A DNA stretch of 64,000 nucleotides, taken from positions 8,436 to 72,435 of the IMG/VR virus record IMGVR_UViG_3300036857_000203; one strand, given 5' to 3'. The notes under the pieces were generated by a model, which saw nothing but the letters and a program-made list of their open reading frames with translations, did no database searches and was not told the DNA's origin. Positions 1-64,000 of this stretch are shown piece after piece. The DNA comes from a virus. Positions within the stretch are counted from its first letter, which is position 1. Each line of letters starts with the position of its first letter. The position numbers were made by a program, and so were the translations under genes.

Positions 1-2
1 GC

Positions 3-1100
3 TTCATTGGAACATGGCGCGATCCTGATACGGGCAAGACCTACGCGGAGGTATCGCAGCGCTTCCCGGCCGAGGATGTTCGACAGGCGGTGAAGTTCGG
101 CGAGCGCACCGGACAGATCGCCGGCTACAACCTTGGCAAGGGCGAATCATTCCCGGTTGGTAACTGGCAGGAGTTCATCCGCTCGCCTGAGTTCCGCAAG
201 CGCATGGCCGAGATGGAAGAGGTCGGTCATGAGTATCTCAAGGGCCAGAAGTACCCGGACTGGTGGACGAACGTACCGTTCGCGCGGGTGTACGGCGAGC
301 GGCGTCTGCCCCAGGTCGCCGGCTACACCGCATCGACCGCGCCAAACGCGGCGCCACGCGAGAACCTGCAGACCATGTCGGAGTACATGCGCCGCTCGAT
401 CAGGGGCGAGCCGATCGTCCAGCCCAGCTGGCGGATACCGGAAGGCACCATGAGCCGTCAGGCTGGCTCCGAGATCGGCATGGAGCAAAGCCGCATCCCC
501 AACCTATTGAAGTCCGAGCGTGGCGCGCTGGGTGAGTTGCAGCGCAACAAGGTGCGCGAGGAGGCTGCAGCCTTCATGGGTGACCCCGGCGCCGTGGTGC
601 TCGACCGGCATCAGATCAGGCTGTCGGAAGCCCCCGAGCGCAACATCTTCGCTGGTGTTGGAGAGGGCACGATCGGATCACGGCCGCTCGCTGGTGGGCA
701 GCTCAATGATTACGAGAAGCTCAAGCGTGAGTTCACAGAGCACGGTGCCCGAACCGGGCGCGATCCACGCAGTCAAAGCGCTGATATCTGGACCGGTATC
801 CGAGACACTATCCAGAGAACCGACGAGCTGTATGGCACGCCGTACCGAGGCTCGGCTATCCCCGGCGAGAGCAAGTCTTATGCTGATCACTTCGAGGACT
901 TGCTGGAGGACAAGGCCAAGCACCTCAACATCAGCAAGGCGAAGATGGAGAGCGAGCTGAACAAGGGCAACGAGAACCTGCTCAGCTGGCTTCTGGTGAC
1001 GACCCCGGCGCTTTACGCGGCTTATCGGCAGATGCAGGCACCTCGCGAAAGCGGAGCGCCATCCAGCGGAGGAATCCCGCGTGGCGGCGGCGAGCTATGA
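3..1100 (+). CDS. C-terminal part of a large virion/ejection-type protein (5' truncated by window)
   Basis: Frame of ORF 90..1100 is open from position 3 (FIGTWRDPDTGKTY...); lies just before the lysis genes. Confidence 0.6.
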   Translation, partial: FIGTWRDPDTGKTYAEVSQRFPAEDVRQAVKFGERTGQIAGYNLGKGESFPVGNWQEFIRSPEFRKRMAEMEEVGHEYLKGQKYPDWWTNVPFARVYGERRLPQVAGYTASTAPNAAPRENLQTMSEYMRRSIRGEPIVQPSWRIPEGTMSRQAGSEIGMEQSRIPNLLKSERGALGELQRNKVREEAAAFMGDPGAVVLDRHQIRLSEAPERNIFAGVGEGTIGSRPLAGGQLNDYEKLKREFTEHGARTGRDPRSQSADIWTGIRDTIQRTDELYGTPYRGSAIPGESKSYADHFEDLLEDKAKHLNISKAKMESELNKGNENLLSWLLVTTPALYAAYRQMQAPRESGAPSSGGIPRGGGEL

Positions 1101-1209
1101 ACAGCTCGCGCTGTCGCTCGAAGCGTTCGCGCTGGAGCAGTTCAGCCCAGGCCTGATTGTATTGTTGCTTCGTCCAGCGTCGCATGCGTTACAGGTATAG
1201 CTCGGCAGC

Positions 1210-1617
1210 ATGAAAGTCAATCGCGCAGCGTTCCTCTACCTGGACCCGGTGCGGCCGGCGGCGAACTTCGCCCAGTGCGTGCGCTGCCGCGACTGGGTGC
1301 GCGGCGATCGCAAGTGCGTGATCCATGGCCCAACGGTCAACGTGCCCGGCACCGCCTCGTGCGGCTTCTTCGTTGACGGACCCACGCAGCCACCAGGGAC
1401 TAAGACCCACGCCTGGGTGACGCCCGAGGAGTCGGGTCTCGTGAACCGCGATGTGCGCTGCGAGAACTGCAAGTATTACGAGAACGAGGACAATGAGAGT
1501 GAGTGCGGGCTCTTCCGCATGTTGAACGGCTGGCACCACGACATGTTTGAACTGGATGAGAAGGTGGACAAGCACGGCTGCTGCAACGCTCAAACACCGG
1601 GAGGCGACCATGGTTGA
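1210..1617 (+). CDS. Cys-rich protein with two HiPIP-like CxxC..C..C repeats
   Basis: CVRC-x9-C-x14-CGFF and CENC-x11-C-...-HGCC. Confidence 0.6.
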   Translation: MKVNRAAFLYLDPVRPAANFAQCVRCRDWVRGDRKCVIHGPTVNVPGTASCGFFVDGPTQPPGTKTHAWVTPEESGLVNRDVRCENCKYYENEDNESECGLFRMLNGWHHDMFELDEKVDKHGCCNAQTPGGDHG

Positions 1618-1813
1618 GCGGGTGATCTACGCGCTGATCTACATCTGCGGGATCGCGCTCTGCTACTTTCTTATTGTCTGGGTACTTGGGGCTATAGGCC
1701 TGCACCTGCCGGCGATGGTGTTGAACATCCTCATGGTGGTGCTGGTGCTGGTCGCGATCCTGATCCTGTGGCGGTTGTTCGCGGGCGCCGGCATCCCATG
1801 GTGGCCGCGCTGA
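1610..1813 (+). CDS. Small two-TM membrane protein (holin-like candidate)
   Basis: MVERVIYALIYICG... two hydrophobic helices; GGAGG RBS; upstream of endolysin. Confidence 0.65.
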   Translation: MVERVIYALIYICGIALCYFLIVWVLGAIGLHLPAMVLNILMVVLVLVAILILWRLFAGAGIPWWPR

Positions 1814-2075
1814 TGCGTGACCGTGGCCATAACGATCTGCCGTGGGCGATGGTCATTCTAGTGACGACAGTCATCTTGACGTTGTTCGTAATCTGGTTGT
1901 TCTCTCACTAGCGTACGGTCAGGGTGAGAGCGCGCCGGCCGCACGCCGGCACTGCGGCAGGAGGATTACGGACACTCTCTGCTACGACAGTCTGTTTACC
2001 GCACCGGGGCCCGGCGGCCTCGAACCACGCCGGGTCCTGCGTGGTACCATAACGACCTGATTCGGAGGTCGTTTC

Positions 2076-3662
2076 ATGGCCGATATCCCGCCCTGGCTCT
2101 CTGTGATGCGGACCCTGACCGGGACCAAGGAGGTCTCAGGTCCCGAAGCCAACCCCGTCATTACCGGCATGACCACGGAGATTGCCCGCATCTGGGAGGA
2201 TGTCCCGGGCATGGCGACCTACTGTAACCAGCCCGCCTGGGACAGCGACGAGACGGCATGGTGTGGGGTGGCCGCCGGCTTCTGTGTCAGCGAGGCCGGC
2301 TATATGCCCCCGTTCGGGGCAACCGACACCGACAAGTTCGGCTGGGCCGATAGCTTCCGCACCGATCCCAACTTTGTGCAGCTCTCGGACTATGTGCCGG
2401 GTGCGATCGTAGTGATGACTAGAAGTGGCGGTAATCACGTCACGTTCTACGAGAGCGATGCCGGCGGCGGCTACATCAACTGCCGGGGTGGCAACCAGAG
2501 CAACAGCGTGAACGTCTCCTCGTTCGCGAAGTCTGGCGTCACCGGGATCATGTGGCCGCGCGAAGCGCCGATGCCGGACATCCCGCGCGGCACCATCCAG
2601 AAAGGCTCGAAGGGGCCGGACGTCGTGGCCTGCCAGACGATCCTCGGGGTGTACCCGGCGGACGGAGACTTCGGAAGCATCACTGACAGTGCCGTGCGTG
2701 GCTATCAGGCAGCGTGTTCTATCTCGGTCGACGGCGTGGTCGGCCCCACCACCTGGGGCAAGCTCGATGATCTCGACCTGCGAGTAAAGAAGGGCAACGA
2801 CGGGCTCCCTCCTGAGTTGATCGGCGAGATCGTCGACGTTGCCGAGAATAGCGCCATCGCGAACTTCAGCTGGAAGGATCGCGGCAAGGCGCCGCTTGGC
2901 TACACCGCCGGTATAGCCCTCTGCTTCGCGCTCGCCCTTGACCGGCTCAATGCCGAGGACGAGGCGGCCTGGGAGATGGCCAAGGCCAACACCCACAACG
3001 CCGACAAGGACGTATTCGCTTGGTACGCGAGTGAGTTCACCAGCCAGGGCATGGACAACAGCGAAGATGCCGATCCGGAAGATCGGCTACGGCACCTGTT
3101 CGCCTTCATGCTGGGCCTGGGGCCACGAGAGTCCTCTGGCCGGTACCCCGAGGGCCGCGATCAGTCCGCGAGCAACGTGTCCGCCGACACAGCCGAGGCG
3201 GGAATGTTCCAGACCTCCTGGGATGTTCGCTCGTGCAGCGAGAACATCCCGCCGCTGCTCACCCAATACTGGGCCAACCCCTGCGGCTTCCGCGAGGCGT
3301 TCAAGAAGGGTGTCACGCTCAAGTCATCTGATCTGGGAGGCTATGGCAGTGGACCCGGTGCGCAGTACCAGTTCCTGTCAAAGTTCGCACCCTGCTTTCA
3401 TGCTCTAGTCACTGCGCTGGGGCTCAGGGATCGGCGCCAGCACTGGGGTCCGGTGAACCGCAAGGAGGTGCAGCTGCGGGCCGAGGCCGATCAGATGCTC
3501 TCTGCCGTGCAAGCGATGGTCGAGGATGCGCCGGAACCGGAGCCGCCCGAGCCTGAGCCGAGCGCGAACCGGGTCGACATCATCGCTGAGCACGTTGACG
3601 AGATCACCATCACCGGGGATGTCGATGTCACCCTCAATGGCGAGCCCTATGAGCAGCAGTAA
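2076..3662 (+). CDS. Modular endolysin: NlpC/P60-CHAP-like (TIGR02594-type) domain + PG-binding domain + lysozyme/transglycosylase-like domain
   Basis: DETAWC...GNHVTFY...GGNQSNSV; KGSKGPDV..Q..LG..ADGDFG..T..AVRGYQ..VDGVVGPTTW; RESSG...EAGMFQTSW. Confidence 0.85.
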   Translation: MADIPPWLSVMRTLTGTKEVSGPEANPVITGMTTEIARIWEDVPGMATYCNQPAWDSDETAWCGVAAGFCVSEAGYMPPFGATDTDKFGWADSFRTDPNFVQLSDYVPGAIVVMTRSGGNHVTFYESDAGGGYINCRGGNQSNSVNVSSFAKSGVTGIMWPREAPMPDIPRGTIQKGSKGPDVVACQTILGVYPADGDFGSITDSAVRGYQAACSISVDGVVGPTTWGKLDDLDLRVKKGNDGLPPELIGEIVDVAENSAIANFSWKDRGKAPLGYTAGIALCFALALDRLNAEDEAAWEMAKANTHNADKDVFAWYASEFTSQGMDNSEDADPEDRLRHLFAFMLGLGPRESSGRYPEGRDQSASNVSADTAEAGMFQTSWDVRSCSENIPPLLTQYWANPCGFREAFKKGVTLKSSDLGGYGSGPGAQYQFLSKFAPCFHALVTALGLRDRRQHWGPVNRKEVQLRAEADQMLSAVQAMVEDAPEPEPPEPEPSANRVDIIAEHVDEITITGDVDVTLNGEPYEQQ

Positions 3663-3918
3663 TCTGCCCATGCACACGCTTCCGCAGCATCAGTATCCCA
3701 GGCTGCGGGGTTATCAGGTGGGAGAGGACGGTGAGGTCACTGTTCATCTTTGTCTCGGCCTTCCTTGTTGTGGTCTTGATCTGCTGATCGAGCACCCGCC
3801 CACCATGACGGCGCTGGAACTCTACCGCATTGCGGGGGAGTTCGTTGCAATGCGGGAGCGAGTCAAGCAGCTACCGAGCTTCCAGAGCTGTCGGATACCC
3901 CATGAGCCCGACCGCTGA
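3649..3918 (+). CDS. Hypothetical protein
   Basis: ATG overlaps endolysin end; fills the gap to the next gene. Confidence 0.45.
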   Translation: MSSSNLPMHTLPQHQYPRLRGYQVGEDGEVTVHLCLGLPCCGLDLLIEHPPTMTALELYRIAGEFVAMRERVKQLPSFQSCRIPHEPDR

Positions 3919-4114
3919 GATCGGTAAGACGGCAAACGCCGCGATCGAGGCGCTCAAGACCTCGCCGGCCTTGCTCGTCCTGACGATCTTCATGGTGCTC
4001 TACATCGGCTTCAACAGCTATCTGGGCCTGCAGGAGCGCGATCGATGGAAGGAGCTGGTCGAGACCGCCATGAAGTGGTGTCCGGCAGGCACGTATGAGA
4101 GGCCGAAACAATGA
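3902..4114 (+). CDS. Small single-TM protein (lysis accessory/holin-like), paralog of 4612-4812
   Basis: GKTANAAIEALKTSPALLVLTIF...ERDRW...C. Confidence 0.7.
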   Translation: MSPTAEIGKTANAAIEALKTSPALLVLTIFMVLYIGFNSYLGLQERDRWKELVETAMKWCPAGTYERPKQ

Positions 4115-4285
4115 GGCGTGAACGGGTCAAGCAGCTTCCGGCGTTCAGTGTGTGCGCGGTTCCCCATGAGCAAGGTTGAGTTCAACCTTGGAGGGGTGCT
4201 GCGCTTCATCACTGAGCCGGATAACGCCGGAGCCTTCTTCACGATCCGCTATCGAGACTTCGAGATAACCGCAAGAGGGAAAGAT

Positions 4286-4615
4286 ATGGCATACACACTG
4301 TCGGTTGGCACACAAGTTCATGTTCAGGTTGCCTACGTCGACTCGGCCGGCAATCCCGCCACGGTTGATGGTGAGGTGGGCTGGAACAGTTCCGACGAGA
4401 CAATCGCCACGGTCACGGTCGAGAGTGGCGATACGACGAAGGCGTTGGTCCAGGCTGTTGGCAAGCTCGGACAGGTTCAGATCACGGCCACGGCAGATGC
4501 CGATCTTGGCGATGGCGTGCGCCCGCTGGTGACGCCAATGGATGTCGAGATCGTGGCTGGCGAGGCGGTGGCCGGAACCATTACCCCGGTGGGCGCCGCT
4601 GAGCCGATCCCGTGA
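4286..4615 (+). CDS. Ig-like (Big_2-type) domain protein
   Basis: WNSSDETIATV...GQVQITATA; GAGGGA RBS; start could be 4166. Confidence 0.7.
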   Translation: MAYTLSVGTQVHVQVAYVDSAGNPATVDGEVGWNSSDETIATVTVESGDTTKALVQAVGKLGQVQITATADADLGDGVRPLVTPMDVEIVAGEAVAGTITPVGAAEPIP

Positions 4616-4812
4616 ACTCTGGCATCACAGAACAAGCTGGCAAGACAGCACAGGCGACCATCTCGGCGCTGAGCAGCACGCCTCTGGTCTTGTCGCTGGT
4701 GATCTTCAACATCCTGTTCATGGGGCTGATCGCCTGGAGTACGCACGAGAGTGGCGCGCGCTGGGAGCGGATGATGCAGAAGGCTCTGGAGACTTGCGCC
4801 TCGAAGACATGA
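4612..4812 (+). CDS. Small single-TM protein, paralog of 3902-4114
   Basis: GKTAQATISALSSTPLVLSLVIF...ESGARW...C. Confidence 0.7.
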   Translation: MNSGITEQAGKTAQATISALSSTPLVLSLVIFNILFMGLIAWSTHESGARWERMMQKALETCASKT

Positions 4813-5192
4813 CGTTTGGCACCCGGTTCCTGCTTACGGTCGTGATCGTGCTGGCGATCCTGTTCGCGCTGGCAGCGTTGGGCTATTTCACCGGCAACTG
4901 GGATGAGGACGAGAGCGCGCGGCCGGGATACGGGCTGGCGAGCGCGAAGAGCCAGATCATCCAGCCGGAAATATGTATGGACGAAGCCACGCGCGAGCGT
5001 ATTCGCGACATCGTACTGGAAGGCATAGACGAGGCCCTCAAAGAGCACACCAAGCACATCTTCTCTATCTGGTTAAAGGACAGCACCGACCAGCCACGAC
5101 GAGCGGTCACCGGCATGGCAACCGGCATTCGTGCATATCTCGGGAGTCGAGCAAACGCTTTGAAGTGGATGCCACCCGTATGTCCGGGATGA
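4809..5192 (+). CDS. Membrane-anchored protein (possible spanin-like/lysis accessory)
   Basis: N-terminal TM, ATGA overlap, last gene of the rightward block. Confidence 0.6.
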   Translation: MTFGTRFLLTVVIVLAILFALAALGYFTGNWDEDESARPGYGLASAKSQIIQPEICMDEATRERIRDIVLEGIDEALKEHTKHIFSIWLKDSTDQPRRAVTGMATGIRAYLGSRANALKWMPPVCPG

Positions 5193-5229
5193 AGAACCCC
5201 GGCGCTGGATGACGCTCATACGGTGGTGA

Positions 5230-5502
5230 TCAGTCCAGCTGCAGCTTGCTGAAGCGCGCCTCGGCCGGGTCGGGTGGCTCTGGTTTGGGAGGCTCTGGTT
5301 TGGGAGCCAGTGATGCCGGCGGCCGGGACAGAGACAGATACCTGTACAGCTCCGTATACTGGTTCGTCTGTGCCAGAGCCATCTGCTCGGCCTGTTGTCG
5401 CTGCGCTTCCATCGATCGATAGTAGGCAGCGGGGGGAGGCGGATCGCAGACGCCAAGCACGACGGGTGGCCCTCCTCCGCTCTTGCACATGTCACTTCCC
5501 AT
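5230..5502 (-). CDS. Hypothetical protein
   Basis: ORF coupled to 5492-5872; ends RFSKLQLD. Confidence 0.5.
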   Translation of the reverse strand: MGSDMCKSGGGPPVVLGVCDPPPPAAYYRSMEAQRQQAEQMALAQTNQYTELYRYLSLSRPPASLAPKPEPPKPEPPDPAEARFSKLQLD

Positions 5503-5872
5503 TGTAGCGCTGGAAGCTCTGCAGCAGCTCGCTCGACATATCCTCCAAGTCGCGCTCTAGCTTCTGGAGTTCCTCCCACCTCGCCTTTGCTTTGGCACGC
5601 TGCTCCTCTGCTTCCGCTTCGATCTGGTGGAGGAGGCCCTCCGCGCGAGTGACTTGGCGGCGCGCCGCTTCGATGGCTGCGTCGTAGAGCTTGTCAGTGA
5701 GTTCGACAAAGCGTGGTACTCCTTGGTTATGATGCAGCGGCGGCTTGTTGGGTGGGCGCGCATTGAGATCGCGGGCCACACCCTTCAGCGCCGCTTCGAC
5801 GCGGCTAATATCATGCGCCGTGTCGGCATTCGCCAGCACCTGCTTCATCGGTACCTTCTGTTGCTCGTCCAT
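5492..5872 (-). CDS. Hypothetical coiled-coil protein
   Basis: AAAGGA RBS, helical composition. Confidence 0.65.
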   Translation of the reverse strand: MDEQQKVPMKQVLANADTAHDISRVEAALKGVARDLNARPPNKPPLHHNQGVPRFVELTDKLYDAAIEAARRQVTRAEGLLHQIEAEAEEQRAKAKARWEELQKLERDLEDMSSELLQSFQRYNGK

Positions 5873-6104
5873 TGTCGTGTCCTTTCACTCGCCTAAGTCT
5901 CACATCCTTGACGATCTCGCGGCCCAGCTCGGTGATCTCCCAGCCGTCAGGGTCGGAAACCTTGCGCAGGTAGCCTCGGATCACCAGCGCACGCCACACT
6001 CCATAAGGGAAGTTGATCTTCTCCCGCGAGCTGAACGGCAGGTAGTCGACTGCCGCAGCAGCCTTCAGCACGATGCACTGTCGCCAGCTAAGCAGTACGC
6101 TCAC
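5811..6104 (-). CDS. Hypothetical protein, winged-helix-like
   Basis: WRALVIRGYL...WEITELGREIV wing motif. Confidence 0.5.
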   Translation of the reverse strand: MSVLLSWRQCIVLKAAAAVDYLPFSSREKINFPYGVWRALVIRGYLRKVSDPDGWEITELGREIVKDVRLRRVKGHDNGRATEGTDEAGAGECRHGA

Positions 6105-6537
6105 GCAGCATTGCCTCGATCTCATCACGCAGTTGCTTGCGCGTAATCCCTGGCATGATTTCTTCGATGATCACGTTGGTGATCTTCTCCGTCAGAAGGC
6201 GGAGCTGTTCGTCGCTGATTCGCGTCAGGCTCTTACCCTTGGCCTCGATCTTACGTGTGTGTGGATCGTAGATCGCTTTGCTGTAGCCGACACGCACCTT
6301 GAACGCTTCCATGGCATGATCCTTGTCGAGAAATTCGTCCGAATTGTTTGCAACAAGATGAACGAGAGCCCAAAGATACCGTAGCAACTGGATGTTCTTC
6401 TCACGTCTGATGGTGGCAGTCACATCGCTGTCCATGGAGATGATATGCAGGTCCTCTTCCGCCATTTCAGAGGACGGAAACAATCCGACCTCACCACGAT
6501 AGTGGGCACGACGCTTTCGAAGAAAGGTTTCGATCAC
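6088..6537 (-). CDS. DUF1367/NinB-like recombination-associated protein
   Basis: R.KNIQLLRYLWALVHLVANN...KVRVGY...KSL pattern; GGAGG RBS; downstream of ERF. Confidence 0.65.
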   Translation of the reverse strand: MIETFLRKRRAHYRGEVGLFPSSEMAEEDLHIISMDSDVTATIRREKNIQLLRYLWALVHLVANNSDEFLDKDHAMEAFKVRVGYSKAIYDPHTRKIEAKGKSLTRISDEQLRLLTEKITNVIIEEIMPGITRKQLRDEIEAMLRERTA

Positions 6538-6550
6538 GTCGCGCCCCTCC

Positions 6551-6631
6551 TTGCCTGCCTCACCTCGCCGAGCCAAGCCACACCGAGGCCTGTCTTGCCG
6601 TGACGAGCCAAGCCGAGCCGAGCCGCGCCAT
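6551..6631 (-). ncRNA. Orphan GGY-NN pentamer unit (putative guide RNA)
   Basis: 14 in-phase pentamers (ggcgc ggctc ggctc ggctt ggctc gtcac ggcaa gacag gcctc ggtgt ggctt ggctc ggcga ggtga) ending GGCA-GGC; intergenic. Confidence 0.75.
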
Positions 6632-6640
6632 GAACGGGCA

Positions 6641-7777
6641 TCATTGGGTGCTCGGCAACCCTCCGCCCGTATCCTCATCATCCGGCGGATTGAGCCGCAT
6701 CTCGGTGCGCTGCCATTCCGCCATCAGCATGCTCCAGTCGCTCTCATCAAAGTCGTTCTCGCGTGGGGCGACATACTGGTTCCAGAACGCCTCGGCAGCT
6801 TCCATGCTTTGCAGCTGGGCGAGTTGATTGGCGACCCAGTTCAGCGCCTCGCCTGGGTCGCTCGGCATGTTGCCGCCGCCGACCTCCGACAGGTCATTGA
6901 GCCGGCGTCCAGTCGCGGCCTGAATCATGTCGTAGGTGCCGGGGAAGTTATCGCTGATGTTCTGCAAGATCGGCTCGTTGATCGCATCCCAGGCTCTCAC
7001 CTCGTCCACCGACTGCGCCTTGCCGATGTAGCGGATGAAGGCGCTCGCCCACTCATCTGGGCCCTTGCCCTGGCCAAGCACGATGCGATGCGGCTTGCTG
7101 TCGTCTGGTGTTGTCTGCGCGGGCGCCGTCTCGGCTGGCCGCTGCGAGGGCCCCGGCACCGGAGCCTTCTCCTGACGCTGATTCGCGTCCTCGTCTACAT
7201 CGGGGAAGTCACCGGCAGGCACCTGGAACAAGGCCAGCAGGAAGTATTTGCGCGCGTTGGTGTGGCACTTGGCGACCGCCTTCTCGTCCCAGTTGCCCTT
7301 GCGATCGCGCGAGATGCACACCCCTGTGAAGCGCGGCTTCTCGGGCCATACCTCGCCCGATGAGTGGAGGATGCTGAACTCGTAGGTGACCGCGAGCCGG
7401 TTGCCCTCCAGTATCTCCTTGGAGACCTCGTTCTGGATCACGGCCAGACCAGCGGCGCCCATCAGCGGCGTCACCGCATAGAGCACGTCCTCCATGCGGG
7501 CATAGTTGTAGCCGAAGTACTCGTTCCGGCCCCGCTTCTCGATGGTATCGACCTTGGACATGACGGCGGCGATGGCGCCGGCAATGTGCCCGACCGGTGA
7601 GCGAAAGAACGGCGTTTCGCTGCGCGGAGCCACCGGGCCACCGTTGGTCTTCTGCGGGAGGGCCTGCTGCTCGCGCACGGCAATGGCGCGCTGAGCAATA
7701 CCGCCGCCGAGGCCGCCCGGGCTCGGCTCTTTAGGCGTTGGGCTTGGAACGAGGGGCCGGCGTGGGGTGGTGGTCAT
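6641..7777 (-). CDS. erf: ERF-family single-strand annealing protein
   Basis: IEKRGRNEYFGYNYARMEDV...ILHSSGE...TNARKYFLLALFQV. Confidence 0.85.
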   Translation of the reverse strand: MTTTPRRPLVPSPTPKEPSPGGLGGGIAQRAIAVREQQALPQKTNGGPVAPRSETPFFRSPVGHIAGAIAAVMSKVDTIEKRGRNEYFGYNYARMEDVLYAVTPLMGAAGLAVIQNEVSKEILEGNRLAVTYEFSILHSSGEVWPEKPRFTGVCISRDRKGNWDEKAVAKCHTNARKYFLLALFQVPAGDFPDVDEDANQRQEKAPVPGPSQRPAETAPAQTTPDDSKPHRIVLGQGKGPDEWASAFIRYIGKAQSVDEVRAWDAINEPILQNISDNFPGTYDMIQAATGRRLNDLSEVGGGNMPSDPGEALNWVANQLAQLQSMEAAEAFWNQYVAPRENDFDESDWSMLMAEWQRTEMRLNPPDDEDTGGGLPSTQ

Positions 7778-8130
7778 TGGTCATCCTTCCAATCGTCTTC
7801 CTGTTCCTTGATCCTGGCTTTCAGCGCATCAACCGCAGCCTTGTTCTCGAAATGCAGTTCTCGCATAGAGACAGTGCACTCTGTCGTGTATTCGTTAGGT
7901 TCTTGGATGTGCAAGCCGTCCTCGTAGAAGTAGAACGCGGCGTTCTTCAGGTACGTCTCGATTGCCTCGTGGATGATCTTGCGAATGAGGGAGTGAAACA
8001 GCGATTCATCGACGTTGATGTCGATCGAGTAGCGATCTTTGTCGATCGATACTGCCTTCCACAGGTCTTCGGGCCATTCACCCAGCTCCCAGGCCGTCAG
8101 GTCAACCTTGATAAGTCGCTTCTTTGTCAC
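7774..8130 (-). CDS. Hypothetical protein
   Basis: ORF with 4-bp overlaps on both sides. Confidence 0.65.
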   Translation of the reverse strand: MTKKRLIKVDLTAWELGEWPEDLWKAVSIDKDRYSIDINVDESLFHSLIRKIIHEAIETYLKNAAFYFYEDGLHIQEPNEYTTECTVSMRELHFENKAAVDALKARIKEQEDDWKDDQ

Positions 8131-9032
8131 ACGGCCCTCGCGTCCTCGATTACGGTAACTCCTGGAACCTTGGCCCCCGCACGCACCGCCCTGTTGGCGA
8201 GCATCTGCACGGTGCCCCTCACGTCTTCGCTGTCCTCGAAGAACTTCAGACAGACCGCGTAATCATCGATCCGCGCCTTCTTGGTCGACTTGAGCGTCTG
8301 GGCGCGGCCACGAGTACCAGCACGGGGACGAGGGGCATCAGCTGCAGCTGGCTCGCCCCTCGCCGCCGCTGCCTCGGCTTCCTGTTGTTGCGCCTCCGTC
8401 TGGCGCTGGAGCCAAGGCGTAGTGAGCCGGTACTTCAGGTTCTTGTAGACCTCGGCGGCAGTCTGGAGCGGCGACCACCGCGCTTGTATTCGCTTGAGTT
8501 CTTCGTCGTGGGGCTTGCGGTCGGCCTTGCGCTGCTCCTCGGCCTTCTTCCAGAGTTCCGCCAGACGATCGGCGAGGTTGGCGATCCTGTTGGCTTCGTC
8601 CTGGTCCTGGATAGGTCCGCCCTTCAGGCGCTCCTCGGCCTCGCGCGCCAGGGGCTCGATTGCGTCCCGTAATCCTTCGAAGCTCTCATCGTCGGGCGGC
8701 TGGTTGTCGCCCATAGCGACCAGTTCGTGCTCGTCCGGCCACAGCCCACCGTTCTGAGCAACCTCACGATAGGCCTGCTCGCTTACTGGGTGCTGACCGA
8801 CCCGCGTCCAGAGTTCCAGGGCGCGCTGGGGCGTCACATCATCGTCGCCAATACGACAGTGCAGCTGACCGTTCTCGTTGGGCCAGTACGCGACAGGCCG
8901 GAACGTGCGCCGCGCGCCGTAGTGCTCCTTGCGCGGCTCCCGGTAGAACCCAGCCTGTGGGTGGCTCGGGCTCATCTGCACGGGCTTGCCGTTGAGCCGG
9001 TCGTGCCAGTACTGCCATTCCCATTCAGCCAT
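8127..9032 (-). CDS. Phage protein of recombination module (coiled-coil C-terminus)
   Basis: GGAGGAG RBS; PQAGFYR...PVAYW; GDNQPP; ends VPGVTVIED. Confidence 0.75.
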   Translation of the reverse strand: MAEWEWQYWHDRLNGKPVQMSPSHPQAGFYREPRKEHYGARRTFRPVAYWPNENGQLHCRIGDDDVTPQRALELWTRVGQHPVSEQAYREVAQNGGLWPDEHELVAMGDNQPPDDESFEGLRDAIEPLAREAEERLKGGPIQDQDEANRIANLADRLAELWKKAEEQRKADRKPHDEELKRIQARWSPLQTAAEVYKNLKYRLTTPWLQRQTEAQQQEAEAAAARGEPAAADAPRPRAGTRGRAQTLKSTKKARIDDYAVCLKFFEDSEDVRGTVQMLANRAVRAGAKVPGVTVIEDARAV

Positions 9033-17147: not shown

Positions 17148-17357
17148 ATGCACAAGCGGGAAGAGTCGGCGAACCTGAACGAGGGACTACGCGCCGCGAT
17201 CGACGCTTGCGGTTCGCGCTATGCCCTGGCCAAGCGGCTCGGCCTGACACCGGTAGCAGTGCTTGATTGGTGGCGCATCCCGGCGGACTTGGTGGTCGAG
17301 GTGGAGAGAGTATCGGGCGTGCCCCGCGAGAGGCTACGCCCGGAGCTGTACTACTAA
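17148..17357 (+). CDS. Cro/YdaS-like HTH regulator
   Basis: AIDACGSRYALAKRLGLT..AV..W.RIP...VERVSGVPRERLRPELY. Confidence 0.85.
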   Translation: MHKREESANLNEGLRAAIDACGSRYALAKRLGLTPVAVLDWWRIPADLVVEVERVSGVPRERLRPELYY

Positions 17358-17902
17358 CGCCCGCGCAGGAAGCGCTCAGCCTCGCGACCGGTGAGCGGCG
17401 GCTTGCGCAGCTTGCCGGTCAGCGCGGCTTGCTTGTGCTCCTCACGCACCCTACGCTTCTCCTTCTCCACGAGCCGCCTCTGCTCGACAGTGGGAGCTTT
17501 GTTGTGACTGTTAGCGACGGCGTAGGCCGCCTCAGCGACATCCTTGGCGAGAGGGCTCCGCTTGAGATAGGTGGGAATCTCAAGCTCATCCAGCTGACCA
17601 GCAAGTGGTTTGTCGCCGGGCTTCTCCTGCACGACGGGCGCGTCGTTAACGTCGCTCCGATCCTCGGCTACATGCACGGCTGGACCCGGCAGCGGGTCCT
17701 TCGCTACGCCCGCATCCGGCACTGGACGGCCACAGAGCTTTGAAGCTTGCCGCAGCCTAAGCCGGTCGAGCGTCTTGCGCAGACCAGGAAGCTTGACCTC
17801 GGCATTCACCAGGGCCGCGAGCGCGCCGTTGCGTTGCATCTCCAGGCGAGCGACTTGGGCACGCAGAAGGCGGATGTCTCTTTGGAGCTTTGTCTCTTTC
17901 AT
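17354..17902 (-). CDS. Hypothetical protein
   Basis: GAAAGG RBS, own promoter; LEIPTYLKR motif. Confidence 0.65.
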   Translation of the reverse strand: MKETKLQRDIRLLRAQVARLEMQRNGALAALVNAEVKLPGLRKTLDRLRLRQASKLCGRPVPDAGVAKDPLPGPAVHVAEDRSDVNDAPVVQEKPGDKPLAGQLDELEIPTYLKRSPLAKDVAEAAYAVANSHNKAPTVEQRRLVEKEKRRVREEHKQAALTGKLRKPPLTGREAERFLRGR

Positions 17903-17935
17903 GGTGTTACCTTTCATGTATCGCACTAGATAGGT

Positions 17936-17964
17936 AGTGTAGCACATCTGCAACACTATGTCAA
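17936..17964 (-). promoter_or_regulatory. Sigma70 promoter
   Basis: TTGACA-N17-TACACT with TG extension. Confidence 0.75.
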
Positions 17965-18077
17965 GATGGCAGATACCTATCTCAGTGGCATCTGACAGCC
18001 GCCCATTATTGCGATTACGCTGATGCAGATCGCCACCGCCAGGACGAGGATCGCCACCTCGCGCATGGTGTAATGCC

Positions 18078-18662
18078 TCATCGGCCAACCCTCTCTGAGG
18101 CCGGCACCCAATGCGTGAGTGGCCACGGCACATTGCGCTGATCAGGATGATCACCCGGCCATCCGTTGCAGTGCCCGATCTCGTGCCGCAGCAGCAGACC
18201 AGTGTTCCAGCCGCGCGTACGCATCACCTCGTCCTCGACCAAATAGATCACGCAGCTCTTAGCGTTGTGACGGGCGCATGCCAGCATCTTTGGATTATAG
18301 ACGTTGCATGCTGCGCGCAGCGCTTCGAACGTCGGCAGCATTATGATCGTCAGGTCGCCATCGTAGGGCTTGTCGTACTCAGGTGGCGGCAAGATCGGAT
18401 ACTGCGTCTGCGGCGGACGTGGTGCCGGCGCCAGATACCCCATGTCATTCGGATTGTGGGGTCGATTGTTGGTGGGCTGGAGATCAGCCTTGGGCGCCGG
18501 GGGCGGTATGGGCACGACCTTGGAGGGCAGCGGCACGATCTTGGGAGCGGCTGTGATGTTGTTCACGCGCTGGGGGTGGACCGGCGAACTGATGCTGATC
18601 ACCCCCAGCGTTATTGCCGCCAGAGCAAGCGCGAACCAAGCTAGCTGCTTGTCGGTGAACAT
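18078..18662 (-). CDS. Exported zincin-like metalloprotein
   Basis: N-terminal signal/TM, Pro-rich linker, HEIGHCNGWPGDH. Confidence 0.65.
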   Translation of the reverse strand: MFTDKQLAWFALALAAITLGVISISSPVHPQRVNNITAAPKIVPLPSKVVPIPPPAPKADLQPTNNRPHNPNDMGYLAPAPRPPQTQYPILPPPEYDKPYDGDLTIIMLPTFEALRAACNVYNPKMLACARHNAKSCVIYLVEDEVMRTRGWNTGLLLRHEIGHCNGWPGDHPDQRNVPWPLTHWVPASERVGR

Positions 18663-18836
18663 GTTGGACCTTTCATGCGTTACCTGTGAGGATTATCCCC
18701 ACAGCGATGACGACGATGACGACAAAGATAGTTGCGCGTATAGATGTTCCCGCCGAGAACATCTAATTCGGGCCGTTGTGTATGCGGTCGAATACCTGCC
18801 CCATTGTGTGGGTCTATGTGTTGAAGTGACGTCATT

Positions 18837-19052
18837 TCAGCCCAGCTGGCTCACGATCTGCTCGAACTTCCGCTCGCTGGTGGTGAGCCGCATGATCACC
18901 AGGAGCCGCAGCAAGCGTGCTGCAGGCTCTGGGATGGTGGCGCCCTCGGCGTAACGGTAGGGCGTACGACGCCCGAGACCGAGGACCTGGGCCATACGCA
19001 GATGCGTCCAGCCCAGGGTCTCTCGTGCATTACGGTATTCGCTCGTGGTCAT
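18837..19052 (-). CDS. XRE-type HTH protein
   Basis: YRNARETLGWTHLRMAQVLGLGRRTPYRYAEG..IP. Confidence 0.75.
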   Translation of the reverse strand: MTTSEYRNARETLGWTHLRMAQVLGLGRRTPYRYAEGATIPEPAARLLRLLVIMRLTTSERKFEQIVSQLG

Positions 19053-19060
19053 GGTCTCCT

Positions 19061-19255
19061 CTAATCTTCCATCAGTGCTGATCCAGGATCGACGTTGCCC
19101 TCGATGATGAAGCAGTCCTTGCGTGTCAGCGGCTTGCCGCCGTTGAACTCCAGGCTGATCGTTGAGCCTGGGAGCCAGACCTTGACCTCGCGGTCCAGGT
19201 CCTCGGGTTTGACTGCGTCGATGATCGTCCGCAGCTGTCGAGCGCTGAGGCTCAT
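19061..19255 (-). CDS. Hypothetical protein
   Basis: Coupled ORF in leftward operon. Confidence 0.6.
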   Translation of the reverse strand: MSLSARQLRTIIDAVKPEDLDREVKVWLPGSTISLEFNGGKPLTRKDCFIIEGNVDPGSALMED

Positions 19256-19512
19256 CGTCCTCTCTCCTTCAGAAACGCGATGGTGGCCGCAATCTCCGCA
19301 GCCCAGGCCTCCAGGTCGGCGATGGTGTGCGCGACGTTGGAATGCTGTCGCAGCGTCTCGGTGCGGATGTCCGCCAGCGAGAGCGGCAATGGCCTGTTCT
19401 CGGTGGGCTGCGATGGCGTCGGGACCGGCGGATCGCTCAGCAGCGGCCCGTGCTCCTGGATGGCGTCCTCCAGGGTGCTGATCTCACGCTTCTTGTGCTT
19501 GCGCTTCGCCAT
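19252..19512 (-). CDS. Hypothetical protein
   Basis: AAGGAG RBS. Confidence 0.6.
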   Translation of the reverse strand: MAKRKHKKREISTLEDAIQEHGPLLSDPPVPTPSQPTENRPLPLSLADIRTETLRQHSNVAHTIADLEAWAAEIAATIAFLKERGR

Positions 19513-20311
19513 GGTCTTGCTCCTTTCTGAGTTGGGTTGAGACATAGTCGTGGTGGTCGAACGGGATTACCGGAATGTTGTCGGCGAGCCCGTCCAGGTC
19601 GGGGCAGTCGCCGCCGATGTAGTTGGCGACCATGTGCCCGATGATCGCGCCCTGGTGGCGCTGGCGTAGCTGATAGGGCTTATCGGCGTCGGGCGGCAGC
19701 ACGGTGAGCACATCGAAGAAGCTGTAGGACCCCCCCTTGTGCCGCAGCACGCCCACGGCAGTCAGTTCGGTGTTGGCGAGGCTGATCGACGTGTTCCGGT
19801 GCTTCTCGCTCTCGCGCATGATCATGCCGGCGAAGCCGCACATGGCGACCATGCCGCCGGCCTCAAAGATGTCGAGCTTGCTGCGCTCGGCAATGCCGCC
19901 CAGGGCGTGCCAGGAGAAGAACGCGAGCTTGGTGCGCTGAGCACTGAGCTTGCCTCTGCGCTGTAGCCGCATGACATAGGTGCGCACCATCACGCCATGC
20001 TCGCGGCCCGGGACCAGCGGATGCTTGTCCACCTCCCAGGTGAGTAGCTCCACGATGGCAGAGCGCTTGCGCTTGAAGTGCCCGTTGACGAAGCAGCAGC
20101 GCTCGCCCTGGGCGGCCTTGAGGCGCTGCACGCCGGCCATGAACTGGTCGGCAGCTTGCCTGGGGCCGCCCGTGATCGAGCCCAGGAACTTCTCCATGGC
20201 CTGGGTCCAGAGCGTGCAGCCCGGGGTGAGTATGCCGGCGCCCATCATCTGGCGTTCAGCCAGATCGCGGGTGAGTTGCGCGATGAAGATGCGGCCGGCG
20301 GTGCTGATCAT
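19484..20311 (-). CDS. Hypothetical protein
   Basis: 275-aa ORF coupled to neighbours. Confidence 0.7.
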   Translation of the reverse strand: MISTAGRIFIAQLTRDLAERQMMGAGILTPGCTLWTQAMEKFLGSITGGPRQAADQFMAGVQRLKAAQGERCCFVNGHFKRKRSAIVELLTWEVDKHPLVPGREHGVMVRTYVMRLQRRGKLSAQRTKLAFFSWHALGGIAERSKLDIFEAGGMVAMCGFAGMIMRESEKHRNTSISLANTELTAVGVLRHKGGSYSFFDVLTVLPPDADKPYQLRQRHQGAIIGHMVANYIGGDCPDLDGLADNIPVIPFDHHDYVSTQLRKEQDHGEAQAQEA

Positions 20312-20772
20312 CGCAGCATCCCCATGAAGCGGCCCTGCATCGCGTCGTAATCGTTCATGTGTAGCGGCGAGAGCGTCGCCGGCCCACGCTCGGGGCGCAG
20401 GATGAAGAAGTTCCCAGAGAGCACGTTTCCCCAGCGATCCTCGGCATTGATTATCAGCACCTCGCGCCGGTCAGGGTGCTCGCTCGGGCGCGGTCCCTCT
20501 TTCGCTTCGGTCATCGTGTTCACCGTGGCAATCCAGGCCTCGCAGATGAAGGCTAAGCGCTTCACATGCTTTGCCTGGAACATCATGCGCAGCCCGCGCT
20601 GGGTGATGTCCTTCTCCTCGTCGCTCGACCAGGGTGTGGCGATCAAGACGTGCTCATCATTGCCATCGACGACATGCCACATCGGAAGAATCTCCCCGCT
20701 CTCGCCGAATATCCGCATGGCGTTCTCGGCAGCGTTGGCAAAGAAGTCTTCAAGCTCGGTCTTGGGGGTCAT
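20308..20772 (-). CDS. Hypothetical phage protein
   Basis: AFICEAW...RPSEHPDRREVL motif. Confidence 0.7.
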   Translation of the reverse strand: MTPKTELEDFFANAAENAMRIFGESGEILPMWHVVDGNDEHVLIATPWSSDEEKDITQRGLRMMFQAKHVKRLAFICEAWIATVNTMTEAKEGPRPSEHPDRREVLIINAEDRWGNVLSGNFFILRPERGPATLSPLHMNDYDAMQGRFMGMLR

Positions 20773-20804
20773 GTCTCGCGTCCCTTCATGTTCTCCGGTA
20801 ATCA

Positions 20805-20842
20805 CGCCCGCCCCGGAAGCTCCTCAGCAAACAGGGCGGGCG
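20805..20842. terminator. GC-rich hairpin, possible terminator or processing site
   Basis: cgcccgccc / gggcgggcg inverted repeat, 20-nt loop, intergenic, no U-tract. Confidence 0.3.
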
Positions 20843-20868
20843 CTTATCCGCTGGGAGCGGTCGGGGGA

Positions 20869-21090
20869 CTATTCCCCAGCGGCATCTGGCGGCAGGAGCC
20901 TGCCATCGACGTACCGGTAATTGACCGGGTCGTCGCTCTCTACGACGCGGGTCTCGCGCACCATCATCCAGCGCATGGAGAGGTCGAAGACGTTCTGCTC
21001 GGCCTCCTCGCGAGTGGCGAATCGCAGTGCGTTGCCGCACCATTGCCCAGAGTTGTCGGCGATCACTTCGGGGGCGTAGCTCTTGGGCAT
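20869..21090 (-). CDS. Hypothetical phage protein
   Basis: GQWCGNALRFATREEAE...VVESDDPVNY. Confidence 0.7.
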   Translation of the reverse strand: MPKSYAPEVIADNSGQWCGNALRFATREEAEQNVFDLSMRWMMVRETRVVESDDPVNYRYVDGRLLPPDAAGE

Positions 21091-21091
21091 G

Positions 21092-21370
21092 TCAGTCTTT
21101 CCTTTCATGGTCTGGGTTGGGGTCCTTGGCTTCACTGTCAAACACCATTGCCGCTGCCTCCAGGAACTTCTTCTTGTTCTCCTGGTGTGCGCCATGCACC
21201 TGCACGACGATCATGGCGGCGGCCTTGAGAAACATCGCGATAAGACATGAGAAGACATCGCGCCGCCGGCCAGCAATCTCAAATGCCTGAGTCGTGTCCT
21301 TGATCAGGTGATAGAGCTTGCCCTCGGCATAGCCCTGCAGGTCCTGCTGGAGTTGGGTGAGCGGCATCAC
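21092..21370 (-). CDS. Hypothetical protein
   Basis: Coupled ORF. Confidence 0.55.
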   Translation of the reverse strand: MMPLTQLQQDLQGYAEGKLYHLIKDTTQAFEIAGRRRDVFSCLIAMFLKAAAMIVVQVHGAHQENKKKFLEAAAMVFDSEAKDPNPDHERKD

Positions 21371-21639
21371 ACGGGCTCCTTCTGCCAGATGCCCTGGGCA
21401 ATGCAGGCAATCTGAAGCTCGCGTTCAAACGCCTTCACGACACGCTTGAAGGTGGCCTTCGTCGGGTCGCAATGGCGGGTGCGGCTCCAGGTGCCGCTGC
21501 TTACGCTGTATTCCCATTGGCTCCATTCCCAGGCGGGATGCGCGGCTACGCGGGTGCGCTTCACCCGATATTGCTGATCGCCCACGACAATGTCGTAGCG
21601 CTCGGTGACGTTTCTCCAATCAATGGCTGGCTTGGTCAT
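21367..21639 (-). CDS. Hypothetical protein
   Basis: CATGAAAGGAAC leader. Confidence 0.6.
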   Translation of the reverse strand: MTKPAIDWRNVTERYDIVVGDQQYRVKRTRVAAHPAWEWSQWEYSVSSGTWSRTRHCDPTKATFKRVVKAFERELQIACIAQGIWQKEPV

Positions 21640-21848
21640 GTTTCAGTTCCTTTCATGGGTTCACGGCGGATAATTTCGGCGCGCTGGCACTCCCAGCCGC
21701 GTTCGTCCGCGACAGCGCCGGCCACTGCCAGGGCGGTGGCATCGTCAGTGGCGTTCACGGTGAGGCTCTGAGGATCGAAGACATCCAGCGAGCCCTCGGG
21801 GCGGACGTGGACGAGGAGGAGATAGCGGGTCATGGGTTTAGTGGTCAT
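21636..21848 (-). CDS. Hypothetical protein
   Basis: Coupled ORF. Confidence 0.55.
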   Translation of the reverse strand: MTTKPMTRYLLLVHVRPEGSLDVFDPQSLTVNATDDATALAVAGAVADERGWECQRAEIIRREPMKGTET

Positions 21849-22182
21849 GGTGCCAAGTCACTTTGCCGCCATGACCAACGTGGGCGTGCATGCCGGCGTG
21901 GGTGTTGGGAGCGCGACCCGCTAAGGCCTGAGCTTGACGAACGAGTTCAATGAACATTGGCGACCCGGTCTTGGCCAAGATTCTGAACGAGCACGCATCC
22001 GACACGCCGTCCTTGCTCGTGTCCTCCCAGCCGGCGAAGGCGGGCGCGCCGGTTGCGGGATCGATCACGAGGCGGATGCGCCCAGCAGCGAGCCCCTGGG
22101 CGAGGCGGGTGACCGCCTCGCGTACTTCCTTGGCGCGCTCCTGGATGGTCTGGCGCGGACGCAGTTTCGTGTCGCATGCCAT
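21838..22182 (-). CDS. AAA-module small protein, His-rich C-terminus
   Basis: GAGGAGGG RBS; ends HAGMHAHVGHGGKVTWHHDH. Confidence 0.7.
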   Translation of the reverse strand: MACDTKLRPRQTIQERAKEVREAVTRLAQGLAAGRIRLVIDPATGAPAFAGWEDTSKDGVSDACSFRILAKTGSPMFIELVRQAQALAGRAPNTHAGMHAHVGHGGKVTWHHDH

Positions 22183-22192
22183 AGTGCCCTCC

Positions 22193-22975
22193 TCACAGGT
22201 CCAGCTGGCGCGGCGTAGCGCTGTAGCCCTCGAAGGGCAGATCATCGTCCAGGTCCACGCCCCGGCCCTCGCCCTCGCTTGCCTCGACCGGGGCGGCGTC
22301 GTCCAGGTCCAGGAACGAGATGCGGGCTTCCTCCAGGCGCTGGATGGCGACGTTGTCCACCTCAACGGCAGCGCCCTCGCCGGCCTTGACGATGTCGCGG
22401 GCAACCTTCCTGGCCACCTCGATGGCCTTGCTCACGCGCTCGCTGGCGTTGGGTTCCAGCATCTTGCCCAGGGTGCGGGCTTCGTTGGCGGCCTTGCGGA
22501 TGGCCTGGGGATCGAGGTTCTTGACGCCATCGCGCATGGCGTCGACGAAGTCGCGCACCTGTTCGTTGATGGCGCGCACCGCCTCTACGTCATCGGCACT
22601 CACGCGGCCGATCATCACAGTGACGCCCACGTAGGTCCAGGTCGCGGTGGCGTTGAAGTCCTCGGCAAGCTGGCGCGCCTCGCGCACCGCCTGACGAAGC
22701 CTCTCCTCGCGCTCGGTCGGGCACATCAGGCCGAAGTCGCCGGCCTTGACGCAAGCCGACTGAATCTTGGAGCGGGCAGCGGAGCGGACCTTGGAGGCGC
22801 GAGCTTGCTCGGCGGGGTCCTTGGTGGTGCGCTCGGTTTCCCAACGGGCGCGGCCCTCACCCTCGGCAGTGATATGATCCTGCTCAAGCTCCAGGGTCTT
22901 GTACTTGACGTTGCCCTTGACGGTGGTGCGGGCGCGCACCAGCAGGCCGGGGCGGAGGGTTGCGATATCAGACAT
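22193..22975 (-). CDS. AAA-module partner (DUF3150-like)
   Basis: 260-aa mostly helical ORF downstream of the AAA gene; family call tentative. Confidence 0.6.
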   Translation of the reverse strand: MSDIATLRPGLLVRARTTVKGNVKYKTLELEQDHITAEGEGRARWETERTTKDPAEQARASKVRSAARSKIQSACVKAGDFGLMCPTEREERLRQAVREARQLAEDFNATATWTYVGVTVMIGRVSADDVEAVRAINEQVRDFVDAMRDGVKNLDPQAIRKAANEARTLGKMLEPNASERVSKAIEVARKVARDIVKAGEGAAVEVDNVAIQRLEEARISFLDLDDAAPVEASEGEGRGVDLDDDLPFEGYSATPRQLDL

Positions 22976-23016
22976 CGTGGGTTCCTTTCACCGGGTTGGA
23001 GTAACCCGTGCCACGT

Positions 23017-23046
23017 GTATATGTCACCGTGGCACGGTCTTGTCAA
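23017..23046 (-). promoter_or_regulatory. Promoter with palindromic operator (copy 1)
   Basis: TTGACA-N17-CATATA with TGTCACCGTGGCA (plus strand) in the spacer. Confidence 0.6.
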
Positions 23047-23052
23047 TACATG

Positions 23053-24675
23053 TCATGCTAAGTCTAGCGCACGCTCGGTAGAGAACGCCGGACGCTCGGC
23101 GTCGGGGGTGGTGGCGAGACGAGCGCGCTTGCTCCAGGTGCGCAGGCGCTTGACTTGGTCGGCCATGCTGTCCACCAGCGGCACGACCTTGCTGGCGGCG
23201 TTGAGGATGTCGGTGGCTGCGAGCGCACGCTGACCATCGGTGAAGCTCGCGAACAACGCCTCCTGCACGAGGTTGGCGACCTCTGCCGCCGTGAAGGTGT
23301 CGGTGGCTTTGACGATGGCCGCCGTGTCCTCGGTGCTGAACGGCTGGCGCTTGAACTTGGCCAGGGTGACGTTGAGCACTTCGGCGCGCTCGCGCGCAGT
23401 CGGAACGTCCAGGAACCACATCTCATCCCAGCGCCCCTTGCGGAGAAGCTCGACGGGGAGCCGGTCAGGGTCATTGGCCGTTGCCAGGATGAAGGCCTCG
23501 GACTTGCGGTCATTCATCCAGCTGAGCAACACCGCGAGTTTGTCTGCGGCCACGCCGCCGTCACCGGCAGGACCCGCGCCACCGGAGAGGGTCTTGTCCA
23601 CCTCATCGAGCCAGAGCACGCACGGCCCCAGGGCATCGACGGTGTCGAGCATGGCGCGGATATTCTGCTCGCTCTCGCCCAAGAACTTGCTGCCGGTCGC
23701 GCCCAGGTCGCCTTGGACGAGCGGGCATAGCCATGACGTGGCGAGGGCTTGGGCAGTGAAAGTCTTGCCGCTGCCGGGAATGCCCACGAGCAAGCAGCCC
23801 TTGGGGCGCTGGATGCCGTAGGCACGAGCCTCGGGGCTCCAGGCGAGCTTGCGCTGGACAAGCCAGGGCTTCAGGGCATCGAGCCCGCCCACCGCGTCCA
23901 AGCCGCCAGGGAGCGGCTCAACCCAGCGCAGCATGCCGTTGGAGGCGATGATGCGCTTCTTCTCCTCACTGATCACCGCTGGCTCGATGGCGCGGCTTTG
24001 CACGATGCTCTTGGCGAAGCAGCCTTCGGCCTGCGGGCCGGTGAGGCCGACAGCGGCGTCCACGATGGCTTCGCGCTTGCCGTTGAGCGGCTGCACCTTG
24101 CCAGGGTTCTGCCGGATGGCAGTGGCAATGGCCACATCGGCCATGCGGCCAAGCTCTTCACGGTCGGGCAATGGCCACTCCACCGTGACGGCGTCGTTGG
24201 CAACATCACTCGGAACCTTGGCCCCAGGCGCAAGCACGATGACGCTGGTGCCGGTGGCGGGCAGGGTGCGGGAGAGATTGCGCAGCCAGCGGGTGACGGT
24301 GACACCCGGGCCGCCATCGCACCACTTGTGCAGATCGCGGAGAATCCAGACCTCCTTGCCGCCGTCACGGGAACGCTCGCTGATCTTCTTGAGCAGGCTC
24401 ACCGCATCGATGGGGGCGTTTGCCCCACCCTGGAGGGCGGCTGCGATGGGGTCGGTGGAGGCATCGTTGCCCATGCCGGCGACGGGATTGCCGCCCACAT
24501 CGGTGGCACCCTCGGCGCAATCCCAGAAGAACGGCATGTAGCCCGCGCTCTTGGCGGCTTCGATCAGGCATAACTCGATCCGCCTCTCCTCGCGGGAGTT
24601 GACCCAGAGCACGCCGTTGCGTGCCTTGATCAGTGATGCGACATCAGCGCCCTGGACTTGAGACTTGGTCGGCAT
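23053..24675 (-). CDS. Ycf46-like AAA+ ATPase
   Basis: VGGLDALK, Walker A GIPGSGKT, Walker B LWLDEVDK, ATANDPDRLPVELLRKGRWDE; degenerate N-terminal AAA domain. Confidence 0.9.
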   Translation of the reverse strand: MPTKSQVQGADVASLIKARNGVLWVNSREERRIELCLIEAAKSAGYMPFFWDCAEGATDVGGNPVAGMGNDASTDPIAAALQGGANAPIDAVSLLKKISERSRDGGKEVWILRDLHKWCDGGPGVTVTRWLRNLSRTLPATGTSVIVLAPGAKVPSDVANDAVTVEWPLPDREELGRMADVAIATAIRQNPGKVQPLNGKREAIVDAAVGLTGPQAEGCFAKSIVQSRAIEPAVISEEKKRIIASNGMLRWVEPLPGGLDAVGGLDALKPWLVQRKLAWSPEARAYGIQRPKGCLLVGIPGSGKTFTAQALATSWLCPLVQGDLGATGSKFLGESEQNIRAMLDTVDALGPCVLWLDEVDKTLSGGAGPAGDGGVAADKLAVLLSWMNDRKSEAFILATANDPDRLPVELLRKGRWDEMWFLDVPTARERAEVLNVTLAKFKRQPFSTEDTAAIVKATDTFTAAEVANLVQEALFASFTDGQRALAATDILNAASKVVPLVDSMADQVKRLRTWSKRARLATTPDAERPAFSTERALDLA

Positions 24676-24708
24676 AGGAGGATTACCTTTCATGGGTTAC
24701 GGGAATAC

Positions 24709-24738
24709 GTATATGCCACGGTGGCATCCTGGTTTCAA
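24709..24738 (-). promoter_or_regulatory. Promoter with palindromic operator (copy 2)
   Basis: TTGAAA-N17-CATATA with TGCCACGGTGGCA in the spacer; same spacing as copy 1. Confidence 0.6.
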
Positions 24739-24881
24739 GCCCCACGGCGAAAGATTACATTGATCACAGCGAGCGCGGCTATTACGACGACAACGGTGCC
24801 TGCTGTGGTCTGTAAGCTGTAGCCGTTCCAAAGCGTAATTGCCGCCACAATAATCACGGTTGCCCAGTTATCGCTGGTCAT
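24735..24881 (-). CDS. Small membrane protein
   Basis: 48 aa, two hydrophobic stretches. Confidence 0.55.
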   Translation of the reverse strand: MTSDNWATVIIVAAITLWNGYSLQTTAGTVVVVIAALAVINVIFRRGA

Positions 24882-25081
24882 GACGCGCACCCCTCGCACA
24901 CGACTTGGACGTGGCGCACGCTCGCCTTGGGAAACTTGGCCTGAAGCTCGGCCCGCACGAGGTGGGCTGGGGCATCGGCGTGGAACGGCAGCGGATAGGT
25001 GCCGGCGGGATAGGCGCCGCCCTCGGGGAAGGTGGCGGTCCAGCAATGGCCTGGGCGGTTGGGCTTGATGACGATGGTCAT
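24878..25081 (-). CDS. Hypothetical protein
   Basis: CATGAAAGGAAC leader. Confidence 0.6.
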   Translation of the reverse strand: MTIVIKPNRPGHCWTATFPEGGAYPAGTYPLPFHADAPAHLVRAELQAKFPKASVRHVQVVCEGCAS

Positions 25082-25116
25082 TGTCAGGTTCCTTTCATGC
25101 GTGTATAGCGGTTGAT

Positions 25117-25181
25117 GGCAAGGCAAGGCGCGGCAGGGCACGGCCCGGCGATACAGGGCTGGGCCCGGCACGGCGCGCCTC
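25117..25181 (+). ncRNA. Orphan GGY-NN pentamer unit (putative guide RNA), antisense to the surrounding operon
   Basis: ggcaa ggcaa ggcgc ggcag ggcac ggccc ggcga tacag ggctg ggccc ggcac ggcgc gcctc; intergenic. Confidence 0.75.
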
Positions 25182-25190
25182 GGGGGGGGG

Positions 25191-25901
25191 TCATGCCCCC
25201 TCCCCAATATCGAGCTTGTCTTCACCCCAGGGCAGGCCATAGCGGACGGCGCAGGCCTTGCCGTAGCCTACTGCGAGGCTCTTCTTGGCGGTGGGGCTGT
25301 CGCCGCCCAGGGCAAGGTTGCAGAACACGCAGCGGCCGGTGAGCGTGGCGCTCTCCTTGGCGACCTTGGCCGGCTCGCAGGCGAACTCACGCAGGCGCTT
25401 GGCGATGGCCTCGGTGCGACCGTTGGCAACGCGCGCCGGCTGATACTGCCCATCGACCGTTACGCGGCCCAGCCACACGCGGCGCGGGCCCCAGTCGCCT
25501 TCCTCGAAGACGTCATTGTCCTTCACATCGATGCTGCCGGGGACCTTCGCCTTGGCGCTGGCGATCGAGAGGCGAACGACGGTGTCGGCCTCGGGGACGG
25601 CCAGGGTGATGGCGGGCTTCTTGAGGCTGACCTTGGCGCGGTCGAACAACTGCAACACGCCGCCCAGGTCGCCAACGGCTTGAATGGCCTGCGCGGGCTT
25701 GGCCTGGGGCGCTAGCGACCAGACCTGATCGCCGTAGCGGTTCTTGCCCTGGTAGGTACCCAGGGTGACTTCCTGGGTGCGGCCGTCGCGCTTGTAGACG
25801 ATGACGGTGCCACCGGGCTCGGCGTTGGCGGCCTTGTCCTCGGGGATGCGAACGCCCCAGGTGGTGGCGTCGAGCTTCACGTAGGAGGTCGGGAAAGACA
25901 T
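25191..25901 (-). CDS. DUF6011-type Zn-finger domain protein
   Basis: GRCVFCNLAL...SLAVGYGKACA; CATGAAAGG leader. Confidence 0.75.
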   Translation of the reverse strand: MSFPTSYVKLDATTWGVRIPEDKAANAEPGGTVIVYKRDGRTQEVTLGTYQGKNRYGDQVWSLAPQAKPAQAIQAVGDLGGVLQLFDRAKVSLKKPAITLAVPEADTVVRLSIASAKAKVPGSIDVKDNDVFEEGDWGPRRVWLGRVTVDGQYQPARVANGRTEAIAKRLREFACEPAKVAKESATLTGRCVFCNLALGGDSPTAKKSLAVGYGKACAVRYGLPWGEDKLDIGEGA

Positions 25902-25940
25902 GTTCAGTGGCCTTTCATGGGTGAGAGCGACAACGGGATA

Positions 25941-25969
25941 CACGTATAGCACCGCAATGCATCTGTCAA
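25941..25969 (-). promoter_or_regulatory. Sigma70-like promoter at head of leftward early block
   Basis: TTGACA followed 15-17 nt later by TATACGTG. Confidence 0.55.
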
Positions 25970-26324
25970 TGGGTGGATTACGGTAATCGTCGCTGCGGTG
26001 CAGCAATAAGTTCCTGGGTGGGGATAGTGGGGATAGCGCGCAAAGGGCTTCCCGAATCAGACGCAATCGCTTAAACGCATCAAGCCCCACAAGGATCGCT
26101 CCCTGCAGGGCTTGGTTTATGTCCGCGAGCTTGGTCGGCGCTCGGACACAAGGTCTGAAACACAAGACCTTGTACTCCGCCCCCCGACCAACAGCAAGCG
26201 GTAGATGCGCTCGATGGAACGCGACCATCGAGGCGGTGCGCTCTCAACGTTGCCGGAACCGCACCTTCCGGCACGCTAGCGGAGCATTGGCGGTGCCTCG
26301 CGCGCGCGTGCGCGGCAGCGGATA

Positions 26325-26475
26325 TCTGGAGAGAAAGAGAGGGGTCTACCGAGTAGAGCACTATCTCTCACACTCACTGTTACCTTTGGATAGAACAGAA
26401 AGGTTCTTAGTAATTAGAAAGAATCTTTCTAGAACATCTAAGGAAGATAGGAAGAGGAGAGAATGGTGGTAAGGC
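26325..26475. other. AT-rich purine-skewed tract, candidate replication origin
   Basis: Sharp GC drop with repeated AGAA/TAGAA words near the strand switch. Confidence 0.35.
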
Positions 26476-26508
26476 ACTAGAGGGGCAGAACCGGGTTGTA
26501 ACAACTGA

Positions 26509-26985
26509 GTGGATACTGCCACGATGGCACGAGACAACTGGAGACGCATAGCGCAAGAGGCCTGGAATGCTCCTGGCTGGAAGCAAGCGGCCACTGAATA
26601 CGCTCGTGATCCGCATGGATTACTTGATGACATGCCAGCAAGGGACCCTTGGGTGCGCCGGCATCAGTGGGAGAGACACAAGCGGCTTGTGCAGTTGGAG
26701 CGGGTACTGATTGGCATTGCTGTGCATGGGCCAAGCACGATGCAAGAGCCTGAGCATGCGAAGTTCATTGCGTGGGCCAAGGTGAGCTGGCGGTATACAT
26801 ATACGCAGATCATGGCCAAGCAGCGCGAGGAGTGGTTGAGGCGCGAGGCCGAATCGCGTCAAGCTCCTGCTGCCCATCCTGCTGGCTGTGCGTGTTGGGA
26901 CTGTGTGCTGGCGCTGTATGGGGCAGCTGCCAAGCACCGTGCGGTGCTCGACCAGAGGGCGAGGGCAAAGGACGAGGCGTTCTGA
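26509..26985 (+). CDS. Hypothetical protein with HPxGCxCWxC motif
   Basis: 158-aa ORF. Confidence 0.6.
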   Translation: MDTATMARDNWRRIAQEAWNAPGWKQAATEYARDPHGLLDDMPARDPWVRRHQWERHKRLVQLERVLIGIAVHGPSTMQEPEHAKFIAWAKVSWRYTYTQIMAKQREEWLRREAESRQAPAAHPAGCACWDCVLALYGAAAKHRAVLDQRARAKDEAF

Positions 26986-27161
26986 TGAGCCCGGAGCAGG
27001 ATGATAAGGGAGCGTGGTTCATTACGTTGCCCAATGGCGAGCGGGCGGAATTTGGCAGCAACGCTGAGGCGTGGCGCTGGCTTGACCGGCATGAGCGGCG
27101 CGAGACGTGGGTGAGCAGCAAGGCACAGTGGCGCATGCCGGCAAAGTACGATGCGCCGTGA
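26985..27161 (+). CDS. Hypothetical protein
   Basis: FGSNAEAWRWLDRH motif; TGATG coupling. Confidence 0.6.
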   Translation: MSPEQDDKGAWFITLPNGERAEFGSNAEAWRWLDRHERRETWVSSKAQWRMPAKYDAP

Positions 27162-27514
27162 TGGTATCGTGGTGGGACACATATTAGTGTCACGGTGGCA
27201 GATAAGTTCCAATGGAAATGGAGGTACCAAGGTACGCGGTTGTGGTCTACAACCAACAGCTGAAATGGCCGTACAGCGGTTTCTAGCGCTGGACCTTATG
27301 CAGGGTAGCTCCCCGTAGTCAGACCCCGCAGAATCGCTTCTAATGGCGAATGGCGATGGGGTCGTGTAGTCACATATTGACATGTAAAGCGTCAGATGGT
27401 TGCAGATGTAACGATCGGGCTATGAGCTAAGTGCCTGATATTGTTGGTAGTCGCCGGAAACTACAATCAACTACGTAGCTATACGTTGCTACGCATGTAG
27501 TTGGGGGTACGCAG

Positions 27515-27706
27515 ATGCCACAGACACAGGACTTTGCGGTTGGCCCCGGCCCGGACGGCAAGCCGCTCTTGCATGTCGCGCACTGCCCAGCGGTGCGTGC
27601 CCAGGCCGAGGCGGGCGAGCCGGTGATGACGCTGATCGGCTGCGAGCGCCACCCGCGCGAGCTTGACGTTGCCAAGCACGATTGCCTGCGCGAGACCCTG
27701 TCATGA
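27515..27706 (+). CDS. Hypothetical protein (H/C metal motif)
   Basis: LHVAHCP...HDCL. Confidence 0.55.
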   Translation: MPQTQDFAVGPGPDGKPLLHVAHCPAVRAQAEAGEPVMTLIGCERHPRELDVAKHDCLRETLS

Positions 27707-27951
27707 TCGAGCCCACCTACACGATCGAGCACGACGACGGCAGCGGCGACCTGCCGGGCTGGTACGTGCGCCGCACCCTCCCTACGCCAGTGCGATCGCC
27801 CCCAGGCGGCGCCGTCTCCATCGCCGGCCCCTTCAAGCATGAGCGCAGCGCCCAACGCTGGCTGACCTTGCGCAGGCTCGAAGGCTCGCTGACCCGCATG
27901 CTGCCCATCCCACCCGCCAGCATGATGCGGCGCGAAGGTCCAACAGCATGA
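27703..27951 (+). CDS. Hypothetical protein
   Basis: ATGA coupling; AGPF..ERSAQRW. Confidence 0.55.
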   Translation: MIEPTYTIEHDDGSGDLPGWYVRRTLPTPVRSPPGGAVSIAGPFKHERSAQRWLTLRRLEGSLTRMLPIPPASMMRREGPTA

Positions 27952-28148
27952 GAACAAGGGATGGCCAATGGCTGCGTGGACGCCTGTGCGGCAAGGGCAC
28001 ATCAGTGGGCCGCGACACCACAGTGCGGTTCGTCTGCGCTCAGTGCGGTGCAACAGCTGCCAGCGCCCAGATGCTGTGCTATCCAATCCCGGCGCAATCG
28101 CCCAGCGGAGCCCGTACAGCCCTCGACGGCGACCCGGAGCTGGGGTAG
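27948..28148 (+). CDS. Small Cys-containing protein
   Basis: LC...FVCAQCG...LCYP. Confidence 0.45.
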   Translation: MRTRDGQWLRGRLCGKGTSVGRDTTVRFVCAQCGATAASAQMLCYPIPAQSPSGARTALDGDPELG

Positions 28149-28184
28149 AGGTCGACAGGTCGCGGTCCAGCAGAAACAGCTGTA

Positions 28185-28643
28185 ATGGCTAAGAGAACAC
28201 GGTCTAAAGCCAGACCGAAACAAGCCGTAGTCCAGGCACCCGACGATGCACCCGCCCAAGTCGCTAGACGCCGCGCCAACGGCCAATGGCGGCCAGGGTA
28301 TTCAGGCACGATGGGCACCGACGCGGCACGCGCACGGCGTCAACTGAATCTCTCGACCATCTCGGCCCTACAGTCCGCCTTCGACCGTTACGGTAGATCG
28401 GCCATCGAGAAGGTCGCGCGTCAGCAGCCCGCGATCTTCCTCAAGATGTTGGTATTGCTTGTCCCGCGCGAGCTTGAGATTACCCAGGCGCAGGGCCCGC
28501 GCGGGATGAGTGACGAGGCATTGGAGCAGGCTGTCCAGGCCATCGAGGGCTTCCTGGCCAAGCGCGCCGCCGGCCCTGGCGCCGACGCGCGGGTGATCGA
28601 GGCGCAGCCAGCGGCGGATGATCCATCCGCTGACAAGCCTTGA
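28185..28643 (+). CDS. terS: Putative terminase small subunit (divergent DUF5681-like N-terminal motif)
   Basis: NGQWRPGYSG...AFDRYGRSAIEKV..QQPAIFLKMLVLLVPRE...MSDEAL. Confidence 0.65.
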   Translation: MAKRTRSKARPKQAVVQAPDDAPAQVARRRANGQWRPGYSGTMGTDAARARRQLNLSTISALQSAFDRYGRSAIEKVARQQPAIFLKMLVLLVPRELEITQAQGPRGMSDEALEQAVQAIEGFLAKRAAGPGADARVIEAQPAADDPSADKP

Positions 28644-28795
28644 TCCATAAGGGATATTCGGCGAAGTTCCCGTTCTGCCCATATCCTTACCCACACCCCA
28701 GGTCGCGACCCCACCCCAGCGCCGTTACCGTAATCCATTGATATTACGGGAGAACCGCGCGCCGCGCCACGCAGCCCCAGGGCAGGGCGCCCGGG

Positions 28796-28820
28796 CCCCC
28801 GAGGGGGGGTGGGGGGGGCG
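28796..28820. other. Poly-G tract downstream of terS, candidate packaging-initiation region
   Basis: cccccgaggggggggtggggggggcg-like G runs; G-rich skew on plus strand follows. Confidence 0.35.
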
Positions 28821-28959
28821 GCACAGAGAGCAGCTCATGGCTCAGGCCCCTCCCCCAAATCCCTCGCATTTCTCGGTCCCCGACCCACAACCAACTGATC
28901 TTACTATGATTTCGTCCGGGTTGCGCAGCAGACCCCCGGCCTTATTTCTGCGTACCTCC

Positions 28960-29460
28960 TTATTTGTGAAATTTCGCGCGGTGTTTCCGGGAGCGCAGGG
29001 TGGAGGGGCTGGGGTTTGCAACACGAGGACGTCCGCCTGGGTTTGCAACGCCCCCCTTTGCAACGCGCTTGGGGTTTGCAACAGTGGGGTTTGCAACGGG
29101 TGGTGACGATGGCGAGGTATGCGGGGTATCTGCGGCCGGTCCGGGATGCGATCTTGTACCGGCGTCGGCTGGGGTGGTCGTGTTTGGAGATTGCGCGTGA
29201 CCTGATGGCGCGTGGGTTGGTGGAGCGGATGTGGGATGAGCGGCTGGCGAACTCGGTGCGGTATCTGTTGCGGCGGGAGGGGCAATGGGAGCCGCTGCCT
29301 TGGTGGAATAACGATCCGGCACGAGTGGCCGACGTTTCGGCTTGGGAGGAGGAGCTGGTGCTTTGGCTTCGGCGCGGGGGGTGCCGTGTGAGGGGTTGAG
29401 GTCTGGACATTCGGTCGTCCAGTGGTCGTATGTCTGGCAGTGGCGGCAGTAGGGTTTCAT
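28960..29460 (-). CDS. Hypothetical protein: Zn-knuckle-like N-terminus, VANP repeats, basic tail
   Basis: CRHCQTYDHWTTEC; VANP x4; GRPR..STLRSRKHR. Confidence 0.5.
   Translation of the reverse strand: MKPYCRHCQTYDHWTTECPDLNPSHGTPRAEAKAPAPPPKPKRRPLVPDRYSTKAAAPIAPPAATDTAPSSPAAHPTSAPPTHAPSGHAQSPNTTTPADAGTRSHPGPAADTPHTSPSSPPVANPTVANPKRVAKGGVANPGGRPRVANPSPSTLRSRKHRAKFHK
29011..29097. repeat. Five copies of TTTGCAAC (four as GGGTTTGCAAC)
   Basis: Direct repeats with palindromic TTGCAA core. Confidence 0.85.
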
Positions 29461-29474
29461 GAAAGGGTTCTCCG

Positions 29475-29759
29475 ATGGACGAGGAGCGCATTCATCACGA
29501 GGTGGTTCGCGGGGTTGAGCGGGTGGATGATCCGCTGATTGTGCAGCAGTGCAAGGTTGCGCTGGCGAGGTGTGTGGCGCTGGACGGGGTGTTTGTGGGG
29601 GTGGCGTTCGAGGGCTTCCAGGGGCTTGGTGGCGAGCGTGAGGAGGTTGCTGGCGAGCTGGTGCTCACGGTTGAGCTGGCGGAGGCGGTGGCTGAGTTGC
29701 TGGTCAAGGCGGTGGCGAAGGCCAGGGCGGCGGGAGCGGACCATGATACCCAGCAGTGA
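29475..29759 (+). CDS. Hypothetical protein
   Basis: CATGAAAGG leader at 29458. Confidence 0.55.
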   Translation: MDEERIHHEVVRGVERVDDPLIVQQCKVALARCVALDGVFVGVAFEGFQGLGGEREEVAGELVLTVELAEAVAELLVKAVAKARAAGADHDTQQ

Positions 29760-29976
29760 GGCGGTGGCCGAGAACGTGCGCAGGCACTGCGAGGCGATGG
29801 CTGAGGAGATCGCCCGGCGGTGCGAGGTGAAGGGGCTGGATCGGGTTCTGGTGATCCGCGAGAACGCGGTGATGGTGCTGCTCGACTGGTTCCTGGGAGA
29901 CTGGGTTCCACCGCACGGAAACAGTGCTAAGCTCCCGCTGGAAGGTGATTCTAACATTCCAGCTCAGGGAGATTGA
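29743..29976 (+). CDS. Hypothetical protein
   Basis: GGAG RBS; overlaps previous gene. Confidence 0.5.
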   Translation: MIPSSEAVAENVRRHCEAMAEEIARRCEVKGLDRVLVIRENAVMVLLDWFLGDWVPPHGNSAKLPLEGDSNIPAQGD

Positions 29977-29978
29977 GC

Positions 29979-30305
29979 ATGCCCAGGAGCCGCACGCGAC
30001 CGATCGTCGGGGATATTGTCTGGTTGCTGGATGCCTCGCCGCCGACCGCCTATCCGACGGCGGCGATCGTGGTGGGGATTGCCACCCCGGCCGGTTCCGG
30101 CTTCGGCATCGGCATGCCGGGCGCCGGGCCGATCCTCGACCTGTGCGCGTTCCTGGCCACCGGCAATACCGCGCCTGCGCTCGGGGTGAGGTTCTATTAC
30201 GGCACCCGCCCGCCACCCGGGGCGGTGAACTGGTGTACCATGCCGCGGGTGAACATGCCGGCCAGCCCGACCTCGTTCCCGAGCGGCGCGGCAGTCGGCG
30301 AGTGA
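29979..30305 (+). CDS. Hypothetical phage protein
   Basis: PIVGDIVW...AAIVV...LDLCAF pattern. Confidence 0.65.
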   Translation: MPRSRTRPIVGDIVWLLDASPPTAYPTAAIVVGIATPAGSGFGIGMPGAGPILDLCAFLATGNTAPALGVRFYYGTRPPPGAVNWCTMPRVNMPASPTSFPSGAAVGE

Positions 30306-30344
30306 TCCAGTTCATCCCGTTTGCGCAAACAGGAGGAGACCACC

Positions 30345-30662
30345 ATGGCGGGCGCGGCGAAGAGCGAAGGCGGCGAGACCCTGCACGAGCAGAGGAACCT
30401 GACCGAAGAGGAAATCGCGGAGCGCACGGCGGCCAAGCTCAAGGCTGACGAGGAGAAGAGCCAGAAGGTGCGTGACGAGCTGGACGCCGAGAGGAAGAAG
30501 GCCGAGGAGCAGGCCAAGAAGGAGGCCGAGGAGGTCAGGGCCGACAAGGAGAAGGCCGAGCAGGAGGCCAAGAAGGGCGCCAAGGCCAAGAAGGAGGAGC
30601 CCGCCGCGTCCCAGCCGGCCGCCGCCGCCCCAGCCGGCAGCCACGGCAGCCGGGCGCGCTAG
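30345..30662 (+). CDS. Low-complexity E/K/A-rich protein
   Basis: AGGAGGAG RBS; KKAEEQAKKEAEE repeats. Confidence 0.7.
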   Translation: MAGAAKSEGGETLHEQRNLTEEEIAERTAAKLKADEEKSQKVRDELDAERKKAEEQAKKEAEEVRADKEKAEQEAKKGAKAKKEEPAASQPAAAAPAGSHGSRAR

Positions 30663-30925
30663 CTCTCGCCTCGCAGCTTCCCGGCCAGCGCGCGGCAGTC
30701 GCCGGCATACATCGCTCGGTTGGCGAACAGCTCCAGCTTGGCTGGTGTTGCCAGATTGGCAGCCAGCGCATCGAGGAAGGCGGCGGCCTCGGTGTTCTGC
30801 GCCCGCAGTCGCTCGATCTCGTCGGCGCCGTCAAACGGCGCGTCATCTGGCGTGAAGCCCATCCCTGTCAATTCGCGGTAGCCCCACTCGTGTGGACCCA
30901 TCAGCCGTTTAACGATATCGCTCAT
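30659..30925 (-). CDS. AAFLD/DCR family paralog 1
   Basis: AAAFLDALA...AGDCRALAGKLRGE. Confidence 0.7.
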   Translation of the reverse strand: MSDIVKRLMGPHEWGYRELTGMGFTPDDAPFDGADEIERLRAQNTEAAAFLDALAANLATPAKLELFANRAMYAGDCRALAGKLRGES

Positions 30926-31242
30926 GGCTTCATTCCAAACTCGGCGTCATCACAGGGCGCGACATCGGGGTCGTACTCGCGCTCGCCCCGCAGCTTCGCC
31001 GCCATTGCGCGGCAATCGGCGGCGGCTTGCTGTTGCTCCTTCAGGTGATTGCCGATGGCTGGCCAGCGCGTCATGTGGTGCGCCAGCACGTCAAGGAAGG
31101 CGGCGGCTTCGGTGATCTGTTCGCGCTGTTGCGACCGTTCGCGCGCAAGCTCGCTGGCGTCCCTTGCAAGCTCGCGATAACACTCCGCGCACATCGCGGG
31201 GGCGGTATGGCCGCATGACCAATCCCACGTTCCCGGCCTCAT
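30922..31242 (-). CDS. AAFLD/DCR family paralog 2
   Basis: AAAFLDVLA...AADCRAMAAKLRGE. Confidence 0.7.
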   Translation of the reverse strand: MRPGTWDWSCGHTAPAMCAECYRELARDASELARERSQQREQITEAAAFLDVLAHHMTRWPAIGNHLKEQQQAAADCRAMAAKLRGEREYDPDVAPCDDAEFGMKP

Positions 31243-31481
31243 GTCTCGCCCCGCAGCTTGCGCGCCAGCGCGCGGCAGTCGGCGGCTTTATTCGGCCAAT
31301 CGTCGCGCTCGAAGATATCCGCCAGTCCGTCGAGGAAGGCGGCGGCGCGGCGGTTGCGCTCCTCGGCAAGCTCCAGCTTGTTCCAGACTGTCTGGTTCTC
31401 GGCGCGCAGATGCTCCAGCTCGTTGCGCTCGTCCTGCGCCCGCATCGGCCAGGGCTTGTCAGGTTCGCTCTTGTTGTTCAT
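31239..31481 (-). CDS. AAFLD/DCR family paralog 3
   Basis: AAAFLDGLA...AADCRALARKLRGE. Confidence 0.7.
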   Translation of the reverse strand: MNNKSEPDKPWPMRAQDERNELEHLRAENQTVWNKLELAEERNRRAAAFLDGLADIFERDDWPNKAADCRALARKLRGET

Positions 31482-31663
31482 GGCATGTACATACATGCAT
31501 GGTGGGCCATGGTGGGGATGTGCAAGCTCCATCCCCGGGGAAGGGGCGGCTTGCCGGGCTTCGCGGCTCGCCTGTTGCAGGTCCGCCGAGCCCGGCCTTG
31601 TTGGAACCATGAAAGGTATAACGGGCTCCTCGCGCGCTGCCGCCGCGCCTGCGTAGGGGCACC

Positions 31664-31867
31664 CTAATCGACGGCGTCGTATGCCTGCAACGCCGCCTGC
31701 AGGCCACTGGCACAGGCGCGGCAGTCCGCCGCCGCCTTCCGAAACTCGGGGATCGATGCCTGCAGCGATCGAGTGCTCAGATTATCCAGGCGGCTCGCCA
31801 TGCCGCGCAGAAAGCCGGCGGCCAGGGTGAGGTTGGCAACGAGGTGGTCCTCGCGGTCGCTTGCCAT
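31664..31867 (-). CDS. AAFLD/DCR family paralog 4 (divergent)
   Basis: AAGFLRGMA...AADCRACASGL. Confidence 0.6.
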   Translation of the reverse strand: MASDREDHLVANLTLAAGFLRGMASRLDNLSTRSLQASIPEFRKAAADCRACASGLQAALQAYDAVD

Positions 31868-31925
31868 CGGGGGGTCCTTTCATCTGGGTTGTATAAGTGA
31901 TTGGTCGCAGCGAAGTTCGCAGGGT

Positions 31926-32318
31926 TCATGCCAGCTCGCCCAGCTCCTTGAAGCCCACCAGGATGTCGGGCGGCGTGGGAAGCTCCCCGCGCGTGTAGCG
32001 CCACATGTGCAGCACATTGGAGTAGTTGTTGATGTAGCGGCTCTTGGGTGGATGAAATTGGATCACGCAGTCTTCCGGCTCCCAGCAGCGGTCCTTGACC
32101 CAACTCATCTCCAGCCAGTTCGGAATGCGGCGCCTTGTCGACACCGAGCAATGTTCCCAGCCCTGGGCTTCGGGATCGCTGGCGTCAGCCACGATGATGG
32201 TCAGCTTCTCGCCGCACGGCCCGGGCACCTCGTGGAAGGCGCCATAGCTGGCGCCCGGCGGGCTACGGTACTCGCCGCGCACAATACGGTAATGCTCAAG
32301 ATGTGGATCGATCTTCAC
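31926..32318 (-). CDS. Conserved phage protein (DUF7694-like)
   Basis: GWEHCSVS..RIPNWLEMSWVKD.CW...IQFHPPKSRYIN...VLHMW. Confidence 0.75.
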   Translation of the reverse strand: MKIDPHLEHYRIVRGEYRSPPGASYGAFHEVPGPCGEKLTIIVADASDPEAQGWEHCSVSTRRRIPNWLEMSWVKDRCWEPEDCVIQFHPPKSRYINNYSNVLHMWRYTRGELPTPPDILVGFKELGELA

Positions 32319-32327
32319 GCGCTCTCC

Positions 32328-32459
32328 TCATGGCGGCCAGCGCCTGCGATTTCGGCGGGCAATGTGGACCAGATGATGATGAACCGCGACCGAGACCCAG
32401 AAGCCCAGGTTGAACATGATCGTGCTCCACAGGAACAGCCATGCCCAGAAGTCTTCCAT
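32328..32459 (-). CDS. Small membrane protein
   Basis: GAGGG RBS; one TM. Confidence 0.45.
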   Translation of the reverse strand: MEDFWAWLFLWSTIMFNLGFWVSVAVHHHLVHIARRNRRRWPP

Positions 32460-32646
32460 AACCCCCTCCCTCAGAAAGAAACCGCCGCCGGGTACGGACT
32501 GGGTTCCCGGCGGCGGCGGCTGTTCCCCTACGTAGGCGTACGACGCGGGAACAGTGCGGCAACGGCTTTGCATAGCATGGTAGACGACACTATGCACGCA
32601 TATACCTGTGGATAAACGTATGTCAGGTACCCGACCCCCAAACGGG

Positions 32647-33012
32647 TCAACGGTCATGGCCAAACAGCTTCTTCATCGCTTCGTTCCACTTCAGGTGCGC
32701 AGCCTGCAGCGCTGCGCTGGGCGGCCGGTCGGCAAGCCGCAGATCGGCCATCAAACCGTCGATCAGCACCGTCGAGGTGTTCAGGGCGTTGCCGAGAAGC
32801 GTATTGCGCTCGACGTGCTGCGCCAGATTCTGCGCCATGAACTTGTAGGCCATGTCCTTGCGCTTCACCTCCTCTTCCAGGCCAGCGATCTTGCCGTGGG
32901 CGGCATGTAGCTCCTGCTCCAGCTGCTTGATCTCGAAACTGTGCACATTGGCCCGCTCACGCAGCTCTTTCGTCAGGTCCTCAAGGTCCTGGGCGTGGTC
33001 CTCCTCGCTCAC
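32647..33012 (-). CDS. Coiled-coil protein, paralog of 33024-33257
   Basis: AL..S..LI..LM..L......S..L..AH..W..AM. Confidence 0.65.
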   Translation of the reverse strand: MSEEDHAQDLEDLTKELRERANVHSFEIKQLEQELHAAHGKIAGLEEEVKRKDMAYKFMAQNLAQHVERNTLLGNALNTSTVLIDGLMADLRLADRPPSAALQAAHLKWNEAMKKLFGHDR

Positions 33013-33023
33013 TTTGCGTTCCT

Positions 33024-33257
33024 TCAGCGCCGGATCGCCTGCATCGCCCGCCTCCAGGCCTCGTGCGCGGTCGCCAGCCCGGGGCTCATCACCTGTCCCT
33101 CTGGTAGCCATAGCATCAGCGCCTCGATCAGCTGGCAGGAACGATCGAGCGCGTGGATCACCAACGCAGCATCGCGCCGGCATGCTGCCAGCTCGTCCTT
33201 GAGCTGCGCGACCTCGTGCAGTGCCTCGACCCCGTCGTCCATGCCCGCTGCTACCAT
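33024..33257 (-). CDS. Hypothetical protein, paralog of 32647-33012
   Basis: Same C-terminal pattern. Confidence 0.65.
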   Translation of the reverse strand: MVAAGMDDGVEALHEVAQLKDELAACRRDAALVIHALDRSCQLIEALMLWLPEGQVMSPGLATAHEAWRRAMQAIRR

Positions 33258-33260
33258 GTA

Positions 33261-33289
33261 TTGATTATGGATACAACGGCGCGTATTGT
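33261..33289 (+). promoter_or_regulatory. Sigma70 promoter giving a leaderless transcript
   Basis: TTGATT-N17-TATTGT, ATG 7 nt after the -10 box. Confidence 0.6.
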
Positions 33290-33295
33290 CGAATC

Positions 33296-33496
33296 ATGGG
33301 GACAAAGCGCAAGCTTCCCACCGGGCCGGTCAAGGCCCTGCGCTCGTCGGCGATGATGATCCGCGTCACCGACGTCCAACGCCGCGCCTTCGAACGCCGG
33401 GCATCGATGTCGGGGCTCAGCACATCGTCGTGGGCCCGGATGATCCTGCTGCGGCAGGTCTCGCGCGAGGAATTGGAGGAGGGAGACGAGAAATGA
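33296..33496 (+). CDS. Ribbon-helix-helix regulator
   Basis: MMIRVTDVQRRAFERRASMSGLSTSSWARMILL. Confidence 0.75.
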   Translation: MGTKRKLPTGPVKALRSSAMMIRVTDVQRRAFERRASMSGLSTSSWARMILLRQVSREELEEGDEK

Positions 33497-33789
33497 GCCT
33501 GGGTGAAGATCGCGTGCGGCTGGGGTTCAATCCCTCAGCGGATAACGTGGTGGATCAGTTCAAGCGGATGACCGCAGATTTGATCGATGCGTGCAACGAG
33601 AACAACAGCATCGGCAAGTCCTCCGAAGAGGGCCGGCTGTGGGCATTGGCTATGACGTACTATGAGATCGCTGCGATGTTCGCGGTGAAAGCAGCAACCG
33701 CATCGCAGAAGCCGAGCATCGATCCTGCGGTGAAAGAATATCCCGCCGACCATCCGGCGTCCGGTGACCTCGGGAGCGTGCCGCTTTGA
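33493..33789 (+). CDS. Acb2/Tad1-like helical hairpin protein (putative signalling-nucleotide sponge)
   Basis: GEDRVR..FNPS...VDQFK..ADLID...RLWALAMTYYEIAAMFAVKAAT. Confidence 0.6.
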   Translation: MSLGEDRVRLGFNPSADNVVDQFKRMTADLIDACNENNSIGKSSEEGRLWALAMTYYEIAAMFAVKAATASQKPSIDPAVKEYPADHPASGDLGSVPL

Positions 33790-34253
33790 GCTGGGTTGAC
33801 GGCGAGGCGGCCTGGATTGCCGCGCACTATCTGCATGGCCACACCCAGCGCCAGATTGCCGATGAGCTGGGGCTTACTCCCGCCTGCATCAATGTCCAGG
33901 TCAGAAGGTTCTGTGAAGTGTGGGCACGGCAATCGGTGGAGCTGGTCTACGACAGTGCGCGCAAGGTCGTCCTGCGCCGCGCACTCGATCGCTATCTCAT
34001 TGGCGGCGGTGTGCCCATTAAGCCGGACACGGCGACTAAGCGCGCCTTGCTGCGGCCAATCCCGTACTTCGATGAGACTTACAGCAAAGCGCGTTATGAG
34101 CACGCTTGGCTGTTGCGGGCCGAGGGCGAATCCCTGCAAGTGATCGGAGATCGCGTCGGGGTCAGCAGGGAGCGGGCGGGCCAGATGATCCTGAAGTACG
34201 GCCGGACCATGACGTGGGCGATGCTGCGCACCCGGTTCAGGATTGCAGCATGA
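33786..34253 (+). CDS. Tandem sigma70 region-4-like HTH protein
   Basis: TQRQIADELGLT and SLQVIGDRVGVSRERAGQM. Confidence 0.7.
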   Translation: MSWVDGEAAWIAAHYLHGHTQRQIADELGLTPACINVQVRRFCEVWARQSVELVYDSARKVVLRRALDRYLIGGGVPIKPDTATKRALLRPIPYFDETYSKARYEHAWLLRAEGESLQVIGDRVGVSRERAGQMILKYGRTMTWAMLRTRFRIAA

Positions 34254-35974
34254 CCGACACTGCCGTCGCAGCGCTCAACACCGGGCTCGATAAGTTTCCG
34301 ATCACCGAGCAGCAGGCGCTTGAGACGCTCAAGACGCTCAAGGCGGAGATCGCCGTCCGCGCCAATCGCAAGAAGCAGGCCAAGGCCGGCGGGCTGATCG
34401 AGTTCGTGCGCTACTTCTGGAGCGTGCTGGAGCCCGAGACCAAGATGGTCGAAGGCTGGCTCCTGGAAGCCATCTGCGAGCACCTGGAAGCGATTACCTT
34501 CGGCAAGATCACGCGCTGCCTGATCAACGTGCCGCCAGGATCGATGAAGTCGCTCATGGTGAACGTGTTCTGGCCCGCCTGGGAATGGGGGCCGATGAAC
34601 ATGCCGCACCTGCGCTACGTCTCTTTCAGTTATTCGAGCGGCCTGACCGAGCGCGATAACACCAAGTTCCGCAAGCTGGTGATGAGTGAGAAGTACAAGG
34701 AGCTGTGGGGTGAAAGGTTCAACCTTGAGAAGGAAGGCGAGATCAAGATCACCAACGACAAGACGGGGTCGAAGTTCGCGTCGTCGGTCAAGGGCATCGG
34801 AACCGGAGAGCGTGGAGATCGCGTGGTCATCGATGACCCTCACGATGTTCATAAGAGCGAATCAGACGTGGTTCGAACTGACACCGTGCGCTGGTTTCGA
34901 GAGACGATCACGGATCGACTTAACAACCTTGACGACAGTGCCATCATCATCATTATGCAGCGCGTTCATCAGTCTGATATCAGCGGCTTTATCCTTGAGC
35001 AGGGTTGGGCGTACTGCCACCTCATGGTCCCCATGGAGTTCGAAGCCGGACGTGAGCCATTCAATCCGCTCGGCTGGAAGGACCCGCGCACCGAAGATGG
35101 CGATCTCGCATGGCCCGAACGTTTCTCCCCCGAAGCGGTCGCCAACATCGAGCGCGAGAAGGGCAGCTTCGCCTACGCCGGGCAGTATCAGCAAAGACCT
35201 TCGCCCCGAGGGGGAGGAATAATCCAGCGCAACTGGTGGCGACCCTACACTGAAGCTGAATGCCCAAAGTTCGGCGTCCCGTGGCCGAAGTTTCCGGTGA
35301 TGAGCTACACCGTGCTCTCGCTCGACACCGCGCAGACCGAGAAGAAGCAGAACGATCCCACGGCGGGCGTCGTGTTGGGTGTGTGCCGCGACATCTGGGA
35401 GAACCGGAGATTAATACTCATGTGGGCGTGGGCGGAACGCCTGGAGCTGTACGAGCTGGTCAAGAAGATCGAGGAAACCTGCAAGAAGTTCAAGGTCGAC
35501 CGGGTTCTGATCGAGGACAAAGCCTCGGGTTATCCGGTCAGCCAGGAGCTGCGCCGTCGCGGGAGAGTGATCTCCGATGTGATGAGCCACAACCCCAAGA
35601 CCGCCGACCGCGCTGACTTCGGTGTGACGCTCATTACGCCGGAAGGCGATCACGTCGCCCGCGCCTATGCCTGCCAGAACCTGTTCGAGTGCGGAATGAT
35701 CTATGCCCCGGCCGAGGGCACCGGCATGGGCGACTTCCTGTTCAAGGATTGGGCCGATCGCGTCATTGGCGAGCTGGCCGACATGCCCAAGGGCACGCAC
35801 GATGATCTTGCGGATGCCATGACCCAGGCGCTCACGCATATGCGGAAATTGGGCCTCGCGACCCTGCCGGACGAGGACGAGCTGGAGGATCTGATCGAGA
35901 AGAAGACCTACCGGCGCGAGCCCTCTCCATTGTATCCGGCTTACGGCGGCGGATTGACCATTCCCCTGCGATAA
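34250..35974 (+). CDS. terL: Terminase large subunit
   Basis: INVPPGSMKS, VIDDPH, IIMQRVH, YQQRP, LSLDTA, IEDKASG, HDDLADAMTQAL. Confidence 0.95.
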   Translation: MTDTAVAALNTGLDKFPITEQQALETLKTLKAEIAVRANRKKQAKAGGLIEFVRYFWSVLEPETKMVEGWLLEAICEHLEAITFGKITRCLINVPPGSMKSLMVNVFWPAWEWGPMNMPHLRYVSFSYSSGLTERDNTKFRKLVMSEKYKELWGERFNLEKEGEIKITNDKTGSKFASSVKGIGTGERGDRVVIDDPHDVHKSESDVVRTDTVRWFRETITDRLNNLDDSAIIIIMQRVHQSDISGFILEQGWAYCHLMVPMEFEAGREPFNPLGWKDPRTEDGDLAWPERFSPEAVANIEREKGSFAYAGQYQQRPSPRGGGIIQRNWWRPYTEAECPKFGVPWPKFPVMSYTVLSLDTAQTEKKQNDPTAGVVLGVCRDIWENRRLILMWAWAERLELYELVKKIEETCKKFKVDRVLIEDKASGYPVSQELRRRGRVISDVMSHNPKTADRADFGVTLITPEGDHVARAYACQNLFECGMIYAPAEGTGMGDFLFKDWADRVIGELADMPKGTHDDLADAMTQALTHMRKLGLATLPDEDELEDLIEKKTYRREPSPLYPAYGGGLTIPLR

Positions 35975-35988
35975 TTGGAGTTACGTGG

Positions 35989-36294
35989 ATGATTGCGGAT
36001 ATTCGTGATACCGACGAGGTCGACTTCCTGCGGCATTGGTCGGAACGGGTCTGGGACACCGTGCAGCTCGCGCAGATCAAGGCCATCGAAGAGCAGATGG
36101 TCAACTACGCCATGACGGCGTGGCGGCCGGCAGGAAGCATCCTCCCACCAAGCGACATCCTCATTATCTGCGCGTGCGAAGAGGGCGTGGTGCTGATGGT
36201 GCAGAACCAGTTCGGCGAGTGGCGCACCTCGGAGGGCAAGCCGCACAAACCCCCCAGGGCTTGGATGCCCTGCCCGGCGCCCCCCAAGGCTTAG
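35989..36294 (+). CDS. Hypothetical protein (DUF551-like C-terminus)
   Basis: AWRP...PRAWMPCPAPPK. Confidence 0.55.
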   Translation: MIADIRDTDEVDFLRHWSERVWDTVQLAQIKAIEEQMVNYAMTAWRPAGSILPPSDILIICACEEGVVLMVQNQFGEWRTSEGKPHKPPRAWMPCPAPPKA

Positions 36295-36368
36295 TGTAAG
36301 CCTAGCGAATCGCCGGCATTACGGTAGACTGCCGCCCGATCCTCCTTTGAGGGAGCGCGGGCTGGGTC

Positions 36369-37340
36369 ATGCTGATTCTTGCCTCTACCAGTGACAAGCT
36401 GCGGGTGAACTGCAGCGCCGGCACTGTCAATATCCATGCCAGCTGGCTCGACAACGTGTCGGGGGCGGTCAATCCGGGCCGGACCAATACCACGCTCACG
36501 GGCGCCGGCACCTTCGACGTCGTGGCGGCACCGGCCGCTGGCGTGTTCCGCAACGTCAAGACGCTCTATGTGCATAATCTCGACGCCACCAGCAAGGACA
36601 TCACCGTCATCCACACCGACGGCACCATCGTCGCCGAGCTGTACAAGACTACGCTGGCCGGGCACGCGACACTCTCTTACATCGACGAGCTGGGCTTCGT
36701 CAGCGACCTGTCGGCCACCCAGCTGGTTGAAGGGCTGGTGCGGCGTTGGACCTTCACCAAGATCACCGCCACCAACGCGGCATGGCCGGTCCCAGCCGGA
36801 ACCAGGGAGCTGAAGGTCGAGGCGTGGGGCGGCGGCTCGTCCGGTGCCGGCGCATCCGCTGGCTGGCGCGGCGCGGGCGGCGGTGGCGGCGGCTACGTGT
36901 GCAAGTTCTACAGCGGCATCATGGATGCGACCCTGAACATCACCATCGGTCAGGGCGGCCCTGGTGCCGGCGACGGCTCCAACGGCAACCCTGGCGCCAG
37001 CACCACGGTGGTCGGCGCCAACCTGGGCACCTTGACGGCCGGCGGCGGCCTGCCGGCTCCCCGCACCGGGCGCTCGGAGGGCGGCTCTGGCGGCGGTGCC
37101 AGCGGCGGAGACATCAACATCAATGGCGGCGACGGTTACGCCAATGCCTTCAACTTCAACGATAGTCCTGACGGCATCTACGGCTTCGGCGGCGACTCGC
37201 CGCGTGGCGGCATGGGCGGCAAGGCCAATGTCACCACTCCCGGAGGCATCCCCGGTGGCGGCGGGGCCGGCGCCAACCATCCCGGCGGCACCAGTAGCGG
37301 CGCCGGGGCGCGCGGCGAGGTGCATATCTTCTCGCGATAG
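36369..37340 (+). CDS. Virion protein: beta-rich N-domain + glycine-rich domain
   Basis: WPVPAGTRELKVEAWGGGSSG...ITIGQGG...GARGEVHIF. Confidence 0.75.
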   Translation: MLILASTSDKLRVNCSAGTVNIHASWLDNVSGAVNPGRTNTTLTGAGTFDVVAAPAAGVFRNVKTLYVHNLDATSKDITVIHTDGTIVAELYKTTLAGHATLSYIDELGFVSDLSATQLVEGLVRRWTFTKITATNAAWPVPAGTRELKVEAWGGGSSGAGASAGWRGAGGGGGGYVCKFYSGIMDATLNITIGQGGPGAGDGSNGNPGASTTVVGANLGTLTAGGGLPAPRTGRSEGGSGGGASGGDININGGDGYANAFNFNDSPDGIYGFGGDSPRGGMGGKANVTTPGGIPGGGGAGANHPGGTSSGAGARGEVHIFSR

Positions 37341-37365
37341 TGGGATACCCCAGGGGTAATGCAAG

Positions 37366-37719
37366 ATGCTGCTTCTGACCTCGGTCAATGATCTTCTGCA
37401 GATCGCGCTCAGCACAGCCGGGCCGGTCGACGTGCACACCAGCTGGGTCGATACCGTGACGGCGACCGGAAGTATTACGCCTGGGCGCACCAATATTGCC
37501 GCGATCTCAGCCGGGCTGACGGTCGTCGTGAGCGCTCCTGTTGCCGGTGCCCAGCGTAACGTGAAGACCCTGCACATCCGCAACAAGAGTGCGGCACCAT
37601 GTCAGGTGATTGTGATGCACAGCGACGGCACCAACACCGAGCACCTTTATGACACCACGCTTGGCGGTGGCGGCGCCCTGCAGTGCACCGACCAGGGCGG
37701 CTTCCGGTTATTGGGTTGA
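37366..37719 (+). CDS. Stand-alone paralog of the 36369 N-domain
   Basis: Shared SW.D, PGRTN, RNVKTL, H.DGT, LY.TTL. Confidence 0.75.
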   Translation: MLLLTSVNDLLQIALSTAGPVDVHTSWVDTVTATGSITPGRTNIAAISAGLTVVVSAPVAGAQRNVKTLHIRNKSAAPCQVIVMHSDGTNTEHLYDTTLGGGGALQCTDQGGFRLLG

Positions 37720-37731
37720 TGTGAGAGCCAG

Positions 37732-40026
37732 ATGGCAAACGGTGTCGCTCCCACCGAGCATTACCTCAACGAAAGCGACCACTACCGTAATCTGGCGCGC
37801 AATCTTGAGATCGACAGCGGCGGCCAGGAGGGCGGCGAGGACGATCTGACCGTCGTCGTCCAGCCTGAGGCCGAGGAGCCAGTCGAGCAGATCGGCATCG
37901 AGCGCGCCGACGGTGCGCTGATTATCCGCCTGGACGGCAAGCCCTTCGTGCGCGAGCCCAAGGTCGCCGCCAAGGAGCACGACGCGAATTTAGCCGAGTT
38001 CGTCGACCAGATCGAGCTGGCTCGCATCTGCGACGAACTCTTGAACGGCATCGACAGCGATCTGCAGACGAGACTGGAGTGGCTGGAGCGGCGTGCGGCC
38101 GGCATCAAGCACCTCGGGCTGAAGATCGAGAACCCGCGCTCGCCTTCGGCCGATGCCGATACCGCCGTCGAGGGGCAGGCCACCATCCGCTCTCCCGTCA
38201 TGCTGGACGCGGTCTTGCGCTTCCAGGCCAACGCCCGGGGCGAGCTGCTCCCGGCCGGCGGCCCAGTGAAGATGCGCAATGACAGCATGCCGAAGACGCC
38301 CCATCGCGACTTCATGGAGCAGCAGATGCAGGTGCCGCGCGAGCGGCGCGGAGACGACCGGGACATCCAGGCCGACGCCCTGGAGATGCTCTTTAACCGT
38401 TACCTGACTGAGGTCGACAAGGAGTACTACCCCGATACGACCCGCATGTTCTTCATGCAGGGCTATGGCGGCTGCGGCTTCAAGAAGGTCTACCGCTGCC
38501 CGATCAGGCGCCGCCCAGTGTCACGCGCCATCGATGCCGCCGATATCATCGTGTCCGACAACGAGGTGTCGCTGCACGAGTGCGGAAGGGTCACGCATCG
38601 TATCGAAATGCGACAGAGCGTGATGCGACGCATGCAGCTCGCCGGCACGTATCAGGACATCGATCTCACCACGCCGGTCGGGCCACAGCCCGATGCCATG
38701 GAGCAGGCCGAGAGCGACGTCGCCGGCCTCGCCAGCTGGTCTCAGCGCCCGGAGGATTACAAGCACTGCGTCTACGAGACTTATTGCGAGCTGGACATCG
38801 CCGGCTTCGAGCACACCGAGAATGGCAAGATCACAGGTCTGCCTCTCCCATACCGCGTTTCCATCGACAAAGATTCCCAGACCATCCTGGAAATCCGCCG
38901 TAATTGGGCCGAGAACGACGACCGCTACATCAAGCACATGCCGATCGTGAAGTACCCGTTCGTGGACGGCATGGGTTTCTACGGCATCGGCCTCCTGCAC
39001 ATCATGGGCAATGCCACCGCCGCGATCACCACGGCGTGGCGGCTGGCGCTCGACAGCGCAGGGTTCGCGTCCTGGCCGGGCTTCCTCTACAGCGAGACCG
39101 TCGGTCGCCAGGACACCATGACCTTCCGGGTCGGCCTGGGCGCTGGCGTGCGAGTGAACACGGGCGGCCAGCCGATCGCCCAGCACATCATGGACCTGCC
39201 GTACAAAGACGTGACGGCGGGGCTGGTGCAGGTCACCACGCACATCGAAGAAGAGGCCCGCCGGGTTGGCGGGACGCCCGAGCTGATGGTGGGCGAGGGC
39301 CGCCAGGACGTGCCGGTGGGCACCACCATTGCGATGCTCGATCAGGCGGTGAAGGTCTTGGACTCTGTGCACAAGGGCATGCACATCGCCCAGGCCGAAG
39401 AGTTCGGGCTGATGCGCGAGCTGTTCAAGGAGGACCCCGACGCGCTCTTGTGTGCGGAGCCGCAGGAGGGCGCGGTCTGGCAGTGGCAGCGCGAGGACCT
39501 CGTCCGGGCGCTCAACGACTGCAACCTGACGCCGCAGGCCGACCCCAACACCCCATCACACACCATAAGAGTGATGAAGGCGGTCGCCCTCGTGCAGCTC
39601 GTCCAGCTCAACCCGGCGATGTTCGACCTGCACGCCGTGGTGCGAAGAGTGTCTACCATGGTTGGCTTGGGCAACATCGATGAGCTGTTCGCGCCCCCGC
39701 AGGCGCAGCAGGACGCCAAGACCGCCGGCAAGGCGGCCGAGCTGGCGCAGAAGGCGCAGAAGCTGGCGGCCGACGAGCGTGACTCTCAGCGCAAGGCGGC
39801 ACTCCAGCAGTTGGAGATGCAGCTCAAGGCGCTGGTCGAAAGCGCGACCATTCAGGACAACGCGGCCGAGAGACAATCGCGTGAGCGCATCGAGGGCGCG
39901 AAATTGAGCCAGAAGAGACTTGAATTGGCGCAATCGGCATTGGTTCATCCGACCGCGACTCCAGTAGCGCAAGAGTTTCCTGGTCTTCCGCCGGGTATGC
40001 AGCTGCCGAGGGGGAGGCTCATCTGA
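37732..40026 (+). CDS. Portal protein (P22-like, long helical C-terminus)
   Basis: RFQANARGELLPAGGPVK, GCGFKKVY, GFYGIGL, PVGTTIAM; position after terL. Confidence 0.9.
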   Translation: MANGVAPTEHYLNESDHYRNLARNLEIDSGGQEGGEDDLTVVVQPEAEEPVEQIGIERADGALIIRLDGKPFVREPKVAAKEHDANLAEFVDQIELARICDELLNGIDSDLQTRLEWLERRAAGIKHLGLKIENPRSPSADADTAVEGQATIRSPVMLDAVLRFQANARGELLPAGGPVKMRNDSMPKTPHRDFMEQQMQVPRERRGDDRDIQADALEMLFNRYLTEVDKEYYPDTTRMFFMQGYGGCGFKKVYRCPIRRRPVSRAIDAADIIVSDNEVSLHECGRVTHRIEMRQSVMRRMQLAGTYQDIDLTTPVGPQPDAMEQAESDVAGLASWSQRPEDYKHCVYETYCELDIAGFEHTENGKITGLPLPYRVSIDKDSQTILEIRRNWAENDDRYIKHMPIVKYPFVDGMGFYGIGLLHIMGNATAAITTAWRLALDSAGFASWPGFLYSETVGRQDTMTFRVGLGAGVRVNTGGQPIAQHIMDLPYKDVTAGLVQVTTHIEEEARRVGGTPELMVGEGRQDVPVGTTIAMLDQAVKVLDSVHKGMHIAQAEEFGLMRELFKEDPDALLCAEPQEGAVWQWQREDLVRALNDCNLTPQADPNTPSHTIRVMKAVALVQLVQLNPAMFDLHAVVRRVSTMVGLGNIDELFAPPQAQQDAKTAGKAAELAQKAQKLAADERDSQRKAALQQLEMQLKALVESATIQDNAAERQSRERIEGAKLSQKRLELAQSALVHPTATPVAQEFPGLPPGMQLPRGRLI

Positions 40027-40055
40027 CGAAGACACACCTCGATGCTCGCAAGGGA

Positions 40056-40493
40056 ATGGAGACGCCTGAGTATAGGGCATGGCTGAACATGCGCCGTCGT
40101 TGCCGCGCTAAGAACCGCTGGAGCTACAAGTATTACGGCGGGCGTGGCATCAAGATATGCGAGCGCTGGAGCAGCTATGAGAACTTCTTGGCTGACATGG
40201 GCCGCAAGCCATCACCGGCTCACAGCTTGGACCGGATCAATAACGACGGGGACTACGAGCCCGGTAACTGTCAGTGGGCGACATCAGTGCAACAGGTGCG
40301 GAATCGTCGTCACCCCGCGGGTCCTTCCGGGGCCAGAGGGGTCCTGATCAAGCGAGACCCGCGAGGTTACGTCTATATCCATGCGCGAATCTGGCAGAAC
40401 GGTCGTCTCCGTCAGCTTGGCGCGTTCAATACTGTGGAAGAGGCGGCAGCGGCCTATGATGCTGCAAAGCGCGAATCAGGAGGCCTCCGATGA
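40056..40493 (+). CDS. HNH-type homing endonuclease with AP2-like C-terminus
   Basis: YGGRGIKICERW...FLADMG...SLDRINNDGDYEPGNCQWAT...LGAFNTVEEAAAAYD. Confidence 0.85.
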   Translation: METPEYRAWLNMRRRCRAKNRWSYKYYGGRGIKICERWSSYENFLADMGRKPSPAHSLDRINNDGDYEPGNCQWATSVQQVRNRRHPAGPSGARGVLIKRDPRGYVYIHARIWQNGRLRQLGAFNTVEEAAAAYDAAKRESGGLR

Positions 40494-41650
40494 GCCACCC
40501 ATACAAAGGTCAAGCGGACAGCTCGCAGCGCGCGCGTCTCAAGCGCCTCGGCGCCACCGCCGGCAAGAGCTTCGGCTCATCGGCGATGTACAGCAAGAAA
40601 TCATACCCGAAAGGGGCTGGCACCCAGCGGGAGTACACGATCTCTGGCGGCAAGGCGAAGAGCCGGCCCGATCGCTTCGCCTATGGCGGCGGCGTAAAGA
40701 GCAAGAAGCGCCGGCCGCACGCAACGACCAATATCATCATCTCTCACGCTGGCGGCAGAGGCGGCTTCGGTGGTGCTGGTGGCCAGCCCGGTGGACCCGT
40801 TCCGGTGCCGGTACCCCGACCAGTGCCGGTGCCGGTCGGTGCCGGCCCGGGGCCGATGGCGCCTGGGCCGGCACCTGTACGCCCACCGATTGCAGGTGGA
40901 CCGATGCCGGCAGGACCGCCGCCCATGGCGCGGCCTCCGATGCCGGGTGGCCCTCCCCCTGTCCCCGTACGCCCTCCCGGCATGAAAGCCGGTGGTGCGG
41001 TAAAGAAGGCTGCCAATGGTGGCTTTCTGAAGGAGAGCCCGGGCAAGGGCTATCCCGGTTACCCGCACTCACCGATCAAGGAGGGCGGCGACAAGGTCTC
41101 CGCACACAAGAAGGGTGGTGGCGTCAAGAAGCTGCAGTTCGGCGGTGGCTCGGGCCTGGGCTCGGGCGCAAATCCGGGGACCGCGCAGGGGCAGGGCCTC
41201 GCGGGGCTCCTCGGCACTGCGGCGCCTGGGCGCTCACCGATGCCGGCACAACGCGGCACGCCGACGATCTCTGGGGTCGACCAGATTCCGGCGCAGCCGC
41301 TGACGGTGCCGCAACCCAAGCTCGCCAGCGCGTTCCTGCAGCGGCCGGCTCCTGGGACCACCACCACCTTCAACAAGGGTGGTGCGGTGCATGACGATGA
41401 GGCGCAGGACAAGAAGCTCTTCAAGCGGATGATGAAGTCCGAGAAGCGGGCGGCCGGCGGCATCGTGAAGACCCCGGTCACCAATGCTTCCGGCGGCGGT
41501 GCCGGCGGCAAGGCGCGGCTCAAGAAGACCGGCGCCGCCAAGAGCGTGCCGGCCAAGACCGAAAGCGGGTCACCCAACCCCGGCCATAATCCAGCTCCTC
41601 GTGGGATGACCGGGTCGAGCTATCACCAGTGGGGCAAGGGAGTGTCCTGA
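40490..41650 (+). CDS. Low-complexity Gly/Pro/Lys head-associated protein with xxxGG motifs
   Basis: FAYGG, MKAGG, HKKGG, FNKGG, RAAGG; HDDEAQDKKL. Confidence 0.75.
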   Translation: MSHPYKGQADSSQRARLKRLGATAGKSFGSSAMYSKKSYPKGAGTQREYTISGGKAKSRPDRFAYGGGVKSKKRRPHATTNIIISHAGGRGGFGGAGGQPGGPVPVPVPRPVPVPVGAGPGPMAPGPAPVRPPIAGGPMPAGPPPMARPPMPGGPPPVPVRPPGMKAGGAVKKAANGGFLKESPGKGYPGYPHSPIKEGGDKVSAHKKGGGVKKLQFGGGSGLGSGANPGTAQGQGLAGLLGTAAPGRSPMPAQRGTPTISGVDQIPAQPLTVPQPKLASAFLQRPAPGTTTTFNKGGAVHDDEAQDKKLFKRMMKSEKRAAGGIVKTPVTNASGGGAGGKARLKKTGAAKSVPAKTESGSPNPGHNPAPRGMTGSSYHQWGKGVS

Positions 41651-41902
41651 TTGGAGGGTCTCGACAGTGCATTCGCGGCTGCGCTGCACCGCTGGCTGGT
41701 GCGCGAGATCAGTGGCGACGTCGCCGAGAATTACCAAGGGCAGCTGCGTGCGCTCTACACGGCGCACGACTGGGACGCGGTGTGCCGGATCAAGGGCATC
41801 ATCTTCGCTTATGACCAAGTGCTGAAGGTGATGGAAGAGATCGCCCGGAAGATGAACGAGCCGCACGAGCGGCCACAATACGTGACGGGGAGAGTTAATT
41901 GA
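41651..41902 (+). CDS. Small head-module protein
   Basis: Helical ORF before GroES-like gene. Confidence 0.65.
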   Translation: MEGLDSAFAAALHRWLVREISGDVAENYQGQLRALYTAHDWDAVCRIKGIIFAYDQVLKVMEEIARKMNEPHERPQYVTGRVN

Positions 41903-42402
41903 ACATTCCGATAATTGGCCGGACCAGCGAGCTGCCTCCTCCGAGGCTGAGTTCTCTGGCGACCATGCACCAGGGGCCGATGCCGCCCTGGCGCACCGAC
42001 GAAGAGAAAGAAGACTACAAGGCCGACCCGAAGGGATTCCTGCTCGATCGTTGGGCGCTGTTGGAGGACAACGTCGAGCCGTTCCACAACTGGGTGATCA
42101 CGGCGACCTACTTCCTGCCCGACTACCTGGAGACTGCTTCGGGGCACAAGCTCTACCTGCCCGACAAGACCCACGACGAAGCGTTGTGGCAGGGGAAAGT
42201 TGGTCTGGTGGTCGCCAAGGGGCCGCTGGCGTTCCTGGACGATGACCATGTCAAGTTCCAGGGCCAGAACGTCGAGATCGGCGACTGGGTGATGTACGAC
42301 ATCATGGAAGGACGTCAGTTCACCATCGAGCGGTTGCACTGTCGCAGGTTAAAGGACCTGCAGATCGTCGCCCGCATCAAGGACCCCAGATTAATCTACT
42401 AG
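41899..42402 (+). CDS. GroES-like co-chaperonin
   Basis: P..NWV...TASG..LYLPD....GLVVAKGPLAF...VEIGDWVMY. Confidence 0.75.
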   Translation: MNIPIIGRTSELPPPRLSSLATMHQGPMPPWRTDEEKEDYKADPKGFLLDRWALLEDNVEPFHNWVITATYFLPDYLETASGHKLYLPDKTHDEALWQGKVGLVVAKGPLAFLDDDHVKFQGQNVEIGDWVMYDIMEGRQFTIERLHCRRLKDLQIVARIKDPRLIY

Positions 42403-42429
42403 CGCCACCGCATTGGCGTGGAGGCAGTT

Positions 42430-43425
42430 ATGGCAGACGAGGTTAATCCCACCGCAGGGGAGAACGAGAACCTCATCGTTAACCTGGACGAGGAGGACAA
42501 CCCGGGCACAACTCAAGCCAGCTCAGGGGCGGACGGCAAGCCGCCACCCGTCCCCAGCCCATCGGCGCCCCCAGCGGCGCAGGAGGGCCTTGCCGAGCTG
42601 AACCGGCAAGTGGAGGCCGAGCGCGCCGAGCGCGTTCGCGTCACCCAAGTGGCGCAGCAGATCGCCCGCGAGCGCGATGAGGCGGTGGCCTTTGCGCAGG
42701 AGGCCGAGCGCAGGGGTGTCTCCACCTACGAGCTGTACAACGAGAACCAGATCAAGGCTGTCCAGGACAAGATGATCGCGCTGTCCAATGGTGCCGAGCA
42801 GGCCATGGTGGACGGCGATTTCAAGCGCGCACAGGCGCTGAACCTGGAGATCGGCCGCCTGGGTGGCAATCTCGCCGTGCTGGAGCGTGATCAGGCGATC
42901 CTGACGCAACAAAGGGAGCAAGCTGCGCAACAGGCGCGGCAGCGTCCGCAGCAAGCACAGCAACCACGTCCTGCTGCGCCTGTGCAGCCAACCGACCCGC
43001 TGGAGCGCGCCATCCAGGGCAAGACCGAGGCGGCCAAGGAGTTCATCAGGAAGCATCCCGAGATCGTGCGCAGCGATGGCACCATCAAGCGGGTGGCGCT
43101 GGACGCCCACGAGCGTGCCCTGGACGAGGGGCACCGGGCGGACAGCCCCGGCTACTTCGAGTACATCGAGAGGTCGATCATGGCACAGCAACCCCAGAAC
43201 GGTGGGGGCAATCCTCCGCCGCGCGGCGCGCCCACTCTCCAGCATGGTGCGGCACCGGTCTCGCGTGGCGGTAGTCCAGGAGGTGGCGGTGGCGGCGGCA
43301 ACGGCACCTTCGTGATGACACCCAAGATGCGGCGCCTCGCCGAGGAGCAAGGGGTCGAGCCGCGCGAGTGGGCCAGGAACTATGTGAGGCTTCTGGCCGA
43401 GGGCCGGATCACGCCCATTACCTAA
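42430..43425 (+). CDS. Capsid scaffolding protein (putative)
   Basis: Acidic N-terminus, coiled coil, C-terminal MTP.MRRLA..QGV..EWA; upstream of MCP. Confidence 0.7.
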   Translation: MADEVNPTAGENENLIVNLDEEDNPGTTQASSGADGKPPPVPSPSAPPAAQEGLAELNRQVEAERAERVRVTQVAQQIARERDEAVAFAQEAERRGVSTYELYNENQIKAVQDKMIALSNGAEQAMVDGDFKRAQALNLEIGRLGGNLAVLERDQAILTQQREQAAQQARQRPQQAQQPRPAAPVQPTDPLERAIQGKTEAAKEFIRKHPEIVRSDGTIKRVALDAHERALDEGHRADSPGYFEYIERSIMAQQPQNGGGNPPPRGAPTLQHGAAPVSRGGSPGGGGGGGNGTFVMTPKMRRLAEEQGVEPREWARNYVRLLAEGRITPIT

Positions 43426-43440
43426 CCCAGGGGGTTAACT

Positions 43441-44016
43441 ATGATGGAAGTCCCGTCGCCCTTCCGAGAGGCGCCACATGAGGGCGGCCTCGCAGGAGGG
43501 CTTGCTGCCGGCGAAGCGATACTCCGGTCCGAGGTGCATGGTGAGCTGCGCGTCGATCCCGATCGTACTCGCCAGCATCAGGGCACTGCCTCTATCGATC
43601 CGTACGACATCGCCGACATCATGGCGAAGTACGCTCCCACCAGGGGCGATCCGACCAAGGGCAACGTCAACAACGAGATCGACTTCAACTGGAAACGCTT
43701 CGAGACCTACGGCAAGCCCGACTTCGCCGAGGGCCGGATGTATCAGCAGCAGGGTTGGCGGGCGGTGCAGCACCATCACTTCCCGGGGCGCTTTGCGCCT
43801 CCTGGCACTCAGGGACCGGTGGTGGTCAAGGACATGATCCTGATGGAAAGGCCCATGCGCTTGACAGTGCAGGCCAGAAATGAGGAGATACTGGAAGCGA
43901 CTCGCGCTATGCAGGTGCACCGCCAGAAGGTGGCGGAGACCCCGGACGGTCACTCCGAGCGTGTCGTGTACGCCAACCGCACCCAGCGCGAGGCGATCTC
44001 TATCCCCGACGAATAA
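43441..44016 (+). CDS. Head-module hypothetical protein
   Basis: FNWKR...QGWRAV...DMILMERP. Confidence 0.7.
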   Translation: MMEVPSPFREAPHEGGLAGGLAAGEAILRSEVHGELRVDPDRTRQHQGTASIDPYDIADIMAKYAPTRGDPTKGNVNNEIDFNWKRFETYGKPDFAEGRMYQQQGWRAVQHHHFPGRFAPPGTQGPVVVKDMILMERPMRLTVQARNEEILEATRAMQVHRQKVAETPDGHSERVVYANRTQREAISIPDE

Positions 44017-44128
44017 CGTCGGCGGCTTCAGGTAAGAGCGTCCACCGCCTGGACGCTGGGCACATCCACCGCTCGGACTGCGGCGAAGCTCGCCAAGGCC
44101 GGCAACCCTTGAGGAGGGGAGCCAGCTC

Positions 44129-44719
44129 ATGGCGAACACCAATTCACCGTTTGGACTGCGCGCTGTCCGCCGTGGCGATGGTGCGGCTTGGACGAGCGCT
44201 CACAACACCCGCAAGATGCAGAACAACGCTGGCGCCTGCAATCGGGGCGACATCGTCAAGACGCTCGTCGATGGCACCGTTGCCGTCAGCACGACCGCCG
44301 ACGCGGCTGTGAACGTCGGCGTCGTTGAGGGCTTCCACTACCTGTCGGCGGCCCTCGGTTATCCGATCTGGACGAATTATTGGCCGGGCGCGGGTGCGCT
44401 CGGGCTGGTCGACGTCTTCGTCATCGATGACCCCAACGTGGTGTTCGAGATCATGGCGAGCGCCGGGCCGATCACTTTGGCCGACATCGGTTCCAGCGCG
44501 AACATCGTCATCAATGCGAGCACCACCGGCTTCTCCAAGTGGGCGCTCGGTGCTCCCGCCGCTGGTGCGGGCAGCGACGTGCTGCCGTTCAAGATCGTCG
44601 CGCTCGGCAACAATGGCGTGAATGTTGGCGAGAACGGCTACGACGCCGCTTCGGCGAACAACATTGTCGAGGTGGCGTGGAACGCCCACTACCTCAAGCC
44701 CGGCACGCTGTCGGTCTGA
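44129..44719 (+). CDS. Capsid decoration/auxiliary protein
   Basis: MANTNSPFGLR...DDPNVVFEI; directly before MCP. Confidence 0.75.
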   Translation: MANTNSPFGLRAVRRGDGAAWTSAHNTRKMQNNAGACNRGDIVKTLVDGTVAVSTTADAAVNVGVVEGFHYLSAALGYPIWTNYWPGAGALGLVDVFVIDDPNVVFEIMASAGPITLADIGSSANIVINASTTGFSKWALGAPAAGAGSDVLPFKIVALGNNGVNVGENGYDAASANNIVEVAWNAHYLKPGTLSV

Positions 44720-44748
44720 GGTCGGCAAAGGCAACGGAGGGATAGGTC

Positions 44749-45660
44749 ATGGCAATCGACATGGCATCGATCAAGAACGAACTGTTCCCCGGCCTTGCCG
44801 CCGTGGAAGGTCGTTACAAGAAGATCGAGACCAAGTGGTCTCGGCTGTTCGAGAAGCGCTCATCCAAGATGGCGCTCGAAAGACGTACGCAGATGGCGTA
44901 CCTGCCGCTCGCCCGTGAGAAGGGCGAAGGCGCTTCGACCTACTTCGATGAGAGAGCAGGTGAGCGCTGGATGTACAGCGCCGAGATGCGAGAATTGTCG
45001 CTCGGCTACATCATCACCCGGCGCGCTGTGGAGGACAATCAATACAAGGCGGAGTTCAACCCGTCCAATCTCGGCCTGCAGGACGTCTTCGCGACGACCA
45101 AGGAAATCTACGCGGCGAACATCTTCAACACCGGCACGGTGTTCGATCAGACCGTCGGTGGTGACCAGAAATCGTTGTTCGCGATCGACCACCCGGTCGA
45201 CGTCGGTGTGATCGGCAACCGGCCGGCAGCCGACATCGACCTCAACGAGAGTTCGTTGCTGACGGCGATGACCGTCATCCGCAACAACTGGGTCGACGAG
45301 CGCAACATCAAGATCAGTGCGCGAGCGGAACTGGTGCTCGTTCCAGCTGCCCTGGAACAGGTGATCGTAAGACTGCTCCGCACTGAGCTGCGTCCGGGAA
45401 CCAACGACAACGACGTCAATGCCATCCAGCACGTCGGCGGCGGGCTGCGCGACTACATCGTCAACGAGTTCCTCACGTCGAACTTCGCGTGGTTCATCAA
45501 GACCGACAAGCGCGGGCTGATCTACTACGACCGCGTGCCGTTCGAGATGGACATGTACGTGGATTTCGACACTGATAACCTCAAGGTGAAGGGCCGCGAG
45601 CGCTACGCATTCAGCTACTTCGACTGGCGCGGCGTCTACGGGTCCTACCCCACCAGCTGA
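44749..45660 (+). CDS. Major capsid protein
   Basis: KGEG, LGYIITRRAVEDN, GDQKSLF..DHP, LVPAAL, NDVNAI, FLTS..AWFIKTD, ERYAFSYFDWRG. Confidence 0.92.
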   Translation: MAIDMASIKNELFPGLAAVEGRYKKIETKWSRLFEKRSSKMALERRTQMAYLPLAREKGEGASTYFDERAGERWMYSAEMRELSLGYIITRRAVEDNQYKAEFNPSNLGLQDVFATTKEIYAANIFNTGTVFDQTVGGDQKSLFAIDHPVDVGVIGNRPAADIDLNESSLLTAMTVIRNNWVDERNIKISARAELVLVPAALEQVIVRLLRTELRPGTNDNDVNAIQHVGGGLRDYIVNEFLTSNFAWFIKTDKRGLIYYDRVPFEMDMYVDFDTDNLKVKGRERYAFSYFDWRGVYGSYPTS

Positions 45661-45666
45661 GCAAAC

Positions 45667-45692
45667 GTCGGCACATCCACGCATGTGCCGAC
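45667..45692 (+). promoter_or_regulatory. Perfect 10-bp hairpin after MCP
   Basis: gtcggcacat-ccacgc-atgtgccgac. Confidence 0.6.
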
Positions 45693-45713
45693 ATTCATTC
45701 TGGGGAGGAGCTG

Positions 45714-45941
45714 ATGGCGCGTCCACCTTCTGGTCCGATTGGCAACTCTCCCCGCGACTTGCGCGATGACTTTGTCGGAGAGGAGCCCGACCCGTGCAAG
45801 GGCGGCGCGATCCCGACCAAGACGCGCGGCCCCAGGCGGGTCACCGGCAATACGTTCCACGCAAAGGTGAGTGGTGGCGGTGCGAGCAAGCGCGCCGATC
45901 GCGAGCCTCACTTCAGGCGGGGAGGCTTCGTGCGCCGATGA
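45714..45941 (+). CDS. Small basic virion-associated protein
   Basis: GGAGGAG RBS; RADR..FRRGG. Confidence 0.65.
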   Translation: MARPPSGPIGNSPRDLRDDFVGEEPDPCKGGAIPTKTRGPRRVTGNTFHAKVSGGGASKRADREPHFRRGGFVRR

Positions 45942-46771
45942 AGAAGGACGATCCGAAGAAGAAGAAGAAACTGCCGTTCTATGGCCGGGCCTACGGCGGT
46001 GCCGCGCGACGGCGTGCCGACCGCAAGGCTTATCGTAGGGGTGGTGCGGTATCGAAGGCAGACGGCGAGCCGATCTCCCCCAACGAGCCTAATGCGCCGG
46101 TCGGCGGCAAGGTGCTGCAGACGTTCAAGAGGGGTGGCGTGGCCAAGCGTCAAGATGGTGGTGCTACTGAGAAGCCGAAAGAGTCGCCGCGACCCTTTGA
46201 CCGAGCGAATGAGCCGAAAGGTCTAGGTTGGGAGCCGCCGGGTGGCTGGAAGCCGCCAGATAAGGCGGTAACCGGGTCATCGATCGATAGGCCGACGTTG
46301 AGGCGCAGGAGCGGCGGCGCGGTAAAGAAGCGCGCCGTCGGTGGGACATCGGATGACGACAGGCCGACCGTGCCGAGGAGCAGCAGTGTCGACGACCTCA
46401 CGACAGCCGGTCTCAAGCCGCTGCTCCCTGCCCTGGGTGCCGGTGATCTGACCGGCGGGCTCGGTGCCGGCGCCGCTGCTGCGCCACCCCCGCCCATGGC
46501 GGGGACACCGAGTGGACCGCCAGGGCCGGTGCCTGCGGGTGGGCCAGGGATGCGGCGCGGCGGCGCGGTGAAGAAGCGCCAGGACGGTGGCCCTACCGAT
46601 GCCGAGCGCGAGGAGGGACTGGATCAGCTTAAGAAGAAGATGACCTCTCCGCTGGGCGGCAAGATTGGTCGTTATCAGGAGGCGCAGTCCAGGAACATCG
46701 TTGATTCGCTACGGCCACGAAGCTTCGGTGGCCGTGCTGAGCCCGCGCTGCGCAAGAGCGGCGGTGACTGA
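45938..46771 (+). CDS. Low-complexity basic protein with repeated xxxGG motifs
   Basis: YRRGG, FKRGG, RQDGG x2, RRSGG, MRRGG, RKSGG. Confidence 0.7.
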   Translation: MKKDDPKKKKKLPFYGRAYGGAARRRADRKAYRRGGAVSKADGEPISPNEPNAPVGGKVLQTFKRGGVAKRQDGGATEKPKESPRPFDRANEPKGLGWEPPGGWKPPDKAVTGSSIDRPTLRRRSGGAVKKRAVGGTSDDDRPTVPRSSSVDDLTTAGLKPLLPALGAGDLTGGLGAGAAAAPPPPMAGTPSGPPGPVPAGGPGMRRGGAVKKRQDGGPTDAEREEGLDQLKKKMTSPLGGKIGRYQEAQSRNIVDSLRPRSFGGRAEPALRKSGGD

Positions 46772-46774
46772 TAC

Positions 46775-46873
46775 CCGCGTGCGGCCCGTCTGCACACGCT
46801 CCACACGCGGATAGGGGAGGCTGGACCCGCGTTTAGGCCCTCCCCCTGGCGTACGGCGAGGTCCAGTCTCCCC
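46775..46873 (+). ncRNA. Structured intergenic RNA candidate
   Basis: Stems ccgcgtg/cacgcgg and ggggaggctggacc/ggtccagtctcccc. Confidence 0.4.
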
Positions 46874-46892
46874 GCACAATGAGGGAACGATA

Positions 46893-47144
46893 GTGGTAGC
46901 TCCGACGAACGCACTTCCGGTCCAGGATCAGGGCGCTGTTCCCTACGCGAAGGTCAAGGCGCTGCCGGTGATCTTGGTCACTGCCGGGGACCAGCCGTTT
47001 GCGCCAGTCGCCATTCTGCCGGTCAGGGTGTTCCCGAATGATGGCTCATATCCGGTCGCCAAGGTGCAGCCGCAGTATGCATCGTTGGTGGCAAGCGGGC
47101 CGCTCGCAAAGGTTACCCCCATCCCCATCGTTGTTGTGGGGTGA
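46893..47144 (+). CDS. Small virion protein with internal repeats
   Basis: P.AKV..LP/IP-V repeats. Confidence 0.6.
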   Translation: MVAPTNALPVQDQGAVPYAKVKALPVILVTAGDQPFAPVAILPVRVFPNDGSYPVAKVQPQYASLVASGPLAKVTPIPIVVVG

Positions 47145-47147
47145 GTC

Positions 47148-47870
47148 ATGACGGCTGGGACCAACACCAGCAGGAGCTACAACTTCGCGCCCTCGCTCGC
47201 CGATGTGGTGATCACGGCCTATGGCCGTTGCCAGATCAGGCGCAGCGCCATCACGCCCGAGCATCTGCACGATGCCGCCATGGAGGCGAACCTGCTGCAG
47301 AGCGAGTGGTCGAACAACCAAGTCAACCTCTGGACCGTGGACTTGCAGAGCATCCCGCTGGTGCCCGGGAAAGCCAAGTACGACGTAGACCCAGCCACCG
47401 TGATGATCCTTGGTAGCTACATCGCAACTGGCAGCTCGCCCGAGAAGGATAGGCTCATCACCTCGCTCGACCGCGACACCTACGCGGCGTTCCCAGACAA
47501 GACTACGCCGGGTACTCCGAGCCAGTACTGGTACGATGCACAGATACTGCCGACAATCACGCTCTGGCAGCCGCCCGATGACATCGAGCCGCGCTGGCTG
47601 AAGTTCTATCGCGCGCGGCAGATACAGGATGCGCTCTTGCCCGATGGCCTGGAGCCAGAGGTGCCTTATCGGTTTCTCGACGCCTACGTCGGAGGTCTGG
47701 CGTGGCGGTTGGCTGTGCACTACGCGCCGGCCATGGCGGACAGCTTGAAGACGTTGGCCAAAGAAGCGTTTGATACCGCGAAGAACCGTGACGTCGAGAA
47801 GAGTTCACTACGCATCGTGCCGGCCATGTCGATATACACGAATGCGGTTTATTCCAAGGAGGATCGATGA
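47148..47870 (+). CDS. Head-tail adaptor/tail tubular protein
   Basis: NLLQSEWSN..VNLWTV, GTPSQYW, LWQPPD, VPYRFLDA..GLAWRLA. Confidence 0.8.
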   Translation: MTAGTNTSRSYNFAPSLADVVITAYGRCQIRRSAITPEHLHDAAMEANLLQSEWSNNQVNLWTVDLQSIPLVPGKAKYDVDPATVMILGSYIATGSSPEKDRLITSLDRDTYAAFPDKTTPGTPSQYWYDAQILPTITLWQPPDDIEPRWLKFYRARQIQDALLPDGLEPEVPYRFLDAYVGGLAWRLAVHYAPAMADSLKTLAKEAFDTAKNRDVEKSSLRIVPAMSIYTNAVYSKEDR

Positions 47871-48349
47871 CGCCAGCTGAGGTTCGCGAGCTGTTTGATT
47901 ACGATGCCAGCACAGGTGAGCTGCGCTGGCGTGGCGGGCGTAGGGCTGGTGGCATCGCTGGCATGGTGAACAAGGCCGGATACCGGGTGGTGTGGGGCAG
48001 GGGTGGCAAGGAATCGCGGAAGATGTTCTTAGCGCACCGCTTGATCTGGCTGTGGGTTTACGGTGAATGGCCGACTAAGATCGATCACATCAGCGGCGAT
48101 AAGGCGGACAACCGGCTCGCCAATCTGCGACAGGCCACAAACTCCGGTAACAGCGCTAACTCAAGACTTCAGGCCCGGAGTAAGAGCGGCTTCAAGGGCG
48201 TGTGGCGGCACGGGCCGGGTTGGGCAGCGAGCATCCGCAAGGACAATGTGACCCGTCACTTGGGCACCTTTCCTACACCAGAGCTGGCATACGCTGCTTA
48301 CTGCAGGGCCGCTGATTCGCTTCATGGTGAGTTCGCGAGGTTCGTGTGA
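47867..48349 (+). CDS. HNH homing endonuclease with AP2 domain
   Basis: AHRLIW..VYGEWP..IDHISGDKADNRLANLR; SGFKGV; LGTFPTPELA. Confidence 0.9.
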   Translation: MTPAEVRELFDYDASTGELRWRGGRRAGGIAGMVNKAGYRVVWGRGGKESRKMFLAHRLIWLWVYGEWPTKIDHISGDKADNRLANLRQATNSGNSANSRLQARSKSGFKGVWRHGPGWAASIRKDNVTRHLGTFPTPELAYAAYCRAADSLHGEFARFV

Positions 48350-48654
48350 TGGGTGGATTCGCCCCGAAGGGCCATGCAAGGCTAGACCCCAGTAAACCCA
48401 GTGCCTTTGCACTGTGCGATACATGTGGCTTCATGTATTGCCACCGCGATCTCAAGTGGAAGGTTGAATGGACCGGCAACGAGCTGCGGCGCACCGGCTT
48501 CCTCGCCTGTCCGACCTGCTGGGATCATCCCAACTACACGCTTCGCGCCAAGGCTCTTCCGCCCGACCCAGTGCCGATCCTCAATCCGCGCGGTACGGAG
48601 CAGAAGGCGACACCGCCGGTTAATCCAGACTTCGTGCCGCCGAAGATACCGTAG
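48346..48654 (+). CDS. Zn-binding virion-module protein
   Basis: ALCDTCGF...CPTCWD.P...DPVPILNPR. Confidence 0.75.
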   Translation: MMGGFAPKGHARLDPSKPSAFALCDTCGFMYCHRDLKWKVEWTGNELRRTGFLACPTCWDHPNYTLRAKALPPDPVPILNPRGTEQKATPPVNPDFVPPKIP

Positions 48655-48663
48655 GAGACGGAT

Positions 48664-49095
48664 GTGGCGACTGGGAACAAGATATATCCGCTCTGGAAGC
48701 AGGCGTTGATGCAGGAGCTGCCCGAGGACAAATCGCTCGATCAGGGCGGCATCGATCCATTGCAGGGTGTTTATGTCTCGCTGGTCGACACCGATGCCTA
48801 CGTCTATTCGGACGGGCACGAGTTCTACAGCAGCATCGTGGGCGTACAGGGCACGCCGCAGATGCTGATCGATGCCACGGTGGTGGGTCGCATCTTTGCC
48901 GGCGGCACTGTCGTCTACACCAATGTTACCGGCACCAAGGTTGGTGGGCTGGTGCTCGCCCGGCAGAACGAGGGCGCGAACACTTCTTGGCGCCTCGTGC
49001 TTTACGAGGACACCGGGATTATTGGTCTTCCGCTCGTGCCTAGTGGCGGAAACATCATGGTCGAGTGGAACGTGCAAGGTATCTTTGGACTGTGA
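48664..49095 (+). CDS. Virion structural protein
   Basis: IYPLWKQ...[19 protein letters not shown]. Confidence 0.7.
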
Positions 49096-49099
49096 ACCT

Positions 49100-49417
49100 A
49101 TGAGCAAAGACCCGCTCGATACCCAAGGCGCCGAGCGTGAACTCTTTGAGTCGATCGCCAAGCTGGTGGTCGGCAGGCCCAACCTTGTCGTGCAGAGCGT
49201 GGGGATGAACCTCATCGTCAATGCGATCCGGCAGACAGTGGCCAAGCGCAGCGATGCCGAGGCGATGTTCGATGAGCTGTTCGGGCGCGGCAAGAGCGTG
49301 CTGCTCGACGTGCACTATGACTCTGTGACCGGCAATCGGCGCAGCGTCTTCCCGTTCACCCAGGTGATAAAGGCGCCCTTCCACGACGAAGGCAACGTGA
49401 TCTTCCATGGGAAGTGA
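49100..49417 (+). CDS. Hypothetical protein
   Basis: ORF in late operon. Confidence 0.65.
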
Positions 49418-49420
49418 TGG

Positions 49421-49777
49421 ATGCAGCCAGCCAACCTTCCGCTGGAGATATATCGCGGCGACAGCCAGCGCATGCGGGTCAAGCTCTATGTACCCGGTAC
49501 GCCGCCGTCGCCGGTCGATCTGACTGACGTTGTCGCCAAGGCGCAGATACGCGACCGCCCGGCCGGCGACACGATCATCAACCTGATCTGCACCATCGAG
49601 CTTCCCAACATCATCGAGATCGAGCTGACGGCCGGCGACAGCTTCAAGCTTCCGGTCGCCGGGGTCTGGGACCTGCAGCTCACGTTCTCCTCGGGCGAGG
49701 TGAAGACGCCGCTGGCCGGGCAGGTGTCGGTCACCCCAGATGTGACGGACAGCACGCCCTTCCCGCAGCCGGTGTGA
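49421..49777 (+). CDS. BppU-like tail-fibre attachment protein
   Basis: IYRGD...VDLT..AQIR...[23 protein letters not shown]. Confidence 0.7.
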
Positions 49778-49784
49778 GGGGGCG

Positions 49785-51791
49785 ATGAACGGCAGCGTCG
49801 AGATCGTCAACCTGGAGATCACGAGCTTCCTGGTCGAGGCCGATCTCCTGCTCGTGCCCGGTCCCGAGTTCGTTGAGGTCCAGGTCGACATCGGTCCGGT
49901 CGGTCCGGTCGGCCCGGCAGGGCCTGTCGGTCCCGTGGGTCCTATGGGGGAGACGGGTCCTCCCGGCCCGGATGGTGCTCCCGGGGGTCCCGGCCCGGCC
50001 GGCGCGGATGGTGCGGTTGGTCCGCAAGGGCCGGTCGGCGCCACGGGCGCTACCGGAGCGACCGGAGCGACTGGTCCGCAGGGTGATACCGGCCCGCAAG
50101 GCCCGGTCGGCGACCAGGGTCCTGCTGGCTCGACCGGGCCGCAGGGTCCGCAAGGGGTGCCCGGTACGCCCGGGGCAACCGGGCCACAGGGGCCGCAGGG
50201 CGATACTGGCCCCGCAGGGCCGCCGGGACCGGGCAACGTCATCAGTGTCGGCACACCGGTCGCTGGTCAGGTCGCCGAGTGGACTGACGCCACGCACATC
50301 CAGGGTGTCAGCACCTACGCCAAGCTCGCCTCACCCGCGCTGACTGGAACGCCGACCGTCCCGACTGCGGCGCCCGGTACCAACACCACCCAGGCTGCCA
50401 GCACTGCCTACGTCACCGCCGCCGACAATGCGGTGAAGACCCAGCTCATCGGCTCTGCCAGCTCTGGCATGGACACGTTGGGCGAGATCGAGAACTACAT
50501 CCTCGCCAACATCAATCCTGTGCTCGGCAACAAGGCGGACATCAATTCGCCGACCCTGACAGGAGACCCGAAGAGCGTAACCCCCGCTACTTCAGATAAC
50601 GATACCTCCATTGCCACCACAGCCTACGTCAAGTCCAACCTCGCCAACTATCAGCCGCTCGATGCTGATCTCACGGCAATCGCGGCGCTGACTGGCACCA
50701 ATGTCATCTATTACAGGTCCGCCGCCAACACTTGGTCGCCGGTCACCATTGGCACCGGGCTGACGTTCAGCTCGGGTACGCTGTCGGCGCCATCTGGTGG
50801 CGGCAACGTATCCAACGTCGGCACACCTACCAACGGTCAGTGGGCGCGCTGGACCTCGGCGACGACCATCGAAGGGGTGGCAGCAGGTTCGACCGGCTTC
50901 GTGCTGAAGACCGGCGATACTATGTCGGGGACGCTTACTGTCATCCCGACCGGCAGCACCGATGGCGTGCTTCTGAGTGGTGTCACGACGCAGGCCCGCG
51001 TCCAGGCCACCGGCGGCACCGACGTCAGTTTGTTGCACGCCAGCAAGGGTACAGGGGCGCATTATTTCTACACCAATGGCTTCAGCAATCTGCAAGCCGT
51101 GATCATCCATCAGACAACTAGTTCTGCGTATCTGCAAATCTCGGGCGGCGACGGCGTCACTAATTTATCGATGTCTAATGGCAGTAATGTTAGGGCGACG
51201 ACGCCTGCCGCTGCGTCGAATGACACGAGCATTGCAACGACGGCGTGGGTGCAGGCCGCGATCCCCAAGGGTACTTTGGTGCAGATCGCGCGGGCGGATG
51301 TGTCGAGTGCGGTGGCGACGGTGGACTTCACATCAGGGATTAATACGACCTACGATGAATATGAGATACATTACTTTAATGTGCGGGGTAATGTAGAAAA
51401 CTCACTGCTGTTTCAAATCAGCCAAGATGGTGGGGCGACCTGGAAAGCAGATGGAAACTATCAATATGGTGGGTTTGCAGTTGGCTCTCTCGGTTCGCCG
51501 AGTTGGCTTCAACAAACGGCTTCAACTGGTGGGATAGCGTCTTACCCAACTGTCGCGGTAACGAGTAATGGGGCAATTAATGGAACTCTCAAGATGTGGA
51601 AGCCTAATTTGAACCAATTCAATATGATTATGGTTGATGCGGTGTCACACTATTCGGCCAGTTCATTTACTCGTATCAGTATTGCCAATGGTTATGCGGG
51701 AAATACAAACGGATTTAATGCTATTCGTTTCTTCGTTAGTGGTAGCAACATCACGCAAGGCACCTTCATCCTATACGGGATCAAGAAATGA
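49785..51791 (+). CDS. Tail fibre with collagen-like repeats
   Basis: About 37 Gly-X-Y triplets; [16 protein letters not shown] fibre repeats; ends GTFILYGIK. Confidence 0.88.
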
Positions 51792-51952
51792 CCGATTACA
51801 AGCTGGTTGACGGCGAGCTATTCCCGCTTTCTCCCGAAGAGCAGGCGGAATTGGACAAGCAGCGCTCTACGCCAAGGGTCGCTACTGCGCCCTGGCTGAA
51901 CGGACCTACTGTGGCGCAGGCCTTCGAGGAGCACATCAATGTCAAGTCTTAA
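51788..51952 (+). CDS. Small tail-fibre-associated protein
   Basis: [21 protein letters not shown]...; ATGA coupling. Confidence 0.6.
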
Positions 51953-52292
51953 TCACATTGCCGCAGCGAGAGACGACACCTTCGCCGGCCGCGTGACGAT
52001 GATCTCGCTCAAGGTGGCGCAGAACGTGGCGGCGGAGGATCCGGGCGCGGCCGATCATGAGGTGCGGGTGCAGTACGCCCAGCGCATCTTCCGGGGCGCG
52101 GATCAGACAAAGTTACTATCGGCTCACGTCATTGCCAGCAATCCGACCATTCAGGCGAAGATCGATGAGGAGCCCACGCAGTACGGCGCAAATGTCGGAG
52201 ACGACGAGATCGAGTTTGCGCTGTCCAGCATCTGGACCGCCAGGGCCATGGCATTCGTTGACGTTCCCGCAACGCAGGTCGGGGGCGTCTGA
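51939..52292 (+). CDS. Tail-module protein
   Basis: ORF in late operon. Confidence 0.7.
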   Translation: MSSLNHIAAARDDTFAGRVTMISLKVAQNVAAEDPGAADHEVRVQYAQRIFRGADQTKLLSAHVIASNPTIQAKIDEEPTQYGANVGDDEIEFALSSIWTARAMAFVDVPATQVGGV

Positions 52293-52666
52293 TGGCTTTC
52301 ACTGTCCCTCCGTATGTTTACGAGATATTCGACCACGAATATCGGCGCCCCGAATGGTTCGGTACTCCGACGACTGTTGCCGCTGGCTGGTTCGATGCCC
52401 AGAGGACGGTAACGGCATGGTTTGATGACGAGCTGATCAATGGGGCCGAGATCGTTCCCAAGCAGCTCGCCACACTCTGGGCGCCGTTCGTTGACGACGA
52501 CGATGTGATCTTCAAGATGGAGGGCGAGAATGGCGAGTCGCTGATCACGGTGATCGTGTTCCCGGCGATGTTCGATGACGAGGACCTCATCTTCAGCCCG
52601 GTCGCGATCCGCAAGCTTGAGCCGCCGGATCGTTACCTCAAGAACGAGATCATCAGGACCCGGTAG
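52292..52666 (+). CDS. Acidic tail-module protein
   Basis: F.DDD.IF repeats. Confidence 0.65.
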   Translation: MAFTVPPYVYEIFDHEYRRPEWFGTPTTVAAGWFDAQRTVTAWFDDELINGAEIVPKQLATLWAPFVDDDDVIFKMEGENGESLITVIVFPAMFDDEDLIFSPVAIRKLEPPDRYLKNEIIRTR

Positions 52667-52685
52667 AATCAGATAGGTTCGTGCC

Positions 52686-53033
52686 ATGTATCTGGGCAGA
52701 GAGTTCTCACCGCAGGAGTTCAACGAGTCCGAAGTGTTCGGTCTCGACTTCGTCAACGATCTCGATGACGAGGAGCAGCTGCTGTCGTCGGTGTGGACGA
52801 TCAAGGTGGCGCAGGGCTCCGATCCCAATCCTAAGGTTCACTTGCAGGGTCCGCCAATGGTGGTGGTGCCGCTCGGCAGTATCTGGAAGACGGCGACCAT
52901 CCAGCGCATCGGTGGGCTGTGGCCGGACGTGACCTATGTGGTACGAGCGGTGGTGATCACCGACCGGGGAAATACCCGCAGCCTGTGGACGCATATCCGT
53001 GGAGTGAGAGAGCTGCAGCTGAGCTTCGGGTGA
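52686..53033 (+). CDS. Fibre-tail adaptor-like protein
   Basis: EVFGLDF..L...EQLLSSVW...GG....Y...VITDRG.T. Confidence 0.7.
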   Translation: MYLGREFSPQEFNESEVFGLDFVNDLDDEEQLLSSVWTIKVAQGSDPNPKVHLQGPPMVVVPLGSIWKTATIQRIGGLWPDVTYVVRAVVITDRGNTRSLWTHIRGVRELQLSFG

Positions 53034-53045
53034 GGAGACCGTGCA

Positions 53046-53864
53046 GTGACATACGATGAGGTCCTGACATCTCTGATGACGCTGGGCGCGATCCCGCTCA
53101 ACAGCGAGGACTCGAACTTCCTGCGTATTATCACGGCGATGTTCAACTACGCCGAGGGCAGGATATATCGCGAGCTGTCGTTCCTGGCGACCGACACCGT
53201 CGAGAAGGTCACGCTGCCGGCGATGGAGCGCGAGGTCGAACTCCCGGATAACGTCCTCACGGTGCGCTCAATCGGCATCTATGTGCCGCCGCCGTCTACG
53301 CCGACCCCCCCGCCCGAGGGGCCGCCCACGCGCCATATCCGCAGGCATTACCCGGAACGCATCTCGCCCGAGGCGCTCGACATCTTCTGGCCGCAGCCCA
53401 ACTTCAAGCCCAGTGTGCCGAAGAAGTATGCCATCAGAGCCATCCGGTTGGTGGGTACTGAGGCGCCCAATCCCGATCCGCCGGGAACGCAGCCGCTGCC
53501 GCCGATCTACATCCCGGAGCAGTTCCGGCTGATTGCCGCTTTCATGCCGTCGCCCGATCGTATCTACATCGGCGAGGTGTACGGCGGCATTCAGCCGAGG
53601 CCGCTTTCCGACAGCAATCCCGAGACCTACCTCAGCCGCTACTATGCCGAGCTGCTCATCGCTGCTTGCATGGTGTTCCTCACCGGGTATCAGCGCGATT
53701 ACGGGGCACAGTCCGATGATCCGCAGCGGGCGATGAGCTGGGAGGCACAGTATCAAACGCTGAAGGCGGGCGTCACACAGGAGACTGGCAGGCAACGCGG
53801 CGAAGGACCCGGCTTCACGGCGCTGCCGCCGGCACAGCAGGCGCAGCAGCCGAGGTCGCCCTGA
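53046..53864 (+). CDS. Tail adaptor (P22 gp4-like position)
   Basis: MTYDE...AEGRIYREL...PSPD..Y...ETYLS.YY.ELL. Confidence 0.75.
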   Translation: MTYDEVLTSLMTLGAIPLNSEDSNFLRIITAMFNYAEGRIYRELSFLATDTVEKVTLPAMEREVELPDNVLTVRSIGIYVPPPSTPTPPPEGPPTRHIRRHYPERISPEALDIFWPQPNFKPSVPKKYAIRAIRLVGTEAPNPDPPGTQPLPPIYIPEQFRLIAAFMPSPDRIYIGEVYGGIQPRPLSDSNPETYLSRYYAELLIAACMVFLTGYQRDYGAQSDDPQRAMSWEAQYQTLKAGVTQETGRQRGEGPGFTALPPAQQAQQPRSP

Positions 53865-56713
53865 TGCCGCTGGTCAAGCCGCGCGCAGACCCTGGCTTCC
53901 TCTCGCAGGCCACCCAGGTCCAGGCCGTCGGTGGCTGGTACGCCGGCAATCTTGTGCGCTGGCGCACGGCACTGCTGGAGAAGATGGGCGGCTGGCGCCG
54001 GCTGATCCAGCAACCGTTTCCGACCATCATCCGCAGGATGCATGCGTGGCTCGATCTCGGTAACCTGAAGAACCTTCTCATCGCCTGCGACGACGGCGTG
54101 CGTCTGCTGGTCGAGAAGACGCTGTATGTGATGGGCCGCGCCCTCACCATGCAGGGCGGCTTTATCCCGCAGCTGGGTGCGACGGCGGACGCGACAAGAT
54201 TCAGCGTTGCGCTCAACGCCACCGAGGTGACGGTCAAGACGCCCGTCCATATCGCTGCTGGCGAGATATTCTTCGTCAGGGTGCCGATCTCGATCGGCGG
54301 GCGGATCATCCTGGCTGGCTCGTCCTTCTCGGTGAAAGCTATCACTCCTACTGGCTTTACCTTTGACATGCCGATGCCGGCGCTGGCGGCAGAGACCGAT
54401 ACCTATGGCATTCCGTTGCTCACCAACGACATCGTCAATGGGTTTACCGTCACCTGGAAAGCGCATGGATTGGGGGTTGGTTCTCAGATCAAATTGTCGC
54501 AAGCGACATCGCTCAAGGTCGGTGCCGCTGGCGTGTGGGAGAAGGTGAAGTTCTCGGCGCCCGGCGGTTCGGCTGGGATCGTTGCCAGCGTGGTCGACGC
54601 CGATCACTTCACCTTCAACATGGGGACGCTCGGCACCGGCGACGGTGCCGGCGGTGCCTCGCATCAGGTCTATGTCGGCAGCTCCATCGAGATACCGACC
54701 GCTGGCAGCGTCATCGCGACAGCTGGCTCCGTCATTGGGGTGGTTCAGCCGACCACGCCCATCAATCCGCAAAGAGACGCATGGTTTCTGGCCAACCTCG
54801 GCGAGGACGGGCTGGCGCTGGCCTCTGGACGGCAGCTGGAGGTGTACAAACCACCGATCAGCAACGGGCCATTCCTCACCCCCGTGGGGGCTGGCTCGCC
54901 AGCGACCGCGCCGCAGAAGAGCAGAGGCATGATCGTGGCCATGCCGCAGGCGCAGGTGATCCTGTTCGGTACCGAGGTCGGCACCAAGGCTGCCGACGGC
55001 ATCACGACGCTGTTCGGGGATGGTGTGGTCGATCCGCTGCTCATCCGCTGGTCGGATGTCGGCACCTACGACAACTATCAGCTGGGAGTGGCCACCCAGG
55101 CTGGCAGCTTCCGGCTCTCGCGCGGCTCCAAGATCGTGGGGATGCATCAGGCGCCGCAGGCCACGATGATCCTGACCGACACTGATCTGTGGCAGATGAG
55201 CTATATCGGCCCGCCGCTGATCTACGGCTTCACCATCATGGGCAGTGGATGTGGTCTGGCAGCGCCGCATGCAATCGGCACGATCGGGCGAACGACCATC
55301 TGGAAGGGACAGAAGAACTTCTGGCGGTTCGATACCGGCGTGCAGCCGTTGCCCTGCACGGTGTGGGATTACATCTTCGAGGACCTCGATACTGTCAACC
55401 GCAACAAGTGTCACGCTGCACCCAATTCCACGACCGGCGAGCTGGGGTTCTACTTCCCGTCCAAGACCACGATCATTGGTGTCGAAACCAACCTGTTGCT
55501 GTTCTCGCAGGACTTCACCAGAGGCTGGCTGGCGAACAACGTCGTTGTAACGAGGCTGTCGACCTTCGCGACCGTCTATCTCTATGAACCGCAATATCTG
55601 GGCTCGGGTTGGCTCGATGATTATGCCGGCTTGCCCATACCCGGCTGGTTCGATCACGACCTGGGAGCGAGGACCGAGGACATCATCTACGCGCCGGACG
55701 GCACCGATACCGCCCTGGCGCTGGTGGATGTGGCGTTCAACGATACTCACAACATCTCGCAGCTGATCGACAAGGCCAGCCAGAGGATCACTTACACGCT
55801 GTCGGTCTACGCCCACTCCAGCTCGACGCGCGAACTGACGCTGTCGGCGGCCAATGCCATGGGCAGCGCCTTCGCAACATTCGATGTCACTGCCGGCAAT
55901 CTGCTTGCTGCAGGAGTAACATCGCCGCTGTTCACGCTGCTCAGAGCGCGCATGCTGATCGATGAGCTGGGCACCGGAGACAATGATTGGCGGCGTTATG
56001 TGCTGACCTTCGTCAGCGACGACAGCGCCGACTTCACGGTCTATCTCAGCAACACCGCCGGTACTGCCTTGAACTACCTGGGCGAGCCGCCGAAGCACAC
56101 GCTGATCTGGGGTGCGCAGCTTGTCGTTGGCGACGATCCGCTGCCTTACGAGAAGACCGAGGGTCTGCTGCGGCAGAACGAGACCCGGCGCTATGTCAAG
56201 GTCAACGTGACGGAAGGGATGGCATGGGACAGCGGTGCGCTTGGCCGTTCGGCGTGGCTTGATGAAAGCGTGTGGGGCATGCCGCTGGGCGCCGACATCA
56301 CTCCGATCCGGCCGGTTGCAAAGGGTGAGCTGCCCGAGCCGAGGAACCATCTGCAGCAGCACGAGACCGGCTTTGATGACGACGACCTGCCGATGACCGG
56401 CGTGTTTGTCGAGACTGGCTATACCGAGCTGGGTGACGGCACCGCACTGATGCTGGTCGATCAGGTGCATCCCGACATGAAGTGGTTCGGGATCAACGGC
56501 GGGGTCAAGGTCTCGCTGCGGGCAACCAACTATCCGCAAGGCCCTAACCACCTCTATGGGCCGTTCTCGATGACGCCGGGAACACAGTGGTTCAATCCGA
56601 GGACGCGCGCCCGCTATGTGGCGGTGCGCTACGACTGGGAGCCGGTGCGCGGTTATTCGGCTCGCGTCGGCAGCACGACCTTTCATGTCAAGCCGGCGGG
56701 GCGGTTGCCATGA
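53864..56713 (+). CDS. Tail nozzle/stabilisation protein (P22 gp10-like) with inserted domain
   Basis: VRWR...KMGGW, DPLLIRWSD, QAGSFRL.RGSKIV, LPCTVWDYIF, RSAWLD. Confidence 0.8.
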   Translation: MPLVKPRADPGFLSQATQVQAVGGWYAGNLVRWRTALLEKMGGWRRLIQQPFPTIIRRMHAWLDLGNLKNLLIACDDGVRLLVEKTLYVMGRALTMQGGFIPQLGATADATRFSVALNATEVTVKTPVHIAAGEIFFVRVPISIGGRIILAGSSFSVKAITPTGFTFDMPMPALAAETDTYGIPLLTNDIVNGFTVTWKAHGLGVGSQIKLSQATSLKVGAAGVWEKVKFSAPGGSAGIVASVVDADHFTFNMGTLGTGDGAGGASHQVYVGSSIEIPTAGSVIATAGSVIGVVQPTTPINPQRDAWFLANLGEDGLALASGRQLEVYKPPISNGPFLTPVGAGSPATAPQKSRGMIVAMPQAQVILFGTEVGTKAADGITTLFGDGVVDPLLIRWSDVGTYDNYQLGVATQAGSFRLSRGSKIVGMHQAPQATMILTDTDLWQMSYIGPPLIYGFTIMGSGCGLAAPHAIGTIGRTTIWKGQKNFWRFDTGVQPLPCTVWDYIFEDLDTVNRNKCHAAPNSTTGELGFYFPSKTTIIGVETNLLLFSQDFTRGWLANNVVVTRLSTFATVYLYEPQYLGSGWLDDYAGLPIPGWFDHDLGARTEDIIYAPDGTDTALALVDVAFNDTHNISQLIDKASQRITYTLSVYAHSSSTRELTLSAANAMGSAFATFDVTAGNLLAAGVTSPLFTLLRARMLIDELGTGDNDWRRYVLTFVSDDSADFTVYLSNTAGTALNYLGEPPKHTLIWGAQLVVGDDPLPYEKTEGLLRQNETRRYVKVNVTEGMAWDSGALGRSAWLDESVWGMPLGADITPIRPVAKGELPEPRNHLQQHETGFDDDDLPMTGVFVETGYTELGDGTALMLVDQVHPDMKWFGINGGVKVSLRATNYPQGPNHLYGPFSMTPGTQWFNPRTRARYVAVRYDWEPVRGYSARVGSTTFHVKPAGRLP

Positions 56714-56970
56714 GGGGCGACGGCATCGTCCAACTCCAGCTGCTGGTGGCGCAGGCGATCTTCGCTCTGGCCGAGCACATCGATGCCTCGACCGGCTACA
56801 ACATCGATCCGGTGCCCTTTGCTGCGCTGCCGTTGGCAGCCGCCAAGGGAACGATCGCCTGCATCATCGACAGTACGGTCAATACCCCAGGCGCGGTGGT
56901 CGCAGGCGGCGGCGCCTTCAGCGTATTGGCTTGGCACAACGGTGCTGATTGGACGGTGATCGGCGCATGA
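56710..56970 (+). CDS. Small virion protein
   Basis: FAALP.A..KG.IA.I.DST...GGG....WHNGADW. Confidence 0.65.
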   Translation: MRGDGIVQLQLLVAQAIFALAEHIDASTGYNIDPVPFAALPLAAAKGTIACIIDSTVNTPGAVVAGGGAFSVLAWHNGADWTVIGA

Positions 56971-57119
56971 ACGAGCAACCGCTGACGCGCGAGCAGATCA
57001 CCGAGCAGGTGGAGAACACCAACCTGAACTGGGTCGACCAGTACATCGAGATGCTGCGGCTGACCGTGCAAGCGTTGCAGAAGCTGCACGAAGCCTTCGA
57101 TCGGAAGTTCAGCCGATGA
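56967..57119 (+). CDS. Small hypothetical protein
   Basis: ATGA coupling on both sides. Confidence 0.55.
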   Translation: MNEQPLTREQITEQVENTNLNWVDQYIEMLRLTVQALQKLHEAFDRKFSR

Positions 57120-57382
57120 GCGACGAGATCGGCCGTTATCTGACGGATTCCTACCGCCGGGATATACTTGGCGAATCAGTGGAGGTTGGGATGCCGGCGG
57201 CTGATCCGCAGCTGATCGCGCGCGTCGAGACCATGATTGCGGGGATCGACGGCGTGCGCCTGGGCGCCAACCTCGCTCAGCGCGACTTTGTCTCGTACCA
57301 GCACCGCAGGGCTTTGGTGCGACTGTTGGCGCAGCTGAAGGCGCAGCAGGCAGCGGAGGCGCAGCCAGATGCCCCTGACTAG
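57116..57382 (+). CDS. Hypothetical protein
   Basis: ATGA coupling. Confidence 0.55.
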   Translation: MSDEIGRYLTDSYRRDILGESVEVGMPAADPQLIARVETMIAGIDGVRLGANLAQRDFVSYQHRRALVRLLAQLKAQQAAEAQPDAPD

Positions 57383-60300
57383 CAAGGGCCGCAAGATCAT
57401 GTCCGCGATGCAGGGCCAGTATGGCTCTGAGAAGGGCGAGCGGGTCTTCTATGCATCGCGCAACGCGGGGCGGATTACCGGGGTCGATCCTGGGCACTGG
57501 CGGGGCGGCATTGTTGGGTATGCCGAGGGCGGCATCGTTCGGCACGACGCCGATCCCGATCTTCCTGGTGTGCAGGATGAGGCCGATCTGATCCCGCTGA
57601 CGGAAGGGCAGGGACCGACCCGCAGTCAGGTGCTCGATACCATCGAGCTGCTGCACGCGAACCGGCGCCGGGCACAGGGTCTCGACCAGAATATCTCCGA
57701 GATCGACAACCCCAACTTCTTCCTGCGGCAAGATCGCGAGCGCGAGGCCCCGCGTCAGCAGACCATCCGTCCGCAGGCTTGGCCGTTCCTCAATCCGCGT
57801 CGGCGGCGTCGCGGCGGTTCCATCGATGGCATCGAGGAGATGTTTGACGGGGCGTCGAGGGGGTATGGGCGCTATGCGCGCGGTGGGCGCATCCGCTACC
57901 TCGAAGATGGCGGTGGCGGCGGCGACGGTGGCGACGGCGGTGGCTGTGGCAGTAGCGGCTGCGGCGACAGCGGCTGCGGCGCCAGCGGCTGCGCTGGCTG
58001 TGGATGCAGTGGCGATGCTTGCGGCGGTGGCGCCTGTGGCGCCTGCAGCTGCGGCGGTGCGGGCGGCTGCGGTGCCTGTGGTGTGACCGGCACCGCTACT
58101 GGTGCAGGCGACAGCGGCGCTGCTGGCGGCAGTGGCTGCGGTGGCACTGGCGGCGGCTGCTCTGAGGCTGCTGGCACGACCGGCGATGCTGGTCTTGGCA
58201 TGTCGGGGTTGGGCGCGGCGGCGATGGGCGCGCTCGGGGCAGAAGCGACGACGGGGGAAACGGGAGAGACAGGGGGAGGAAGAGGTGGTGGCCGAGGTGG
58301 CGGCTTGGGCGTGGGTGGCCTGGGCTACGCGGGCCAGACGGGCCAGACGGGTGGGAGAGGCGGTCCAGGTGGGATTGGCGGTCCAGGCGCTCCTGGCCTT
58401 GGGCTTGGTGTGGGATGGGGTGGCGGTCCTTATGGTGGCATGACCGCAGCTGCGGCGTTCGCGGGCGGCCCGTTCTCAGGGGCCGCTCTTGGCACTGCCC
58501 ATGGTGCAGAGACCGGCGGTCAGTTCGGTCCCGGCGCTTCTGTTAGCGCGACTGGTGCGCCCGGTACCGGCACCTTCGGAGCCGAGAGCACGGCCGGTGG
58601 TGGTGGCACCAACGGCCTGGGTATGGCGGGGGCCTCCTGGGGTGGTGGCCCCGGCTTCGGCGGCACCTCTGGTTACGCAGCTACCGGCACGCAAGACATC
58701 TCGCCCGCTGTTGGTGGTCGCGGCGGTGGCGAGGAGGATCAGGGTGGCGGCCGAGGTGGAGGTCGTGCAGGTGCTGCTCCAGCTGCCACTTCTGACCGGG
58801 GTGGAGGCCGAGGTGGTGGCGCCACTGTTGCAAGCGAGGCGGCGCCGCTGGGAGGTGCCCCCGATCCCACCAGCGAGCCGGGAGCAGGTACCGAGCCCTC
58901 GGGTGGTCCGAGTGATATTGGCGGCGGTAGGGGCACCGCCGTAGGCACCCCTGCGGCAGCGCCTTCCGTTACCGATACGCCGGCTGTCACCGACACGCCC
59001 GCTGTCACCACCGATGAGCCTGGGGAGAAGAGCGGGAGCAAGGGTATCGGCACTATCAGTGGTGCGACGGTCGCTCCAGGCGCACCTGCCACCACGCTGG
59101 GCTTGGGTGCACCAGTGTCGGGAGGGCTTACGAGTCAGGCTTCCACCCTAAGCGGCGGTCTCCCCGGAGCAGAACCCACCACGGGCAGCATGTCTGTGAT
59201 GGGCGCCCCTGCCAACGTGGGCAATATCGGGGCGATCAGCTTCGGCCCAGGCAATGCCTTCGGCGATCCCAACTATGGATTGCCTGGGACGCAGGACATC
59301 GGCCAGCCCACGCAGGGTGAGCGATCTGGTGCTCGCGATGCCCCATTGGCTCCGGGCACGCAGAGCCCTGCGGCCGGGCTGCTCGGCGGCAGCTTCACCG
59401 GCACCACAACCGGGTTGGAGGGGTTCAACAACGCTCCCACCAGTACTCAGAGCCAGACCGGGACGGTCGGTGGTCTCGGCGGCGGTCTCAGCATGTCGGG
59501 AACGATGGCGGGTACGCCGACGTCGGCGGTAGGCATCGGCGGAACGACGCTGGGCTTCGATTCTCCGATCGGCAATACCCCAGGCGGTGGTCTGGCCGGT
59601 CCTGCGGGCGGGATGCAGGGTGGGGCTCCTGCCGACCTCAGCGCGTTTACTGGCGCCAACGCCTTCGGTCCTGCCGGGAGCTTTACTGGCGGCAGAGGGG
59701 ACGAGGGCGAGGCCAGGGGTGGTTCGCGCTCTGGCGCCGTCTCGCCTGCGAATGCGCCCGGGCTCGCGGCCCCCGGGAGCCTTGTGGGCGCGGCAGTCAG
59801 CCCGGCGGTTTCCGCGCTGGGCACGCCAGATCCCGGTGCGCTTTCCAGCCGGGGCGCGATCTCGACCGCGATGGACCCGACGCAGACGCTCGGGGCACCA
59901 CAGACGTTTGCTCCGTCTATCTCTTCGCTCCCCGGCTTTGTCGGCATTGCCCCAGCGCCTGCCCCCGGTTGGAGCCCGGGCGAGCAGACGCAGGGTCGAG
60001 CGGGCGCTGCGTTCGAGAACGCGCCGGGTGGCCGAGGTGATCGCGGTGGCGGGCCGGCGCTGGGGGCGACCGCCCAGGACATCGCTGCTGCACATGCTTT
60101 AGCGGGAACACTAGACTTTGGTGGGCGCTTTGGCGGGCAGCCTAGCTTCGATCCTGGTCAGCAGATGGCTGGCCGAGGCGTTGCCACTACGTTCGGCGCT
60201 AATCCGTTGTCGGCTCTGGGGGCACCGGCAACGCCGACGCCGGGCATGTTCGGGGCAGTGCCGGGTGGGTTCACAGTATCGCCAGCGAATGCCCAGAACA

Positions 60301-62807
60301 CGCAGGGGCTATCTGGTGGGCTTGTTGGAGGTGCTCCTCCCGGTGGCTTCTCTCCTGCCCCCGGCAATATCGGCGGCATCGAGCTTGGTCCTGGTAATCC
60401 CTTTGGTGATCCCAATTATGGATTGCCGGCGACACAAGACATCGGACAGCGCGGAGGTGGGCGTACTGGGGCTGTGCCCGGCTCAGTCAATGAGGATATT
60501 GCTGCGGCGCACAGCATGTTTGGAGCACCCACTGCATTGGGTGAGAGAGGCAGCACGGTTACTGCCAGCCAGGGCTGGGGGCTTGATGATAAGGGCAATC
60601 CGGTTGCGGCTCCTGCCGCGCCGGCTGGGCCGAGTTACGAGCAAGACCTCGCGCCAAGCCTTGCGGCACCGCCGGCCGACTTTGATCCCTATGCGCCAGC
60701 GCCGGCTGTGCCCGGTCTCGATGAGCGTGATGTACAGGACCCCGGCCGCACGGGCAGCCGTGGCATTGGTACCCAGGTCGCCTCGCTCGATCCGTACGTG
60801 GGCATGCAGCACGAGCAGACGACGCCGATCGATCCGACCGTTCCGGTATCTCCGCCGCCCTCACTGGCTCCTCCTACTGTTACGCCGCCAACGGTAACGC
60901 CGCCTGCCAACCCGTTCGATATCAACCCGTATCCGTCACTGATCGGGCCACCGCAGAACCAGACCCAGTCGAGGGGCACCCAGGTCGCGCAGGGGGCCAT
61001 TCCTGGCGTCATCGAGAACACCTACGAGATCGCGCCTCCTGCGAACTTTGACGAGCGCTGGGGTGGGATGCCCACGACCACGCCAGCGACCGCTCCCAAT
61101 CAGGGCTTTGGCGAACCGAGCTGGGACTTCGGTGCGCCGCCTGCTGCGCCGGCCACGCCCTCCAATCTCGGCAATCCCGCTGCCTCGCTTTCCATCGGAG
61201 ACATGGTCGCGGCGGGTTTCGGCATCTCTCCCGCTGCTGCGGCCACCCCTGGCGAGCGTAGTGGTCAGCCTTCGTTCGGGCCCCAGAGTGATCCGTTCGC
61301 TGGCGCCCAGACCACGCCGGCCACGCCCGATCCTGGCTTCGGGGCGCCACAGTCCGAGCGAAGCACGATCAGCAATACGCCGCTGGGTGATCTCGGTGTA
61401 GCGGAGCTGGCAGCGGAGCCGACGGGCGGCTGGAGCATGGGGGCCCAGGGCTACGGCTACGGCATCGGCCAGGGCAACCAGGGCTTCAACGCAATGGGCT
61501 CGCCGAGCGCGGGGATCGGCTTCTCCGACTGGGGCGGGCCGCCGGCCGGCACGCCGACGGCGGTCGCCTATGCCATGGACGAGAACCAATCGCCGGTCGC
61601 GATGGCGGCGCCAGCTGATGCGAGGGGTGCGTTCAGCATGGGGCTCGGCGCCCAGGGTCTCGCCGACTACTACAGCGCGCTCGCCGGTTATGCTTCCAGG
61701 GGTTGGGGTGGAACGATGACCGGCACACATGCCGGGCGGCACGCCGAAGGAGGGCCGGTCGAGCGCCCGTCAGGGATAGCGTCCTACGATCCTCAGCCGC
61801 CTCCCCTACCGCCTCGGGAGGAGGGACCGAGACCCCTCGGCTTGAGTGATGTCCTCGATGCGCTTCGGCGTTACGGCTACGAAGGTGGCGTGTTGACGGG
61901 GGGCAGGTCTCGCGGCCGGCACGCCGCTGGCGGCATCGTCGGCAATTCGATCAAGCGCTTTGTGGATGTCTCACCTTCGTCAGCGGCCGGGCAAATCGAT
62001 CAGAACCCGATGATCGGTGCCGGGTTGGCGCAGACGTTCTCGCCCTCGCAGCTCGCGGCCATGTTCGATCAGATCGGCCACAACCGGCGCGACCAGAACC
62101 CACCGCAGGGCGAGGACAACAACAAGTCCCCGCAGCAGCTGCAGATCAGCATCCCCGGCGCGACCGGCGGCGGCAGCTTCACCGGTATGGCGGAGGGCGG
62201 CTACGTCACCGGGCCGGGCTACTACGCCCCCGGCGGCCTGACCCAGTCCGGCATGCATACCCTGGGCACCCAGGCGCACTACAGCGGTGCCAACGTCAAG
62301 CCAGCGATCAAGCAGCCCGGCGTGCATCTGATGTCTTCGTCCAGCATCCCCGGGCGCACCGATCGCATTCCGATGCGGGCGAAGCCGGGGAGCTACGTGC
62401 TGCCGGCCGACGTCGTCTCGGGGCTGGGCCAGGGCAACACCATGGCCGGCGCCAAGATGTGGGGGCAGGCGATCATGGCGGCGGCTGGGCCGGCGGGCGC
62501 CGGCACCATGGGCGCGCTGCGGCGCGGCACGATGCCGAAGGCGAGTGTGCCAGCCGGCATCAGGCGGGGCTCTACCAAGGGCTTTGCCGAGGGTGGCAAC
62601 ATCGGACACAACGGCGGCCTGCCGATGGACGACGAATATGTGCCGATCGTGACGGCAGGTGGTGAAGTGCTGGTCGACCCGGAGTTGGTCGAGGCGCTTG
62701 GGTACGGCAGTGAGATGCTGGGTAAGCGCAAGCTTGCCGAATCCGTCCTCAGCGTGCGCGAGCAGACGATCAAGAACCTCAAGAAGCTGCCGAGGCCCGT
62801 CGCGTAA
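57369..62807 (+). CDS. Giant (1812 aa) low-complexity Gly/Pro/Ala internal virion protein with Cys-Gly tract
   Basis: Uninterrupted ORF; C-terminal PGRTD.IP...GSYVLPADVVSGLGQGNT.AG and VPIVTAGGE. Confidence 0.8.
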   Translation: MPLTSKGRKIMSAMQGQYGSEKGERVFYASRNAGRITGVDPGHWRGGIVGYAEGGIVRHDADPDLPGVQDEADLIPLTEGQGPTRSQVLDTIELLHANRRRAQGLDQNISEIDNPNFFLRQDREREAPRQQTIRPQAWPFLNPRRRRRGGSIDGIEEMFDGASRGYGRYARGGRIRYLEDGGGGGDGGDGGGCGSSGCGDSGCGASGCAGCGCSGDACGGGACGACSCGGAGGCGACGVTGTATGAGDSGAAGGSGCGGTGGGCSEAAGTTGDAGLGMSGLGAAAMGALGAEATTGETGETGGGRGGGRGGGLGVGGLGYAGQTGQTGGRGGPGGIGGPGAPGLGLGVGWGGGPYGGMTAAAAFAGGPFSGAALGTAHGAETGGQFGPGASVSATGAPGTGTFGAESTAGGGGTNGLGMAGASWGGGPGFGGTSGYAATGTQDISPAVGGRGGGEEDQGGGRGGGRAGAAPAATSDRGGGRGGGATVASEAAPLGGAPDPTSEPGAGTEPSGGPSDIGGGRGTAVGTPAAAPSVTDTPAVTDTPAVTTDEPGEKSGSKGIGTISGATVAPGAPATTLGLGAPVSGGLTSQASTLSGGLPGAEPTTGSMSVMGAPANVGNIGAISFGPGNAFGDPNYGLPGTQDIGQPTQGERSGARDAPLAPGTQSPAAGLLGGSFTGTTTGLEGFNNAPTSTQSQTGTVGGLGGGLSMSGTMAGTPTSAVGIGGTTLGFDSPIGNTPGGGLAGPAGGMQGGAPADLSAFTGANAFGPAGSFTGGRGDEGEARGGSRSGAVSPANAPGLAAPGSLVGAAVSPAVSALGTPDPGALSSRGAISTAMDPTQTLGAPQTFAPSISSLPGFVGIAPAPAPGWSPGEQTQGRAGAAFENAPGGRGDRGGGPALGATAQDIAAAHALAGTLDFGGRFGGQPSFDPGQQMAGRGVATTFGANPLSALGAPATPTPGMFGAVPGGFTVSPANAQNTQGLSGGLVGGAPPGGFSPAPGNIGGIELGPGNPFGDPNYGLPATQDIGQRGGGRTGAVPGSVNEDIAAAHSMFGAPTALGERGSTVTASQGWGLDDKGNPVAAPAAPAGPSYEQDLAPSLAAPPADFDPYAPAPAVPGLDERDVQDPGRTGSRGIGTQVASLDPYVGMQHEQTTPIDPTVPVSPPPSLAPPTVTPPTVTPPANPFDINPYPSLIGPPQNQTQSRGTQVAQGAIPGVIENTYEIAPPANFDERWGGMPTTTPATAPNQGFGEPSWDFGAPPAAPATPSNLGNPAASLSIGDMVAAGFGISPAAAATPGERSGQPSFGPQSDPFAGAQTTPATPDPGFGAPQSERSTISNTPLGDLGVAELAAEPTGGWSMGAQGYGYGIGQGNQGFNAMGSPSAGIGFSDWGGPPAGTPTAVAYAMDENQSPVAMAAPADARGAFSMGLGAQGLADYYSALAGYASRGWGGTMTGTHAGRHAEGGPVERPSGIASYDPQPPPLPPREEGPRPLGLSDVLDALRRYGYEGGVLTGGRSRGRHAAGGIVGNSIKRFVDVSPSSAAGQIDQNPMIGAGLAQTFSPSQLAAMFDQIGHNRRDQNPPQGEDNNKSPQQLQISIPGATGGGSFTGMAEGGYVTGPGYYAPGGLTQSGMHTLGTQAHYSGANVKPAIKQPGVHLMSSSSIPGRTDRIPMRAKPGSYVLPADVVSGLGQGNTMAGAKMWGQAIMAAAGPAGAGTMGALRRGTMPKASVPAGIRRGSTKGFAEGGNIGHNGGLPMDDEYVPIVTAGGEVLVDPELVEALGYGSEMLGKRKLAESVLSVREQTIKNLKKLPRPVA

Positions 62808-62824
62808 CTGGTCTGGAGACTCGC

Positions 62825-63460
62825 ATGAGCCGAGTGTTGTACGACCCAGAAACCGGCGTGCCCGGCGTGCGGCTTGCCACCAAGAAGGACGAGGGCGAGA
62901 TATTCGGCCTCCTGCTCATGCTGCATGCCGAGAACGGCTTCTTCACCATGAACCGCGACAAGGTGATCGCTGGCATCCAGTGGGCGACCGAGCGCCGTGG
63001 CGGGATCATCTATGTCATCGATGAAGGCCCGAGGGTCGTCGCCTCTCTCGGCATGGTGATCATGACCGATTGGTACAGCGACGATGAGTATCTGCACGAG
63101 CGCTGGAACTTTGTGCACCCGGACTATCGCAAGAGCGATTACGCCCAGAAGCTGCTGAACCAAGCGAAGTGGTCGCACGAATGGTTCAAGGCGCGCGGCA
63201 AGCTGATGCCGTTCTACTGTGGGATCAACTCGCTCAAGAGGACCGAAGCAAAGATCAGGATGTACGCGCGGCAGATGCCCTGCATCGGCGCCTACTTTGC
63301 GTACGGCATGGCTCCGCGTCAGCAGGACCTGATCGTGGAGGAGATGGCAGCAATCGAAGAGCGTACCCGCAAGAGTAATGCTGCACACACCCGCGAGGTG
63401 AGGCCGGTTGTCGAGACGCTGATTCGCGTCAGCCGGCATCAGGAGGAAGGCCATGTGTAA
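62825..63460 (+). CDS. GNAT-like acetyltransferase in virion module
   Basis: VRLAT.KD...NFVHPDYRKSDYAQKLL. Confidence 0.7.
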   Translation: MSRVLYDPETGVPGVRLATKKDEGEIFGLLLMLHAENGFFTMNRDKVIAGIQWATERRGGIIYVIDEGPRVVASLGMVIMTDWYSDDEYLHERWNFVHPDYRKSDYAQKLLNQAKWSHEWFKARGKLMPFYCGINSLKRTEAKIRMYARQMPCIGAYFAYGMAPRQQDLIVEEMAAIEERTRKSNAAHTREVRPVVETLIRVSRHQEEGHV

Positions 63461-64000
63461 GAGCGGTGGTGGCTCGCCCCCGGTCCCGAGTGCGGCATCG
63501 ACCACGTTCAACAGCACGGTCACGCCCAACCCGCCCGCTGGTGCGCTCTACACCGACTTCCTCAACCGCGCCAACGCGCTGTCCAACACACCGTTCAACC
63601 CGGCGATGCTGGGGACGGTGGCGCCGATGAACCCGTCGCAGCTACAGGCCGGGCAGCAGCTGTTCGGCCTTGGCATGGACATGGGAAACTTTGATCCCGC
63701 CAAGGTGCAGTCGATCATGTCGCCGTTCACCGAGAGCGTGGTGGAGGCGACGCAGAACTGGTTCAATAATCAGAACGCAATCCAGGGCAATGACTTACTC
63801 AGCCAAGCCATTCGCTCTGGTAACGCCTTCGGCGGTGACCGCGCTGGCATCGCCGAAGGCATCCTCTCCGGGCAGCAGCAGCTGGCGCAGGCACCCGTCA
63901 TCGCCGGCCTGAGACAAGCCGGCTATACTCAGGCGCTAGACGAGTACAACCGGCTCAAACAGTTCGGCCTGCAGGGTGCAGGCGCGGCGCTGGGCTGGGG
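63453..64000 (+). CDS. Ejection/DNA pilot protein (3' truncated)
   Basis: GGAGGAAGG RBS; MCKSGGG...MSPFTESVV...AFGGDRAGIA...LRQAGYTQA; open to window end. Confidence 0.7.
   Translation, partial: MCKSGGGSPPVPSAASTTFNSTVTPNPPAGALYTDFLNRANALSNTPFNPAMLGTVAPMNPSQLQAGQQLFGLGMDMGNFDPAKVQSIMSPFTESVVEATQNWFNNQNAIQGNDLLSQAIRSGNAFGGDRAGIAEGILSGQQQLAQAPVIAGLRQAGYTQALDEYNRLKQFGLQGAGAALGW

What the first reader, a model, noticed from the sequence alone, without database searches (positions are those of the whole stretch)
6310..6631. Orphan pentamer unit beside the DUF1367-like gene encodes a foreign allele of that same gene
Seen: a single unit 9 kb from the RAMP operon ends in the same GGCA-GGC. NN series tc tc ga aa ac ga ct tt gt ga aa ga ga gc at gives S-S-D-N-T-D-L-F-V-D-K-D-D-A-M (ambiguous residues chosen to fit). 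The adjacent gene reads V-A-N-N-S-D-E-F-L-D-K-D-H-A-M at 6310-6354: 8/15 dinucleotides, 21/30 nt, in codon phase. Inference: a trans-acting guide linked to a resistant allele of its own target, like a free-standing homing endonuclease or marker-exclusion element.
Basis: partly seen in the sequence, partly recalled or inferred. Interest (0 to 1): 0.9.

Follow-up and report, generated by a model that had tools for sequence, protein, structure and literature searches.

The report
Detached VIPR guide aimed at rivals' ninB
A short five-base repeat between two recombination genes of a soil phage looks like a stand-alone guide RNA of the recently described VIPR gene-silencing system. It matches the neighbouring gene as related phages write it and matches the phage's own copy poorly.

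Summary
Window 6557-6631 (minus strand) is 15 NN-GGY pentamers ending in GGC-A-GGC. Read with one skipped base, its NN series matches the adjacent gene at 6311-6354 at 21/30 bases and 8/15 dinucleotides, in codon phase. This is the best hit in the whole 72-kb phage (next best 18).

Of 57 distinct homologues with the site covered, 51 match better than self and 35 reach the published 0.8 threshold. The best reach 27/30 (13/15). No shuffled guide reached 27 (0 of 300, maximum 23), and only the one-base skip works.

This is the published VIPR system: a Vipr RAMP protein with GGY/NN vrRNAs that follow a 1-nt skip rule and silence dsDNA. The phage has a Cas7-like RAMP gene and a large array 8.5 kb away.

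An independent relative (L020) carries a different solo guide in the same erf-ninB gap. That guide hits another site of the same gene family at 24/26, against 18/26 for self.

The gene is NinB/Orf-like, not DUF1367. Expression, loading and actual resistance of the own allele are untested, and the own allele's changes are not statistically concentrated in the target window.

The scan had already noted this pattern for other guides of this genome.

The parts
6553..6631 (-). Solo vrRNA-like unit B. It has 15 NN-GGY pentamers (6631 down to 6557) plus a terminal A-GGC (6556-6553). It sits in the 103-nt gap between the erf stop and the ninB-like start.
   Evidence: pentamer register, 12 of 15 perfect GGY; no Rfam family; published vrRNA definition (9-16 YNNGG repeats).
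6546..6552 (-). Shine-Dalgarno AAGGAGG of the downstream gene, directly abutting the unit's 3' end.
   Evidence: sequence read directly.
6088..6537 (-). NinB/Orf-like recombination mediator gene (149 aa, GTG start). It is the resident, poorly matching allele of the guide's target gene.
   Evidence: phrog_319, E 6.7e-7; no Pfam family; 35 homologues, all starting at M(T)IETFL, so the longer ORF from 6681 is not conserved.
6311..6354 (-). Site in the resident gene homologous to the guide's target (residues 62-76, VANNSDEFLDKDHAM). It matches at 21/30 bases, 8/15 dinucleotides, identity 0.70.
6641..7777 (-). Erf-family single-strand annealing protein gene immediately upstream on the same strand. 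In unit-free relatives its end abuts or overlaps the ninB-like start.
   Evidence: PF04404, E 5e-18; phrog_155; junction sequences in relatives.
16253..17071 (-). Vipr-like RAMP gene, the presumed protein partner of the guide.
   Evidence: AF2 model, pLDDT 88. Foldseek top hits are Csm3/Cas7 subunits, E 2.5e-5; best PDB sequence hit is 'SUSP1 Vipr protein', E 0.02 (weak); the profile finds it at E 4.3e-120.
15726..16256 (-). Partner ORF (176 aa) downstream of the RAMP gene; candidate vap.
   Evidence: ORF; no Pfam or PHROG family. Assigned by position only.
15163..15705 (-). Main GGY/NN array downstream of the RAMP operon. Its units are separated by GGC-A-GGC register shifts.
   Evidence: the legend of fig. 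S18 describes staggered arrays with 1-nt overlaps.

Best explanation
Unit B is a detached ('solo') guide RNA gene of this phage's VIPR system, inserted between erf and the ninB/orf-like gene of the recombination operon and transcribed with it.

The inferred mechanism runs as follows. Vipr protomers made from the operon 8.5 kb away coat the GGY triplets. This exposes the 15 NN dinucleotides, which pair with double-stranded DNA while skipping every third base. The sequence they spell is the conserved motif (V/S)(A/S)DNTDLF(V/L)DKDDAM of the ninB/orf-like gene as related soil phages write it. During co-infection, or when meeting a resident prophage, the complex would therefore sit on the rival's early recombination operon and block its transcription.

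The phage's own copy differs at five of the thirteen core dinucleotides (N, S, E, L and H in place of D, T, L, V and D). This drops it to 0.70 identity, below the 0.8 level used in print for real targets, so the phage would spare itself.

What is shown: the repeat anatomy, the RAMP fold, the better match to foreign alleles, the skip-rule specificity, and the replicate in L020.

What is inferred: expression, processing, loading onto Vipr, silencing, and immunity of the own allele.
For: **Anatomy**
- 15 NN-GGY units lie on the same strand as the flanking genes.
- This is within the published 9-16 repeats.

**Effector**
- The RAMP gene has a confident model (pLDDT 88).
- Its best fold matches are Cas7/Csm3 (E 2.5e-5).
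- Its best PDB sequence hit is SUSP1 Vipr (E 0.02).

**Target**
- In most of the 66 homologue loci the best hit in the whole locus falls at the homologous codons. The exceptions seen were L011, L055, L056 and L066.
- Of 57 distinct genes with the site covered, 51 score above self, 3 equal it and 3 fall below. 35 reach >=24/30. The best are 27/30, 13/15 (L012, L013, L033, L040).
- Shuffled guides over the 283-kb loci reach at most 23; 0 of 300 reach 27.
- Skip lengths of 0, 2 and 3 give at most 20, 19 and 19, against 27 for skip 1.

**Self**
- No self hit reaches 0.8 for any of the 9 units parsed. This agrees with the published control.

**Replicate**
- L020 (62% identical gene) has a 13-NN solo unit in the same gap.
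- It matches a different site (GEVGLFPNNPMA) of other relatives at 24/26, against 18/26 for self.
- 45 of 59 other genes score above self. 0 of 300 shuffles reach 24.

**Insertion**
- In 8 unit-free relatives shown (L001, L014, L015, L017, L021, L022, L033, L040) erf runs up to or into the ninB start.
- This phage, L020 and L018 carry pentamer units there.

**Rivals lack the weapon**
- 0 of 9 related viral records (7 at least 90% complete) have a Vipr homologue. The positive control on the own genome gave E 4e-120.

**Published parallel**
- Self-match scores lower than non-self scores are reported for SUSP1-family solo vrRNAs (section read).
Against: - There is no evidence of expression. No RNA run holds the stretch, and no sigma-70-like promoter was found in 5400-9400.
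- No conserved 3' tail is visible. The unit runs straight into the ribosome-binding site, unlike the type II vrRNAs described in print.
- No perfect target was found. The best is 13/15 dinucleotides, and the two NN at the vrRNA 3' end match no relative fully.
- An exact 10-NN motif search found nothing in IMG/VR. It found only 3 chance-level hits in genome contigs, each 22/30 overall.
- The own allele's departures from family consensus are not concentrated in the target window (Fisher one-sided p 0.35-0.53). Escape evolution is therefore not demonstrated.
- How many mismatches this VIPR type tolerates is unknown. No passage on mismatch tolerance was found in the structural paper.
- L018 and L021 carry arrays near ninB that do not match ninB at >=20/22, so the guide-target linkage is not universal.
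Confidence: 0.75

Rival explanations
1. Autoregulation. The guide acts on the phage's own ninB-like gene or early operon through the partial 21/30 match, tuning recombination-gene expression rather than attacking rivals.
For: The self site is the best hit in the phage's own genome and lies only 200 nt away on the same operon. Mismatch tolerance of this VIPR type is unknown.
Against: - Foreign alleles match much better: 51 of 57 score above self, up to 27/30.
- A guide selected for self-regulation should match self best.
- Published work reports that perturbing NN pairing abolished silencing.
- Published work also found no natural self hits at >=80%.
- The L020 replicate shows the same self-poor pattern.
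Confidence: 0.08
2. Relic or non-functional fragment. The unit is a stray piece of a vrRNA array left by recombination at a junction prone to insertions. It is no longer expressed or loaded.
For: - No promoter, tail or RNA evidence was found.
- The erf-ninB junction holds varied insertions in relatives: a small ORF in L012, L013 and L019, and arrays in L018.
- The two 3'-terminal NN match no known allele.
Against: - GGY conformity (12 of 15 perfect, 3 off by one base) resembles that of the main array.
- The unit keeps 13 contiguous matching dinucleotides to extant alleles. This would decay in a relic, because NN positions are otherwise hypervariable.
- An identical 598-nt contig covering the gene and the unit occurs in a second soil study (run X2).
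Confidence: 0.12
3. Chance. The NN series resembles the gene only because both are rich in GA/AA dinucleotides.
For: Composition does inflate scores. 5 of 1000 order-shuffled guides reach 21 inside the adjacent gene, and 36 of 1000 reach it somewhere in the genome.
Against: - 27/30 in relatives was never reached by shuffles (0 of 300, maximum 23).
- The hits fall at the homologous codons in most loci.
- Only the 1-nt skip works.
- An independent guide in L020 shows the same behaviour.
Confidence: 0.02

Closest known systems
VIPR systems (Vipr RAMP + vap + GGY/NN vrRNA; bioRxiv 10.64898/2026.04.26.720920, Results and parts of Methods read; 10.64898/2026.04.26.720927, abstract and outline read)
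   Same: - GGY/NN pentamer guide with a unit count inside the published 9-16 range.
- 1-nt skip rule with the skipped base on the codon wobble position.
- A phage-borne RAMP gene with a small partner gene and a downstream array.
- The predicted target is a competing phage.
- No self hit at >=0.8.
   Different: - The guide lies 8.5 kb from the vipr operon, inside an unrelated (recombination) operon.
- No recognisable 3' tail. The array is of the register-shifting kind; the paper's fig. S18 legend mentions 'staggered' arrays, but its figures and supplementary data could not be seen.
- The Vipr is only weakly similar in sequence to SUSP1 Vipr (E 0.02).
- The host is unknown (soil metagenome).
Solo/orphan vrRNAs of SUSP1-family phages and F5 satellites (bioRxiv 10.64898/2026.10.15.759431; abstract, sections 8 and 17 and term passages read)
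   Same: A stand-alone vrRNA away from a full array. Its self-match score is lower than its match to relatives, which the paper reads as avoidance of autoimmunity. The role is inter-phage conflict.
   Different: - The published phage cases are VIPR-null phages with the solo guide at the deleted vipr-vap1 site. They target vipr, other vrRNAs, satellites or host REP elements.
- Here the phage keeps its own Vipr.
- Here the guide sits beside the gene whose foreign alleles it targets. In that paper's main text I found no occurrence of 'allele', 'homing', 'own copy' or 'NinB'.
Free-standing homing endonucleases / marker exclusion in phages (recalled general knowledge, not from a call)
   Same: The genetic logic is shared. 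A sequence-specific agent is encoded next to an insensitive allele of the gene whose sensitive alleles it attacks in relatives, so agent and immunity are inherited together.
   Different: No nuclease is evident, no cleavage or gene conversion is shown, and VIPR type II is described as a transcriptional silencer. The agent is an RNA that needs a protein encoded 8.5 kb away.

Membership tests
VIPR system (vrRNA guide) | Tandem YNNGG / GGY-NN pentamers, 9-16 per guide, with constant GGY and variable NN | tested here: met
   15 units. 12 have a perfect GGY and 3 are off by one base. Definition.
VIPR system (vrRNA guide) | A Vipr RAMP protein (RRM core, G-rich loop, thumb) encoded in the same element | tested here: met
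   - AF2 model, pLDDT 88.
- Foldseek top hits are Csm3/Cas7 at E 2.5e-5, probability 1.0, but TM only 0.33-0.49.
- PDB sequence hit to SUSP1 Vipr at E 0.02, weak.
- The G-loop and thumb were not inspected residue by residue.
VIPR system (vrRNA guide) | Target recognised by the 1-nt skip rule, with skip bases on wobble positions of a coding sequence | tested here: met
   Skip 1 gives 27/30 in relatives; skips 0, 2 and 3 give 20, 19 and 19. The match is in codon phase. This is a computational test only.
VIPR system (vrRNA guide) | Natural target at >=80% NN match and no self hit at >=80% | tested here: met
   35 of 57 homologues reach >=24/30, while self is 0.70. The best self hits of the 9 parsed units are 0.64-0.77. 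Threshold.
VIPR system (vrRNA guide) | Invariable structured 3' tail after the repeat tract (type II) | tested here: not met
   The unit ends in GGC-A-GGC and runs into the ribosome-binding site 1 nt later. The paper says array architectures differ among its seven types, so this counts against type II only, not against VIPR.
VIPR system (vrRNA guide) | The RNA is expressed, processed and co-purifies with Vipr; silencing of the target | not testable with these tools
   No RNA run was listed.
VIPR system (vrRNA guide) | vap accessory gene next to vipr | tested here: inconclusive
   A 176-aa ORF follows the RAMP gene but matches no Pfam or PHROG family.
   hmmscan against Pfam at E <= 10 lists only two unrelated weak hits. 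PHROGs assigns NinB/Orf.
Free-standing homing endonuclease / marker exclusion | A site-specific nuclease gene and cleavage-driven gene conversion | not tested
   No nuclease was identified next to the unit among the ORFs scanned. The comparison is one of genetic logic only.

The most novel reading that the evidence does not exclude
The guide and the mismatched allele 200 nt away form a linked 'poison-antidote' cassette at a recombination-prone junction (erf-ninB).
- Tight linkage keeps recombination with sensitive relatives from creating a self-targeting genome.
- It also lets guide and immune allele spread together among related phages, a gene-drive-like form of marker exclusion run by an RNA guide instead of a nuclease.
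- Two different guides, in this phage and in L020, sit at the same junction and aim at two different sites of the same gene family. This would then mark ninB as a recurrent battleground.
- It would also hint that guides arise or land preferentially beside their targets.
Probability: 0.25. Interest if true: 0.8.

Novelty: new variant of a known kind. Interest (0 to 1): 0.6.

Why it matters
VIPR was described only in 2026 and mainly in enterobacterial and Pseudomonas phages. This case adds several things:
- A soil-phage VIPR keeps its own effector yet scatters single guides into other operons.
- Such a guide is placed directly beside the phage's own, poorly matching copy of the gene it attacks in relatives.
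- An independent relative repeats the arrangement with another guide against another site of the same gene.

If the linkage is functional, it gives a simple way to predict self/non-self discrimination and targets of orphan guides: look at the neighbour gene. It would also connect RNA-guided silencing to the selfish-element logic known from homing endonucleases.

It also offers natural matched pairs of sensitive (27/30) and insensitive (21/30) sites for measuring the mismatch tolerance of the noncontiguous code.

Tried and rejected
- **Rfam and tRNA scans.** Rfam at gathering thresholds over the window found no family. ARAGORN found no tRNA.
- **Phage database searches.** blastn 'distant' of 5800-7800 and tblastn of the gene against the phage collection both found nothing.
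- **Single-protein search.** The search for related loci in viral contigs with one protein found no relative. The alignment-based scans worked. The genome-contig scan found none.
- **Unbiased motif searches.** An exact ten-dinucleotide motif gave 0 hits in viral contigs. It gave 3 hits in genome contigs from unrelated taxa that do not extend, 22/30 each. These were treated as chance: roughly one hit is expected for 20 fixed bases in 596 Gb (my own arithmetic).
- **Escape test.** The own allele's departures from conserved columns are not enriched in residues 62-76 (Fisher p 0.35-0.53). I therefore do not claim demonstrated escape evolution.
- **Promoter scan.** There are no sigma-70-like sites in 5400-9400. 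This is a consensus scan only.
- **Expression.** No RNA holder was listed. The contigs laid were DNA only.
- **Arrays in other relatives.** The arrays of L018 and L021 have no 11-NN window at >=20/22 in any fetched locus or in this window.
- **My first reading.** I first read the unit as a generic protein-binding repeat and the coding match as probably chance. I abandoned this after reading the VIPR paper and scoring the homologues.
- **Literature.**
  - 'vrRNA' with 'allele' found 0 papers.
  - In the October 2026 paper, 'allele', 'homing', 'own copy', 'NinB' and 'superinfection' occur 0 times.
  - 'mismatch', 'tolera', 'seed' and 'minimum' occur 0 times in the structural paper's main text.
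Data S3/S4 and figs. S17-S18 of the first paper, and Supplementary Fig. 3 of the October paper, may already cover this phage family, this array type or guide-neighbour linkage.

Full report
**What is there**

The window is 64 kb of a 72,435-bp virus record. Between the stop of an Erf-family annealing-protein gene (6641-7777, minus; PF04404 E 5e-18) and the GTG start of a 149-aa gene (6088-6537, minus) lies a 103-nt gap. On the minus strand this gap reads 15 consecutive NN-GGY pentamers (6631 to 6557). They are followed by A-GGC, then AAGGAGG, then the start codon eight bases later. Twelve triplets are perfect GGY and three are off by one base.

The same five-base repeat fills 15163-15705, directly downstream of a two-gene operon on the same strand. 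A short run on the plus strand lies at about 25117-25176. Rfam and ARAGORN find nothing in the window.

**The gene next door**

Pfam gives no family for 6088-6537, not even at E <= 10. PHROGs assigns phrog_319, NinB/Orf homologous-recombination mediator (E 6.7e-7).

With an exonuclease-like gene (8127-9095, phrog_10477) and erf upstream, this is the phage's recombination module. All 35 homologues found start at M(T)IETFL, so the longer in-frame ORF that runs through the repeat (from 6681) is not the gene.

**The observation**

Its match to 6311-6354 is 21/30 bases and 8/15 dinucleotides, with the skipped base on the third codon position. It is the best 1-nt-skip hit in the whole phage genome; the next best is 18.

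Order-shuffled guides reach 21 somewhere in the genome in 36 of 1000 trials. They reach it inside the adjacent gene in 5 of 1000. The self match is thus modestly significant by itself.

**What kind of thing it is**

VIPR systems consist of three parts:
- a phage-borne RAMP protein (Vipr);
- an accessory gene (vap);
- vrRNAs made of 9-16 YNNGG repeats.

Only the NN bases pair with double-stranded DNA, skipping one base per unit. The skipped base usually falls on the wobble position, and the outcome is transcriptional silencing of competing mobile elements. A companion paper (abstract only) gives the structural basis.

I checked that the effector is present. The 272-aa ORF at 16253-17071 gives a confident model (pLDDT 88). 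Its best PDB fold matches are Cas7-family Csm3 subunits (E 2.5e-5, probability 1.0, TM 0.33-0.49). Its best PDB sequence match is 'SUSP1 Vipr protein', though weakly (E 0.02). The partner ORF (15726-16256) has no family.

**The decisive test: relatives**

Alignment-based scans fetched 11 viral and 55 metagenome loci encoding homologues. Genome contigs gave none.

I scored unit B's NN series over each whole locus on both strands. In most loci the best hit falls at the homologous codons. The exceptions seen were L011, L055, L056 and L066.

After mapping the site by protein alignment and removing identical genes, 57 distinct genes cover the site:
- 51 score above the resident allele, 3 equal it and 3 fall below.
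- 35 reach 24/30, the 0.8 identity used in print as the target threshold.
- The best reach 27/30, 13 of 15 dinucleotides. They are L012 and L013 (79% protein identity) plus L033 and L040.
- All 11 relatives with at least 60% identity score 23-27.

Two controls agree. Over the 283 kb of loci, 0 of 300 order-shuffled guides reach 27 (maximum 23). Skips of 0, 2 or 3 bases give at most 20, 19 and 19.

The guide spells (V/S)(A/S)DNTDLF(V/L)DKDDAM, whereas the resident gene reads VANNSDEFLDKDHAM.

L012 and L013 have no pentamer run in the fetched flanks. None of 9 related viral records, 7 of them at least 90% complete, has a Vipr homologue. The same profile finds the phage's own gene at E 4e-120.

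**A replicate**

Three relatives carry pentamer runs.

L020 (62% identical gene) has a single 13-NN unit in the very same erf-ninB gap. Its NN series matches a different conserved site of the family, GEVGLFPNNPMA. The score is 24/26 in L030, L050, L053, L054 and L066, against only 18/26 (0.69) in its own gene. Of 59 other distinct genes, 45 score above self and 27 reach 0.8. No shuffle reaches 24 (0 of 300, maximum 20).

The arrays of L018 and L021 show no such match, so the arrangement is recurrent but not universal.

**Insertion site**

In the 8 unit-free relatives shown (L001, L014, L015, L017, L021, L022, L033, L040), erf runs up to or into the ninB start; in L015, for instance, the stop and start share ATGA. 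L012, L013 and L019 hold a small extra ORF at the junction. This phage, L020 and L018 hold pentamer units there. The junction thus collects accessory insertions.

**Against, or open**
- No expression data exist: no RNA holder is listed, and no promoter consensus was found.
- There is no 3' tail of the type II kind.
- No perfect target is known. The two NN at the vrRNA 3' end fit no relative fully.
- The exact ten-dinucleotide motif is absent from IMG/VR. It occurs three times in genome contigs from unrelated taxa without extending.
- The resident allele's departures from family consensus are not enriched in the target window (p 0.35-0.53). I can say that the own copy is a poor match, but not that it evolved to escape.
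- The mismatch tolerance of this VIPR type is unknown.

**Other units of this phage**

In my parse of 9 units, no self hit reaches 0.8. Three units have an above-chance partial self match close by:
- 15641-15705 matches inside the RAMP gene (0.77; 3 of 200 shuffles).
- 15163-15247 matches at 14691-14740 (0.68; 1 of 200).
- Unit B matches at 6311-6354 (0.70; 2 of 200).

This agrees with earlier notes of the scan, which saw guides beside poorly matching copies of their targets in this genome.

**Comparison with the known**

It works like, and by the tested features belongs to, VIPR. It differs from the published cases in three ways:
- The solo guide lies 8.5 kb from an intact vipr operon, inside another operon.
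- It lacks the type II tail.
- It sits next to the resident allele of its own target gene.

The October 2026 paper (abstract, sections 8 and 17, and term passages read) already reports solo vrRNAs and lower self than non-self scores. Those cases are VIPR-null enterobacterial phages aiming at vipr, vrRNAs or satellites. I found no mention of guide-neighbour linkage in its main text, and no paper combines 'vrRNA' and 'allele'. The supplements could not be seen.

The homing-endonuclease comparison is an analogy of linkage logic only.

**Verdict**

This is a new variant within a known, very recent kind. The scan had already found the same pattern for other guides of this genome. Interest is 0.6.

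Noticed in passing
window 5864-7777 (runs X1 and X3): The same soil samples hold a co-occurring relative: a 68,308-nt contig in X3 and a 4,666-nt contig in X1. It aligns at about 84% in 5864-6234 and 6707-7777. Between 6234 and 6707 (the 5' part of ninB, unit B and the end of erf) it is diverged and 141 nt shorter. It may be a unit-free competitor living alongside this phage.
   Followed up: partly
window 6105-6702 (run X2): A 598-nt contig from a different soil study is identical over the gene plus unit B. The guide and the resident allele therefore occur together in a second data set.
   Followed up: no
L012 1440-1640, L013 2800-3000, L019 2800-3000: These relatives carry a small ORF of roughly 55 codons (beginning MKRRAAIYRL... 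or MKKKAAIVRL...) at the erf-ninB junction, where this phage carries the guide. Its function is unknown.
   Followed up: no
L018 632-836 and 1952-2279; L021 4-467: These are long GGY/NN arrays whose units end in GGC-AG-GGC-AG-GG(T/C)T, a different terminus from this phage's GGC-A-GGC. In L018 one array abuts the ninB start. No target was found among the fetched loci.
   Followed up: partly
window 14691-14740 and 16737-16774: These are partial self matches (0.68 and 0.77) of array units 15163-15247 and 15641-15705. Each lies within about 1.1 kb of its guide. The second is inside the RAMP gene.
   Followed up: partly
protein P0005 (alignment A1): This is the only homologue sharing the resident HLVANNSD block. 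It differs again at the two other mismatch positions (M for E, S-D for D-H). This may be a second poorly matching allele lineage. Its DNA was not obtainable.
   Followed up: no
L068 4801-4845 (minus): The chance-level motif hit in a Campylobacterales MAG translates to ...SDLFVDKDEAM, reminiscent of the NinB-like motif. Whether it is a distant homologue was not checked.
   Followed up: no

Follow-up and report, generated by a model that had tools for sequence, protein, structure and literature searches.

A probable detached vrRNA gene beside a mismatched allele of its putative target in a soil phage

What is a run of five-base repeats doing inside a leftward phage operon, antisense to the operon's genes, and why do its variable bases resemble the gene next door? 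The question arises in the window analyzed here, a 64,000-nt stretch of a 72,435-bp soil-phage genome. An initial annotation made from the letters had read the repeat as a gapped-code unit paired with a diverged local target, and had proposed that such units are acquired or retained next to their targets by an unknown guide-writing or gene-drive mechanism. We refer to the repeat as guide C. The features of its locus are as follows, in window coordinates:

25117..25181, plus strand: guide region of a candidate detached vrRNA gene (guide C), 13 GGY/NN-type pentamers
25082..25110, plus strand: putative promoter (TTGTCA, 17 nt, TATAGC), read by eye
25182..25205, plus strand: G-run/C-rich hairpin directly 3' of guide C, from folding
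24878..25081, minus strand: downstream small gene, 67 aa, bounding the cassette on the other side
25191..25901, minus strand: DUF6011-family gene, 236 aa, first gene of the leftward operon, assigned from homologues
25645..25682, plus strand: resident near-target of guide C, the guide's top site in the whole genome, 19/26 informative bases

Guide C is built of five-base units in a single register. The 13 GGC-NN units that had been counted on the plus strand are present, though their scaffolds comprise GGC in 11 of the 13, TAC at unit 8, and GCC at unit 13; a repeat caller returned 12 units at 25117–25176 (conformity 0.94). The reverse-complemented NN series reads just as it had been written, E-A-V-G-Q/H-L-S-G-V-L-A-L-F. 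The window contains 35 occurrences of five-unit GGCNN patterns where 0.16 would be expected (0 of 100 shuffles had as many), all of them at three loci: 6557–6629 (−), 15188–15703 (−), and 25117–25179 (+). Across the whole genome, runs of at least six units fall at those three loci, all intergenic, and at one further place, a 7-unit run inside a coding region (58197–58231), with 0–3 such runs arising in 20 mononucleotide shuffles. Guide C could function only as plus-strand RNA, because a minus-strand RNA would carry GCC instead of GGY; the unit's need for its own plus-strand transcription had already been recognized. A candidate fourteenth NN pair (the AT before the first GGC) was rejected by eye, since it misfits the codon after the motif in the phage's own gene and in those of relatives.

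Repeats of this form are known from VIPR. In the accessible parts of two preprints, the system comprises Vipr (a minimal RAMP protein), the accessory gene vap beside it, and a vrRNA, and its defining examples are Escherichia phage SUSP1 and a prophage of Pseudomonas fulva (10.64898/2026.04.26.720920; 10.64898/2026.04.26.720927). The vrRNA is described there as a series of 9–16 GGY/NN pentamer repeats whose NN pairs read DNA with every third base skipped, and targets are called at an NN match of at least 80%, with no self match above that value (10.64898/2026.04.26.720920). As far as the accessible text of the VIPR preprints goes, the vrRNA 3' tail is conserved, with a pseudoknot in type II, and the systems divide into types I–VII with vap1–6. 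The 13 units of guide C lie inside the published range, and the same genome encodes further parts that resemble VIPR, together with a second detached guide and a site that the last array guide resembles:

16253..17071, minus strand: vipr, a Cas7-like RAMP of the Vipr family, 272 aa, from predicted structure and profile
15726..16256, minus strand: partner gene, 176 aa, vap-like by position, directly downstream of vipr
15186..15707, minus strand: main array of ~10 guides, staggered, each guide ending in a 4-nt GGCA step
6555..6629, minus strand: second detached guide (guide B), 15 units, between ERF and NinB-like genes
14691..14728, plus strand: near-target of the last array guide (U10), 17/26 here and 22/26 at the syntenic site of a sister phage

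The AlphaFold model of the 272-aa protein (pLDDT 84.3) gave 42 Foldseek matches in the PDB at E ≤ 1e-3, and among the matches listed all are chains of CRISPR-Cas effector complexes (Csm, Cmr, type VII). A profile of its family had the SUSP1 Vipr protein as its sole PDB match (E 8.1e-7, over ~50 residues), whereas the single sequence reached SUSP1 Vipr at E 0.02. Relatives of this protein are encoded on 424 IMG/VR stretches; GGYNN runs accompany them in 67 of the 80 loci kept, and the partner gene stands directly downstream of vipr in 17 of the 80. The 176-aa partner matched no Pfam or PHROG family and had no named structural neighbors in the Atlas. The layout of the main array fits the "staggered" architecture in the accessible legend of figure S18 (10.64898/2026.04.26.720920), and guide C starts (25117) ~8.0 kb from the end of vipr (17071) on one contig. 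Its scaffold is as intact as those of the array guides or more so (11/13 GGY versus 10/12, 9/12, and 8/11); the 4-nt GGCA end step that array guides and guide B carry is absent from it, and no conserved tail is seen on it. The unknown mechanism that had been invoked gives way to a published system, whose Vipr, partner gene, and staggered guide array lie 8 kb from guide C.

The gene beside guide C had been called a DUF6011 protein. That name suits its family better than the protein itself: PF19474 (DUF6011) matches residues 182–221 at 15.3 bits (E 0.014), below the 26.6 gathering cut-off, and appears in the precomputed Pfam column for most of 38 homologues, hence our label "DUF6011-family." Of ~145,000 positions in the genome, none scores as high against guide C as the resident site within this gene, which is 464 bp away from the guide. 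Site and guide share one sense, antisense to codons 74–86 (QAVGDLGGVLQLF). The earlier translation of 25644–25682 on the minus strand, Q-A-V-G-D-L-G-G-V-L-Q-L-F, is correct, as is the match of 8/13 dinucleotides in codon phase, which corresponds to 19/26 bases with the skipped bases at wobble positions. By score alone the match is not significant and is no more than chance, a genome-wide maximum of at least 19 being reached also by 111 of 1000 unit-order shuffles and 72 of 1000 base shuffles. By place it goes beyond chance (the top match of shuffled guides fell within 1.1 kb in only 13 of 400), and by comparison with relatives it clearly does. The footprint spans xAVGxLxGVLALF, the best-conserved motif in the DUF6011-family gene; across 27 family members, conservation is complete or at least 90% at 6 of the 13 footprint codons, and the resident copy carries Q at position 84, where A is found in at least 90% of the members.

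Relatives were found with a family alignment as query, after a search with the single DUF6011-family protein had yielded no confirmed related locus; the phage GenBank collection gave no match to 23000–27000. Over 48 IMG/VR loci with DUF6011-family genes, the one-base-skip scan of guide C reached a maximum of 23/26 and scored at least 21 in 5 loci, at least 20 in 9, and at least 19 in 18. Locus L013 had 23/26, L001 and L002 had 22/26, and L006 and L008 had 21/26. Skips of 0, 2, or 3 bases peaked at 18, leaving every locus below 19, and none of 200 shuffled guides reached 22 over the same loci. The relatives' matches lie on the homologous motif, in codon phase, and translate to xAVGxLxGVLALF. 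The NN pairs do read codon positions 1–2 of the neighboring gene family, as had been suggested, and the local target is indeed diverged: the own allele stands at 19/26 (73%) against up to 23/26 in relatives and 22/26 in the sister phage. That 73% is also the top value in the own genome, where no site reaches an NN match of at least 80%; other phages' alleles lie at or above this published threshold.

The nearest known match to guide C has three mismatches (L013). Neither the perfect 13-unit target pattern nor an 11-unit pattern with free leucine codons matched any viral, metagenome, or genome contigs. None of the 48 loci has a guide beside its DUF6011-family gene; only L010 has arrays, and none of their guides, compared with all loci and the window, falls on the DUF6011-family motif. 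Vipr homologues are absent from all five records best matching guide C, two of which have a completeness rating of 90% or more. Contigs from two soil DNA runs, compared with 6300–26200, revealed related strains in both samples; among the differences listed, none fell inside 25117–25682.

Locus L002 belongs to a sister phage (record G003) that is syntenic with the carrier at 70–86% nucleotide identity. Where the carrier has vipr, the partner gene, and the array (15119–17364), the sister phage has 46 bp; guide B (6501–6678) is replaced by 36 bp, and guide C (25078–25224) by 306 bp holding a 65-aa ORF. Its alleles score 22/26, 23/30, and 22/26 against guides C, B, and U10, versus 19, 21, and 17 for the carrier's own alleles, and each of these sister scores was reached by 0 of 300 shuffles. 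The comparison of unit presence with allele state that had been suggested as a check pairs no unit with an allele at 22/26 in the sister phage, and a unit with an allele at 19/26 in the carrier.

Proximity to a near-target extends to other guides. The top own site of guide B (6314–6357, 21/30) lies 198 bp away, and 4 of 11 parsed guides have their top own-window site within 1.1 kb versus 4.7% per guide in shuffles, the 1.1-kb threshold having been chosen after the data were seen. To this extent the claimed pairing of units with diverged nearby sites is borne out. Orientation relative to the near-target is mixed, direct for C and inverted for B and U1. No significant match was obtained for the four degenerate array units (U3, U4, U5, and U7), whether in the window or in the sister phage, and against the sister phage the same holds for U1, U2, U8, and U9. 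Around 80 vipr loci, surveyed with up to 10 kb of flank on each side where the contig allowed, 14 runs are isolated from other runs and only one (L052) lies more than 3 kb from vipr; the nearby top matches of the isolated runs were not significant and are probably degenerate array sequence.

The flanks of guide C hold candidate signals for a separate transcript. The promoter-like hexamers end 6 nt ahead of the first unit and overlap the ribosome-binding region of the minus-strand small gene (24878–25081), which the sister phage keeps at 77.7% nucleotide identity; at both hexamers, the sister phage's corresponding stretch has other letters. TATAGC is without the conserved T at the sixth position of a −10 hexamer, which the promoter scanner demands, and the consensus scan of 24600–26400 returned no promoter-like and no terminator-like sites. 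The same −10-like letters also fall within a recurrent minus-strand motif upstream of the DUF6011-family gene. On the 3' side, the hairpin (fold of 56 nt, −25.3 kcal/mol, z −2.0) takes its C-rich arm from the final codons (GEGA-stop) of the DUF6011-family gene, has no counterpart in the array units, whose end is the GGCA step, and is followed by no T-run after 25182–25205; it is possibly the 3' end or terminator of the guide RNA. As RNA, the guide C region folds strongly (−60.5 kcal/mol, z −2.9). A search for RNA data sets containing this sequence returned none for 24600–26100.

We consider it probable that guide C is a detached vrRNA gene of the phage's own VIPR system that silences relatives and is kept beside a resistant allele; by its sequence it fits a kind already in print, a natural vrRNA. 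Guide C would be transcribed from the plus strand out of the weak promoter-like site, its RNA may end at the G/C hairpin, and Vipr protomers would coat its GGY scaffold. On co-infection or superinfection, the complex would bind the rival's gene ~220 bp into the first operon gene and block transcription. The carrier's own copy would escape by seven mismatches, among them the rare A84Q substitution and a leucine codon changed from CTN to TTG. The position of the guide beside the resistant allele may reflect linkage, because linkage would keep recombination from parting weapon and antidote. Retention by linkage appears the more economical form of the earlier "acquired or retained next to target," the other part of which, guide writing, finds no support: nothing points there, and the closer fit of guide C to foreign alleles than to its neighbor is the reverse of what simple local copying would give.

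The same observations can be read in other ways. Guide C might be a silent relic, a unit that landed inverted in the leftward operon, lost its transcription, and has no present function; its antisense position to every neighboring gene, the empty consensus scan, the missing GGCA end step, and the missing perfect target in viral, metagenome, and genome contigs would suit this. We nevertheless judge a relic unlikely, given a scaffold at least as intact as those of the array guides, NN pairs that still read the conserved coding motif at 23/26 in codon phase, which drift would soon erase, and a promoter-like hexamer pair at the right distance with a strong hairpin after the guide. Self-regulation, in which guide C would be tuned to weak binding of its own DUF6011-family gene (19/26), timing or damping the leftward operon, and not aimed at rivals, draws on the top own-genome site being in the neighboring gene near the operon start. 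It strikes us as rather improbable: foreign alleles score 22–23 against the own 19, the own score stays within the range of shuffled guides and under the published 80% threshold, and guides B and U10 likewise match the own allele worse than the sister's.

Local guide writing would have a templated process make or install guides beside the target homologue, after which the resident allele mutates away. The 4 of 11 guides within 1.1 kb of their top own site are compatible with it, and the accessible parts of the VIPR preprints do not explain the origin of vrRNAs. The locus offers no candidate enzyme, only vipr and a small partner gene of no named family; together with the better fit of foreign alleles, the occurrence of guides in both orientations to their near-targets, and an adjacency that linkage selection accounts for without a new mechanism, this leaves guide writing with little probability. 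Least probable, to the point of being hardly credible, is a phased DNA or RNA repeat of another role, such as a protein-binding repeat or structured terminator, that matches the gene by chance. The nonsignificant own-genome score and the strong RNA fold of the region would agree with such a repeat; scores of 23/26 and 22/26 on the homologous motif, obtained with the 1-nt skip only and at a level that 0 of 200 shuffles reach, would not, nor would the co-occurrence of guide C with vipr, both missing from the sister phage. An array of phased sites bound by a TRAP-like protein, one that binds nucleic acid as a ring or helix, had also been entertained and was dropped once papers and tests agreed on VIPR.

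A detached guide kept beside a resistant allele invites comparison with marker exclusion. Free-standing homing endonuclease genes of T-even phages adjoin their own resistant target site. Guide C shares with them that a weapon against relatives' alleles adjoins the carrier's resistant allele, hence would be co-inherited in recombination; the likeness is one of logic only, as the studied VIPR type silences and does not cut, and no nuclease was recognized at the locus. We tentatively extend the preferred reading, while holding the extension to be doubtful, to a co-inherited "poison–antidote" cassette of guide C and the mismatched neighboring allele, an RNA-guided counterpart of homing-endonuclease marker exclusion. 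Such a cassette would silence the relatives' sensitive allele in mixed infections and carry guide and allele into the genomes of escaping recombinants, spreading because only recombinants that gain the resistant allele would escape. Adjacency of guide and near-target would, on the same tentative footing, be a general VIPR design rule not yet in print.

Set beside published VIPR, guide C agrees in its 13 GGY/NN pentamers, in its one-base skip on wobble positions of a conserved coding motif of related phages, in having no own site at 80%, and in sharing its genome with a Vipr-family RAMP and a small partner gene. It departs in that Vipr here has 272 aa and is distant from that of SUSP1 (profile E 8e-7 over ~50 residues), in showing no conserved pseudoknot tail, and in its position, 8 kb away from vipr and antisense within a different operon. 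The accessible text of a third preprint describes solo (orphan) vrRNAs in F5 satellites and VIPR-null SUSP1-like phages, which target vipr, other vrRNAs, satellites, or host REP elements and match themselves less well than other phages, a pattern read there as autoimmunity avoidance (10.64898/2026.10.15.759431). Like solo vrRNAs as described in that text, guide C is single, stands apart from the array, has a self-match below its foreign match, and is wobble-aligned to conserved codons; unlike them, it would target the family of the gene next door. Because vipr lies 8 kb away, guide C falls outside the solo-vrRNA definition given there and would be a detached guide of a VIPR-positive phage.

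The VIPR system, published in 2026, would thereby gain one more natural vrRNA, carried by a soil phage whose Vipr is distant and whose array is staggered. We found no mention of guides beside a resident homologue of their target in the accessible parts of the VIPR preprints. Relative to that text, three observations appear new: in a VIPR-positive phage, single guides are dispersed among other operons and occur in either orientation; each dispersed guide lies beside the phage's own, putatively resistant copy of the gene it would attack in relatives; and a syntenic sister phage without the VIPR parts carries the presumably more sensitive alleles. Carrier and sister phage form a testable pair for asking whether VIPR decides co-infection between close relatives and whether the resistant allele moves along with its guide. 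The putative target site further marks codons 74–86 of an uncharacterized, widespread phage gene family as functionally constrained.

The 72,435-bp phage genome, a single contig lying mostly inside the window, carries in a 109-bp gap between two minus-strand genes a GGC/NN repeat unit, here guide C. The features concerned are as follows.

Features of the guide C region and of the VIPR locus
6555-6629, minus: guide B, a second detached unit, 75 bp, with the GGCNN repeat pattern
15186-15707, minus: main array, ~520 bp, about 10 units, each ending in a 4-nt GGCA step
16253-17071, minus: vipr, 272 aa, assigned by AlphaFold/Foldseek and a family profile
24878-25081, minus: small gene, 67 aa, flanking guide C on the side opposite the DUF6011-family gene
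25082-25110, plus: candidate promoter found by eye (TTGTCA, 17 nt, TATAGC), with 6 nt between its end and the first unit
25117-25181, plus: guide C, 13 five-base units in one register (GGC in 11, TAC in unit 8, GCC in unit 13)
25191-25901, minus: DUF6011-family gene, 236 aa, flanking guide C

Five-unit GGCNN patterns number 35 in the window against 0.16 expected, and all 35 fall at guide C, guide B, and the main array. Across the whole genome, runs of at least six units occur at these same loci plus one 7-unit run within a gene, compared with 0–3 such runs in shuffled genomes; guide C is the sole long plus-strand run.

Guide C belongs to a kind that is known but was described only very recently, the VIPR guide RNA (vrRNA). 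In the covered parts of the describing preprint, Vipr is a phage-encoded RAMP protein accompanied by a vap gene; a vrRNA comprises 9–16 GGY/NN repeats, and in each unit the NN pair reads double-stranded DNA with a single base passed over, most often at the wobble position; targets lie on either strand and have no PAM; natural targets match at least 80% of NN, without a self match above 80%; and in "staggered" arrays, one of several types, the terminal part of each vrRNA doubles as the beginning of its successor (10.64898/2026.04.26.720920). The structural account, as covered, places one Vipr protomer on each repeat, with base-specific contacts to G1, G2, and Y3, and an R-loop growing from the 3′ end (10.64898/2026.04.26.720927).

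The resident 272-aa protein, for which no Pfam family was found, was modeled by AlphaFold at pLDDT 84.3 and pTM 0.78. Foldseek returned 42 PDB matches at E ≤ 1e-3, and all among those listed are chains of CRISPR-Cas effector complexes (Csm, Cmr, type VII). A 29-member family profile gave exactly one PDB match at E ≤ 0.1, SUSP1 Vipr (E = 8.1e-7; 0.02 with the single sequence). Relatives are encoded on 424 IMG/VR stretches; GGYNN runs are present in 67 of 80 kept loci, and a 176-aa partner gene directly downstream of vipr, to which named-family searches assigned no family, recurs in 17 of the 80. The main array fits the staggered type. Unlike solo vrRNAs—defined, in the covered part of their preprint, by no Vipr within 20 kb, and matching self less well than other phages (10.64898/2026.10.15.759431)—guide C has vipr 8 kb away in the same genome, which makes it a detached guide belonging to a VIPR-positive phage.

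The initial annotation had reverse-complemented the NN series of guide C and matched it to the neighboring gene. The decoding is correct as given: 25644-25682 (minus strand) codes for QAVGDLGGVLQLF, and guide C matches it at 8 of 13 dinucleotides, or 19/26 bases, with the skipped base at the wobble position. That score is unremarkable alone, a genome-wide maximum of at least 19 arising in 111/1000 unit-order shuffles and 72/1000 base shuffles. The site is nevertheless guide C's best on both strands of the genome, 464 bp away, and only 13/400 shuffles placed their best match within 1.1 kb. The seven informative-base mismatches fall across codons 74, 78, 80, 83, and 84, and include a TTG-for-CTN leucine switch and a rare A84Q.

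The resident DUF6011-family protein has 38 homologues in a large protein set, most annotated PF19474, its own score for that family falling under the cut-off. In a 27-member alignment, no block is better conserved than the guide C footprint (residues 74-86): G77, G81, and F86 never vary, V76, L79, and A84 are kept in at least 90% of members, and the resident copy carries Q at position 84 instead. We scanned guide C over 48 IMG/VR loci of 5–9 kb with DUF6011-family genes, and in most the best site was the homologous motif, in frame. Scores reached 23/26 in L013 (ESVGDLSGVLALF), 22/26 in L001 and L002 (LAVGQLTGVLALF), and 21/26 in L006 and L008. With a one-base skip, 5/48 loci scored at least 21 and 18/48 at least 19; skips of 0, 2, or 3 gave a maximum of 18, and all 200 shuffled guides stayed below 22. 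Under the published code, these matches, specific to the one-base skip, tie guide C to the conserved motif. Five of the foreign alleles lie above the 80% threshold, whereas the own allele, at 73%, lies below it. No 26/26 target was found in three collections (viral, metagenome, and genome contigs); since each of the 13 dinucleotides occurs in some relative, the exact allele spelled by guide C is probably unsampled. In L010, a distant relative, the stretch 2.4–4 kb downstream of the DUF6011-family gene holds two large GGY/NN arrays (6837-8186, plus strand; 10 runs, many GGA scaffolds); several of their units start GGCAAGGCAA, like guide C, and no targets for them were found among the fetched loci.

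L002 is part of a 49,918-bp IMG/VR fragment, G003, which is syntenic with the resident phage along the entire left arm, with 70–86% nucleotide identity. Three clean indels separate the two, and they are exactly the VIPR parts.

Resident phage compared with sister phage G003
Array, partner gene, and vipr: resident 15119-17364; 46 bp instead in G003
Guide B: resident 6501-6678; 36 bp instead in G003
Guide C with flanks: resident 25078-25224; 306 bp of unrelated sequence with a 65-aa ORF in G003
Guide C score: G003 22/26; own allele 19/26
Guide B score: G003 23/30; own allele 21/30
Array guide U10 score: G003 22/26; own allele 17/26

In G003, guide C is co-absent with vipr. No Vipr homologue was found anywhere in G003, nor in any of the five best-matching records (G003 included), two of which are rated at least 90% complete. 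The presence/absence comparison proposed in the initial annotation accordingly finds the better-matching allele in the relative that lacks the unit. Each of the three G003 scores was matched by 0/300 shuffles, at sites syntenic to each guide's best own site; U1, U2, U8, U9, and the degenerate U3, U4, U5, and U7 had no significant match in G003. The two phages form a natural VIPR-positive/VIPR-null pair. Near guide C, nucleotide identity is 84.6% in the AAA ATPase gene (92% aa), 77.7% in the small gene, nil over the cassette, and 65.9% in the DUF6011-family gene (54% aa; 25224-25942 against L002 386-1109), whose high divergence reflects either an allele swap or fast evolution at a guide-targeted place. 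The AAA+ ATPase (546 aa; 23053-24693, minus strand, same operon; PF00004; phrog_8638 at 3e-138) is kept in many DUF6011-family loci, which suggests a conserved early module.

Adjacency extends beyond guide C: the best own-window site lies within 1.1 kb for 4 of the 11 guides parsed by coordinates (U1, 1037 bp; U10, 458 bp; B, 198 bp; C, 464 bp), compared with 4.7% of shuffled guides (131/2800). With the 1.1-kb threshold set after the data were seen, P is 1.5e-4 for 4/7 well-formed guides and about 1e-3 for 4/11. U1's top own match lies in vipr itself (20/24). U10 (15186-15250) has its near-target at 14691-14728, in the gene just beyond the array, where two ORFs overlap (13377-15032, plus; 14376-15107, minus). 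The claim that units sit beside diverged local targets holds for these guides but did not generalize in a small test set, 80 vipr loci yielding one truly detached run. The observation behind the initial annotation stands and its interpretation is partly supported. The analysis turned up nothing that requires the guide-writing mechanism it proposed: guide C fits foreign alleles better than the local one, and guides occur in both orientations relative to their own near-targets. Selection for linkage is the simplest explanation for a guide kept beside a resistant allele. What goes beyond the three preprints, as covered, is the arrangement—a detached antisense guide, an adjacent resistant allele, and a VIPR-null sister with more sensitive alleles—which the covered parts of 10.64898/2026.04.26.720920, 10.64898/2026.04.26.720927, and 10.64898/2026.10.15.759431 do not mention.

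Guide C would be transcribed from the plus strand, because a minus-strand RNA would present GCC, unable to make the G1/G2 contacts reported in the covered part of 10.64898/2026.04.26.720927. By analogy with the preprints' type II systems, the complex would bind a rival's DUF6011-family copy at a point ~220 bp inside the leftward operon's first gene, blocking transcription; no nuclease was recognized at this locus. A consensus scanner reported no promoter at the candidate site, its −10-like letters also lie within a minus-strand motif (GCTATAC ... CATGAAAGG) recurring upstream of the DUF6011-family gene, and the sister phage has different letters at both hexamers. Right after guide C stands a G-run/C-rich hairpin, followed by no T-run, whose C arm is the last codons of the DUF6011-family gene. 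CCTTTCATG recurs before three genes as a putative ribosome-binding context. The motif CCCATGAAAGG lies immediately upstream of the start of each of three successive minus-strand genes (24686-24697, 25091-25102, and 25911-25922, minus-strand sense). At two of these starts it creates a four-codon mini-ORF (MKGT-stop, MKGH-stop) that stops a few bases short of the true ATG; the motif may serve as a common ribosome-binding context or as a short leader ORF.
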